Source: Desulfobulbus propionicus DSM 2032
GTDB lineage: Bacteria > Desulfobacterota > Desulfobulbia > Desulfobulbales > Desulfobulbaceae
Length of the DNA stretch: 32,000 nucleotides
Assembly: GCF_000186885.1 (NCBI RefSeq)
Contig: NC_014972.1
Coordinates: forward strand, 1,860,001 to 1,892,000
Reading direction: 5' to 3'
A program made the position numbers and the translations under genes. Each line of letters starts with the position of its first letter. Positions within the stretch are counted from its first letter, which is position 1. Below the pieces are notes generated by a model. That model was not told the DNA's origin. It saw only the letters and a list, made by a program, of their open reading frames with translations, and ran no database searches. Shown piece after piece: positions 1 to 32,000 of this stretch.

Positions 1-261
1 TACAACACCCTCGGCGTCTGCTGCTACAAGATTGGCCGCTACGACCGGGCGGTCGACCATTTCCGGCGGGCGGTGGAGCTCAATCCGGCCTCGGCCATCG
101 ACTACGCCAACCTGGCGCTCAATCTGGAGCATCTGGGCGAGCGCGAGCAGGCGATCTGCAACTACGAGATCGCCCTGTCCCAGGATACCTCCATCGCCTT
201 TGCCGCCGAGCGTCTTGCCGGCCTGCTGGCGGAGGCGGCAAGCGGAGGGGAGCGCGCGTGA
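1..261 (+). CDS. TPR-repeat protein, C-terminal fragment (5' end lies outside the window)
   Basis: Frame +1 is open from base 1 to TGA at 259-261. The translation YNTLGVCCYKIGRYDRAVDHFRRAVELNPASAIDYANLALNLEHLGEREQAICNYEIAL reads as tetratricopeptide-like 34-aa units. The stop overlaps the GTG start of the next gene (GTGA). Confidence 0.6.
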   Translation, partial: YNTLGVCCYKIGRYDRAVDHFRRAVELNPASAIDYANLALNLEHLGEREQAICNYEIALSQDTSIAFAAERLAGLLAEAASGGERA

Positions 262-1319
262 AATCCCTGCCAGCCCATCCGCACAAAATTCTGGTCCGTT
301 CCACCAACTGGATCGGCGACGCGGTGATGACCACGCCGGCGGTGCGCACCATCCGCGAAAATTTCCCGGACAGTGAGATCACCCTGCTGGTGCACCCCTG
401 GGTCAGCGATGTCTTCCGCTACAGCCCCCGGGTCGATCGGTTGATCATCTATGACAAAAAAGGGCGGCACAAAGGGATACGGGGCATGCTGCAGTTGGCC
501 GGCGAGCTGCGCCAGGAGCAGTTCGACTGCGCCATCCTGCTGCAAAACGCCTTCGAGGCGGCGCTGATCACCCTGATGGCCGGCATCCCGGTGCGCGCCG
601 GCTACACCACCGACGGCCGGGGTCTGCTGCTCACCCACGGGGTGCATAAAATCACCGAACTCAACCGCAAACACGAGATCTACTACTACCAGCGGATCAT
701 GCAGGGCTTGGGACTGAAACCCGCCGTCAACGAGCTGGAGCTGTTCATTCCCGGCGAGCAGATCGACGCGGCCAAGGAGCGGCTCGCGCAACGGGGCGGC
801 GAACGATTGGGTGCGGGGCCGTTGCTCGGCTTCAACCCGGGTGCCGCCTTTGGCCCGGCCAAGCGCTGGCCGGCGGAGAAGTATGCCCAACTGGCACGGA
901 CGATCTGCGACCGGCTCGATGGATGGATCCTGCTCTTCGGCAGCGAGGCTGACCGGCAGACGGCCGCCGACATCATCGCCCGCGCCGGCAGCGCCGCTTC
1001 GCGGATGATCGATCTCACCGGCGCCACCACCCTGATCGAAGCCATGGCCCTGATCGGCGAGTGCGACGTGTTCGTCACCAACGATTCCGGCCTGATGCAT
1101 GTGGCTGCCGCCCTCCACACCCCGCTGGTGGCCATCTTCGGCTCCACCGACCACATCGCCACCGGCCCCTATGCCGACAATGCGGTGGTGATCCGCAAAC
1201 CGTTGCCCTGCAGCCCCTGCAAGAAGACCCATTGTCCGGAAAAGCATTTCCGCTGCATGAAGCTGATCGACAGCGACGAGGTCTTCGCCGCGGTCGAGGG
1301 CATTCTCAAGGAGTCCTGA
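258..1319 (+). CDS. waaF: Lipopolysaccharide heptosyltransferase II (glycosyltransferase family 9)
   Basis: 353-aa ORF with a GTG start preceded by GGAGGGGAG. The N-terminal ILVRSTNWIGDAVMTTPA and C-terminal ECDVFVTNDSGLMHVAAAL...FGSTD blocks are typical of GT9 heptosyltransferases. It is followed by gmhB with an ATGA overlap. Confidence 0.85.
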   Translation: MKSLPAHPHKILVRSTNWIGDAVMTTPAVRTIRENFPDSEITLLVHPWVSDVFRYSPRVDRLIIYDKKGRHKGIRGMLQLAGELRQEQFDCAILLQNAFEAALITLMAGIPVRAGYTTDGRGLLLTHGVHKITELNRKHEIYYYQRIMQGLGLKPAVNELELFIPGEQIDAAKERLAQRGGERLGAGPLLGFNPGAAFGPAKRWPAEKYAQLARTICDRLDGWILLFGSEADRQTAADIIARAGSAASRMIDLTGATTLIEAMALIGECDVFVTNDSGLMHVAAALHTPLVAIFGSTDHIATGPYADNAVVIRKPLPCSPCKKTHCPEKHFRCMKLIDSDEVFAAVEGILKES

Positions 1320-1942
1320 TGAGCGCCCCACCTTCCTCGCCGGGCGGTGTTTCCACTCGCCAGCCGGCGGTGTTTCTTGATCGCGACGGCACCATCAACG
1401 AGCAGATGGGCTACATCAACCACATCAGCCGTTTTCATCTCCTGCCGGGGGTGGGCCAGGCCATCCGCCGTCTCAATGAATATGGCCTGCCGGTGCTGGT
1501 GGTGACCAATCAGTCCGGGCTGGCGCGCGGCTACTTTCCCGAATCGCTGCTCGACGAGGTGCATGCGGAGATGCGCCGCCAACTCGCTTTACAGGGCGCG
1601 CACATCGACGGCCTCTACATCTGCCCCCACCATCCCGAGGCCAAGGAAGAACGGTTCCGGTTGACCTGCACTTGCCGTAAACCCCGAACGGGCTTGCTCG
1701 AACAGGCGGCGGCTGAAAGGCATCTCGATTTGCCGCGCTCCTATGTGGTCGGCGACCGCTGGTCGGATCTGCGTTGCGGGGCGGCGGTTGGGGCCACCAC
1801 CATCCTGGTGCTGACCGGCTACGGCCGCGGCGATGCCCAGTACATCGGCCCCACCCAAACGGTCCAGCCCGATTTTGTGGCCGAGGATCTGCAAACGGCG
1901 GTGCAATGGATTCTCGACCGGGAAAACAACAAGCAAGGGTGA
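1319..1942 (+). CDS. gmhB: D-glycero-beta-D-manno-heptose-1,7-bisphosphate 7-phosphatase (HAD family)
   Basis: The internal ATG at 1319 overlaps the waaF stop. HAD motifs are FLDRDGTIN, VVTNQSG and GDRWSDL. The GmhB-type Zn-binding loop CPHHPEAKEERFRLTCTCRKP is present. The longer ORF starting at 1061 is out of context because it overlaps waaF. Confidence 0.85.
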   Translation: MSAPPSSPGGVSTRQPAVFLDRDGTINEQMGYINHISRFHLLPGVGQAIRRLNEYGLPVLVVTNQSGLARGYFPESLLDEVHAEMRRQLALQGAHIDGLYICPHHPEAKEERFRLTCTCRKPRTGLLEQAAAERHLDLPRSYVVGDRWSDLRCGAAVGATTILVLTGYGRGDAQYIGPTQTVQPDFVAEDLQTAVQWILDRENNKQG

Positions 1943-1999
1943 ACCGTCAACGCGACGACCCCCTTTTTGATACGTCCACCAACTGAGGAGGAACAGGCT

Positions 2000-2596
2000 A
2001 TGCGACGAACGTCAAACCATTTCACCATGATCGCAGCGATCTTCACCATGCTGATCCTGGTGTCCGGATGCGGCTACAACAGCTTGCAACAGAAGGAGGA
2101 GGCCGTCTTCAAGGCCTGGGCGGACATCGAGGCGAATCTGCAGCGGCGGGCCGATTTGATCCCCAACCTGGTCGAAACCGTCAAGGGGTATGCGGCCCAT
2201 GAACAGGCGACCCTGGAAGCGGTGATCAGTGCCCGCGCCAAGGCCACCTCGGTGCAGCTGTCCACCAAGGATTTGAGCAATCCCGCGACCATGCAGCAGC
2301 TCCAGGAAGCGCAGGGCGGTTTGAGCTCCGCCCTGGCCCGGTTGATGGTGGTGGCCGAACAGTATCCGGACCTCAAGGCCAATCAGAATTTTCTCGATCT
2401 GCAAAACCAGCTGGAAGGCACGGAAAATCGAATCAATGTCTCCCGGCAGCGCTACAATCAGGCGGTCGAAACCTTCAACGCCGCCATCCGCCGATTCCCG
2501 GAGAGCCTGACCAACAACCTGCTGCTCCATCTGGAACGCAAGGAGTATTTCAAGGCCGCGCCCGAGTCACGGGAAGCGCCCAAAGTCAAGTTTTAA
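2000..2596 (+). CDS. LemA family membrane protein
   Basis: ATG at 2000 follows GAGGAGGA at about 1985-1992. It has an N-terminal TM/lipobox-like segment ([10 protein letters not shown]) and then the LemA signature region [41 protein letters not shown]. Confidence 0.85.
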
Positions 2597-2612
2597 CCCC
2601 TCTGCGATCGCC

Positions 2613-3503
2613 ATGACAGCTCGTGAATCCTTCGCCGCCCCCCTGCTGGCCGTTGTGCTGGCGGCTGTCGTTACCCTTCTCTCAGCCCCCCCGGCCCTGG
2701 CTCTCGATGTTCCGGTCCTGGCCGGCCGGATCAACGACACCGCGGGGATTCTTGCGCCGCACACCATCAGCCTGCTCGATCATTCCCTGCAGAGCCTGGA
2801 GGAACACGAATCCACTCAGATCGTGGTGCTCACCATTCCGAGCCTGAAGGGCGACAGTGTGGAAGGGTATGCCCTCAGGGTCGCGGAACAGTGGCAAATC
2901 GGGCAGAAAGGGCTGGATAACGGGGCCCTGCTGCTGGTGGCGGTCAAGGAACGAAAAATCCGCATCGAGGTCGGCTACGGCCTGGAAGGCACCCTGACCG
3001 ATCTGGTCGCCGGACGGATCATTCGCGAACGGATGGTGCCCGCCTTCCGGCGGGGTGACTACGATCAAGGGGTAAGGGATGGAGTGGCGGCGATGATCGC
3101 CGCCGTGCAAGGGGAGTTCGCCGGCACGGAAGCATCGGTTGAACGGGGCGCGTCGCCGGATCCGGGCGGGTTTCTCGTGCTGCTGATCGTCGGCCTGTTG
3201 TTCATCGGCAAGGTCTTCCGCTGGCACAAACCGCTGGCCGCTGGTTTGGGCGGGGTGTTCGCGCCCCTGCTCGCCGGAGTGGTGTTTGCCGGCTTGTTCA
3301 GTTGGCTGATGGTCCTCCTGCTTATCCCGCTGGGCATGCTTGGCGCCTTGATGGCCACCCTGCTGAGCGGAACGGCTGGCATCCGCCGTTCCGGTGGGAC
3401 CTTTCCCGGCCTGGGCGGTGGCTTCGGTGAAGGTTTCGGTGGCGGCGGGTTCAGCGGCGGTGGTGGAGGTTTCGGCGGTGGAGGCGCCTCGGGAGGATGG
3501 TGA
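2613..3503 (+). CDS. TPM-domain (YgcG-like) membrane protein with a Gly-rich C-terminal tail
   Basis: Signal peptide ending SAPPALA|LDVP. TPM-like blocks are INDTAGILAP, TQIVVLTIPSL and ALLLVAVKERKIRIEVGYGLEG. Hydrophobic TM segments are followed by the tail GGGFGEGFGGGGFSGGGGGFGGGGASGGW. Confidence 0.8.
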   Translation: MTARESFAAPLLAVVLAAVVTLLSAPPALALDVPVLAGRINDTAGILAPHTISLLDHSLQSLEEHESTQIVVLTIPSLKGDSVEGYALRVAEQWQIGQKGLDNGALLLVAVKERKIRIEVGYGLEGTLTDLVAGRIIRERMVPAFRRGDYDQGVRDGVAAMIAAVQGEFAGTEASVERGASPDPGGFLVLLIVGLLFIGKVFRWHKPLAAGLGGVFAPLLAGVVFAGLFSWLMVLLLIPLGMLGALMATLLSGTAGIRRSGGTFPGLGGGFGEGFGGGGFSGGGGGFGGGGASGGW

Positions 3504-3505
3504 CC

Positions 3506-4189
3506 ATGGATACACTTGCGCAACGGTTTTTCAGCACGGAAGAGCAGGAGCAGATCACCCAGGCGGTGCGGGAGATGGAAGGGCAGACCAGCGGCGAGAT
3601 CGTACCGATGGTGGTTTCAGCCTCCCACAGCTATCCCGAGGCCCAATTGACCGGGGCTGTACTCCTCTCCCTGCCCCTGGCCCTGATCGCTGCCTTTGCC
3701 ACCAGCAGCCTGCTGTGGTGGCGGGGGGAGGTACTGTGGCTTTTTCTTCTCTTTTTTCTGTGCTTCTTTGCAGGTGCGCGGCTGTTGGTGCGCCATCCGG
3801 TCCTGCTGCGTCTGTTTCTCCGCGACGAACGGACCGAAGAAGAGGTTCAACGGGCGGCGCTGGCTCACTTCTACAGCGAAGGGCTGCACCAGACCAGGGA
3901 TGCCACCGGAGTGCTGATCTACATTTCGGTGTTGGAGCGCCGGGTATGGATCCTTGGCGATCAGGGCATCAACGAACGGCTTGCGCCGCAGACCTGGCAG
4001 CACTGCGTGGACGGGTTGGCGCGCGGCATCCGGGAGAAGCGCCAGGCTGCGGCCCTGTACACGGCTATTGCCGAGATTGGGACCCTGCTGCGAGACCATT
4101 TTCCGCCCCGAACCGATGACCGCAATGAACTGGGCGACCTGATCATCGTGGATGACCGACCGGCTCGGCGGCAGCTGGTGGTTCGATAG
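3506..4189 (+). CDS. TPM-domain membrane protein (second member of the LemA/TPM/TPM triad)
   Basis: The N-terminal FFSTEEQEQITQAVREMEGQTSGEIVPMVV and the later ATGVLIYISVLERRVWILGDQGI fit the TPM/TLP18.3 phosphatase-like fold, which is split by TM helices. I prefer ATG 3506, 9 nt after GGAGG at 3492-3496, over ATG 3497, which abuts the SD. Confidence 0.75.
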   Translation: MDTLAQRFFSTEEQEQITQAVREMEGQTSGEIVPMVVSASHSYPEAQLTGAVLLSLPLALIAAFATSSLLWWRGEVLWLFLLFFLCFFAGARLLVRHPVLLRLFLRDERTEEEVQRAALAHFYSEGLHQTRDATGVLIYISVLERRVWILGDQGINERLAPQTWQHCVDGLARGIREKRQAAALYTAIAEIGTLLRDHFPPRTDDRNELGDLIIVDDRPARRQLVVR

Positions 4190-4192
4190 GAG

Positions 4193-5050
4193 ATGGAGCA
4201 CGCGTCGAACACCGGACACGGGAAGCGGTTTTTCGCCCGATTCCCCGACCGGCCGCTGATCATCGCCCACCGGGGCTACCGTGCCTGTTATCCGGAAAAC
4301 ACCTTGTGCGCCTTTGCCCACAGTCTGGGCCGCTGCGACATGATCGAGCTCGATGTTCAGTTGAGCCGTGATGGCGAGGTGGTGGTCTTCCATGACGACG
4401 AGCTGGGGCGGACCAGCAATGGGGCGACCCTGGCCCACGAACTCGGTCTGCCCGCCCTGCGCTTGGGCGACTGGTCCTTGGCCCAGTTGCGCCGCCTCGA
4501 TGTCGGTTCCTGGTTTTTGGACGCCGATCCCTTTGCCGCCCTGGCCAAGGGACTGGTCAGCCGCGACCAGCTGCTCGGCCTGATGCCGCAGCGCATCCCC
4601 ATCCTGCGGGAAGTGCTGGCCTGGGCCTCGGCCCACGACTTGCCGCTCAACGTCGAACTCAAGGACAGCGGCCAAGAGGGAAGGAATGAACAGCTGGCTG
4701 CGGCGGTGGTGGCAGAAATCCAAGCCTCCGGCACCCGCGACCTGGTGCTGCTTTCCTCGTTCAATCACGATCTGCTTCGGGCCTGCCGCCAACGTGCCCC
4801 GGAAATCGCCGTGGCCGCCCTTCAGGAAGAGGGGCATCCGCCGGATATGATTCCCTATCTGCGCGCCCTCGGCGTGCAGGCCTATCATCCCGAAGACACC
4901 CTCGTTGATGCCGCCCTGGTTGCCGCCCTGCGCGCCGCCGGTTTGCCGGTCAACGTGTTCACCGTCAACGACCCCGGCCGCCAGCAACAGCTGTTCGCAC
5001 TCGGGGTCAACGGCATCTTCACCGATTTTCCTGATTCCTGTTCTCGATAA
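4193..5050 (+). CDS. Glycerophosphodiester phosphodiesterase family protein
   Basis: GDPD motifs are IIAHRGYRACYPENTLCAF and IELDVQLSRDGEVVVFHDDEL, with a C-terminal GVNGIFTDFP. AGGAG lies 3 nt upstream of the ATG. Confidence 0.8.
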   Translation: MEHASNTGHGKRFFARFPDRPLIIAHRGYRACYPENTLCAFAHSLGRCDMIELDVQLSRDGEVVVFHDDELGRTSNGATLAHELGLPALRLGDWSLAQLRRLDVGSWFLDADPFAALAKGLVSRDQLLGLMPQRIPILREVLAWASAHDLPLNVELKDSGQEGRNEQLAAAVVAEIQASGTRDLVLLSSFNHDLLRACRQRAPEIAVAALQEEGHPPDMIPYLRALGVQAYHPEDTLVDAALVAALRAAGLPVNVFTVNDPGRQQQLFALGVNGIFTDFPDSCSR

Positions 5051-5080
5051 CCCCTTTGCCGACCGGCGGCGAAAGGCTGT

Positions 5081-5737
5081 TCACCGCGAGTGGATGCCGC
5101 TGTCTCCGAGACAGGTCTTCTGTCGGTCGGCAAGATTGCGCAGGTAGCGGTCCACCTTGGCCCGACCGATGCGGCCCAGCTCCTGCATCAGAGTGAAGGG
5201 AATTTCGTCGAGTCCGTAGCGATCGCACAGCACATCGGTCATGGCGATCCACACATGGCCGGTCATCTCGGCATCGGCCAGGGCGCGATGAAAGGTGCCG
5301 TCGGTGAAGATGCCCAGATGGTTGACCAGGGTGGCCAGCTTATGGTTGGGGGATTCGGGAAAGAGGCGGCGGGAGGCGAGCACGGTGCAAGCCATGGGGT
5401 TGGACTGGTGGCGGCCGATCAACGCCAGTTCGGCGTCAAGAAAGGCGCGGTCAAAGCCGGCGTTGTGAGCCACCAGGGGCAGATCGCCCATCCAGTCAGC
5501 GAACCGGTTCATCACCTCTTCACAGGGCGGGGCGTGGGCAATCAGGTCATTGCTGATGCCGGTGAGACGTTCGATGAACCAGCTGATGGTGAAACCGGGG
5601 TTCATCAACGCCTGAAAGCGGTCAACGATCCGGTCGTGCTCGATGCGCACCGCCCCCACCTCGATCGGCCGGTCGCCCCGGTTCGGCGAATGGCCGGTGG
5701 TTTCAAAATCAAGAACAATGACGGCAGGGGTGGACAT
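5081..5737 (-). CDS. DEDDh 3'-5' exonuclease (DNA polymerase III epsilon-like, stand-alone)
   Basis: Exo I VLDFETTG, Exo II LVAHNAGFDRAFL and Exo III HRALADAEMTG are all present in a 218-aa ORF. Confidence 0.85.
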   Translation of the reverse strand: MSTPAVIVLDFETTGHSPNRGDRPIEVGAVRIEHDRIVDRFQALMNPGFTISWFIERLTGISNDLIAHAPPCEEVMNRFADWMGDLPLVAHNAGFDRAFLDAELALIGRHQSNPMACTVLASRRLFPESPNHKLATLVNHLGIFTDGTFHRALADAEMTGHVWIAMTDVLCDRYGLDEIPFTLMQELGRIGRAKVDRYLRNLADRQKTCLGDSGIHSR

Positions 5738-5894
5738 AGACCAGCGGTGAGTGATTGTGGGCAGAGAACGACGAAGAAAGCCAAAAGCGTGCCTGAAGGT
5801 TGGCCTGGGTTCCTTCCCCTCGGCGCGGGGAGCCCAGGGACAGCGGGCGCACGACCGTTTCCTGTTTACGCCACCCGTCGGGGGAATGCAAGCA

Positions 5895-6500
5895 TCACCT
5901 GGTCAGCAGGCGGAGATTGATCGCCTCGACCCGCAGGCCGTGTGAACCGCGTCGCAGGAGATTGACCGCGCAATGGTCCTGGGGAAGCGCGAACAGGGTA
6001 CACAACGGCCGGTCCAGCAGACGGGAGAGAATCACCCGATTGACCCCGGCGTGGGCGACGACGAGCAGCGGACCGGGGTGCTCGTCGGCCAGCGCCCGCA
6101 AGGCCGGGAGGGCGCGGGCCGCCAGATCGGCGAAACTTTCACCGCCCGGAGGCCGGAAATGTTCCAGATCCTGGCCGCGCTGTTCATAGGCTCCGGGATA
6201 GCGGGCCTGGACCTCAGCCACGCTCAGGCCTTCCCAGTCGCCGAGATTGATTTCCGTCAATGCCGCCATCGATTGAATCTCGGCCAGCGGACGGTTGCCG
6301 GCCAGTGCGGCGGTGTGCAGCGCCCGTTGCAGGGGCGAGGAAAAGATATGGCTGAAGGTGAGCGCACGGAGCCGCTCGCCCACCATGCGCGCCTGGCGGA
6401 TGCCCTCTGCATTGAGCGGCAGGTCGGTCTGGCCCAGGAAGCGGCGCGGCGAGGATGTGTCGATCGCGCCGTGGCGAGCAAGAACGATCAGCGACTGCAC
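5895..6500 (-). CDS. Histidine phosphatase family protein (CobC / phosphoglycerate-mutase-like); last gene of the mop accessory module
   Basis: The GTG at 6500 gives VQSLIVLARHGAID (RHG motif), then SSPLQRALHTA and LVVAHAGVNR. This start overlaps the upstream gene stop (6488-6490) by 13 nt. The Arg/Gly-rich N-terminal extension of the 371-aa ORF is out-of-frame overlap with the upstream gene and is discarded. Confidence 0.8.
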   Translation of the reverse strand: MQSLIVLARHGAIDTSSPRRFLGQTDLPLNAEGIRQARMVGERLRALTFSHIFSSPLQRALHTAALAGNRPLAEIQSMAALTEINLGDWEGLSVAEVQARYPGAYEQRGQDLEHFRPPGGESFADLAARALPALRALADEHPGPLLVVAHAGVNRVILSRLLDRPLCTLFALPQDHCAVNLLRRGSHGLRVEAINLRLLTR

Positions 6501-7654
6501 GGTCGGCCGACGGTCTGCAGAATTTCGGCCACCGGCTGCCCGGCCTCGGCGGCGACGGCCTCGGCCAGGCCCACGGCCAGCTGGTAGCGCTCGCCGATGG
6601 CCCGCAATGCCTCGGCATCCTGCCCATAGAGGACCAGTTTTTCCTCGAAACGCTCGCTGAGATCGACCATCCGACTGCCGCGAACCAGCTTGTCGGCCAG
6701 ATGGACCAGTTCGCGTTCGCCGATGGCCCTCCCCGGCCGCCAATCCAGATCCTTGTGGGCGGCCACTATCTCCGCCGCCCGGGCAAAGCCCAGTTGCCGC
6801 AGCCAGCGCGCCCCTTCCTCCTCGTGTTCGGGATGCCCTTTGGCCAGGTCGTGCAGCAGGCCGCTGGCCCGGCACAAATCCGCGTCCAGCTGTTTGCCGC
6901 CGTGCCGGTTGACGGCGTTGCACAGGGCAACCGCCACCTCGGCCACCCGCTGGCCGTGGGCCAGCCCCTTGGCCGTCATGGGGTGGATGTGGTCGAGAAT
7001 GGCGGCACATTCGTCGCTGGCGGGGTATTCCTGGCGATGCAAGGCGTGGCGGGCGGCGAGATAGTCCTCCGGAGTATCCATGTCAAAATGGATGTGGGCA
7101 TCCGCCACCTGGACCTCCTGCACCATGGCCGGCCGCGCGGCCTCGACCTCTGCCAGGAGGGTGCGCAGGCCGCCCTCGGGTTGCCGCTCCCGCTTGATCA
7201 ACGGAATCAGTTCAGCGGCGAGCAGGGGCGGATGGCCGCGTCGGCCGGCAAACAGCGGGTAGAAGATGTGCCCGGAGTGCCGGACAAAGGCATCGGCCAG
7301 CCGTTTGATGGTGCCGCACCGCACCAGCGGAATGTCCACCGGCAGAAGGAAAAAGCCGCTTGTCCCGTCCCGAAGATCGTGCACCCCGGCGCGGATCGAG
7401 CTGTACATGCCGCTGGCGAAATTCGGATTGTGGGCCACCCGCGCGCCGACCCCTCGGGCCATGGCCCCTACCTCCTCGTGCCGATGACCGGTGACCACCA
7501 CCACCTCGTCAATACCGCACTGGCGGAACAGCTCCACGCACCGTTGCAGCACGGTTTGTTGCCCTTCCGTGGCCAGCGGCAGCAGGGCCTTGAGTTGCCC
7601 CATGCGCGAGGAAAACCCGGCCGCGAGGATCAGGGCGCTCAGGCGAGGTGCCAT
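6488..7654 (-). CDS. MobA/MocA-like NTP transferase fused to a C-terminal HD phosphohydrolase domain
   Basis: The N-terminal LILAAGFSSRMG...LLPVDIPLV is typical of molybdenum-cofactor nucleotidyltransferases. The C-terminal half carries GLLHDLAKGHPEHE and AAHKDLD (HD domain). The start overlaps the XdhC stop by 16 nt. Confidence 0.8.
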   Translation of the reverse strand: MAPRLSALILAAGFSSRMGQLKALLPLATEGQQTVLQRCVELFRQCGIDEVVVVTGHRHEEVGAMARGVGARVAHNPNFASGMYSSIRAGVHDLRDGTSGFFLLPVDIPLVRCGTIKRLADAFVRHSGHIFYPLFAGRRGHPPLLAAELIPLIKRERQPEGGLRTLLAEVEAARPAMVQEVQVADAHIHFDMDTPEDYLAARHALHRQEYPASDECAAILDHIHPMTAKGLAHGQRVAEVAVALCNAVNRHGGKQLDADLCRASGLLHDLAKGHPEHEEEGARWLRQLGFARAAEIVAAHKDLDWRPGRAIGERELVHLADKLVRGSRMVDLSERFEEKLVLYGQDAEALRAIGERYQLAVGLAEAVAAEAGQPVAEILQTVGRPCSR

Positions 7655-8688
7655 GCCTTGCGGCCGGTGGCCCGCTGATAGATCAGTTCGCCGACGACGG
7701 ACACCGCGATTTCTTCCGGGGTGTCCGCCTCGATGGCAAGGCCGATGGGGCAGCGCACCTGCTCCAGCTGGGCCTCGGTCACGCCCTTGTCCATCAGCCT
7801 GACATAGATGCTGTTGCGTTTCTTGCGGGAGCCGATCATGCCGATGTAGCCGGCCCCGGTCTGCAACGCCTGTTCGAGCACCTCCATGTCGTGCAGGTGG
7901 CCGCGGGTGACGATCACCAGATAGGCATCGCGATCAATATCCTCGCCCTGGAAGCAGCCGGCAAACGACGGCAGCACCCTGATCTCGTCGGCCGAGGGAA
8001 AACGCTCCTGGTTGGCGAATTCGCTCCGGTCATCCATGACCACCACCCGGAATCCGACCCGGGCCGCGGCCTCGGCGGTGCAGGCGGCCACGTGGCCGGC
8101 GCCGATCAGGTAGAGATTGCCGCCGACCGCGAACGAGGCGACCAGATAGCATTGCCCCGCCTGTTCCAGGACGGTGGCCGCCGAGGTGGAAGGCCGGAGC
8201 TGCTTGACGGCCGCGAGCAGGGCTTCGGAAACATCGGCGGCGGTTGTTCTGCCCTTGTGATCGACGACAAAGCGCTGTTCACCGTTGTGCGCTTCCAACG
8301 GGCTGACCAGAACGGCCCGGCGGCCCGATTCCATGGCCGCGAGCAGGTCGCCGAACACCGCCCGGTTGGACGCATCGGCCCGGATGCATTCCAAACAGAA
8401 TTCCATCCGTCCGCCGCAGATCATGTCGGTGACGGCGGCATCGCCGTTGGACAGATCAAAGGCATGGCAGCGGGAAACGCCGGTGGCAAAACAGTCTGCC
8501 GCTTCCCTGATGGCCGCAGCCTCGACCAGACCGCCGCCAATGGTGCCGGCGATGCGTCCGTCGCGAAAGACGATCATTTTCGCGCCCGCCACCCGGGGAG
8601 TGGACCCGGATTGGCTGCACACGGTGGCCAGAACAAGATCCTGACCGCTGTCCAAGGTGGTGCATATTTGCTGAATCAATTTTTTCAT
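7639..8688 (-). CDS. XdhC/CoxI-family molybdoenzyme maturation chaperone
   Basis: N-terminal XdhC_CoxI block VLATVCSQSGSTPRVAGAKMIV...GTIGGG and a C-terminal Rossmann-like block LYLIGAGHVAACTAEAAARVGFRVVVMDDR. ATGA overlap with the upstream ligase gene. Confidence 0.85.
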   Translation of the reverse strand: MKKLIQQICTTLDSGQDLVLATVCSQSGSTPRVAGAKMIVFRDGRIAGTIGGGLVEAAAIREAADCFATGVSRCHAFDLSNGDAAVTDMICGGRMEFCLECIRADASNRAVFGDLLAAMESGRRAVLVSPLEAHNGEQRFVVDHKGRTTAADVSEALLAAVKQLRPSTSAATVLEQAGQCYLVASFAVGGNLYLIGAGHVAACTAEAAARVGFRVVVMDDRSEFANQERFPSADEIRVLPSFAGCFQGEDIDRDAYLVIVTRGHLHDMEVLEQALQTGAGYIGMIGSRKKRNSIYVRLMDKGVTEAQLEQVRCPIGLAIEADTPEEIAVSVVGELIYQRATGRKAWHLA

Positions 8689-9995
8689 GGTGCTTGGTCC
8701 TTTCGCTGCTCATGGAGCACGCGTTTAGCGTAATGAATCAATGGTCCGGGAGCAAGGGTCAGCGCAACTTCCACCTCCCGGAGCGCCGGATATCTGGTCA
8801 GTTGGTCGGCGGCGGCACGACGCACCGCCTCGCCGTGGCCCGGCAGGGTGGTCAGGCACAGCCGCAGTTGTTCCCCGCCGTGATCGTCGGCGAGGGAGGC
8901 CGAGAAATCGAGCAGGCCGGGGAGGGCCAACAGCAGCTCGTCCAACTCGGGCAATGCCAGCTGGCCGCCGCCGCGCAGGGGGCGGACCTGGTTGAAACGT
9001 CCCGTCACTCTGTCGAGCCGCCGGATGACGCTGCCGCAGGGGCAGGAACCGGCGAGGAGGCGTCCCCGGTCGCCGGTGCGGTAGCGGATCAGCGGCATGC
9101 CGGTGCGGGTCAGGGTGGTGATCACGATCTCGCCCCACTGGCCCGCTGCCAGCGGAGCCGCGGTGCGGGGGTCGATGATCTCCACCAACAGATCGGATTC
9201 GCGCAGATGGCAGCCGCAATGGGCCGCGCAGTCCACTCCGCCGCCCAGTCCGGTCTCGACCGTGCCGTAATGGGAAAAGACCTCGCAGCCAAGCAGCTGC
9301 CGCAACCCGTGGCACACGCTGTCGGGAATGTAGTCGGAGCAGAGCAGCATCGAGCGGACCGGTGCCAGGTTCAGGCGTAGATGGGCGGCCATCCGCGCCA
9401 GGGCCAGCAGTTGCACCGGGAAACCGACCAGGACATCGGGCCGCAGTTCAGCAACCGCATGGGCGGCTGCCTGGGGATCGCTCACCAATCCGAGGAGATG
9501 GCTGTTGACCTGCATCCGCTCCAGGGCGCGGGCGAGCAGGTGGCCGGTGGAATCCGGGGTGGTGCCGGGGAGACAGATGGCCACCGTTTGCCCCGGATCG
9601 ACCATCTGTTCCATGCCCAGGTGAAAAAAGTCCAGGGTTCGCTCCAGATCCTCGGCGGTGAAATACAACCGCTTGGCCGCGCCGGTGGTGCCGGAGCTGT
9701 GCAGGGTGACGATCCTGGCCACGTCATCCAGACTGACGCACACCATCTCCGGGCCATGGGCACGCAGATCGGCCTCGGTGGTCAGCGGCAGGGCGTGCAG
9801 ATCCTCCAGGCCCCGCAGCCGATCGATACCGGCGGCGGTCAATGCGCGGCGGTAAAAGGCGGATCGATCACGGCAAGAGGCAACAAGCGAGCGCAGCCGT
9901 TCCGCCTGATAGCGGTCGATGGCGGCCCGCGACAACGGCCGGTTGGTTTCGCCAATGGCCTGGCCGATCAGCTTGTCCAGGGGGGTGGATTTCAT
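8685..9995 (-). CDS. PaaK-like adenylate-forming enzyme (phenylacetate-CoA ligase / F390 synthetase family)
   Basis: ATG 9995 overlaps the radical SAM stop (ATGA). Motifs are LHSSGTTGAAKRLYFT (AMP-binding core) and YRTGDRGRL. The size (436 aa) and N-terminal helical region resemble PaaK-type ligases rather than long acyl-CoA synthetases. Confidence 0.8.
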   Translation of the reverse strand: MKSTPLDKLIGQAIGETNRPLSRAAIDRYQAERLRSLVASCRDRSAFYRRALTAAGIDRLRGLEDLHALPLTTEADLRAHGPEMVCVSLDDVARIVTLHSSGTTGAAKRLYFTAEDLERTLDFFHLGMEQMVDPGQTVAICLPGTTPDSTGHLLARALERMQVNSHLLGLVSDPQAAAHAVAELRPDVLVGFPVQLLALARMAAHLRLNLAPVRSMLLCSDYIPDSVCHGLRQLLGCEVFSHYGTVETGLGGGVDCAAHCGCHLRESDLLVEIIDPRTAAPLAAGQWGEIVITTLTRTGMPLIRYRTGDRGRLLAGSCPCGSVIRRLDRVTGRFNQVRPLRGGGQLALPELDELLLALPGLLDFSASLADDHGGEQLRLCLTTLPGHGEAVRRAAADQLTRYPALREVEVALTLAPGPLIHYAKRVLHEQRKDQAP

Positions 9996-11401
9996 GGTTG
10001 CACCATGCCCCGATACAGGGGGCGCCCCTGCTGGGAGGTCAGGTTGTAGGCGCAAAAGGGGATGAGAAAACCCTGGGGCGATACCACGTGGATGCAGCAA
10101 CCGCGCAGCCGTTCGAGATCAAGATTCCACGCGTCCTGAAAGACCATGGCCGAAAGCGAAAAGGTATGGGTGCGGGCCCGGGCGAGGAAGCGGTCGAAAT
10201 CGTCCTGGGGCCGATCCGTGGCCGAGCAGGCGCAGGCGTCGGCTGGGGCCAGGGCAAGCGCGGGCAGGGACCACTGGCGGGCGGTGAAGCGGACGCTCTT
10301 TTCCCGTCCTTCCAGGGCGGTGGGAAGGGATGTCCTGGGCTCGCCGGTGGAACAGCAGGCTGCCTGCCCGCTGCCCAGAGGGGTCAGACGGCCATGCTCC
10401 TCGACCAGGAAGGTACCGTGGAAAGAGCACAGTGCATGTTCACAGGCCGGCGGGGCGAAATACTCGGCCAGCAGGGCTCCGTTGCTTTGCGCCTCGATCA
10501 GCTCGATCACTTCCGGCAGGGTCAGGCGCTCGGTGTCGGTGGGTGCCTGCGGATAACGGCCAAAATAGCTGATCGGTTGAAAATGCACCCCGCGCACCGT
10601 GGGCGCATGGCGGACGGCGTAGTCGATGATCGCCCCCACTTCGTGGGTATTGACCCCCGGAACCAGGGTCGGCACCAGCACCACCCCCAATCCGGCGGCA
10701 CCGCAGTGATGAATGGTCTGTTCCTTGATGGCGTGCAAATCGCGGCCGCGCAGGGTCTGGTGCGTGGAACGGCTCAGTCCGTCGAATTGGAGAAAGACCG
10801 AGGTTAGCCCGGCCTGTTTGAGGGAACGGGCGTAGTCCGGGTTTTCGGCCAGCCGCAGACCATTGGTGTTGAGCTGGATAAAGCCGAACCCCTTGTCCCG
10901 GCCCAGGGCGATGATGGCATCGAGATCGTCGCGCATGGTCGGCTCTCCGCCGGACAGCTGGATGTTGCAAGGGCCGGAGGCTTCGAGGATGCGGTCATAG
11001 AAGAATTCGATCCGCTCCAGGGAGGGATCGTCGTCCGCGCCGCTGGCGCCGGCGGCGGCGAAACAGACCGGGCAGCGCAGGTTGCACCGGGCGGTGATTT
11101 CGATCAGGGCGGTGCAGGTATGCTGCCCATGGTCCGGACAGAGGCCGCAGTCATGGGGGCAGCCGGCGGCAACGGCCGTTAAGGGCCGGCGGGGTGCGGA
11201 GGGTTTTTTCGGTCGCAGCCAGGTGGCAAACGGAACAGCACCCCGCCAAATCACCGTGCGGAAGGTGCCGTGATCCGGGCACTCCTTGACCAGGTAGACG
11301 GCGTCGCCCTGCTGTTCACGGATCGCCGCCACCCGTTTGAGACAGACCGGGCAGAGGCTGGCGGTCGACGACAGCAGTTCGATGGTGCGCTCAGCCCCCA
11401 T
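9992..11401 (-). CDS. Radical SAM protein with an N-terminal Cys4-type zinc ribbon
   Basis: N-terminal CPVCLKRVAAIREQQGDAVYLVKECPDHGTF, then the CX3CX2C cluster motif ITARCNLRCPVCFA, then a Cys-rich C-terminal extension. 469 aa. Overlaps both neighbouring genes. Confidence 0.85.
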   Translation of the reverse strand: MGAERTIELLSSTASLCPVCLKRVAAIREQQGDAVYLVKECPDHGTFRTVIWRGAVPFATWLRPKKPSAPRRPLTAVAAGCPHDCGLCPDHGQHTCTALIEITARCNLRCPVCFAAAGASGADDDPSLERIEFFYDRILEASGPCNIQLSGGEPTMRDDLDAIIALGRDKGFGFIQLNTNGLRLAENPDYARSLKQAGLTSVFLQFDGLSRSTHQTLRGRDLHAIKEQTIHHCGAAGLGVVLVPTLVPGVNTHEVGAIIDYAVRHAPTVRGVHFQPISYFGRYPQAPTDTERLTLPEVIELIEAQSNGALLAEYFAPPACEHALCSFHGTFLVEEHGRLTPLGSGQAACCSTGEPRTSLPTALEGREKSVRFTARQWSLPALALAPADACACSATDRPQDDFDRFLARARTHTFSLSAMVFQDAWNLDLERLRGCCIHVVSPQGFLIPFCAYNLTSQQGRPLYRGMVQP

Positions 11402-11846
11402 GGATCTGCTCCCGGGGCAGGCTGGGGTCGATGTTGTGCTCGGTCAGGAGGGCAAGCAGGGTTTCGCGGGCACGGATCATGATGTCGCCGCAGACTTCCG
11501 GCTTGCGTCCCCCCTGATAGGCGACGATGTCATCGCAGCGGATTCCTCCCCAGGCAGTGGCGCCTTGCTTGAACCAGTCCATGAACTGGGCGAGCATCAG
11601 GGGATAGCAGTCCAGGGGGTGTTCGGCAACGCTGCCCTTGGCCGTGTACAAGGCAATGATGCAGGCTGCGGCGCTGGCCACGCCGCACAGCTCGCCGCTG
11701 CCCGCGCCTTCGCACAATCCGGCCATGGCCCGAACCAGGGGAATGTTGTCCTCGCCCATGTCTTCGAGGGTGAGTTGGATCATGATCTGGCTGCAGCAGA
11801 ATCCCTGTCCAGCCAGTTGCATGATGCGCAGCGCGGTTTCATCCAT
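11391..11846 (-). CDS. C_GCAxxG_C_C family Cys-rich (putative redox-active) protein
   Basis: 151 aa with conserved Cys positions GFCCSQ, LCEGAGSGELCGVASAAAC (a variant of the GCAxxG core), IRCDD and EVCGD. Overlaps the methyltransferase stop by 8 nt and the radical SAM start by 11 nt. Confidence 0.75.
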   Translation of the reverse strand: MDETALRIMQLAGQGFCCSQIMIQLTLEDMGEDNIPLVRAMAGLCEGAGSGELCGVASAAACIIALYTAKGSVAEHPLDCYPLMLAQFMDWFKQGATAWGGIRCDDIVAYQGGRKPEVCGDIMIRARETLLALLTEHNIDPSLPREQIHGG

Positions 11847-12585
11847 GGAAGGCCCCCTTGTCGGCGATCAGCGCATAGTAGCCCAGCGGCGCCGTGGCCA
11901 GGGCGCAGGCCGTGGTGCGGGCGGCGGTCGTATCCATGAACAGCGACCAGAACTGTTCCAGGCTGCCGTGGGAAAAAATGATCTGTCCGGCCAGTTGCTT
12001 GAGCAGGTCACTGCGGTCGCGGAGCAGGGCGAGGGAAAATCCGGCCTGGTGCAAGCCGCTGGTGATCGTCTCCAGGGGCAGGGCCTGGGCGATGCAACTC
12101 TTCAGGGGCGGCAGCTGCGGCCGCTGGGAATGCTTGCAATAGATGTCGGTGAGGAGCAACGAGCCGCCCGGCCGCAGCACCCGATGCATTTCCTTGAGGC
12201 TGGCCTGCGGGTTGTCGGTCAGCGACAGCGCGCATTCGCAGAGCACGGCGTCGAAGGCGGCATCCGCGCAGGGAAGGGCAGCGGCTGTTCCCTGGTGGAG
12301 GGTCGCGGCGGGCGCCCGGAGGGCGGCCTTGTCGAGCATGAAGGCCGAGGGGTCAAGACCGCTGGCATCCAGGGCGAATTCGTCCGCCATCAGCGCCAGG
12401 CTGTGCCCGGGACCACAGCCGATATCGAGCACCCGAGCACCCGGAGGCAGACGGCAGAAACCGAGCAGTTCCCTGGTCAGCTCCAGGCCCCCCGGCCGCA
12501 GGGTGCCGCCGGTCAGGGCGGACAACGGTTCCTGTTCGTACAGGGGAACAGAGGGGGAGGCCGGGCAGGAACGGATCGCGTTCAT
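11839..12585 (-). CDS. Class I SAM-dependent methyltransferase
   Basis: ATG 12585 lies 1 nt after the upstream stop (12587-12589). Motif I is ARVLDIGCGPGHS, with downstream FDAVLCECAL and LRPGGSLLLTD. The longer 305-aa ORF start would overlap the upstream gene. Confidence 0.8.
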   Translation of the reverse strand: MNAIRSCPASPSVPLYEQEPLSALTGGTLRPGGLELTRELLGFCRLPPGARVLDIGCGPGHSLALMADEFALDASGLDPSAFMLDKAALRAPAATLHQGTAAALPCADAAFDAVLCECALSLTDNPQASLKEMHRVLRPGGSLLLTDIYCKHSQRPQLPPLKSCIAQALPLETITSGLHQAGFSLALLRDRSDLLKQLAGQIIFSHGSLEQFWSLFMDTTAARTTACALATAPLGYYALIADKGAFHG

Positions 12586-12586
12586 C

Positions 12587-12796
12587 TCATTTGTCCTCCA
12601 GCAGTTGTTCGACTTCCAGCATCTTGCCCATGGCCAGGCTTTCCGGCACGAGAACGAAGCCGCATTGCGGGCAGGCCATGAGTTCGACATTGAACACGGA
12701 ATGGAGATAACGGACATTGACCTTGGCCGGCTGCAGCGGTTGATGGCACGCCGCACACTGCCAATCCGTGGCCTCGATAAAGGAAAAGGTGCTCAT
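12587..12796 (-). CDS. Small 4-Cys zinc-ribbon protein (69 aa)
   Basis: MSTFSFIEATDWQCAACHQ...MACPQCGF has two CxxC pairs. ATG 12796 overlaps the upstream stop (ATGA). Its position and coupling argue that it is translated. No family assignment is possible without an HMM search. Confidence 0.6.
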   Translation of the reverse strand: MSTFSFIEATDWQCAACHQPLQPAKVNVRYLHSVFNVELMACPQCGFVLVPESLAMGKMLEVEQLLEDK

Positions 12797-15099
12797 GGGG
12801 TCTCCTGGGGCAGGTGCATGCGGTGGCTGTAGCCGTTGTGCAGGATGTAGCCCGCCGCGGTCGGCTCGTATTCGATCCAATAGGTCACCCGTACCGGCTT
12901 GAGGCAGGCCAGGCGATGCTGGTTGGCCGGGTTGATCAGGTACCTGCCCGTGGCCTCGGCGTGATGAATCACCTTCCGCGCTTCGTCCTCAAGGATGTGG
13001 CGGCTGTTGAGCCGATCCATCACCTCCGGGCTGACCAGCAGGGAAAGGGCGGTGTGCTCGGGCCGGGAGGCGGCGGTTTCTCCCCACAGGTCGGTCAGCA
13101 ACTGCTCCTTCAGCCGGACTCGGTTCTCGTGCCGCAGGGAAAAGCCGGGATTGGCCCGGCCCAGGGGATCGCTGCCGTCGGACGCGGCAAAGAGATAGTC
13201 AAGCAGGTGGGCCACCGGCCGCCCGGCAGCGGCCAGATTGTCGCGGCACATGGCGCAATAGGCCAGGCCGCACTGTTCGCTCCGCTCCGCCTTGACCAGG
13301 GCGGCCTTGCGGCCGAGCTGCTGGTCGGCGAACTGCATCAGGCCGCCATAGCCGCAGCAGTCGGCCAGTTCGCCGTTGTAGGCGTGCTCGACAATCGGGA
13401 GGCCGAGCTTGGCGCAAAGGCTGCGCACGCTGGCGCGCATCGCCTGCTGCCGCCGGGCGGTGCAGGGATCGTGCAGGGCCAGCGGTGCGGTCGGCGTGGC
13501 GGGAAGGTCGGTCGGCAGTTCCAGGCCGTCGAGCACCTCCCACAGAGAAATGGTTTCGATGTCCGCGGTAAATTCCTTGAACACGGACAGACAACTGGAA
13601 CAGGCGACGATCACCCTCGGCCGTCCCAATCGTTCGATCTCGGTCTTGAAGTGGTGCAGGGTCTGCTGGAACACTTGCCGCTGTCCGGCCCAATGGGCCG
13701 GGATGCCGCAGCAGTCGAGCATCAGGCCGACGCCGCCTTCCAGGAGCGAGGCCAGCAGGTCGTAGGTTTTTTTGACCGTCTCGGGGGCTGATCCGGCCAG
13801 CTGGCAGCCGGGATAGAAGAGATGGCGGCTGGCGTTGGTTCCCGGCTGGTGACGACTGAGGCGGCAATACTCGCTTTGGCTGAAACGCATGTCTTCCAGG
13901 GCGAAATCATGCGGCGACGGCGGCATGTGATTGCTGTCGACCATGTCCTGCCGGGCGGCGCGGCACACTTCGGCCACGGGAAAATCGTTGGGACAGATCA
14001 CCGTGCACTGGCCGCAGAGGCTGCAGGCATTGATCATCCGGTTGGCGTTGCGGGTGCCCTGGACAATGGCCTGATTGTTGTACATCTTGCGCACCAGGGT
14101 CTTGGGATATTCGTTGTACTGCCGCAGATAGACGCACTGTTTGACGCATTCCATGCACTCGCAGCGGATGCAGCGGCTGGCCTCGGCCCGCGCCTCGGCA
14201 GCCGTGTAGCCGCTGTCCGGGTTGGCCGGAACGATTGCGGCCAGCGACGCATGACCGGTGGTGACGGTCACCATGCGGGTGGTGCAGCTGCCTTCCTTGT
14301 CGCGCTGGGCGGTGAGCGAAACCTTCTGCAGGAAGCGTTCGATCGACAACGCGGCCCGGCGGCCGTTTTCAACCTGCTGGATAACCGAAAAAGGATTGCC
14401 GGCCTCGGTGCCGCCGCCGGCAAAACAGCCGTCGCGGCCAAGGGCGAGGGTCAGGGGATCGGGGACACCCTGCGGCAAGGGAAGCAGGGCCGGGTCAACA
14501 TCGTCCCAATCGAAATACACCGCGTCGGCGTGGCCGATCAGGGCCTCGATGGCCTGCGGATCAAGGGAAGTTGCGGTGCGCAGCACAACGCCGTATCCGG
14601 CAAGGGTGGCTGCGGCTTGGGCAAGCGCATCGTTTGGCAGTGTCGATTCGGGCAGACGGCAGAGGCTGCCGCCAAGCGTGGCGCTGCCGGTGATCAGGGT
14701 GGTCGCCCGTCCCTTTCGCATGAGGTCGAGGGCGGCGGTCATACCCGAGAGGCCAGCGCCAATGATGGTCACCGCACCCTGTTTGGCGGGAAGTTTCGGC
14801 AGTTTGACCATGGTCTGGGTGGTGCTGACACAGTATTGTTCCAGCCTGCCGATGGCGAGCGGATCGCCGATTTCGCCGCGTTTGCAGAAAGGCCGGCAGG
14901 GCTGATCGCAGAGGCGGCCGACGATTTCCGGAAACGGCATGGTCCGGTCGAGGATTTTGCGGGCGTCGCGCACGTTGCCGTTGGCCAGGCAGGCCATGAA
15001 GGCGCGGACATCGACGTGAATGGGACAGGCGGCCGTGCAGAATGGCTGTTCTTCCTGGATGCAACGGGATTCGAGTTCTCTGAGCTGCGGTTGATCCAT
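12793..15099 (-). CDS. Multidomain oxidoreductase fusion: FeS N-terminal region, FAD/NAD(P)-binding domain, 2x[4Fe-4S] ferredoxin domain, two CCG (HdrD/GlpC-like) domains and an uncharacterised C-terminal domain
   Basis: 768 aa. The N-terminal FCTAACPIHVDV...CDQPCRPFC resembles the GltD/DPD-type FeS region. Dinucleotide fold VTIIGAGLSGMTAALDL. Ferredoxin motifs CIRCECMECVKQC and CSLCGQCTVICP. CCG-type motifs YPGCQLAGS...MLDCCGIP and LHDPCTARR...LADCCGYGG. Confidence 0.8.
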   Translation of the reverse strand: MDQPQLRELESRCIQEEQPFCTAACPIHVDVRAFMACLANGNVRDARKILDRTMPFPEIVGRLCDQPCRPFCKRGEIGDPLAIGRLEQYCVSTTQTMVKLPKLPAKQGAVTIIGAGLSGMTAALDLMRKGRATTLITGSATLGGSLCRLPESTLPNDALAQAAATLAGYGVVLRTATSLDPQAIEALIGHADAVYFDWDDVDPALLPLPQGVPDPLTLALGRDGCFAGGGTEAGNPFSVIQQVENGRRAALSIERFLQKVSLTAQRDKEGSCTTRMVTVTTGHASLAAIVPANPDSGYTAAEARAEASRCIRCECMECVKQCVYLRQYNEYPKTLVRKMYNNQAIVQGTRNANRMINACSLCGQCTVICPNDFPVAEVCRAARQDMVDSNHMPPSPHDFALEDMRFSQSEYCRLSRHQPGTNASRHLFYPGCQLAGSAPETVKKTYDLLASLLEGGVGLMLDCCGIPAHWAGQRQVFQQTLHHFKTEIERLGRPRVIVACSSCLSVFKEFTADIETISLWEVLDGLELPTDLPATPTAPLALHDPCTARRQQAMRASVRSLCAKLGLPIVEHAYNGELADCCGYGGLMQFADQQLGRKAALVKAERSEQCGLAYCAMCRDNLAAAGRPVAHLLDYLFAASDGSDPLGRANPGFSLRHENRVRLKEQLLTDLWGETAASRPEHTALSLLVSPEVMDRLNSRHILEDEARKVIHHAEATGRYLINPANQHRLACLKPVRVTYWIEYEPTAAGYILHNGYSHRMHLPQETP

Positions 15100-15135
15100 G
15101 GCAAAAGGGGAGCGTCTGGAGTGATGAACCGGAAA

Positions 15136-15169
15136 GGGGAGGCAGGAGGTACATTTCCCGACCTCCCCC
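15136..15169 (-). promoter_or_regulatory. Intercistronic GC hairpin between mop and the accessory module (possible attenuator or processing site)
   Basis: GGAGGT (15145-15150) pairs with ACCTCC (15161-15166) across a 10-nt loop. An alternative pairing is GGGGAGG (15136-15142) with CCTCCCC (15162-15168). There is no U-tract, so this is not a canonical terminator. Confidence 0.3.
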
Positions 15170-15200
15170 TATTTAACCAGCTAACGGATGAGACAACACC

Positions 15201-17918
15201 TTATTTGGGCATGGCGGCCAGCACCTTCTCCGGCAGGGCCGGGAGGTGACGGATGCGTGCGCCGCAGGCGTTGTAGATACCGTTGATCACCGCGGCGTGC
15301 GGCGCGGTCAACGGCATCTCGCCCACGCCGGAAGCGCCAAAGGGGCCGTCCGGGCGCGGGGTTTCCACATAGAGGATCTCCATGTTGTCCGGGATCTGCT
15401 TGATGTACGGGAAACCGGCTCCGGCAAGCGTCGAGTGCTTCTTGATGTCCTCGAAGTCCTCGGTCAGCGCCAAACCGATACCCTGGGCCAGACCGCCGTA
15501 AATCTGGCCGTCGACCACCAGCTTGTTGACCACCTTGCCGACATCGGCCACGCAGACCATGCTTTCCACCGTGGTCTTGCCGGTGGCTTTTTCCACGGCC
15601 ACCTCGGCCATGAACAGACCATACATGTAGCAGCAAAACGGCTTGCCCTGACCGTTGGCGTCGCAGTCATTGGCCGGTGCCGTCCATTTGCCGCGCACCT
15701 TGGTCGGAAGACCTTCGGCCACCATCTCCTCATAGGTCCGGTAGCTGCCGTTGGCCTTTTTCATCGACTTGATCAGATCCTCGCAGGCCACCCGGATCGA
15801 CTGGCCGACCACCACCTGACTGCGGCTGCCGCCGGCAGGACCGGAGTTGGGGCACTTGCTGGTGTCGTTCATTACCAGCTTGATCTGGTTGACGGAAAGC
15901 GCCAGTGGCCGCAGGGCCTCGTGGGCGGTGGCCAGGGTTCCCATGTCCGCGCCTTGGCCATGATCCTCCCAGGCGTTGTAGACGGTCACCGTGCCGTCGG
16001 GATGCAGCTCGACATCGGTTTCGGCGGTGTCGGGGCCATCCAGACCGGCACCGTAGATGCCGATGGCCACGCCGACGCCTTTCTTGACGGCATCGGTGGA
16101 TTCCGCCGCCACCCGTTTCTTGGCCGCCTCATATTTGGGCCGCAGCTTGTCGATCATCTCCGGCAGTGAATACACTTCCGGGTCCTGGCCGGTGGGGGTG
16201 GTCGCTCCTTGGCGGTAGACGTTCTTATAGCGCAGTTCGAGCGGGTCCATGCCCAGTTTCTCGGCCAGTTCGTCCATCAACACCTCGGAGGGGAACTCGG
16301 CCTCGGGTGCGCCGTAGCCACGGAAGGCGGCGCCCCAGGCATGGTTGGTGCATACGGTGCGGCCTTCGCCACGGATGTTGGCGATATCGTATCCGGCACC
16401 GATGTACTGGGCGCCACGCAGGGTCAGCAGGTCACCGAACTCGGAGTAGGGACCGTGATCCACCGACCAGTCGGTTTCCATGCCCAGCAGTTTGCCGTCC
16501 TTGCTCGCCGCGTACCGCACCGTGGTCCAGAAGGGCGAACGCTTGCCGGTGTAGATCTGCTGCTGCGCATAATCGTAACACAGGTAGACCGGGCGGTTGG
16601 TGGCCATGGCGGCCGCACCCACCAGGGCTTCCATGGTCGGGCTGAATTTGTAGCCAAAGGTGCCGCCGGTGTTGTTCTGGATCAGAACCAGGTTCTCCGG
16701 TTCCACGCCCAAACCGGGGGCAATCATGTACAGGTGGAGATGGATGCCGATGGACTTGGAGTGGATGACCAGCTTGCCGTTGTCGTCATGGTAGGCATAA
16801 CCGACATCCGGTTCGATCGGCAGATGGGGTTGACGGCTGGTGTAGTAATCGCCCTCGACCACCACGTCGGCCTTGTCGAAGACGGGCTTGGTGTCCTCGC
16901 CCTTGGCGATCTTCTGGATGTAGTAGATGTTGGGGGTACCGGGATGGATCTCGATCGCATCCGGTTCCATGGCCGCCGGCGCGCTCATGTAGGCGGGCAG
17001 TTCTTCCAGCTCGACCTTGACTTTCTTGGCCGCGGCCTTGGCGTTCTTCTCGGTGTCGGCGCAGACAATGGCCAGGGCGTCGCCATACTGGAACACCTTG
17101 GTGTCGCACAGGATCGGGCGATCCCAGCCATCCCCCTTGTTGGTGGGGAAGGTGATCAAACCGGTGATCCGGTTCTTGCCCTTGATGTCCTTGTGGGTGA
17201 CCACCTTGAACACGCCGGGCATCTTCTCGGCCTCGGAGGTGTCGATGGAGAGAATGTTGGCATGCGAAACCTCGGCCTGAACCAAGGCCAGGTGGAGGGT
17301 GTTTTCCGGAAGCTGGAGGGCGGAGTCCGCACCGAAATCCCAGGTGCCGGTCACCTTGGCGGCAGCGCTGGGGCGCGGCATGCTGGTGCCCAGGACCTTG
17401 CCGTCCGCGGGTATCTTGTAGGCCAGATCCTGCATGCTGATCTCGCCTTTGAGCACCCGCACCGCGTCACGGACCGCGTCGACCAGCATCTTGTAGCCGG
17501 TGCAGCGGCAGGCGTTTTTATATTTCTGGAACCATTCGCGAATTTCTTCGCGGGACGGATCGGGATTGGCATCGATCAGGGCCTTGGCCGAAACGATGAA
17601 GCCCGGGGTACAAAAACCGCACTGGGCGCCGCCGTGCACCATCCAGGCCATTTGCAGGGCATGGAGATCCTGGGGGGTGCCGATACCCTCGATGGTGGTA
17701 ATGGCCGCGCCGTCGGGAACGCGTTCCATCTTGGTGATGCAGGAGCGGATCAGTTTGCCGTCCATGATCACATTACAGGCGCCGCACTGTCCCTTGCCGC
17801 AACCGACCTTGGTGCCGGTGAGGCGCAGGTTCTTGCGGATAACGTCGGACAGCAGGTCAGCACCCTCGGTGACCACCGACCGCTCGATCCCGTTGACGTA
17901 CAATGTTTTTTTCTGCAT
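15201..17918 (-). CDS. mop: Mop-type molybdenum aldehyde oxidoreductase (2x[2Fe-2S] plus molybdopterin domains, no FAD domain)
   Basis: ATG 17918 is preceded by GGGAG. 905 aa. The N-terminus MQKKTLYVNGIE...CGKGQCGACNV...GAQCGFCTPGF...ACRCTGY closely parallels my recollection of Desulfovibrio gigas MOP. It also has the Mo-domain GGTFGYK and the active-site region GASGVGEMPL. Confidence 0.92.
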   Translation of the reverse strand: MQKKTLYVNGIERSVVTEGADLLSDVIRKNLRLTGTKVGCGKGQCGACNVIMDGKLIRSCITKMERVPDGAAITTIEGIGTPQDLHALQMAWMVHGGAQCGFCTPGFIVSAKALIDANPDPSREEIREWFQKYKNACRCTGYKMLVDAVRDAVRVLKGEISMQDLAYKIPADGKVLGTSMPRPSAAAKVTGTWDFGADSALQLPENTLHLALVQAEVSHANILSIDTSEAEKMPGVFKVVTHKDIKGKNRITGLITFPTNKGDGWDRPILCDTKVFQYGDALAIVCADTEKNAKAAAKKVKVELEELPAYMSAPAAMEPDAIEIHPGTPNIYYIQKIAKGEDTKPVFDKADVVVEGDYYTSRQPHLPIEPDVGYAYHDDNGKLVIHSKSIGIHLHLYMIAPGLGVEPENLVLIQNNTGGTFGYKFSPTMEALVGAAAMATNRPVYLCYDYAQQQIYTGKRSPFWTTVRYAASKDGKLLGMETDWSVDHGPYSEFGDLLTLRGAQYIGAGYDIANIRGEGRTVCTNHAWGAAFRGYGAPEAEFPSEVLMDELAEKLGMDPLELRYKNVYRQGATTPTGQDPEVYSLPEMIDKLRPKYEAAKKRVAAESTDAVKKGVGVAIGIYGAGLDGPDTAETDVELHPDGTVTVYNAWEDHGQGADMGTLATAHEALRPLALSVNQIKLVMNDTSKCPNSGPAGGSRSQVVVGQSIRVACEDLIKSMKKANGSYRTYEEMVAEGLPTKVRGKWTAPANDCDANGQGKPFCCYMYGLFMAEVAVEKATGKTTVESMVCVADVGKVVNKLVVDGQIYGGLAQGIGLALTEDFEDIKKHSTLAGAGFPYIKQIPDNMEILYVETPRPDGPFGASGVGEMPLTAPHAAVINGIYNACGARIRHLPALPEKVLAAMPK

Positions 17919-18111
17919 GAGGTACTCCCATGAAAGTTTGAGATAAATCAACGCGGCCTTGCCGCATGGTGTGAAATCAGGCCGAATGACGACCCCGCGG
18001 AAGGGGGGCCCGGCAGAGCCGTCCAATTCAGCCCGACAAACGGATACACGACACGCAACCAGACAGCCTGGGCCGCGTACCCCGCTTGCATTCTTGCCGT
18101 TTTGCGGATCA

Positions 18112-18282
18112 GAGGCGCAGGGTCACAAGGAGTAAAGGCCCTGCGCCTCCTTTCCGGTGGAAACGTGAAACGCGGGACGCGAAACCGCGCCCCGCAACGC
18201 CAACCACAGCGTAACTTGGGTGAAGAATGCCGGTGAAGCCCGCACAGGCCAAGTCAGGGAAAACAGGGGCAGGCTCCACCGG
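18112..18282 (-). promoter_or_regulatory. Highly structured region in the adh-mop spacer; candidate riboswitch-like or attenuator leader (class unassigned)
   Basis: On the minus strand, CCGGUGG (18282-18276) can pair with CCACCGG (18160-18154). These enclose two hairpins: AGCCUGC...GCGGGCU and GCGGGgCGCGguuuCGCGuCCCGC. A perfect 11-bp hairpin GAGGCGCAGGG-N16-CCCUGCGCCUC (18149-18112) follows immediately. Confidence 0.3.
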
Positions 18283-18300
18283 AGTTTGTGAAAGCGGTCG

Positions 18301-18330
18301 ATGGTTCCCGCGCGGGAGCACGGGAACCAT
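18301..18330 (-). terminator. Perfect 10-bp hairpin 10 nt after the adh stop (weak or partial terminator)
   Basis: ATGGTTCCCG (18301-18310) and CGGGAACCAT (18321-18330) are exact reverse complements with a 10-nt loop. On the minus strand only CGACCGCTTTC follows, which is a short U-tract, so read-through into mop is plausible. Confidence 0.4.
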
Positions 18331-18340
18331 CTTGTTTGTC

Positions 18341-19522
18341 TTACAGCGCGGCGGTGTAGATCGCCTTGACGTCGGCGTCTTTCGGGCAGCGCGGGTTGGT
18401 CAGACCGCAGGCATCCTTCTGGGCATTGGCCACCATGGTGTCGATGTCGGAGGCCTTGACTTCCTTGCCATACTTCTTGCCCAGCTCGATCAGGCCAGCC
18501 GGGATGCCGATGTCGGCGGACAGCTTGCGGATAGCCACCAGGGCCAGCTCGGCGGCGTCGCGCGGGGCCAGACCAGCGGTGTTCTCGCCCATCAGCTCGG
18601 CGATCTTGACAAAGCGGTCCATCTTGGCGATTAGGTTGAACTTCTCCACATGGGGCAGGAGAATGGCGTTGCACTCGCCGTGCGGCAAGTCATAGAAACC
18701 GCCCAGCTGATGGGCCATGGCATGGACGTGACCCAGGCTGGCGTTGTTGAAGGCCATGCCGGCCAGATACTGGGCAAAACACATGCCTTCGCGGGCTTCG
18801 ATGTCCTGGCCATTGGCCACGGCCGGACGCAGGTACTTGGCGATCAGCTCGATGGCCTTCTCGGCGGCGGAGTCGGTCATCGGGGTGGCGATGGTGGACA
18901 CATAGGCCTCGACCGCGTGGGTGAGGGCGTCCATGCCGGTGGCGGCGGTCAGTGCCGGCGGCATGCCAACCATGAGCATCGGATCGTCGACGGCGATGCC
19001 GGGGGTGACGCGCCAGTCAACGATGGCCATCTTCACGTGACGGGAGGTGTCGGTGATGATGCAGAAGCGGGTCATCTCCGAGGCGGTGCCGGCGGTGGTG
19101 TTGACCGCCAGGTAGGGGGGCATGGGCTTGGAGGATTTGTCCACGCCCTCGTAGTCATGGATCTTGCCGCCGTTGGCGACCACCAGGCCAACGCCCTTGC
19201 CGCAGTCATGGGAAGAACCGCCGCCGAGGGTGATCAGGGAGTCGCAGTTCTCTTTCTTGTAGATGTCGACGCCGTCATGCACGTTCTTGTCGGTGGGATT
19301 GGGGATCGTTTCGTCATAGACCACGTAGGCCATGCCCGCGGCTTCCAGCAGGTCGGTGATCTGTTTGGTGATGCCGGCACCGGTGATGCCCTTGTCGGTG
19401 ACGATCAACGGCTTGGAACCGCCGAGGGCCTTGATTTTGTCCGGGATCTGCTTGGCGGCGCCAATGCCGATCAGGGTTACAGAGGGAATGAAATAACCGT
19501 AGACTTGTTCACGAACTGCCAT
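18341..19522 (-). CDS. Iron-containing (group III) alcohol dehydrogenase
   Basis: ATG 19522 is preceded by AAGGATGG. 393 aa with GGGSSHDCGKG, ALTHAVEAY and HVHAMAHQLGG (Fe-ADH metal and NAD motifs). The 37 codons upstream in the ORF track lack an SD and overlap the promoter. Confidence 0.92.
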   Translation of the reverse strand: MAVREQVYGYFIPSVTLIGIGAAKQIPDKIKALGGSKPLIVTDKGITGAGITKQITDLLEAAGMAYVVYDETIPNPTDKNVHDGVDIYKKENCDSLITLGGGSSHDCGKGVGLVVANGGKIHDYEGVDKSSKPMPPYLAVNTTAGTASEMTRFCIITDTSRHVKMAIVDWRVTPGIAVDDPMLMVGMPPALTAATGMDALTHAVEAYVSTIATPMTDSAAEKAIELIAKYLRPAVANGQDIEAREGMCFAQYLAGMAFNNASLGHVHAMAHQLGGFYDLPHGECNAILLPHVEKFNLIAKMDRFVKIAELMGENTAGLAPRDAAELALVAIRKLSADIGIPAGLIELGKKYGKEVKASDIDTMVANAQKDACGLTNPRCPKDADVKAIYTAAL

Positions 19523-19617
19523 AATGAAACCATCCTTTTGTAGTGTTAGGGTTCCTCTCGTCCTACCTAAAATTCCTGCCTCTCTTTGGTACCAATGAAA
19601 CGCGTACCCTTCTAAAG

Positions 19618-19632
19618 GCAAAGGGTGTGCCA
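19618..19632 (-). promoter_or_regulatory. Sigma-54 (RpoN) -24/-12 promoter for adh
   Basis: The minus strand reads TGGCAC-ACCCT-TTGC, an exact match to the TGGCAC-N5-TTGC consensus. The -12 element lies about 95 nt upstream of the adh ATG. Confidence 0.7.
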
Positions 19633-19649
19633 TGATAAAAATATATTAT

Positions 19650-19662
19650 TTTCAACAGGTTG
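19650..19662. promoter_or_regulatory. IHF-like site next to an A/T-rich tract, just upstream of the sigma-54 promoter
   Basis: tTTCAAcaggTTG compared with WATCAANNNNTTR has one mismatch. It is preceded by aaaaatatattatttt. The position between the promoter and upstream inverted repeats fits sigma-54 promoter architecture. Confidence 0.35.
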
Positions 19663-20113
19663 AACCCGGTTTTTCCGGAGCGGAACTTTCCATAACCGAC
19701 TAAAAGCGACAGGTGAAGAAAACAGCGTGTCAGGATGCCCCGGTCAACGGACACGGCTGGCTAAAACGACTCAGCACAGCAATGACGGTCAGCGAACGGG
19801 CAAACGAGGCGCAACGAGACAATCTGTCTGTGTCTTGGTGGAAAAGAAGAGGAGAAGGGGAATAAAACAAACAGACTTGGATAATATATTCGTAAAATCT
19901 ATATGTTATCCGCATTGGGTCAAAAAGTTACAGTAAAAAGAAGGGAAGGGGCAGAATGACCGGGTGAGGTAAAAACGCTGATTTCAGCGACGAGAAAGTG
20001 CGAAATATTTTGCTGTTTATGTAGGAAAACCATGGAGTTGCTTTTCTTTCTCTCCCTAGTGTGGTAGGACAAAGCCATTCGTTAACCCTTTTCTTTATTT
20101 TATTGAGCGCATC

Positions 20114-20722
20114 ATGTGTACTTCCCCTTCCTATCCGCAACTGACCCTGGCCTTACCGCCCTCCGCACTGACCGGATTCGCTTCCCTCCTGCAGCACGGC
20201 ATCCTCTTTCCGGTGGAGCGGCCGGCGGCCGTTCTGCCCTTTCTTCTTGCCCTGCCCGGTTTCAGCGCTGATTACATCGAAAACACGGTGCAGACCATTT
20301 TCATCAACGGCGTGGCGGCCGACAGCCTGGACCGCGATCTCGGTCCAGGTTCCACCCTGGCGCTGTCTGCCGCCATGCCCGGTCTGGCCGGGGCCATTTT
20401 TCGCCGCCAGGGCGTGCATGGCAGCCTGCGCAGTCGGCCAGCGACAACCAAGTCCTCCGTTGCCACCGATTCGGGTTTTATCACCCTCAAACTGTTCAAC
20501 TCCATTGCCACCGACCGGGTGCAGGATCTGCTGAGCATGGGATTTCTAGTGTCCGGCAAGGCGCTGCACGATTTTGCCGCCATGCGGGAGGCGTTATTTC
20601 AACCGCCGACGGTGGCCACACTCGATGGCAAGGCCGTGGACCACGCCGAGTTGCTGCGCCTTGCCGCTGCCTGCCCGATGTTGATGGTGCGAAACGTGGC
20701 CGAGCCAATGGCCACCCCCTAA
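20114..20722 (+). CDS. Hypothetical protein (202 aa), no recognisable domain
   Basis: Long ORF with the GC-rich third-position bias of the surrounding genes. It is transcribed divergently from adh. No obvious SD lies upstream of ATG 20114 and I recognise no motifs. Confidence 0.5.
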   Translation: MCTSPSYPQLTLALPPSALTGFASLLQHGILFPVERPAAVLPFLLALPGFSADYIENTVQTIFINGVAADSLDRDLGPGSTLALSAAMPGLAGAIFRRQGVHGSLRSRPATTKSSVATDSGFITLKLFNSIATDRVQDLLSMGFLVSGKALHDFAAMREALFQPPTVATLDGKAVDHAELLRLAAACPMLMVRNVAEPMATP

Positions 20723-20972
20723 AATAGGGGTTGCAATCTTGGTTGGCGCGGGCAACTATGGTATTGAATCCTTGATGGAAGGAGGCGCGGTGGGGACACC
20801 CGCGCGGGTGAACCGCTCGCCGTGCGTACCTTGAGAAGGGTGCACGGCGCGTAATTGCGGATGCCCTGTAAAGTGTCACCACCGGTGTCGAGCCGATTGA
20901 CCGTTTGTTTACGATCATTCCTGACCGGGCGCTCAGTCGGTTTTCCCATTCCCTTTACAATGGAGAGATTTT

Positions 20973-21809
20973 ATGCCTATTGTCACCATCTCACGCGGTT
21001 CGTACAGCCGAGGCAAGGACGTCGCTGAACAGCTGGCCCGGAAGTTACATTACGACTGCGTTTCCCGGGAGATTCTTCTGGAAGCATCCGAAGAGTTCAA
21101 TATCCCCGAAATCAGCCTTGTTCGCGCCATCCACGATTCACCTTCCATCCTGGAACGCTTCCGCCACGGCAAGGAGCGGTATATCAGTTATTACCAGTAC
21201 GCCTTGCTCAAACATGTGCAAAAAGACAATGTCATTTATCATGGTTTGGCCGGGCAGTATTTTCTCCGGTCGATCCCCCATGTCCTCAAGGTGCGCATCC
21301 TGGCCAGCATGGAAGACCGGGTCAAGGAAGTCATGCGGCGGGATCAGGTATCACGGCAGGACGCCGAACATCGGCTGCGAACCGATGACGAGGAGCGCCG
21401 TCGGTGGGGACTCAAGTTGTACGGCATCGATACCTGGGACAGTCGGTTGTACGACATTGTTTTGTTGATTGACAAGTTAACCGTCGACGACGCGGCGGAC
21501 TTGATCATGGAAACCGTGAAAAAACCGGTGTTTCAGACAACCGCCGAAGCGCAGCGGATCCTTGACGATCAGGTCTTGTGCGCGAAAATCCATGCCATGC
21601 TGGTAAACTTCTCCCTGATGATCGAGGTGCAGGCCCACGACGGCGTCATCACGCTGTGCAACATCGGCGAAGTCCTGCGCTCGGATGAAGGCCTGCGGAC
21701 GAAGATTGAAGGAATGATCAAGGATATCGAGGGGGTGAAAGAGATAGAGTTCACCGAGAAATCGTGTGCCAAACGGGACCATGTCAATCCTTTTTACAAT
21801 ATTGGCTAG
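20973..21809 (+). CDS. Cytidylate-kinase-like (AAA/P-loop NMP kinase-like) protein with a C-terminal BON-like domain
   Basis: N-terminal IVTISRGSYSRGKDVAEQLA (degenerate P-loop) and VIYHGLAGQYF...KVRILA blocks are typical of the cytidylate kinase-like family. The C-terminal ~70 aa (VQAHDGVITLCNIG...IEGVKEIEF) looks like a BON domain. GGAGAG lies upstream of the ATG. Confidence 0.7.
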   Translation: MPIVTISRGSYSRGKDVAEQLARKLHYDCVSREILLEASEEFNIPEISLVRAIHDSPSILERFRHGKERYISYYQYALLKHVQKDNVIYHGLAGQYFLRSIPHVLKVRILASMEDRVKEVMRRDQVSRQDAEHRLRTDDEERRRWGLKLYGIDTWDSRLYDIVLLIDKLTVDDAADLIMETVKKPVFQTTAEAQRILDDQVLCAKIHAMLVNFSLMIEVQAHDGVITLCNIGEVLRSDEGLRTKIEGMIKDIEGVKEIEFTEKSCAKRDHVNPFYNIG

Positions 21810-21852
21810 GAACGCAAAACCGATCCAGGTGAACGGCGCGGCGTAACGCCCG

Positions 21853-21878
21853 GGGGAGCGGGAGTGCTCCCCGTTTTT
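21853..21878 (+). terminator. Rho-independent terminator
   Basis: GGGGAGC (21853-21859), loop gggagt, GCTCCCC (21866-21872), then GTTTTT. It lies 44 nt after the stop of the preceding gene. Confidence 0.7.
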
Positions 21879-22255
21879 CGCCCGCTCTTTTTCGGATTCG
21901 GCGCTTTCTTTCACCGCACCTCCAGAGAGGGGAAGCGCCGATCACGCCCACCGTTGTCGGTCCATGTGGACCGTGACCGGCAGACAAGCAAACCGTCAGG
22001 ATCAATCCTTTCGTCGCGGGGCGTACAGAAAGCCCCAATCGCCTCAACCACAGACCACCCCGTCCCGCTGGACAGGGTTTCCTCATAGGGGTTCTTTGCG
22101 CATCCCCGTCATCCGTCTTTCCAGCTCCTCGCAAACCGCTCATTCCACGGCGGCCCTTTAGATCGTATTTCGTTGAATGTGTGTACAGGCAAAAACGAGA
22201 ATCGCTCAGATCCAACGGGGAGTCCACATTGCGCCAGCCTTGGTTTTCTTTTCTT

Positions 22256-22333
22256 CCTCGAAAAATTAAGCGCGAAACCTCGTAATTTTGCGAGTTGTTG
22301 ACCAGGTCCCTTTTTCTTTAAATGACCACCACG
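22256..22333 (+). promoter_or_regulatory. Conserved regulatory module, copy A (operator-like palindrome plus sigma-70-like promoter) upstream of trxB
   Basis: 63 of 78 positions are identical, ungapped, to 26484-26561, and 25 of 26 are identical in the core. It contains CCTCG half-sites 22 bp apart, the palindrome CTCGTAATTTTGCGAG (22279-22294), a -35-like TTGTTG (22295-22300), a 17-nt spacer and a -10-like TTAAAT (22318-22323). Confidence 0.55.
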
Positions 22334-22459
22334 AACAAAGGCGCACCTATCTGCAGCCGGCGAGAATGACCCGCAGACAGGTCTCAAGATATCCCCGTGT
22401 CACAGGGGACACTTCCATCACACGATTTTTGGCCGCGCAGGCGGTCAGGGAGGCAATTC

Positions 22460-23389
22460 ATGGAGAATATCTACGATGTCGTCATCGTCGGCGCCGGGCC
22501 TGCCGGCATGACCGCGGCCATCTATGCCATCCGGGCCAACATGAGGGTCTTGATGCTCGATCGGCTCTCACCGGGCGGACAGATGATCAACACCAACGAG
22601 ATCGAAAACTACACCGGTGCCGGTAAACTGAGCGGCGCCGAGCTGGCGATCAAGATGTTCGAACACACTCAGGAATTGGGGGTGGAATTCGACTACAAGA
22701 CTGTGATCGACATCAGCAACGGCGGTCCGCTCAAGACCCTCACCTGTGAAGAGGACAACACCGTCTACCAAGCGCGGGCGGTCATTCTCGCCACCGGTAC
22801 CGTGCCCCGGCGGCTCGGCGTGCCCGGCGAGGATCAGTGGGCCGGCTCCGGCATCAGCTGGTGCGCCATCTGCGACGGCGCCCAGTATCGCGACAAGGAG
22901 GTGGTGGTCATCGGCGGCGGCAACTCGGCGGTCGAGGAGTCCATCTACCTGGCCGGCATCTGCACCAAGTTGACCATCGTCACCATGTTCGACCTGACCG
23001 CCGACCCCAAGGCCTGCGACCAGCTGCGCAGGATGGCCAACGTCACCATTTACCCTTATCAGGAAGTGCTGGAGTTCACCGGCGAGGACCGTCTCACCGG
23101 CGTGCGCTTCAAATCGACCAAGGAAGACGCCACCGAGCGCTACGTGTCCTGTGACGGCGTGTTCGAGTACATCGGCTTTCAAGCCTCTTCCCAGGCCTTT
23201 GCCAAGCTCGGCATCGTCGACCGCACCGGCTGCATCGAAACCGATGCCCGCATGCGCACCAAGGTCCCGGGCATCTTCGGTGCCGGCGACATCACCGTCA
23301 AACATCTGCGCCAGATCGTCACCGCCTGTTCCGATGGCGCGGTGGCGGCCAACAGCGCAGCCTCCTACGTCGAATCCCTTAAACAGTGA
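22460..23389 (+). CDS. trxB: Thioredoxin-disulfide reductase
   Basis: ATG 22460 follows CAGGGAGG. Motifs are VVIVGAGPAGMTAAIYA (FAD), the redox-active WCAICDG, VVVIGGGNSAVEE (NADPH) and GIFGAGD. 309 aa. Confidence 0.9.
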   Translation: MENIYDVVIVGAGPAGMTAAIYAIRANMRVLMLDRLSPGGQMINTNEIENYTGAGKLSGAELAIKMFEHTQELGVEFDYKTVIDISNGGPLKTLTCEEDNTVYQARAVILATGTVPRRLGVPGEDQWAGSGISWCAICDGAQYRDKEVVVIGGGNSAVEESIYLAGICTKLTIVTMFDLTADPKACDQLRRMANVTIYPYQEVLEFTGEDRLTGVRFKSTKEDATERYVSCDGVFEYIGFQASSQAFAKLGIVDRTGCIETDARMRTKVPGIFGAGDITVKHLRQIVTACSDGAVAANSAASYVESLKQ

Positions 23390-23421
23390 CCTCTTTCCCC
23401 ATAGCCAAGGAGCAACCAGCC

Positions 23422-23730
23422 ATGATCACCGAAATCACCGAAAAAGAGTACGAGTCGCTCGATCACGCCGCCCCCAAGCTGATCGAGTTCTATTCCAAGA
23501 CCTGCGGGCCGTGCAAGATGCTCTCCTTCGTCCTCAAGGACATAGCCAAGCAGAAGCCCGAGTTCCCCATCTACATCATCGATTTCGACGAGAATCGGGA
23601 CCTGAAGGAACGCCTCGGCGTCAAGGGCTTTCCCACCATGCTGTTCTTCAAGGACGGCACCGAGGCCAGCCGCCTGGAAGGCCTCAAGCAAAAACCCGCC
23701 ATCATCAAAGCGATCGAAGCGATCGCCTGA
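23422..23730 (+). CDS. Thioredoxin
   Basis: ATG 23422 lies 9 nt after AAGGAG (23407-23412). 102 aa with the active site SKTCGPCKM and GFPTMLFFKDG. Confidence 0.85.
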   Translation: MITEITEKEYESLDHAAPKLIEFYSKTCGPCKMLSFVLKDIAKQKPEFPIYIIDFDENRDLKERLGVKGFPTMLFFKDGTEASRLEGLKQKPAIIKAIEAIA

Positions 23731-23743
23731 CAAGGAGCCTGTC

Positions 23744-25627
23744 ATGAGCACAAAAGTCCGTTATATCAGCGAGGATCACCTCATCACCCGCCAGAATCGC
23801 GCCGAAAAAGAATTTCTCGCCGCCTTCCAGACCGAGCAGCCAACCTTCGGGCAGCCCAAGGTGGTGGTCAACCCCTACCTGATCAATCCGCTCTGCGCCC
23901 TGGTGCTGTTCACCACCCCGACTCCCGTGGCCCCGACCCTCACCGTCCACGGCAAACGCTATGAGCGCGAGAACCTCACCCACACCTTCAAGGCGGCCAC
24001 CGAGCACATCCTGCCCGTGCTCGGCCTCTACGAGGACTTCGCCAACACCGTGACCGTCAGCCTGCCGGGCGGCGAAACCACCACCCTGACCATCCAGACC
24101 GGCAAGCTGCCCGGCGACGTGTGCCGCTGCCTCAACATCCAGGCCTCGCTCGACTATCTCGGCGACAACCTCATGTTCCTCACCCCGGCCGGCAAGAATC
24201 TGCCCGTCGCCTACGATTACAAGGGCGATATCCGCTGGATGCTCACCGAGAACACCATGTTCGACATCAAGCGGGTGCGAAACGGCAACATCGTCACCGG
24301 CTCCAGCCGCTTCTGCCACATGCCCTACAACTGCACCGGTCTGATCGAGATCAACCTCTTGGGCAAGATCTACAAGGAATACCGCATGCCGGGCAACTAC
24401 CACCACGACCACTTCGAGATGGAGGACGGCAACCTCCTCGCCCTCACCCAGGACTTCTTCCGCGACACGGTGGAGGACATGTGCGTGCTGCTCGACCGCA
24501 ACACCGGCGAGATCCTCAAAACCTGGGACTACCGCGATGCACTGCCCATGGACGTGGCCGGCTCCGGCTCGCAGGACGCCCATGACTGGTTCCACAACAA
24601 CGCCGTCTGGTACGACAAGCGCACCCACAGCCTGACCCTGTCCGGCCGGCATCAGGACGCGGTGATCAACCTCGACTACGAGACCGGCAAGCTCAACTGG
24701 ATCATCGGCGACCCGGAAGGCTGGCCGCAAGACATGGTCGACAAGTACTTCTTCAAGCCGGTGGGCGACCTGTCCAAATTCGACTGGCAGTACGAGCAGC
24801 ACGCCTGCGTGGTCTGCCCGAACGGCGACGTGATGTGCTTCGACAACGGCCAGTACCGCGCCAAGTCCAAGGAGAACTACATCGAGAACCGCAACAACTT
24901 CTCCCGCGGCGTCCGCTACCGCATCGACACCGACAAGATGGAGATCGAGCAGATCTGGCAGTACGGCAAGGAGCGCGGCCAGGAGTTCTTCAGCCCCTAC
25001 ATCTGCAACGTCGAGTACTATGACGAGGGGCACTACATGATCCATTCCGGCGGCATTGGCCGCGAGGACGGCTACGCCGCCAAGGCGCTCGGACCCTTCC
25101 TCAACGCCGACGCCCCGAACGTGGAACTGCGCTCGATCACCGTCGAGGAAAAAGACGGCGTGGTCCTCTACCAGCTGGAAACCGAAGGCAACTTCTACCG
25201 GGCCGAGAAACTGCCGCTCTACCACGGCGGCGACAACCTGGTGCTCGGCGACGGCAAGTTGCTCGGCAGCCTGGAAGTGACCGAAGAGTTCGACACCGTG
25301 CCCGAGGCGGAGGAGGTATTTACCCTGCCGTCCTCTTTTCATAACATCTTCATCGAGGAAGACGAGGACCGGTTCGTCTTCCACGGCCGGTTCGAGAAGG
25401 GCACCCTGGCCATGCTCTGTCTGGAGAACGAGAAGGAGAGCCACAACTACTTCCTCAATACCTCGGCCACCTGGCATCTGGCGATGTGCTCCGGCGCCTT
25501 TCTGGAAAAGGACGAGCGGGACATCAAGATGCATGTGAGCAAGCTGGGCCTCAGCGGGGTGTTCAAGGTCAAGTTGATCATCAATGACAAGAAGTACCAG
25601 ACCGGGGTGACCATCTGCTGTTCATGA
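23744..25627 (+). CDS. Aryl-sulfate sulfotransferase (ASST) family beta-propeller protein, apparently cytoplasmic
   Basis: 627 aa. The blocks VVVNPYLINPLCALV, TVHGK, LGLYEDFANTVTV, AHDWFHNNAVWYD and WQYGKERGQEFFSPY match my recollection of conserved blocks in E. coli AssT. There is no N-terminal signal peptide (MSTKVRYISEDHLITRQNRAEKE...). Confidence 0.75.
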   Translation: MSTKVRYISEDHLITRQNRAEKEFLAAFQTEQPTFGQPKVVVNPYLINPLCALVLFTTPTPVAPTLTVHGKRYERENLTHTFKAATEHILPVLGLYEDFANTVTVSLPGGETTTLTIQTGKLPGDVCRCLNIQASLDYLGDNLMFLTPAGKNLPVAYDYKGDIRWMLTENTMFDIKRVRNGNIVTGSSRFCHMPYNCTGLIEINLLGKIYKEYRMPGNYHHDHFEMEDGNLLALTQDFFRDTVEDMCVLLDRNTGEILKTWDYRDALPMDVAGSGSQDAHDWFHNNAVWYDKRTHSLTLSGRHQDAVINLDYETGKLNWIIGDPEGWPQDMVDKYFFKPVGDLSKFDWQYEQHACVVCPNGDVMCFDNGQYRAKSKENYIENRNNFSRGVRYRIDTDKMEIEQIWQYGKERGQEFFSPYICNVEYYDEGHYMIHSGGIGREDGYAAKALGPFLNADAPNVELRSITVEEKDGVVLYQLETEGNFYRAEKLPLYHGGDNLVLGDGKLLGSLEVTEEFDTVPEAEEVFTLPSSFHNIFIEEDEDRFVFHGRFEKGTLAMLCLENEKESHNYFLNTSATWHLAMCSGAFLEKDERDIKMHVSKLGLSGVFKVKLIINDKKYQTGVTICCS

Positions 25628-25697
25628 TCATAGCGTAGCCTCACCTCCTGCCCCCGGGCAGAAGAGATCACCCCGGTTACCGGCCGGGCGCGGGATC

Positions 25698-25756
25698 GCG
25701 GCAAACACAACCGCTCTTCCGCGCCTTGCGCAGTGCCGGGGTGTTTTGTTTGCCGC
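25698..25756 (+). terminator. Inverted repeat downstream of the ASST gene (possible terminator)
   Basis: GCGGCAAACA (25698-25707) pairs with TGTTTGCCGC (25747-25756) as a 10-bp stem around a ~39-nt loop. The 3' arm is T-rich, but no U-tract follows. Confidence 0.3.
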
Positions 25757-25921
25757 CACAACCAGTGGTGACCGGGAAGAGGCGGAGGCGGGTGAGAAAA
25801 CCGTCAAAAAAACATGCGGTAAAATAGCGTTGCCCTGTTGCGATACGGGTGTATCATGCGTTCCGTACACGGCACTGTTTGTTGAGCCTGCGTGCGCGGG
25901 AGAATGAACGAGGAGAGACGC

Positions 25922-26281
25922 ATGAATCAGTTCCTTTTTGTCTATGGCACGCTCAAACAGGGCTTCCCCAATCATTCCCTGATGAAAGGAGCCTATTGTA
26001 TCGGTGCCGGTCATACCGCCCGGAAATTCGCCATGTACAAGCACGTCGTCCCCTACGTGATCAAGGGCCAGGCCGTGACCCACATCCATGGCGAAGTCTA
26101 CTCCATCCACCCCTCCATGCTGGAGACATTGGATCTGTTTGAAGGCAATCCGGTGTGGAATTGCCGCGAGCTGGTGGATGTGGTCCTTGATGCCGATGCA
26201 TCGCAGGTATCGGCGTGGATGTACTTCAGCGATACCGCCGTAGGTGATTTGGTCGAATCCGGCGTGTACACCAGAGACTGA
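25922..26281 (+). CDS. Gamma-glutamylcyclotransferase-like (GGACT/AIG2-like) protein
   Basis: MNQFLFVYGTLKQGFPNH (YGTLK motif) and a catalytic-Glu context LDLFEGNP. 119 aa. A possible sigma-70 promoter is TTGCCC (25830-25835), 16 nt, TATCAT (25852-25857). An alternative ATG lies at 25904. Confidence 0.75.
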   Translation: MNQFLFVYGTLKQGFPNHSLMKGAYCIGAGHTARKFAMYKHVVPYVIKGQAVTHIHGEVYSIHPSMLETLDLFEGNPVWNCRELVDVVLDADASQVSAWMYFSDTAVGDLVESGVYTRD

Positions 26282-26483
26282 TCATCACATCCAAGCCGAG
26301 TTTCTCGGCACGCTTTCCGAACGACCGCCACCACGAGCTGTTTTCGCACCGCTGTCGGTGGTGCGTGCCGCTTGCCCACCCGATCCCCAATCAATTGGCC
26401 GGCCTCATCCCTTGCTCCGGCACACTCCCCGTTCCCTTCGCCCCAGCCCCTGCTTCCCTTGTTGGGCATCGCATGATCGCCCA

Positions 26484-26561
26484 CCTCGTAAGATGAAGTC
26501 CAAAACCTCGTAAGTTTGCGAGTTGTTGGCAAGGCCGCTTTTTCTTTTAATGCCCGACACG
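26484..26561 (+). promoter_or_regulatory. Conserved regulatory module, copy B, upstream of the MFS transporter
   Basis: Ungapped match to 22256-22333 (63/78). CCTCG half-sites lie at 26484 and 26506, the palindrome CTCGTAAGTTTGCGAG at 26507-26522, TTGTTG at 26523-26528, then a 17-nt spacer and TTTAAT at 26546-26551. Confidence 0.55.
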
Positions 26562-26638
26562 CACAGAACAGCCGACCGGTGTGGCCGGCCCCGGCATCGA
26601 TCACGGATTTGATCCCCACAACAAGGAGCGAGGAACTC

Positions 26639-28018
26639 ATGCAGCACGAACTGAACGACACCACCCCCTGCGGCCTGGGCGACAAGTCCGGCATGACCGG
26701 GCGTTTCGCCAACAATTACTTCGACGGCATCCCCGTCCGCGGCATCCATGCGACCCTGTTCTTCATCATCATGGCCGCCTACTTCTTCGAGCAGTTCGAC
26801 AACTGGAACTTCGGCTTCGCCGCTCCGGCCATTGCCCAGTCCTGGGGCCTGAAACCCACCGACATCGCCACCATCCTTTTCTGGTACTTCATCGGCATGA
26901 CCTCGGGCGGCTTTCTCGGCGGCGTCATTTCCGACTTCATCGGCCGGCGGCCAACCTTCCTCATCTCCATCGTTATTTTCTCGGTGAGCTCGGTGATCAC
27001 CGGCTTCACCAATGACTTTGTCGTGTTCACCCTTTTCCGGGCGTTGACCGGTTTTGGCGTGTTCTGCATGATGGTCACCTCCCAGGCCTACATTGCCGAG
27101 ATGGCGCCCTGCGAGAGCCGCGGCATGTGGCAGGGGAGGGTGGCTGCCATCGGCTTCTGCGCCGTGCCGGTGGTCGCCCTCATCTGCCGGATGGTCATTC
27201 CCATGGCCGAGGAAGCCTGGCGGTTCATCTTCTATGCCGGTGGCCTGGGTGTGGTGCCTTTTGTGCTCGGCCTCAAGTACCTCAAGGAGTCGCCCCGCTG
27301 GCTGGTGGCCCATGGCCGCATCAAGGAGGCCGAAGAGATTGTCACCTACCTGACCGGCAAGGATATCGACCTGTCCGAGGCCGCCAAAAACGTACAACCG
27401 AAGATCGCCGTCACCGACGTGCTCATCGGCATGTTCACCCGCAAGTACATCGGCCGCACCTTGTTGATCATGCTGCTGTTCGTCTGCATTACCCCAGCCG
27501 GCTTCCTGCTGACCACCTGGACCACCCAACTGCTCAAGATGCTTGGCTTCTCTGTCAAGGAGAGCCTCACCGCCATGACCATCATCAGCGTGGGCGTGCC
27601 TGTGGGCTGTTTTCTCAATTCGCTGGTCTCCGACCTGGGCGGCCGCAAACTGCCGCTGGCCGTTCTCAGCGTCCTGGCTGCGATCACCGCGCTGATCTTC
27701 GGCGGCATGAAGAGCCTCATCCTGCTCACCATCCTTGGCTTCGCGGTGACCGTTTTCAACATGGCGCTGAACTTCACCCTGTTCTCCTACACAGCGGAGA
27801 GCTACCCGACCCGCATGCGCAACACCGCCACCGGTTTCCACAACGGCCTGGCCCGACTGTCGGTGTCCGCCTCCCAGCCGCTGATTCCCATGATCCATGC
27901 CTCCTACGGGTTCGCCGGCATCTTTACTTCGGTGGCCATCCTCTTCTTCCTGCCGGTCATTCCGCTGCTCATCTGGGGCCAGCGTACCGGCGGCAAGAGT
28001 CTGGAGGAAATCGAATAA
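26639..28018 (+). CDS. MFS transporter
   Basis: ATG 26639 follows AAGGAGCGAGG. It has multiple hydrophobic helices, the MFS loop motif GGVISDFIGRRP, and FRALTGFG. 459 aa. Confidence 0.85.
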   Translation: MQHELNDTTPCGLGDKSGMTGRFANNYFDGIPVRGIHATLFFIIMAAYFFEQFDNWNFGFAAPAIAQSWGLKPTDIATILFWYFIGMTSGGFLGGVISDFIGRRPTFLISIVIFSVSSVITGFTNDFVVFTLFRALTGFGVFCMMVTSQAYIAEMAPCESRGMWQGRVAAIGFCAVPVVALICRMVIPMAEEAWRFIFYAGGLGVVPFVLGLKYLKESPRWLVAHGRIKEAEEIVTYLTGKDIDLSEAAKNVQPKIAVTDVLIGMFTRKYIGRTLLIMLLFVCITPAGFLLTTWTTQLLKMLGFSVKESLTAMTIISVGVPVGCFLNSLVSDLGGRKLPLAVLSVLAAITALIFGGMKSLILLTILGFAVTVFNMALNFTLFSYTAESYPTRMRNTATGFHNGLARLSVSASQPLIPMIHASYGFAGIFTSVAILFFLPVIPLLIWGQRTGGKSLEEIE

Positions 28019-28045
28019 CCCTCCGCCAACATGAGAGCGATGCAA

Positions 28046-28080
28046 GGGAAACCGGTCCGCAGAACCGGTTTCCCTCTTCC
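28046..28080 (+). terminator. Stem-loop terminator candidate after the MFS gene
   Basis: GGGAAACCGGT (28046-28056) and ACCGGTTTCCC (28064-28074) form a perfect 11-bp stem with a 7-nt loop, followed by TCTTCC, a weak U-tract. Confidence 0.5.
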
Positions 28081-28289
28081 CCAGTGTGAGACCAGCCGTG
28101 CTTCGCTGCAACGGCGACCAACGGATATTGCGTTGTGGTCATGGATCGCCCGAGCGGTGATCGACACAGCCAATGTTTTCCCCCATTGGGACGTTTTTCC
28201 ATTTCCTCCCTCCTCCCTGTACGCTATAAACCATGGAGTATAGCGTAACGTTGCACTGCAGCTCTCCACCATACTGGAGCAACGAGGCC

Positions 28290-30173
28290 ATGTCCGAGAG
28301 AACACCGCAGCCGTCAACCGTCCTTGCCTGTTTGTCGATCCTCCCCTGCCTCCTCGCCCTGCTGCTCATCGGGCCAACGCCCCTTCGGGCCGCAGAATCC
28401 CAGCCGCTTGGCGACAATGAAAAACGGGTCGTGATCCTCTACTCGCAGCCGCGCGATTTTCCCGCCACCGAAATGGTGGAACAGGGAATCCAGGAGGCGC
28501 TGAACGCGGAGCGGCGTTTGACCGTCCAGCTCTTTTCCGAGTATCTCGATCTCTCCCGCTTTCGTGATACCCCCCAGCGTCAGGCCTTGGCGGACCTGCT
28601 TGATCAGCGCTACAGCAATGGCCAGATTGCCCTGCTCATCTGTGTGGACGTCCCGGCTGCCTTGTTTCTCATGGAATATGGGGAGCAACTGTTTCCGGAA
28701 ATCCCGGTGGTGATGTGCGCCATCCCCGAGCGGCTCAAGGATTCCTTGCTCGCCTCGCCGCTTGGCGGACGGGTCAGTGGTATCATCGAGCCCGCCCTGG
28801 TGGCGCGGCAACTGGTGGAATCGGCCTTTCTGTTCAAGCCCGCCACCAAGCAGGCGGTGCTGGTGGCCGGAGCTTTTGAAAACGACCAGGCCCGTGCCGT
28901 TGCCCTGCGCGAGGCGCTGCAAACCGTGCGGCCGGATGTGGAACTGATTGATCTGACCGGACGTTCGCTGGGAGAGATTCTGGAACGGTGCGAGAAGCTG
29001 CCGCGGGATGCGGTCATTTTTTTCTCGACCCTTTTCGTCGACGGCAAAGGTCGCAGTTTTGTGCCCAAAAATGTCCTGCAGTCGATCGCCGCCGTCACTG
29101 ACAAGCCGATTTTCGGCCCCTACGAATCCTATATGGGGTATGGAATTGTTGGCGGTCCGTTGATTTCCCTGCGCCTCGAGGGCAAGATGGCCGCCGAGGC
29201 GGCCTTGCGTATCCTGGGAGGCCAGCCCTTCGAGGCTGGATCGTTCAGCGGCGTCAACACCCAGCGCACCCTCTATGATTGGCGGCAGCTCAACCGCCAT
29301 GCCATCGCGGACACTCTCCTGCCACCCAAGAGCACAATCCTCTTTCGTGAAGCAACCCTCTGGGATCAATATAAGTATTCGCTGATCGGCATCGTGGCCC
29401 TGGTCACCTTGCAGTCGCTGCTGATCATCGGATTGGTGGTCAATCTCCGCCAAAGAAAGAAGGCGGAGACCGCGTTGCGTGCCAGTCAGCGAGAACTGCA
29501 AACCCTGGCCGGACGTCTGATTTCCTCGCAGGAGGAGGAATTGAGCCGCTTGGCGCGCGAATTTCATGACGATTTTGCCCAGCGTCTGGCCGCGGTGGCC
29601 ATCGAGACCGGGACCCTGGAGATTCACTCGCAGCAGCTCGACCCTCCGGCCAGAGAAAAGATCGGTCACGTCAAGGATCAGCTGATCAGGCTCTCCGATG
29701 ACATTCACGCCATCTCCAGGGAACTGCACCCGGCAATTCTCAAGGATCTCGGCCTGGGGCGGGCGGTCAACTCCCTGTGTATCAATTTTGCCGACCGCGA
29801 GAATATTCCGGTGGATTGTCATTTCGAGCCCCTCCCCGACGATATTCCGCCCCAGACCTCCCTGTGCATCTACCGGGTGATCCAGGAAAGTCTGCGCAAC
29901 ATAGCCAAGCACGCCCGTGCCCGGCACGTCGATATTTCCCTCAAGCTCTCGGCCAATCATCTGCTGGCGACCATCGAGGACGACGGGGCCGGTTTCGAGC
30001 CCAAATGCGCCCGCCACACCCCGGGCATCGGTCTGGCGAGCATGCGGGAGCGGGTTCAATACGTCAAGGGCGAGTTCACCATCCAGTCCGAACCTGGACA
30101 GGGAACGGTGATCGAACTGTCCATTCCCCTGCAGAGGGTGGAGTATGAAAAAACCAAGAATACTGTTGGCTGA
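28290..30173 (+). CDS. Sensor histidine kinase (HisKA_3/NarX-type core) with a periplasmic substrate-binding-protein-like sensor domain
   Basis: Signal/TM LACLSILPCLLALLLIG, a ~330-aa periplasmic domain, a second TM SLIGIVALVTLQSLLIIGLVV, a coiled coil, the H-box EFHDDFAQRLAAV, the N-box ESLRNIAKHA, and DDGAGF/GIGLASMRERV. An alternative upstream ATG lies at 28233. Confidence 0.85.
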   Translation: MSERTPQPSTVLACLSILPCLLALLLIGPTPLRAAESQPLGDNEKRVVILYSQPRDFPATEMVEQGIQEALNAERRLTVQLFSEYLDLSRFRDTPQRQALADLLDQRYSNGQIALLICVDVPAALFLMEYGEQLFPEIPVVMCAIPERLKDSLLASPLGGRVSGIIEPALVARQLVESAFLFKPATKQAVLVAGAFENDQARAVALREALQTVRPDVELIDLTGRSLGEILERCEKLPRDAVIFFSTLFVDGKGRSFVPKNVLQSIAAVTDKPIFGPYESYMGYGIVGGPLISLRLEGKMAAEAALRILGGQPFEAGSFSGVNTQRTLYDWRQLNRHAIADTLLPPKSTILFREATLWDQYKYSLIGIVALVTLQSLLIIGLVVNLRQRKKAETALRASQRELQTLAGRLISSQEEELSRLAREFHDDFAQRLAAVAIETGTLEIHSQQLDPPAREKIGHVKDQLIRLSDDIHAISRELHPAILKDLGLGRAVNSLCINFADRENIPVDCHFEPLPDDIPPQTSLCIYRVIQESLRNIAKHARARHVDISLKLSANHLLATIEDDGAGFEPKCARHTPGIGLASMRERVQYVKGEFTIQSEPGQGTVIELSIPLQRVEYEKTKNTVG

Positions 30174-30783
30174 TGACCATCGCATGGTGGCCGAGGGGCT
30201 GCGCGGCCTGCTGGAGCCGGACTATCAACTGGTCGGCATCGTCGAGGATGGCCGGGCCCTGCTTGAGGCGGCGGACCGGCTCATGCCCGACGTGGTGGTG
30301 GCGGATGTCTCCATGCCGCTGCTGAACGGGATCGAGGCGGTACGGCAGCTCAAGAAGAAAAACAAGGAAATCGCGGTGGTCTTTCTCACCATGCACCTCG
30401 ATGTCGCCTACGCGGCCAGTGCCTTCGAAGCCGGCGCCTCGGGATATGTGCTCAAACATTCGGCTCCGTCGGAGCTGCTGGTCGCCATCGGCAGCGCGCT
30501 CAAGGGACGAACCTACATCACGCCGTTGCTGGCCGGTGAACTGCTCAACTACCAGCGCAACCGGCCCAGCGGCGACCAAGAGGGCGGGGTTGCCCGTCTG
30601 ACCGCACGCCAGCGCGAGGTGCTGCAGTTGATTGCCGAGGGACTTTCGGTCAAGGAGGCCGCCGCCGTGCTCGGTATTTCCTCCCGCACGGTGGAGTTTC
30701 ATAAATACAGCATGATGGAGATCTTGGGACTGAAAAGTTCAGCTGAATTGATGCGCTTTGCCGTCGAACACGGCATCAAGTGA
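30145..30783 (+). CDS. NarL/FixJ-family response regulator (REC plus LuxR-type HTH)
   Basis: ILLADDH...VVVADVSMP (phospho-acceptor Asp) and LTARQREVLQLIAEGLSVKEAAAVLGISSRTVEFH. The start overlaps the kinase gene by 29 nt. Confidence 0.9.
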   Translation: MKKPRILLADDHRMVAEGLRGLLEPDYQLVGIVEDGRALLEAADRLMPDVVVADVSMPLLNGIEAVRQLKKKNKEIAVVFLTMHLDVAYAASAFEAGASGYVLKHSAPSELLVAIGSALKGRTYITPLLAGELLNYQRNRPSGDQEGGVARLTARQREVLQLIAEGLSVKEAAAVLGISSRTVEFHKYSMMEILGLKSSAELMRFAVEHGIK

Positions 30784-30817
30784 ATCGGCGGTCGAGGCGG
30801 ACGGAAGGCAAAGAAAA

Positions 30818-30847
30818 CCTGCTCAAACAAATGACTGCTTGAGCAGG
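30818..30847 (-). terminator. Terminator candidate serving the minus-strand OMP gene
   Basis: CCTGCTCAA (30818-30826) and TTGAGCAGG (30839-30847) form a 9-bp stem. On the minus strand it is followed by TTTTCTTTGCC (plus-strand aaagaaaa at 30810-30817). Confidence 0.5.
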
Positions 30848-30910
30848 AAGGAGAGAGGGGCGTTCCAAGGGACTGCCTGCATGCCGCGCCCCCTGCACCA
30901 TGCACTCTGA

Positions 30911-30940
30911 CAACCGCCCGGCCCAATCGCCGGGCGGTTG
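30911..30940. terminator. Perfect 12-bp GC hairpin between convergent genes (bidirectional terminator candidate)
   Basis: CAACCGCCCGGC (30911-30922) and GCCGGGCGGTTG (30929-30940) with a 6-nt loop. On the plus strand TGTGTTAT follows. It lies 10 nt beyond the OMP stop on the minus strand. Confidence 0.55.
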
Positions 30941-30949
30941 TGTTATGGC

Positions 30950-31885
30950 TCAAAAGCTCCAGATTTTCCCCAGCTTGATCTCGATGCGGATATCATCGGA
31001 GGCGGTGGCCACGTCGTAATCCCGCACCACCGGAACAAACAGACCCGCGCCCAGCCACATATTCCATTGCGGCATCACATAGTTGGCCGTTGGGCCCACA
31101 TACACTTCAGTGGCGTCATTGTTCATATCCCTGCCGGCGCGTTCCCACGAGCGGCAGTTTTCAGCGGTGAATTCCAGACCGATGTCGAAATGCGGATTGA
31201 ACACGTAATGGTAGCTGCCGGTCATGGTCCAGGCGGTATCCTTTTTCACCCCCTGGTTGCCGGTTTCGGTCGGTTGCACAAAGCCCAGGTCCCAGTCCAC
31301 CCGGTGCTTGGGATGCCAGACCTTGGTGACGCCGATCTTGGCATTGTAGGACCAGACATCGCCGCCAACCGGATGATCCGGGCCTTCCTGGCCGGTGGGC
31401 ATGTTGACGCCCAGGGTGGCGGCCAGGCTCAGAGGATCGCCCAGCCGCTGGGACATGATGGCGTAGGAGGCGCCCAGGGCGAAATCTGTCGGCCCATCGA
31501 TGCGATCCGAAGCTAAGTTGCCGTAGGCGTCGCGGTGATTGTTGATGTATCCCGGCACAAAGGCGATCTCGACCCGCTCGGTGAGGCCGTAGCGCAGCTT
31601 GAGCAGGTACAGTTCGCTCTCCATGGTCCTGGCGCCAAAGCCGGCGTCGTCGACGATGTCATCCTTGTCTCGATAGGAAAAATTCAACGCGCTCAGCAGC
31701 AGCCCCTTGGGCACCAGTCCGCCGCCGCTGATGGCGGAGTTGACCGGCGTGCCGCTCAGTCCTCCCATCTTTTCCGTTTGCGGCTGTTCGGTCACTGTGC
31801 TGTCCGCAGCCGCCGCATGCATGGCTGTCAGACAGGAGAGCATCATGCAGCAAACGAATGCCTGGTGTGTTTTCTTTTCAATCAT
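30950..31885 (-). CDS. Outer-membrane beta-barrel protein (MetA-pathway/'transporter' OMP-like)
   Basis: ATG 31885 is preceded by GGAGGG. Signal peptide FVCCMMLSCLTAMHAAAA|D. It has alternating amphipathic beta-strand patterns and a C-terminal aromatic residue (KLGKIWSF), which is typical of BAM substrates. Confidence 0.7.
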   Translation of the reverse strand: MIEKKTHQAFVCCMMLSCLTAMHAAAADSTVTEQPQTEKMGGLSGTPVNSAISGGGLVPKGLLLSALNFSYRDKDDIVDDAGFGARTMESELYLLKLRYGLTERVEIAFVPGYINNHRDAYGNLASDRIDGPTDFALGASYAIMSQRLGDPLSLAATLGVNMPTGQEGPDHPVGGDVWSYNAKIGVTKVWHPKHRVDWDLGFVQPTETGNQGVKKDTAWTMTGSYHYVFNPHFDIGLEFTAENCRSWERAGRDMNNDATEVYVGPTANYVMPQWNMWLGAGLFVPVVRDYDVATASDDIRIEIKLGKIWSF

Positions 31886-32000
31886 CCAACCCTCCATTGT
31901 GTCAAAAATACCGTGGCAACATGAATCGTGCAGGAACGGCTGGCCAAATTCGACCAACAGGGGTGCCGTTCGTTGGCCCACTAAACCAAAGCAGAGGGAG

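Follow-up and report, generated by a model that had tools for sequence, protein, structure and literature searches.

High-resolution structures of the aldehyde oxidoreductases (Mop) of D. gigas and D. desulfuricans (PDB 1VLB, 1DGJ) contain ordinary molybdopterin cytosine dinucleotide (MCD) and standard cofactors only. In E. coli and others, an XdhC-type chaperone (PaoD) and MocA suffice to mature MCD enzymes, and the known systems of this type (R. capsulatus XDH, E. coli PaoABC) require none of the proteins called g1 to g6 below. The closest described neighbourhood is DVU_1551-DVU_1559 of Desulfovibrio (Nitratidesulfovibrio) vulgaris Hildenborough, whose locus-tag numbers appear in the names of NCBIfam families and run in the same order as the genes analyzed here. 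One protein of this set, TrsS, reportedly received its name from Haft & Tolstoy (2025). TrsS resembles Tes/GDGT-MAS (PDB 7TOL), whose earlier annotation was pterin dimethyltransferase (HMPTM). Tes couples unactivated sp3 carbons. Relatives of the g1 reductase are found in HdrD/HdrBC, in BamDE of class II benzoyl-CoA reductase and in NfnB/GltD. The FeGP (HcgA-G) and diphthamide (Dph1-7) pathways, which combine a radical SAM enzyme, a SAM methyltransferase, an adenylate-forming enzyme, a nucleotidyltransferase, small Cys/4-Cys proteins and a flavoprotein reductase, serve as a working analogy only.

We analyzed a window of 32,000 nt from Desulfobulbus propionicus DSM 2032, in which the minus strand of positions 5895-17918 carries ten in-frame open reading frames, mop and g1 to g9. 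Domains were called with Pfam and NCBIfam family models, and these profile searches reproduced every family and domain call of an earlier note made from the sequence. Nine of the ten genes exceeded the curated NCBIfam cut-offs (Mop, the GltD/HdrD-like reductase, DVU_1557, DVU_1556, DVU_1555, TrsS, DVU_1553, XdhC and DVU_1551), covering all nine models of the D. vulgaris neighbourhood (NF045645, NF045646 and NF045663-NF045669); the tenth, the CobC-like phosphatase g9, scored slightly under its cut-off. The five family names given in the note exist, and the respective proteins exceeded their cut-offs (NF045665 DVU_1551, NF045666 DVU_1553, NF045669 DVU_1555, NF045667 DVU_1556 and NF045645 DVU_1557). 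With the note's start codons, the ATGA overlaps at 12793-12796, 9992-9995 and 8685-8688, the 1-nt gap at 12586 and the overlaps of 8 nt (11839-11846), 11 nt (11391-11401), 16 nt (7639-7654) and 13 nt (6488-6500) were exact. These starts are a choice among alternatives, longer reading frames also being available for g2, g3, g6, g9 and mop, and they agree with family-model coverage and with the compact spacing in close relatives; g9 starts with GTG. Translational coupling covers g1 to g9 and does not extend to mop, because mop and g1 are separated by a spacer of 101 nt (15100-15200, minus strand) with a GC-rich hairpin (GGGGGAGG...CCUCCCC), recognized by sequence and folding. The spacer folded at -34.9 kcal/mol, with a z of only -1.08 against dinucleotide-preserving shuffles. 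The corresponding spacer had a median length of ~135 nt in related loci and was structured in 48 of 52 of them (z < -2, mononucleotide shuffles). The stem-loop probably acts as a leaky terminator or stabilises the mRNA.

Of the related loci, 58 had full flanks; among these, each operon gene was found in 69-97%, and the exact gene order was kept in 25, spanning several phyla and including Desulfobulbales, Desulfovibrionaceae, Clostridium, Acetobacterium, Sulfurospirillum, Desulfotomaculum and others. This recurrence is far beyond chance. The Desulfovibrio gene order named in the note was matched in Nitratidesulfovibrio termitidis (L086) and in L087, from a relative of D. desulfuricans, with an enzyme closely related to the crystallised one, and the proposed co-conservation with Mop was borne out, mop being present in 88% of the fully flanked TrsS loci. 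The present locus differs from the Desulfovibrio arrangement in that g1 and g2 are separate genes (they are fused in N. termitidis), the upstream MoCF_biosynth gene is missing and TrsS is the Cys form. These comparisons confirmed that the ten-gene operon is real and conserved in many anaerobic bacteria. NCBIfam already lists this neighbourhood, and the present locus is a further example of that kind of operon. In line with the note, the searchable literature yielded no experimental function for most of the helpers and no experiments on any of g1 to g6. The operon comprises three layers: Mop with g1 and g2; a mobile TrsS cassette (g2 to g6); and XdhC, an NTP-transferase-HD protein and a phosphatase.

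In the first layer, mop (15201-17918, minus strand, 905 aa; NF045668, 1710 bits against a cut-off of 1100) encodes a single-subunit Mo-MCD aldehyde oxidoreductase with two [2Fe-2S] clusters, a hammerhead domain and two MoCo-binding domains (Pfam Fer2, Fer2_2, Ald_Xan_dh_C, MoCoBD_1 and MoCoBD_2). It scored 1557 bits against PDB 1DGJ and 1458 bits against D. gigas MOP (1SIJ/1VLB). The FAD/FeS/CCG oxidoreductase g1 (12793-15099, minus strand, 768 aa; NF045663, 1001 bits against 530; Pfam Fer4_20, Fer4_17 and CCG) has a GltD/NfnB-like N-terminus (two [4Fe-4S] and an FAD fold), then an HdrD-like part (4Fe-4S dicluster and CCG domains) and a C-terminal domain of ~90 aa with the motifs VTYWxEY and YSHRM. 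Residues 6-209 matched NfnA/GltD-like structures in the PDB, and since the GltD-like match ended at about residue 200, g1 may lack the NAD(P)H domain. It shares its NfnB/GltD-type N-terminus and its dicluster and CCG part with the Hdr-like modules, but it combines everything in one chain and has in addition the g2 ribbon and its own C-terminal domain. The g2 gene (12587-12796, minus strand, 69 aa; NF045645, 106 bits against 60; DUF7479) encodes a rubredoxin-like 4-Cys ribbon (CxxC...CPxCG) followed by a C-terminal helix and an LEDK that stood invariably at the extreme C-terminus (about 75 orthologues; 185 representatives). Fusions of g2 to g1 or to the C-terminal domain of g1 occurred in many representatives and lineages, including L043 and L086; the gene fusions reported here come mostly from metagenome-assembled genomes. 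In effect, g2 would be a detachable small subunit of g1.

Across the loci, mop and g1 were jointly present or jointly absent, and this covariation together with the recurrent g2-g1 fusion suggests that g1 and g2 are better read as the electron-transfer partner of Mop. In the role that we infer for this layer, aldehydes would be oxidised at the Mo-MCD of Mop and electrons would pass from its two [2Fe-2S] clusters to g1, which would provide what Mop is missing, a flavin and exit module, with g2 as the detachable C-terminal subunit of g1. BamD is likewise the partner of a low-potential pterin enzyme. The link of g1 to Mop is also supported by C. ljungdahlii, in which genes for Mop and for the FAD/CCG, 4-Cys and C_GCAxxG_C_C proteins occur as two sets in tandem; the first set was induced on syngas or H2/CO2 (PMC5640608). 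Against this reading, D. gigas Mop uses flavodoxin as acceptor in vitro (PMC10223205).

The second layer begins with g7 (7639-8688, minus strand, 349 aa; NF045664, 423 bits against 350), an XdhC-family Moco chaperone/insertion factor with both XdhC domains of the known maturation systems (Pfam XdhC_CoxI and XdhC_C). The DVU_1551-family protein g8 (6488-7654, minus strand, 388 aa; NF045665, 435 bits against 315; Pfam NTP_transf_3 and HD) shares the MobA/MocA-type NTP transferase domain with those systems, but it reached only 140.7 bits on the MocA model TIGR03310 (cut-off 186) and has an extra HD phosphohydrolase domain with conserved H/HD/H/D residues. Also unlike those systems, g8 has a phosphatase partner, the CobC-like histidine phosphatase g9 (5895-6500, minus strand, 201 aa; TIGR03162, 155 bits against 162.9; His_Phos_1), which was present in 69% of the 58 loci and fused to g8 in three (L016, L021 and L031). 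XdhC was absent from the loci with a BamB-type enzyme, and we therefore regard it as Mop-specific. In L081, g8 and g9 accompany such an enzyme, whose cofactor is without dinucleotide, which makes a simple MocA role for g8 doubtful. XdhC would hold and insert the cofactor, and g8 with g9 would carry out a nucleotide step. The g8-g9, g8-TrsS (L061) and TrsS-g6 (L078) fusions tie the remaining genes together.

The third layer extends beyond Mop. Its core, g2 to g6, sometimes with g8 and g9, also adjoined BamB-family tungsten enzymes in seven loci (L082, L055, L067, L081, L083, L084 and L085) and FDH-like enzymes of the DMSO-reductase family in two (L055 and L058). The BamB-family enzyme of L082 scored 977 bits against PDB 4Z3W, and the other six were 54-86% identical to it. 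MoeA, MOSC and MoCF_biosynth genes lay near the cassette in some loci, the cassettes beside BamB/FDH-like enzymes often having MoeA or MOSC, and Sporomusa had a cysteine-desulfurase-like gene nearby. The earlier note had proposed a self-contained small-molecule or cofactor-tailoring pathway; in the form considered here, all nine genes would tailor the MCD specifically for Mop. In favour of this are the compact operon shared with XdhC and a MocA-like gene, the 88% co-occurrence of Mop and the g8-TrsS fusion. However, g1 tracks mop and, with g2 fusing to it, acts like an enzyme partner rather than a biosynthetic protein. The crystallised Mop enzymes, to whose entries the window Mop scored 1458-1557 bits, have ordinary MCD, and close relatives carry the module. 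In addition, crystal and cryo-EM structures of BamB showed standard cofactors, an aqua-W-bis-metallopterin without dinucleotide, and the g2-g6 core accompanies BamB-type and FDH-like enzymes as well. Stable tailoring of MCD is thus unlikely, and the nine-gene tailoring pathway as a whole is quite improbable. Since the structures of both Mop and BamB contain standard cofactors, any product of the cassette should be transient or located elsewhere.

The radical SAM enzyme of the cassette is TrsS (g5, Cys form; 9992-11401, minus strand, 469 aa; NF045646, 684 bits against 490), and its closest proteins were 72-77% identical. Besides an N-terminal Zn/Fe ribbon, with the Pfam HMPTM zinc-ribbon domain, it has a CxxxCxxC motif, and its N- and C-terminal parts resemble those of Tes. 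TrsS aligned with 7TOL at 310 bits, over residues 11-318 and 405-458 only, through its ribbon, its radical SAM core and a CCIH...PFC region at the C-terminus. In place of the central region of Tes, it has a family-specific insert (residues 319-404) with C320, C325 and the pair C349/C350, and the Tes model gave TrsS 361 bits (cut-off 450). The hosts of TrsS are bacteria and its neighbours are pterin enzymes, with no lipid-gene context. C320 aligned to an in-frame TGA (Sec) in L034, and this Cys/Sec position is a candidate reactive residue. The other members are g3 (11839-12585, minus strand, 248 aa; NF045667, 235 bits against 155; Pfam Methyltransf_11 and Methyltransf_25), a DVU_1556-family class I SAM methyltransferase; g4 (11391-11846, minus strand, 151 aa; NF045669, 150.6 bits against 103; PF09719), a DVU_1555-family C-GCAxxG-C-C protein with four invariant cysteines (C18, C54, C104 and C119, alignment columns) for which a search for a solved structural relative returned none; and g6 (8685-9995, minus strand, 436 aa; NF045666, 449 bits against 300), a DVU_1553-family PaaK-like adenylate-forming ligase with the conserved motifs SGTxGxxKR, YRTGD and CxCG and a C-terminal KR, which scored 118 bits against PaaK structures.

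We tentatively favour, at somewhat less than an even chance, a layered operon in which the TrsS cassette performs a transient radical-SAM step at the metal-pyranopterin site, alongside the g1/g2 outlet and the g7-g9 assembly genes. The step would make, insert or repair that site, and the mobile set of g2, g3, g4, TrsS and g6 would serve very-low-potential Mo/W pyranopterin enzymes generally, whether Mop, BamB-type or FDH-like. TrsS may be reduced via g2, with intermediates held on Cys/Sec thiols and adenylation as the activation. Because E. coli-type maturation of MCD enzymes needs only the XdhC-type chaperone and MocA, this layer is not generally required.

The same set could instead make or mature a dedicated redox carrier, TrsS, the methyltransferase and the ligase modifying g4 or the LEDK tail of g2 with a prosthetic group or a cross-link, so that the modified protein shuttles electrons for low-potential pterin enzymes. 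By analogy, its logic would be that of lipoyl or diphthamide biosynthesis, with ligase, radical SAM enzyme, methyltransferase, 4-Cys electron donor and flavoprotein reductase. The invariant LEDK of g2 and the four invariant cysteines of g4 are consistent with this, as are the presence of Mop, g1, g2 and g4 together in the C. ljungdahlii tandem duplication, the kinship of TrsS with Tes and a fusion of TrsS to a Cys-rich ribbon and a DUF5714 domain in L062. On the other hand, the similarity of DUF5714 to g4 was not significant, and the AlphaFold2 model of g2 (pLDDT 74) was a generic zinc ribbon resembling neither LysW nor carrier proteins. L016 kept g3, TrsS and the g8-g9 fusion with g2, g4 and g6 absent nearby, the L061 fusion links TrsS to the nucleotidyltransferase, and the cluster has no protease or obvious release step. 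We consider such a carrier unlikely.

The methyltransferase bears on a different proposal, that an ArsM-like g3, the radical SAM enzyme and Cys/Sec-rich binders handle As, Se or similar elements and so shield or service arsenite-inhibited pterin enzymes. Beyond its own family, the best NCBIfam matches of g3 were ArsM-type models at ~60 bits; TrsS and the broader C-GCAxxG-C-C family have selenoprotein forms, L058 has a gene for an ArsS radical SAM enzyme close to the cassette, and D. gigas AOR is inhibited by arsenite. Yet the 60.6 bits of g3 compare with an ArsM cut-off of 263, its nearest solved structures were phosphoethanolamine N-methyltransferases (57 bits; ArsM only 43 bits), and ars genes or transporters were not conserved in the loci examined, which leaves metalloid handling highly improbable.

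Aldehyde dehydrogenase genes were observed within three cassette loci (L067, L081 and L085) and hint at an alternative, substrate-level aldehyde theme. In such a catabolic route, Mop or the aldehyde dehydrogenase would oxidise aldehydes and the PaaK-like ligase would activate the acid, for example to an aryl-CoA feeding BamB, an organic substrate being the target of TrsS and the methyltransferase. The PaaK-like nature of g6, the dehydrogenase genes, the ties of both Mop and BamB to aromatic acid and aldehyde chemistry and an Fe-dependent alcohol dehydrogenase upstream in the window point this way. However, the cassette is found in Desulfovibrio, Clostridium, Acetobacterium and Sulfurospirillum, which to our knowledge do not degrade aromatics; g6 always accompanies TrsS and is at times fused to it; the MoeA, MOSC and XdhC neighbours suggest cofactor biology; and in L055 and L058 the cassette is paired with FDH-like enzymes, which do not belong to the aldehyde enzymes. 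We judge this route very doubtful. The alcohol dehydrogenase gene (18341-19633, minus strand; Pfam Fe-ADH and ADH_Fe_C), noted as context only, is separated from mop by ~420 nt. A homologue occurred within the fetched locus in 7 of 80 loci: L004 has it immediately upstream of mop and L021 upstream, in L028, L038, L048 and L072 it lies elsewhere, and L057 has a weak match (35%).

The ten ORFs of the module were all present at the coordinates of the earlier note, one behind the other on the minus strand, and the junctions described there (three ATGA overlaps, a 1-nt gap and overlaps of 8, 11, 16 and 13 nt) were exact with the chosen starts. Several ORFs had longer upstream starts available; the chosen ones were preferred because they fit the family-model coverage and the spacing in close relatives. 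We scored the proteins against NCBIfam models and found that nine of the ten exceeded the curated cut-offs. For Mop (15201-17918), the Mop-type aldehyde oxidoreductase (AOR) model NF045668 gave 1710 bits, where 1100 were required. The gene after it, g1 (12793-15099), matched a pyridine nucleotide-disulfide oxidoreductase/dicluster-binding protein (NF045663, 1001 against 530), and g2 (12587-12796) the DVU_1557 family redox protein (NF045645, 106 against 60). These were followed by g3 (11839-12585; DVU_1556 methyltransferase NF045667, 235 against 155), g4 (11391-11846; DVU_1555 C-GCAxxG-C-C protein NF045669, 150.6 against 103), g5 (9992-11401; radical SAM (seleno)protein TrsS, NF045646, 684 against 490) and g6 (8685-9995; DVU_1553 AMP-dependent ligase NF045666, 449 against 300). 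The last three were g7 (7639-8688; XdhC-family AOR maturation factor NF045664, 423 against 350), g8 (6488-7654; DVU_1551 NTP transferase NF045665, 435 against 315) and g9 (5895-6500), whose closest model, CobC (TIGR03162), scored 155, below its cut-off of 162.9. These scores confirmed the DVU_155x family names given in the earlier note, and every domain anticipated from the sequence was recovered with Pfam. The module is real and conserved, a further copy of an uncharacterised neighbourhood already modelled by NCBI curators. TrsS was reportedly named in Haft and Tolstoy 2025. A literature search, whose reach did not extend to that work, found no experimental function for the module genes. It yielded no functional study of DVU1551-1559, of Desulfovibrio AOR in connection with XdhC and radical SAM proteins, or of BamB in connection with radical SAM proteins.

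In a survey of related loci, each species was represented by a single genome; relatives of TrsS occurred in at least 521 stretches, and the best 80 loci were used. Gene presence was determined by tblastn with the window proteins at the 58 loci whose flanks around TrsS reached at least 7 kb on the upstream side and 5 kb on the downstream side. Co-conservation with Mop, on which the earlier proposal depended, was borne out, mop being present at 88% of these flanked loci; g1 was present at 90%, g2 at 97%, g3 at 91%, g4 at 95%, g6 at 97%, g7 at 79%, g8 at 72% and g9 at 69%. The presence/absence matrix indicated that mop and g1 were gained and lost together, that g2-g6 (the TrsS cassette) formed the most constant block and that g7-g9 formed a separable block, missing in the Anaerolineae loci. 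At 25 of the 58 loci all ten genes shared a strand and kept the order seen in the window; among these were the loci of Clostridium tyrobutyricum, Acetobacterium, Lacrimispora, Sulfurospirillum, Desulfotomaculum, Desulfosarcina and Desulfovibrionaceae. The gene order that the earlier note gave for Desulfovibrio vulgaris Hildenborough was found in its congener Nitratidesulfovibrio termitidis (locus L086), and the DVU locus-tag numbers 1551-1557 run in the same order as the module genes. A Desulfovibrio locus (L087) had the same order without an adjacent XdhC gene, and its Mop was 88% identical to the crystallised 1DGJ protein. Gene fusions, mostly from metagenome-assembled genomes, joined g8 to g9 (L016 5618-7390, L021 13620-15506 and L031 8909-10807), g1 to g2 (L043 6191-8818 and L086 12839-15577), g8 to TrsS (L061 8651-11407) and TrsS to g6 (L078 9962-12661). 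Those inspected at the sequence level were continuous ORFs with short linkers and zero N runs, and the L086 fusion was one called gene with both domain sets.

For some 30 years, Mop-type aldehyde oxidoreductase has served as a structural model of molybdenum enzymes. The window's Mop covered positions 2-904 of the 905 in NF045668 and scored 1557 bits against D. desulfuricans MOD (1DGJ) and 1458 bits against D. gigas MOP (1SIJ). All five Pfam domains lay in a single chain (two [2Fe-2S], hammerhead and two MoCo-binding domains), while the FAD domain, which xanthine dehydrogenases carry, was absent. This 'missing' flavo-domain of Mop has been sought in the D. gigas literature (PMC10223205). The claim that mop is translationally coupled to the module did not hold, since a 101-nt spacer with a GC-rich stem-loop (15100-15200, minus strand) separates it from g1. 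At the related loci the mop-g1 gap had a median of ~135 nt and the junctions within g1-g6 medians of 20-35 nt. When the mop-g1 spacers of L002-L080 were compared with mononucleotide shuffles, 48 of 52 folded with an MFE z-score under -2 (median -4.2). For the spacer in the window the signal was modest, at z = -2.7 against mononucleotide and -1.08 against dinucleotide-preserving shuffles. The spacer may be a conserved attenuator or mRNA-stabilising stem-loop, and we read the conserved structure after mop as keeping the Mop level above that of the accessory proteins. A promoter and terminator scan gave matches no more numerous than in shuffled sequence.

The N-terminus of g1 was similar to NfnB/GltD and was followed by 4Fe-4S dicluster and CCG domains in an arrangement like that of HdrD or BamD; in BamD, according to the literature, the site equivalent to g1's CCG region is not a heterodisulfide site. 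Pfam gave one CCG domain and the dicluster, a second CC(G) motif was seen in conserved sequence, and the C-terminal domain of g1 had no Pfam match. Among 1.84 billion representative proteins searched, 185 were relatives of g2, a 4-Cys ribbon whose CxxC and CPxCG knuckles resemble those of rubredoxin. Many of 137-181 aa consisted of the ~90-aa g1 C-terminal domain plus the ribbon, and the long relatives retrieved were all g1-g2 fusions except for a repetitive spurious match (P0270). Among the relatives listed, the match reached the last residue of the protein in nearly all, and LEDK was the C-terminal end in all ~75 orthologues examined. In Clostridium ljungdahlii, two tandem sets of Mop, FAD/CCG, 4-Cys and C_GCAxxG_C_C proteins occur, the first of which is induced on syngas or H2/CO2 (Aklujkar et al., PMC5640608). 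We read g2 as a probable subunit of g1. The fusions, the C. ljungdahlii tandem sets and the absence of an FAD domain from Mop suggest that g1 and g2 together would serve as Mop's electron outlet. A rival explanation is that the cassette makes a modified redox carrier out of the g2 tail or g4. For g2, a LysW-like carrier was rejected: relaxed-E-value Pfam searches gave generic zinc ribbons only, and an AlphaFold2 model (pLDDT 74), a zinc ribbon with a C-terminal helix, had only generic structural neighbours, matching the MqsA and ZifS ribbons alone at E > 0.04. We also dropped the idea that g4 is a thiocarboxylate carrier, which had come from its Gly-Gly end in the window, because the C-terminus was not conserved.

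Both XdhC_CoxI and XdhC_C were present in g7 by Pfam, and its score against the generic TIGR02964 was 143.5, under the cut-off of 161.6. The identification of g8 as a MocA cytidylyltransferase (TIGR03310) was rejected, as it reached 140.7 bits against an equivalog cut-off of 186.45 and carried an extra HD domain, the metal-binding residues of which were retained. We also rejected g9 as a CobC alpha-ribazole phosphatase; in addition to its score below the cut-off, it stood in a Mop-module context and not among cob genes. In g6, all the adenylation motifs were kept, including the C-terminal Lys, and it therefore probably works like an adenylating enzyme. It was not PaaK, the phenylacetate-CoA ligase (TIGR02155), against which it scored 124 bits for a cut-off of 646.

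The closest homologues of TrsS, at 72-77% identity, were from Desulfobulbus and other Desulfobulbales, which places the host near Desulfobulbales and not with Desulfovibrio. The window's protein had the CNLRCPVC motif and an N-terminal ribbon and aligned with GDGT-MAS/Tes (7TOL) over residues 11-318 and 405-458. The alignment skipped residues 319-404, a family-specific insert with no Pfam match. TrsS as tetraether lipid synthase Tes (NF045702) was rejected: its 361 bits fell short of the 450 required, and only residues 13-336 matched. At L034, an in-frame TGA (10925-10927) lay opposite C320 of the window's protein (FRPPG-U-ENALCSFHG), giving a Sec/Cys motif PPxC/UExxLCSFH; the Sec/Cys pair places the selenocysteine site within the family-specific insert. 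In agreement with this TGA, TrsS is listed as a selenoprotein (PMC13188914). Selenocysteine at the C320 position suggests that the residue would be a reactive thiol or selenol and not a cluster ligand. A stand-alone TrsS (L062 9992-12169) carried a C-terminal fusion to a Cys-rich ribbon and DUF5714, whose motif GTCGACVGAG is like the C-GCAxxG signature; DUF5714 was rejected as a relative of g4 because BLAST against g4 was not significant.

Some of the TrsS loci lacked Mop, and there g2-g6 adjoined other pyranopterin enzymes. In Thermincola (L055), an AFOR-family enzyme and an FDH/PhsA-like DMSO-reductase-family enzyme stood beside the cassette. A second locus (L058 4295-16235) held an XdhB-like FAD subunit, a hybrid protein with an XdhC/PucE-type [2Fe-2S] N-terminus and a DMSO-reductase-family catalytic domain, the cassette, MoeA, a MOSC-domain protein and ArsS, a radical SAM (seleno)protein. 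When the L058 TrsS served as the query for a protein search, a large clade emerged with members in Geobacter, Desulfuromonadaceae, Syntrophorhabdaceae and Sterolibacterium, and L081-L085 were drawn from this clade. L082 encoded an AFOR enzyme, a Fer4 protein, an 80-aa protein, a methyltransferase, a C_GCAxxG_C_C protein, TrsS and the ligase. Its AFOR enzyme scored 977 bits (E = 4e-293) against BamB of class II benzoyl-CoA reductase (PDB 4Z3W), and the AFOR proteins of L055, L067, L081, L083, L084 and L085 were 54-86% identical to it. At L084, g2-g6 were followed by a BamB-like enzyme, a BamC-like protein and two MoeA genes, and at L083 TrsS and the ligase were followed by a BamBCDEF-like set. 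L081 also had g8- and g9-like genes, its g8-like gene standing beside a BamB-type enzyme whose cofactor has no dinucleotide. XdhC was absent from these BamB-type loci. The neighbours at the Mop-less loci indicate that the cassette travels with Mo-molybdopterin cytosine dinucleotide (Mo-MCD), W-bis-metallopterin and DMSO-reductase-family enzymes.

MoeA, MOSC or MoCF_biosynth genes often accompanied the cassette, and in Sporomusa a cysteine-desulfurase-like gene was nearby. A ~340-aa MoCF_biosynth-domain protein was encoded directly upstream of mop at L086 (8821-9864) and L087 (8883-9923), and one adjoined cassette genes at L066 (6218-7240). This gene is absent from the window and may be a further lineage-specific module member. 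At L081 (Desulfuromonadaceae; 1-9418 and 16765-18105), an HdrABC/FlpD-like set adjoined the cassette and the BamB-like gene. Two radical SAM/SPASM genes were also present there, one of which may belong to the tungsten-cofactor oxidoreductase maturase family (TIGR04317).

Metalloid chemistry, a rival explanation for the cassette, would find a place for the ArsS gene of L058. In the window, g3 was rejected as an arsenite methyltransferase ArsM (NF008823; 60.6 bits against a cut-off of 263). It was a generic class I methyltransferase with a weak, non-specific likeness to ArsM, and among solved structures phosphoethanolamine N-methyltransferases outscored ArsM (43 bits, residues 101-184).

The nine genes had been proposed as one self-contained pathway serving Mop. 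The operon and its conservation supported this, while a single Mop-specific unit was contradicted by the presence of the cassette beside BamB-type and FDH-like enzymes. Tentatively, and with somewhat less than even confidence, we divide the operon into three layers. Mop, g1 and g2 would carry out catalysis and electron exit, XdhC, g8 and g9 would handle the cofactor, and the TrsS cassette would be an accessory of low-potential pyranopterin enzymes. Only one feature was shared by all cassette contexts, a Mo/W-pyranopterin enzyme that operates at about -450 to -620 mV. Because of this shared context and the fusions of TrsS to a nucleotidyltransferase and a ligase, we favor, less confidently than the layered architecture, transient chemistry at the metal-pyranopterin site, in which the cassette might perform a biogenesis or repair step with TrsS reduced through g2. 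The sixth ligand of the BamB tungsten has been described as unidentified. An unusual sixth ligand built there by TrsS was considered and rejected, as the current literature assigns the ligand as water. Three points argue against a stable modification by the cassette. The D. gigas and D. desulfuricans Mop crystal structures have ordinary MCD, and E. coli matures MCD enzymes without g1-g6. In addition, BamB has an aqua-W-bis-metallopterin with standard cofactors only (recent reviews and a cryo-EM preprint). We consider rather unlikely the broader proposal that the cassette is a general maturation or electron-supply system for very-low-potential Mo/W enzymes of three unrelated families (Mop of the xanthine oxidase, BamB of the AFOR and FDH-like enzymes of the DMSO reductase family), in which new radical reactions would target either the pyranopterin cofactor or a protein-bound carrier (such as the g2 LEDK tail or the g4 cysteines).

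Six to seven genes conserved beside Mop have no function assigned yet, and the occurrence of the same core beside BamB-type tungsten and FDH-like enzymes points to an unrecognised biogenesis, repair or electron-supply step for low-potential pyranopterin enzymes in strict anaerobes. The question is directly testable in Desulfovibrio and Geobacter, both genetically tractable, and bears on heterologous expression of these enzymes, for instance for acid-to-aldehyde reduction in syngas fermentation or for Birch-type ring reduction.

An Fe-dependent alcohol dehydrogenase gene (18341-19633, minus strand) lay ~420 nt upstream of mop, and homologues occurred near the cluster at L004, L021, L028, L038, L048 and L072, with a weak 35% match at L057. 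This recurrence suggests an alcohol-to-aldehyde-to-acid route. A substrate-level aldehyde or aryl-acid route, in which the module would act on the substrate, is a rival to the transient pyranopterin chemistry that we favor. On the other side, 157 nt past g9, was a DnaQ/RNase T-type exonuclease gene (5081-5737, minus strand). It lies outside the module, since the 80 related loci yielded no homologue. Immediately upstream of the alcohol dehydrogenase gene, within 19000-23000, the G+C content fell from ~0.65 to 0.53-0.58. Unrelated genes lay in the right half of the window and encoded a cytidylate-kinase-like protein (20973-21809), a thioredoxin-reductase-like flavoprotein (22397-23389), an arylsulfotransferase (23744-25627), an MFS transporter and a histidine kinase.

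Follow-up and report, generated by a model that had tools for sequence, protein, structure and literature searches.

TrsS of Desulfobulbus propionicus: a cysteine-form member of a bacterial sister family of the archaeal tetraether lipid synthase

The radical SAM enzyme annotated as 7,8-dihydro-6-hydroxymethylpterin dimethyltransferase (HMPTM, a class D radical SAM methylase) is the same protein, MJ0619, as the archaeal tetraether lipid synthase Tes, and Tes itself is not a methylase. The authors of the MJ0619 structure could not corroborate pterin methylation and considered a polar molecule such as methanopterin unlikely to sit in its hydrophobic active site (PMC9433317). The HMPTM name nevertheless persists on Pfam PF23545, and some JGI records apply it to homologues of TrsS, a family of radical SAM (seleno)proteins. 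TrsS is listed in a review (PMC13188914), where it is credited to Haft & Tolstoy 2025 (mSystems 10:e0141724). Searching the literature for TrsS and for the locus tags DVU_1551-1559, we found this one table entry and incidental mentions in omics studies, and no experiments on any TrsS.

We analysed a radical SAM gene in a 32,000-nucleotide stretch of the Desulfobulbus propionicus DSM 2032 chromosome (the window). The frame at 9992-11401 on the (-) strand is free of stops, and its product aligned with positions 2-441 of the TrsS model NF045646 with a score of 683.9 bits (cut-off 490). Relatives at 56-77% identity carry the NCBI name TrsS. In a 52-sequence maximum likelihood tree, in which bacterial homologues passing the Tes model stood in for archaeal Tes, the protein fell within the TrsS clade (SH-aLRT 99), and the Tes-positive group formed its own (100). 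Pfam recognised PF23545 Zn_ribbon_HMPTM at residues 10-53 (E 1.6e-19) and PF04055 Radical_SAM at 100-261 (E 6.4e-20), in agreement with the zinc-ribbon and CNLRCPVC motifs that the first-pass annotation had picked out. That annotation had also assigned the protein to the Tes/'HMPTM' clade, and this proved correct: TrsS matched 7tol with E 1.5e-91, at 39-40% identity to 7TOM/7TOL over ~400 aligned residues, and its AF2 model (pLDDT 85.8) aligned with 7tom at Z 45.6 and rmsd 2.6 over 410 residues (VIA, AF2 model), with a Foldseek TM of 0.76. Where it had cited the pterin dimethyltransferase and Tes as two exemplars of the clade, there is only one protein. The next structural match was MoaA (GTP 3',8-cyclase, Z 22), which has the radical SAM core in common with TrsS but lacks the rubredoxin domain and has a different C-terminal cluster; TrsS scored 75 bits against the MoaA cut-off of 284. 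Pfam found no SPASM domain in TrsS, and the best scores to SPASM-family models (35-62 bits, cut-offs 265-725) came from the radical SAM core only; the protein belongs to the Tes/'HMPTM' lineage and not with SPASM or anSME maturases. The product is an ordinary TrsS, of a family already named, and the family is the bacterial sister of archaeal Tes/GDGT-MAS. It shares with other members the full-length match, the clade, the DVU_1551-1559 neighbours and the conserved Cys/Sec position, here in its Cys rather than its Sec form; nothing notable sets it apart. Neither the protein nor its operon is a new kind of system.

The gene and the sites that we could place within it are as follows.

9992..11401, (-) strand: trsS, radical SAM (seleno)protein TrsS, Cys form, 469 aa (NF045646)
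11270..11353, (-) strand: rubredoxin-like metal site C17-X2-C20-X20-C41-X2-H44 (Pfam 'Zn_ribbon_HMPTM'), spacing as in 7TOL
11129..11161, (-) strand: N-terminal auxiliary [4Fe-4S] motif C81-X3-C85-X2-C88 plus H91, invariant in all groups
11063..11086, (-) strand: radical SAM cluster motif C106-X3-C110-X2-C113 (PF04055), invariant
10052..10429, (-) strand: predicted C-terminal auxiliary cluster ligands Cys325, Met419, Cys435 and Cys450, from conservation with Tes
10442..10444, (-) strand: Cys320, cysteine counterpart of the family selenocysteine, five residues before ligand Cys325

Judged by alignment, TrsS retains all four metal sites of Tes, with the ligands in register with those published for Tes. 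The first, CPVC...CPDH at residues 17-44, has a spacing identical to that of the mononuclear Fe site of 7TOL (C9X2C12X20C33X2H36), and its four columns are invariant in 50/50 grouped Tes-family sequences. Between it and the radical SAM motif CNLRCPVC (residues 106-113) lies a second CX3CX2C motif, CPHDCGLCPDH at residues 81-91, which the first-pass annotation had overlooked; C81, C85, C88 and H91 are the counterparts of the [4Fe-4S]N ligands of Tes (C73, C77, C80 and a His). The C-terminal cluster of Tes, [4Fe-4S]C, is held by three Cys and one Met. Cys325, Cys435 and Cys450 are the sole C-terminal cysteine columns invariant in both TrsS and the Tes-model-positive homologues, and Met419 aligns with Tes Met439.

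Relative to Tes, TrsS has the additional conserved cysteines Cys96, Cys233, Cys320 (Sec) and Cys436. At the Cys320 codon, four other genomes (L110, L131, L162 and L163) carry a single in-frame TGA within the motif PPG-U-ENALCSFHG, downstream of which the frame remains open and the sequence conserved. The position is Cys in 22 of 26 subclade a sequences and is missing in subclade b and in Tes; Cys349/350 are missing in subclade b as well, so that neither Cys320 nor Cys349/350 can be needed for the core reaction. SECIS-like hairpins following the TGA of the four Sec forms folded no more stably than shuffled sequences did (z +1.2 to +1.9) and were rejected. Two shortened proteins considered as Sec truncations, P0118 and P0110, were uninformative: the first of these cases diverges from about residue 340 onward in one protein, and the other protein stops at a contig end.

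The identity to 7TOM/7TOL and the four retained metal sites might suggest that TrsS is a true Tes orthologue joining alkyl chain ends, a bacterial tetraether or membrane-spanning lipid synthase, and surveys have counted bacterial Tes homologues, those of Desulfobacterota included, as candidate brGDGT makers (PMC8941075; PMC11868695). We consider this extremely improbable. The Tes model NF045702 gave TrsS 361.2 bits, below its cut-off of 450, and aligned well at residues 13-336 only. Tyr459, which archaeal Tes proteins conserve strictly, is replaced by Val439 in D. propionicus TrsS, and Tyr occupies this column in 0/35 TrsS sequences compared with 10/10 Tes-positive homologues. Two Tes insertions, of 20 and ~23 amino acids, are both absent. 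Residues 326-405 could not be aligned with Tes. Between Cys325 and Met419 the sequence is unrelated to Tes and has a median length of 90 residues against 103; the AF2 model shows one helix with low-confidence loops there, whereas amphipathic helices build the second lipid pocket of Tes. From the deletions and the single residue at Tyr459, we infer that the pocket may have been lost. Moreover, TrsS sits in a redox and molybdenum operon and not among lipid genes, and the same phylum has separate Tes-positive genes, which, like a third group of homologues there, have no TrsS-type neighbours.

All the neighbours of trsS match bespoke NCBIfam models, the set built on Desulfovibrio vulgaris DVU_1551-1559, above their cut-offs.

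5895-6500, (-) strand: histidine phosphatase (PF00300)
6488-7654, (-) strand: MocA-like NTP transferase with HD domain (NF045665, 435 bits)
7639-8688, (-) strand: XdhC-family maturation factor (NF045664, 423 bits)
8685..9995, (-) strand: DVU_1553-family adenylate-forming (PaaK-like) ligase (NF045666, 448.5 bits, cut-off 300), its ATG overlapping the trsS stop (ATGA)
11391..11846, (-) strand: DVU_1555-family C_GCAxxG_C_C protein (NF045669, 150.6 bits, cut-off 103)
11839..12585, (-) strand: DVU_1556-family class I SAM methyltransferase (NF045667, 234 bits, cut-off 155)
12587..12796, (-) strand: DVU_1557-family 69-aa CxxC...CxxC redox protein (NF045645, 106 bits, cut-off 60)
12793..15099, (-) strand: GltD-like flavoprotein fused to an HdrD-like 2x[4Fe-4S] + CCG protein (NF045663, 1001 bits; Pfam Fer4_20, Fer4_17 and CCG)
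15201..17918, (-) strand: Mop-type molybdopterin aldehyde oxidoreductase, AOR (NF045668, 1710 bits)

The methyltransferase upstream of trsS, with the C_GCAxxG_C_C gene in between, is arranged as first described. A longer methyltransferase frame, to 12756, is an over-extension since orthologues have stops in it. Of 20 Desulfobacterota loci, 17 share the gene order, as do most of 80 further loci from Bacillota, Chloroflexota, Campylobacterota, Nitrospirota, Actinomycetota and others; the order of the operon is conserved in at least six phyla. The ligase adjoins TrsS in 20/20 loci, 9/10 further TrsS loci and 77/80 loci, and the C_GCAxxG_C_C protein is present in 77 and the methyltransferase in 73 of the 80. 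The conserved module, which has TrsS at its centre, comprises the HdrD-like CCG protein, DVU_1557, an ArsM/UbiE-like methyltransferase, the C_GCAxxG_C_C protein, TrsS and the PaaK-like ligase, and in most carriers, D. propionicus among them, it is joined to the Mop-type AOR and to genes for maturation of the cytidylyl-molybdopterin cofactor.

This setting lies behind the proposal that TrsS and the methyltransferase alter the molybdopterin cytosine dinucleotide that is supplied to the AOR. trsS has the AOR gene to one side and the XdhC and MocA-HD genes to the other, and stop codons overlap start codons; among the 80 loci an AOR is close by in 66 and XdhC in 52, and 29 of 30 AOR-family genomes have TrsS. 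The molybdopterin gene setting noted in the first-pass annotation (XdhC, MocA-like/HD) is real and conserved. It is not obligatory. No AOR over the cut-off was found in 11 of 40 TrsS genomes, and subclade b has no AOR, XdhC or MocA near TrsS and no NF045668 match anywhere in the genome. Subclade b still retains TrsS and the methyltransferase, mostly the HdrD-like protein, and the ligase in 8/9 loci; the TrsS module is therefore not tied obligatorily to the molybdenum cofactor. The AOR of the operon matches 1dgj and 1sij/1vlb with E = 0 and is an orthologue of 1dgj and 1vlb. The native high-resolution structures 1dgj and 1vlb are reported to hold ordinary molybdopterin cytosine dinucleotide, which would count against the proposal if their source strains carry TrsS. 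The sole argument from homology, the 'HMPTM' activity of MJ0619, is not reproducible, and with a hydrophobic Tes pocket it lends no support to a pterin substrate (PMC9433317). The idea of pterin modification by TrsS rests on an annotation since overturned, and we regard modification of the cofactor as very unlikely. The TrsS substrate is probably neither an archaeal-type lipid nor a pterin.

The constant link of TrsS with small cysteine-rich proteins raises the possibility that its substrate is one of its neighbours, DVU_1557, the C_GCAxxG_C_C protein, the HdrD-like protein or the AOR, in which it might form, for example, a thioether or selenoether link or help to assemble a cluster. A low-confidence, Cys-bearing loop stands in place of the lipid-pocket elements, and the Cys/Sec position adjoins the auxiliary cluster, as a protein maturase might have it. 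Searches of the locus with Pfam and NCBIfam profiles, on the other hand, turned up neither a leader-peptide-like substrate nor a RiPP recognition element nor a SPASM domain, the ligase and methyltransferase are better suited to small-molecule chemistry, and part of subclade b lacks the C_GCAxxG_C_C protein. A role as a protein maturase is, in our judgement, unlikely.

The methyltransferase suggests a further scheme, modelled on the arsenosugar and arsinothricin pathways, in which TrsS would form a carbon-metalloid (As/Se) bond and the ArsM-like enzyme would then methylate the product. Apart from its own family, the next-best matches of the methyltransferase are mostly arsenite methyltransferase families (60-98 bits), and Sec forms and Cys-rich partners exist. 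These scores are far under the ArsM cut-offs, the loci that we examined contained no ars genes, and the scheme is pure analogy and highly improbable. A comparison of the conserved cysteines of the methyltransferase with those of ArsM gave no convincing mapping, and we dropped the point.

Taken together, the balance tips slightly towards Tes-like radical chemistry for this Cys-form TrsS, acting on what we guess to be a thiol or selenol small molecule or a partner protein. Its proposed mechanism is drawn wholly by analogy with Tes. SAM would be cleaved at the radical SAM cluster, and the 5'-deoxyadenosyl radical would take a hydrogen from an unactivated substrate carbon. The C-terminal cluster, or Cys320 next to it (a Sec in some species), might then catch the substrate radical, yielding a C-S/Se or C-C bond. 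As substrate we would guess at a small molecule related to thiols or selenols, or else at a partner protein, in either case one that would serve the HdrD-like redox partner; this partner may in turn be the outlet for electrons from the aldehyde oxidoreductase. Since some CCG proteins are not disulfide reductases, the case for a thiol cofactor is weak. TrsS is accompanied in most subclade b loci by the HdrD-like half alone, without the flavoprotein half, and the partners are NarI-like or HGD/Bcr-type. A fuller model, decidedly doubtful as a whole, is that the module makes or recycles a novel thiol or selenol cofactor or protein-bound group. In it, TrsS would use Cys/Sec320 and its C-terminal cluster to form a C-S/Se bond at an unactivated carbon, and the HdrD-like protein would take the product as its redox substrate and serve as the physiological electron outlet of Mop-type AORs and, in other lineages, of NarI-like or Bcr/HGD-type partners.

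These results bear on how such genes are read. The 'pterin dimethyltransferase' label should not be passed on to further genes, and surveys of bacterial tetraether (brGDGT) producers should not count TrsS genes as Tes. TrsS occurs in hundreds of anaerobes of several phyla, and nearly all Desulfovibrio-type molybdenum aldehyde oxidoreductases come with it. No enzyme other than Tes is known to join two inert sp3 carbons via an iron-sulfur-cluster adduct, and TrsS is a close structural cousin of Tes.

The first-pass annotation reported a radical SAM gene with an N-terminal zinc-ribbon-type motif, and this observation was borne out: 9992–11401 on the (−) strand is a stop-free reading frame whose 469-aa product carries PF23545 (Zn_ribbon_HMPTM, residues 10–53, E 1.6e-19) and PF04055 (Radical_SAM, residues 100–261). 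The motifs quoted in that annotation lie at residues 17–44 and 106–113, and between them is a third that it had not mentioned, CX3CX2C with His91 (residues 81–88). NCBIfam identifies the product as radical SAM (seleno)protein TrsS (NF045646, 683.9 bits against a cut-off of 490), and the model for the tetraether lipid synthase Tes (NF045702) gives 361 bits, below its cut-off of 450. NCBI records of database homologues at 56–77% identity are named TrsS, and a few JGI homologue records still read '7,8-dihydro-6-hydroxymethylpterin dimethyltransferase'. The neighbors of trsS are all co-directional and abut or overlap, the ligase ATG and the trsS stop sharing ATGA, and each matches its own NCBIfam model, labelled by Desulfovibrio vulgaris locus tags.

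Neighbors of trsS and their NCBIfam matches
NTP transferase/HD protein, DVU_1551 family
XdhC-related AOR maturation factor
8685–9995 (−), AMP-dependent ligase, DVU_1553 family
C_GCAxxG_C_C protein, DVU_1555 family
11839–12585 (−), methyltransferase, DVU_1556 family
12587–12796 (−), 69-aa CxxC..CxxC protein, DVU_1557 family (NF045645, 106 bits)
GltD-like/HdrD-like fusion
15201–17918 (−), molybdopterin aldehyde oxidoreductase (AOR)

Since every neighbor has its own model, the gene set at this locus has been catalogued; the window trsS is an ordinary member of an already named family, and there is thus little new in the gene. In the literature found, TrsS fills one table row of a 2026 review, which credits Haft & Tolstoy 2025 (PMC13188914). 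The methyltransferase starts at 12585; a longer ORF (11839–12756, 305 aa) is an over-extension, as the added part of that frame is interrupted by stops in orthologues, and a different frame encodes the DVU_1557-family protein. In the family of the ligase (P0123), four cysteines are nearly invariant: Cys86, Cys256 and Cys318-x-Cys320, the last pair positioned after the TGD hinge motif. To our knowledge, PaaK-like adenylating enzymes do not usually have four such cysteines, which may build a metal site or supply an acceptor thiol. Orthologues of the window AOR have been crystallised from D. desulfuricans and D. gigas (1dgj, 1sij/1vlb). Directly upstream of the window AOR gene on the same strand is an Fe-type alcohol dehydrogenase gene (18341–19633; pair, 15201–19633), a pairing repeated in several close Desulfobulbus loci (88–93% identity; L086, L087, L091–L093) and not seen in most other phyla.

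The first-pass annotation had placed TrsS in a clade exemplified by a pterin dimethyltransferase and tetraether synthase. The closest solved relative is indeed Tes, also called GDGT-MAS (7tol, E 1.5e-91). In a structural comparison of an AF2 model (pLDDT 85.8), the top match was 7TOM (Z 45.6, rmsd 2.6 Å over 410 residues), the runner-up being MoaA (Z 22). The two exemplars are, however, one protein, MJ0619, which was originally annotated as a pterin C-methylase and is actually the tetraether synthase; Lloyd et al. failed to corroborate the pterin activity, and the active site is a hydrophobic channel unlikely to bind a methanopterin-like molecule (PMC9433317). The homology case for a pterin substrate therefore collapses, leaving the earlier interpretation supported only in part.

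We aligned 35 TrsS with 10 bacterial homologues passing the Tes model (484–576 bits), a third Tes-like group and one tandem pair. Cys17, Cys20, Cys41 and His44 are invariant across groups with the CX2CX20CX2H spacing of Tes, whose 'zinc ribbon' holds rubredoxin-type iron in the solved structure (7TOL). Also invariant in every group are Cys81, Cys85, Cys88 and His91; Cys106, Cys110 and Cys113; and Cys325, Cys435 and Cys450. Met419, aligned with the labile Tes Met439, is invariant in TrsS and the Tes-positive group. With these ligands kept, TrsS is expected to hold each of the four Tes metallocofactors. The third group (L070–L073, L084; ~450 aa) falls below both cut-offs and has His at the Met position; no partner genes were found next to its members or next to Tes-positive homologues. 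The tandem pair, in G251 (L083), consists of highly divergent paralogues.

TrsS also departs from Tes. Tes Tyr459 is placed 4.2 Å from the carbon of the substrate and shows strict conservation across 1,000 archaeal homologues (PMC9433317); the window TrsS has Val439 instead. Tyr occupies this position in 10/10 Tes-positive homologues and 0/35 TrsS. TrsS also lacks Tes insertions of 20 residues before the Cys325 position and ~23 residues before Met419, and its segment between these sites, modelled as one helix with low-confidence loops, does not align with Tes. Conserved cysteines of its own are Cys96, Cys233 and Cys436, with Cys320 and Cys349/350 additionally in the AOR-linked subclade. In four loci from Desulfobacterium-like genomes (L110, L131, L162, L163), the Cys320 codon aligns with a single in-frame TGA (PPG-U-ENALCSFHG; ~position 9925–9940 in each locus), five residues before cluster ligand Cys325, and conserved sequence runs ~150 codons beyond it. 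Read from this alignment, the TGA site locates the putative redox-active residue behind the family's '(seleno)protein' name. A common hairpin ~21 nt after the TGA in the four forms was indistinguishable from shuffled sequence. Residue 320 lies, by sequence position, beside the auxiliary C-terminal cluster, which in Tes forms a carbon-sulfur intermediate.

TrsS exceeded its cut-off in 40 of 401 sampled genomes of the phylum, none with internal stops, and a second set scored 210–433 bits. The order AOR, flavo/HdrD protein, methyltransferase, C_GCAxxG, TrsS, ligase recurred in 17/20 fetched loci, some with XdhC, MocA-HD and a phosphatase next after the ligase. A scan across species genomes turned up at least 589 relatives; the top 80 belong to Desulfobacterota, Bacillota (e.g. 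Clostridium tyrobutyricum, Acetobacterium fimetarium, Oscillibacter valericigenes), Chloroflexota, Campylobacterota, Nitrospirota, Actinomycetota and others. Partners at these 80 loci were C_GCAxxG and ligase (77 each), HdrD-like protein and methyltransferase (73 each), AOR (66) and XdhC (52). Sequence comparison suggests whole-operon transfer. Two loci of the window's genus (L026, L051; G128, G016) have TrsS grouping with family f44, 45–47% identical to the window protein; uncultured Desulfobulbus records reach 75%.

The link to AOR is asymmetric. TrsS was present in 29 of 30 genomes with an AOR family member above its cut-off, and 11 TrsS genomes had no such AOR. In two of these (G221, G261) the AOR gene is truncated at the end of a contig or may be located past such an end; the other nine (L058–L065, L049; G118, G151, G182, G212, G270, G371, G243, G324, G321) form their own TrsS subclade (SH-aLRT 97). 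We found no AOR, XdhC or MocA near TrsS in these nine genomes. Their loci retain the methyltransferase (9/9), the ligase (8/9), an HdrD-like CCG protein (most) and C_GCAxxG (some), and in 5/5 examined a separate 91–92-aa ORF corresponds to the last ~95 aa of the 768-aa fusion protein in the window. Here what is kept of the module (in full, HdrD-like protein, DVU_1557, methyltransferase, C_GCAxxG_C_C, TrsS, ligase) is joined to other neighbors: a NarI-like membrane subunit, HGD/Bcr-type genes (HGD-D/BcrAD) with activase, or other genes. That the module occurs with no AOR, XdhC or MocA nearby in nine genomes argues against an obligate pterin substrate.

Beyond the observed architecture, metal ligands, Sec site and gene linkage, analogy with Tes suggests that TrsS would cleave SAM and take H from an unactivated carbon, and that either the C-terminal cluster or Cys/Sec320 may capture the substrate radical. 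As substrate we rank first either a partner protein or a small thiol/selenol-related molecule that would serve the HdrD-like protein, followed by a pterin, organo-metalloid chemistry and, fourth, a lipid. From the genome comparison, it seems that AOR needs the module, while the module is independent of AOR and the molybdenum cofactor; after the methyltransferase and the ligase, the associate kept most constantly would be the HdrD-like redox partner.

Follow-up and report, generated by a model that had tools for sequence, protein, structure and literature searches.

Why would a sulfate-reducing bacterium encode an aryl-sulfate sulfotransferase (ASST) homologue without a signal peptide directly behind a thioredoxin reductase and a thioredoxin, and what could this pair contribute to the enzyme? 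The locus is contained in a 32,000 nt window of the Desulfobulbus propionicus DSM 2032 genome (GCF_000186885.1, NC_014972.1, positions 1,860,001 to 1,892,000), and the first-pass annotation had described it as a reductive, cytoplasmic counterpart of the assT-dsbL-dsbI system, encoding a redox-gated or thiol-dependent enzyme. We confirmed the underlying observation in full, with the genes, motifs and spacings all present at the positions given, and with gaps of 32 nt between trxB and trx and 13 nt between trx and the ASST gene. The interpretation placed on it was supported only in part, as detailed below. The features of the window are collected in the following table.

Features of the trxB-trx-ASST locus and its surroundings (positions within the 32,000 nt window)
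Position	Strand	Feature	Supporting data
21853-21872		Terminator closing the upstream gene	Matches the hairpin at 25721-25744
22256-22337	+	Copy 1 of an 82-nt upstream element, about 120 nt before trxB; candidate operator/promoter module	Direct repeat, 80% identical to 26484-26565; core also found before trxB in relatives
22460-23389	+	trxB, dedicated low-Mr thioredoxin reductase paralogue	ATG start, GGGAGG ribosome-binding site; PF07992, E 1e-46; GAGPAG; CAIC
23422-23730	+	trx, dedicated thioredoxin with active site K-T-C-G-P-C-K-M	ATG start; PF00085, E 1.7e-20
23744-25627	+	Three-domain cytoplasmic ASST homologue, 627 aa: N-terminal Ig-like domain, six-bladed propeller, C-terminal beta-sandwich	ATG start, AAGGAG 7 nt upstream; PF17425 plus PF05935, E 2.6e-104; AlphaFold2 pLDDT 93; Foldseek top hits 3elq/4p04, TM 0.6-0.67
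24800-24817	+	His353 (predicted sulfo-histidine carrier) followed by Ala-Cys355-Val-Val-Cys358 (CVVC at 24806-24817)	Aligns with E. coli His436 and Dh_ASST_6 His350
25472-25513	+	Mobile loop, residues 577-590, with Cys582 (codon 25487-25489) in the motif L-A-M-C-S-G-A-F-L-E	Only stretch with pLDDT below 50
25721-25744	+	Terminator-like hairpin closing the trxB-trx-ASST unit	
26484-26565	+	Copy 2 of the 82-nt element, about 75 nt before the MFS importer gene	Direct repeat of 22256-22337
26639-28018	+	MFS importer of the aromatic-acid/H+ symporter type; probable substrate importer, co-regulated with the operon	TIGR00895 best family at 167 bits, followed by MhpT and PcaK; homologues 50-89% identical next to ASST genes in two phyla
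28233-30783	+	Sensor histidine kinase (28233-30173) and LuxR-type response regulator (30145-30783); candidate regulators of the two 82-nt elements	Pfam; pair syntenic with ASST and MFS in close Desulfobulbaceae
30950-31981	-	Outer-membrane protein of the Phenol_MetA_deg family; possible entry channel for an aromatic substrate	PF13557; syntenic in the genus, and also follows trxB in Maridesulfovibrio loci

The first question was whether the protein is indeed a cytoplasmic member of the ASST family. No in-frame start is present upstream of the annotated ATG, since the open reading frame begins there after a stop codon, and homologues begin at the same hydrophilic N-terminus. The most hydrophobic 12-residue window in the N-terminus scored 0.19, against 2.4–3.7 in exported relatives, and there was no twin-arginine motif. 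The predicted structure contained strands through residue 626, and all residues of the catalytic set are present, with Tyr195, His221, His284, Asn286 and Arg302 at least 90% conserved, and with the predicted nucleophile His353 aligned to E. coli His436, the column at which the H436N entry 4p04 differs. These residues correspond to Tyr194, His220, His283, Asn285, Arg301 and His350 of the Desulfitobacterium hafniense enzymes (ASSTA, and ASTB = Dh_ASST_6, UniProt B8FZF6; bioRxiv 10.64898/2026.10.08.757636; PMC11576661), which belong to the same leaderless three-domain family of about 620–630 aa, and in which the equivalent loop residues 576–590 are disordered and lie near the pocket entrance. A leaderless ASST is thus not new in itself, and the Desulfitobacterium enzymes used in biocatalysis perform ordinary sulfotransfer in vitro without any thioredoxin. 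Identity to these enzymes is about 45–55%, judged from members of the Desulfitobacterium clade, and as far as they could be placed, the studied enzymes fall in paralogue clades that are not next to this TrxB/Trx, although this placement was inferred from length and from a D. dehalogenans cluster member, not from the sequences themselves. The papers describing them mention neither cysteine nor thioredoxin.

The second question was whether the neighbouring redox genes belong with the ASST. Of 44 homologous loci with at least 3.5 kb on both sides, 40 carried both this TrxB and Trx within 4 kb, in at least five gene orders and two phyla, across Desulfobulbales, Desulfobacterales, Desulfovibrionales and Bacillota. 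In 401 Desulfobacterota genomes, the ASST and this TrxB subfamily were found in exactly the same 7 genomes, where they are adjacent, and in 401 Bacillota_B genomes the subfamily (62–64% identity) appeared 5 times, always beside an ASST, with the next-best TrxB at most 48% identical. A second, unrelated Trx/TrxB lineage (25–35% identity) is also located directly after ASST genes in three loci. Importers of three unrelated families, as anion importers, flank 74 of 107 loci. However, about 16 of the 20 Bacillota_B genomes with a full-length cytoplasmic ASST lack this TrxB subfamily.

Both redox proteins deviate from the canonical motifs. The TrxB scored 314 bits with TIGR01292, below the cut-off of 343, and lacks the NADPH motif HRRxxxR, reading MFD-LTADPKAC at that site with a 3-residue deletion, whereas the separate housekeeping TrxB of this genome scored 378 bits and carries HRRGELR. 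The CAIC motif was found in 65 of 72 linked TrxBs. The thioredoxin retains CGPC but has Thr in place of the canonical Trp, a replacement found throughout the linked subfamily (KTCGPCKM in 57 of 68 linked Trx, WCGPC in none), and it scored 71 bits with TIGR01068, for which the cut-off is 96.8.

We next asked which cysteine might connect the two activities. The CVVC highlighted in the first-pass annotation starts two residues after His353, and E. coli has HTAWIS at that position without any Cys, but it was rejected as a conserved redox CxxC, since Cys355 is common while Cys358 was present in only 68 of 121 close homologues and is Leu in 9 of the 10 thioredoxin-linked Bacillota enzymes. The C-terminal TICCS, considered as a CysH-like tail, was likewise not conserved, with Cys625 in 11 of 121 and Cys626 in 77 of 121 homologues, the latter being absent in Bacillota. 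By contrast, Cys582 was found in 119 of 121 homologues and in all sequences of the four clades compared. No cysteine distinguished thioredoxin-linked from unlinked clades, and only Leu53, Pro148, Gln236, Thr518 and Pro520 separated them. The presence of Cys582 was uninformative as a correlate of thioredoxin linkage because it is nearly universal, being also present in unlinked cytoplasmic paralogues and in many exported homologues, and it therefore has some role that does not require thioredoxin.

Comparison with known systems placed the locus apart from the enterobacterial type. The E. coli CFT073 AssT (PDB 3ELQ, 3ETS, 4P04; about 20% identity) shares the propeller fold, the N-terminal Ig-like domain and the sulfo-histidine ping-pong catalytic set, and is also encoded with a private thiol-disulfide pair, but it is periplasmic with a signal peptide, has no C-terminal domain, and its partners DsbL/DsbI are DsbA/DsbB-like oxidants which install a structural Cys418-Cys424 disulfide in a loop that is absent here. 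The proposed mirror image of DsbL/DsbI is thus only an analogy. In Desulfovibrio vulgaris, a second, non-housekeeping Trx/TrxR pair (Trx3/TR3) is located next to a Crp-type regulator, and its deletion phenotype is rescued by sulfite (bioRxiv 10.1101/2024.09.27.615472), but Trx3 has an atypical active site whereas the thioredoxin described here keeps CGPC, and no ASST is reported in that operon. What the first-pass annotation had right is the cytoplasmic location and the dedicated, conserved TrxB/Trx pair, and its suspicion of chemistry beyond plain phenol-to-phenol transfer is reasonable.

Our analysis establishes that trxB-trx-ASST is one operon, that it encodes a cytoplasmic homologue of the PAPS-independent ASSTs with the complete catalytic residue set together with a thioredoxin system dedicated to it, that an aromatic-anion-type MFS importer shares the same 82-nt element, and that the module of importer, TrxB, Trx and ASST recurs in anaerobes carrying sulfite reductases; sulfuryl transfer by this protein, which is shown only for relatives in vitro, and the whole of the following mechanism are inferred. 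In this view, an aryl (or other) sulfate ester is imported and sulfurylates His353, as in all ASSTs, after which the sulfuryl group would be passed to a thiol instead of a phenol, with Cys582 on the mobile loop, the active-site-proximal Cys355 or Cys421, or thioredoxin itself as candidates. Thioredoxin would then resolve the S-sulfocysteine and release sulfite, and the TrxB paralogue would re-reduce thioredoxin from a donor that is probably not NADPH bound in the canonical way, while DsrAB would respire the sulfite, avoiding ATP-dependent sulfate activation. The logic is that of PAPS/APS reductase (CysH), where activated sulfate is transferred to a cysteine on a mobile segment and thioredoxin releases sulfite from the S-sulfocysteine, although there is no homology, and the donor would be a sulfate ester via sulfo-histidine instead of a sulfonucleotide. 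We consider this reading tentative, with a probability of roughly 0.4.

Besides the linkage, the specialised pair, the absence of a signal peptide in combination with the importers, and the position of Cys582, the hosts are in line with this model. All five genomes tested carried dsrA or asrC above the family cut-off, against 0 of 14 control genomes, and most of the 80 best loci carry names of sulfate- or sulfite-reducing genera, including Desulfitobacterium, which respires sulfite but not sulfate. This association is partly phylogenetic, as kin are not independent and the Desulfobacterota positives come from only 2 genera, and dsrAB was located near the ASST in only 3 of 107 loci. Further arguments against the model are that no cysteine is specific to thioredoxin-linked clades, that Cys582 also occurs in unlinked and exported homologues, that most Bacillota_B genomes with a full-length cytoplasmic ASST lack this TrxB subfamily, that characterised relatives act as plain sulfotransferases without a reductant, that sulfite has never been reported for them, and that the published pocket is narrow. 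Fusions between ASST and Trx were not found among ten longer representatives, nor among the top 120 relatives of a roughly 490-aa ASST-like neighbour. A sigma-54 reading of the 82-nt element was rejected by inspection because the GG/GC spacing does not fit, and a pyrrolysine reading of TAG-interrupted ASST paralogues was rejected as the upstream frame does not resemble the family N-terminus, making truncation more likely.

The alternative that survives best, although we regard it as less likely, is that of an ordinary sulfotransferase moving sulfuryl groups between imported phenols, with the dedicated TrxB/Trx keeping its reactive cysteines (582, 355, 421) reduced, or stripping accidental S-sulfonation or oxidation. 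The efficient thioredoxin-independent relatives, the sharing of the conserved cysteines with unlinked and exported homologues, and the many genomes with an ASST but without this pair all favour it. However, a strictly anaerobic cytoplasm with a housekeeping TrxB/Trx should not need a private, co-transferred pair with altered cofactor and active-site motifs that is found nowhere except next to ASST genes, repair of an S-sulfocysteine would in any case produce sulfite, and the coupling to import is left unexplained. It is doubtful that the thioredoxin system instead serves another step of the same pathway, such as reducing the imported substrate, or its quinone/disulfide form, to the phenol or thiol then used by the ASST, or serving the second ASST-like protein. 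The roughly 490-aa ASST-like paralogue (PF14269) does lie between the ASST and trxB in several loci, and SDR and alkylsulfatase genes join some clusters, but in this window and in most loci the importer, TrxB, Trx and the 627-aa ASST are the only constant partners, and no other candidate thioredoxin substrate is conserved across the loci. A chance neighbourhood of two ubiquitous gene families is contradicted by the linkage counts, which are far beyond chance, the conservation of the pair through gene-order changes, the separate housekeeping TrxB and the terminators bracketing the three genes.

Reviews state that the physiological role of PAPS-independent sulfotransferases is unknown, and the dedicated, co-inherited thioredoxin system and importer, a coupling which appears to be undescribed, give the first concrete, testable lead for that role. 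We also found no description of a route from sulfate esters directly to sulfite. For biocatalysis, the analysis flags a loop cysteine that published structural work has not discussed. If sulfite is the product, the module would act as an ATP-independent sulfate-ester:thioredoxin sulforeductase, and sulfate esters, including host phenyl, cresyl and indoxyl sulfates in the gut and organosulfates in sediments and soils, would feed dissimilatory sulfite reduction without Sat/Apr and without the two ATP equivalents spent on activating sulfate. This would let sulfite-respiring anaerobes, including gut Desulfovibrio and Mailhella, respire organosulfates, it would explain why Desulfitobacterium species that do not reduce sulfate keep these genes, and it would change how H2S production by gut and sediment sulfate reducers is budgeted.

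The genes recorded in the first-pass annotation, namely trxB, trx and a gene for an arylsulfotransferase (ASST) homologue without a signal peptide, are present as described. The ASST homologue has 627 aa. The trxB gene starts with an ATG and its product carries CAIC, while the trx product carries CGPC. The two gaps between the genes are 32 nt and 13 nt, and each gene has a ribosome-binding site. Pfam assigned Pyr_redox_2 to the first product, Thioredoxin to the second, and Arylsulfotran_N plus Arylsulfotrans (E 2.6e-104) to the third, and terminator-like hairpins bracket the unit. The absence of a signal peptide from the ASST was supported in three ways: there is no in-frame start codon upstream of the gene, 120 homologues begin at the same hydrophilic N-terminus, and the most hydrophobic N-terminal window scores only 0.19, against 2.4–3.7 in exported relatives.

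Coordinates of the genes and sequence elements described in the text
Feature	Sequence	Coordinates	Strand
Terminator-like hairpin preceding the unit	window	21853-21872	
82-nt element before trxB	window	22256-22337	
trxB	window	22460-23389	
trx	window	23422-23730	
ASST homologue	window	23744-25627	
Terminator-like hairpin following the unit	window	25721-25744	
Gamma-glutamylcyclotransferase-like (GGACT/AIG2) gene, 119 aa	window	25922-26281	+
82-nt element before the MFS importer gene	window	26484-26565	
Second ASST-like protein (example)	locus L097	5907-7481	minus
TAG-interrupted ASST paralogue	genome G001, contig C19 (locus L110)	23773-25590	
TAG-interrupted ASST paralogue	genome G004, contig C3	22606-24465	

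In a comparison with the PDB, the ASST homologue matched only the E. coli ASST, with His353 aligning with the sulfo-carrier His436, and the DWFH-N and SGRHQ blocks aligning with His356 and Arg374. The E. coli loop which holds the DsbL-dependent Cys418-Cys424 disulfide is absent. An AlphaFold2 model was confident (pLDDT 93), and its best structural matches were E. coli ASST (TM 0.6–0.67), followed by Cpz4. A 2026 preprint reports the crystal structure of D. hafniense ASTB (626 aa), with an N-terminal domain, a six-bladed propeller and a C-terminal beta-sandwich, in which the sulfo group sits on His350, supported by His283, His220, Arg301, Asn285 and Tyr194. The window protein has the same residues, offset by 1–3 positions, and the only low-confidence stretch of its model is 577–590. 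It is therefore a member of the leaderless three-domain family that already supplies biocatalysis enzymes, which transfer sulfate from p-nitrophenyl sulfate to phenols without any reductant, and hence a cytoplasmic ASST is not new in itself.

Among the 121 closest homologues, Cys582 was present in 119, Cys129 in 105, Cys421 in 104, Cys355 in 99, Cys626 in 77, Cys358 in 68 and Cys625 in 11. When compared by clade, Cys582 was present in every sequence of all four clades compared and Cys421 in about 90%, whereas Cys355 was present in three clades and is Ala in the ASTB-like clade, and Cys358 occurred essentially only in Desulfobacterota. The interpretation in the first-pass annotation was thus only partly supported, since the CxxC (CVVC) and the C-terminal CCS tail, which it had singled out as pointing to a redox-gated or thiol-dependent enzyme, are not family features. 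The constant cysteine instead lies in the conserved but disordered loop, in the motif L-A-M-C-S-G-A-F-L-E, although this loop cysteine is also common in exported homologues. Cys355 and Cys421 begin the inner strands of blades 5 and 6, directly after the active-site residues His353 and Tyr419-Ile420, a position analogous to Asn286 after His284, which contacts sulfate in the crystal; the closeness of these two cysteines to the sulfuryl site is inferred from this arrangement.

A scan of one genome per species returned at least 561 relatives. Of the best 80 loci, 44 have at least 3.5 kb on both sides, and 40 of these 44 carry both TrxB (56–93% identical) and Trx (41–92% identical) within 4 kb. The gene orders include trxB-trx-ASST, trx-ASST-trxB, ASST-trxB-trx, a divergent arrangement, and ASST-trx-importer-trxB. 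In an even sample of 401 Desulfobacterota genomes, the ASST and this TrxB subfamily were found in exactly the same seven genomes and are adjacent, but these seven come from only two genera. In 401 Bacillota_B genomes the subfamily (62–64% identity) occurred five times in four genomes, each time beside an ASST, with the next-best TrxB being at most 48% identical, and in 300 Clostridia genomes only the seed genome has it. Conversely, about 16 of the 20 Bacillota_B genomes with a full-length cytoplasmic ASST lack the pair. Three further loci carry a different Trx/TrxB lineage (25–35% identity) directly after an ASST, which suggests independent recruitment. A maximum-likelihood tree placed the linked enzymes in a Desulfobacterota clade and a Bacillota clade, with an unlinked Desulfitobacterium clade nested between them. 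Two ASST paralogues, one at locus L110 in genome G001 and one in genome G004, are interrupted by a single TAG. The Desulfosporosinus genome has PylS genes, but the frame upstream of the TAG does not resemble the family N-terminus, and hence truncation seems more likely than pyrrolysine.

The thioredoxin pair is specialised. The genome has a housekeeping TrxB elsewhere, which scores 378 bits, above the family cut-off, and carries HRRGELR, whereas the operon copy scores 314 bits, below the cut-off, and has HRR replaced by MFD together with a three-residue deletion, from which we infer that it does not bind NADPH in the canonical way. In the ASST-linked TrxB subfamily (the window copy and 72 loci), an additional conserved cysteine occurs in the motif L-T-A-D-P-x-A-C-D, which replaces the NADPH-binding HRRxxxR segment. 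The thioredoxin reads K-T-C-G-P-C in 57 of 68 linked copies, and never W-C-G-P-C.

Clustering of the neighbouring genes across 107 loci showed an anion importer next to the ASST in 74 of them, with the importers being CitMHS-like (44 loci), DASS (15) or MFS (16). Crp-family regulators are frequent neighbours, and an SDR (11 loci) and an MBL-type alkylsulfatase (5 loci) also occur. The alkylsulfatase (Lactamase_B plus Alkyl_sulf_dimr) lies directly downstream of the ASST or the thioredoxin genes in some Desulfovibrionaceae loci (L044, L045/L048, L053 and L070), suggesting broader organosulfate-utilisation islands. A second, roughly 490-aa leaderless ASST-like protein (PF14269/PF05935), from a family which is very large in gut Clostridia, lies inside several clusters (loci L063, L064, L077, L093, L096, L097 and L115), between the importer or ASST and trxB. 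In the window, the MFS gene best matches the aromatic-acid/H+ symporter family, and is preceded by a second copy of an 82-nt element also found before trxB (80% identity between the copies). The 23-nt core of this element recurs at both positions in relatives of the genus, and the element is probably the operator for the adjacent histidine kinase and LuxR-type regulator, which follow together with a Phenol_MetA_deg outer-membrane protein. The GGACT/AIG2-like gene, which has its own promoter-like site, sits between the ASST terminator and the MFS control element, and is not conserved in the module elsewhere.

Most of the 80 best loci carry names of sulfate- or sulfite-reducing genera. The five genomes examined for sulfite reductase genes carry dsrA (four) or asrC (one) above the family cut-offs, against none of 14 control genomes, an association which is suggestive but confounded by phylogeny. 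Literature searches combining ASST with thioredoxin, sulfite or Desulfovibrio found only Dsb-related work and no paper linking the cytoplasmic enzymes to thioredoxin, while reviews state that the physiological role of ASSTs is unknown.

The presence of a private reductant system, co-inherited with an enzyme and an importer, implies that reducing equivalents are consumed in the pathway. The operon, the linkage, the catalytic residues and the mobile Cys loop were demonstrated here, whereas the thiol acceptor, the sulfite product and the electron donor are inferred, and the mechanism proposed remains tentative. The main alternative is a maintenance role for thioredoxin, and it should be held against our own reading that no cysteine is specific to the linked clades, and that characterised relatives need no reductant. 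The simplest chemistry consistent with a sulfo-histidine enzyme is transfer of the sulfuryl group to a thiol, followed by thioredoxin-dependent release of sulfite, which would mirror PAPS/APS reductase; aryl sulfates are sufficiently activated to regenerate PAPS in vitro. In this view, the sulfite would then feed DsrAB.
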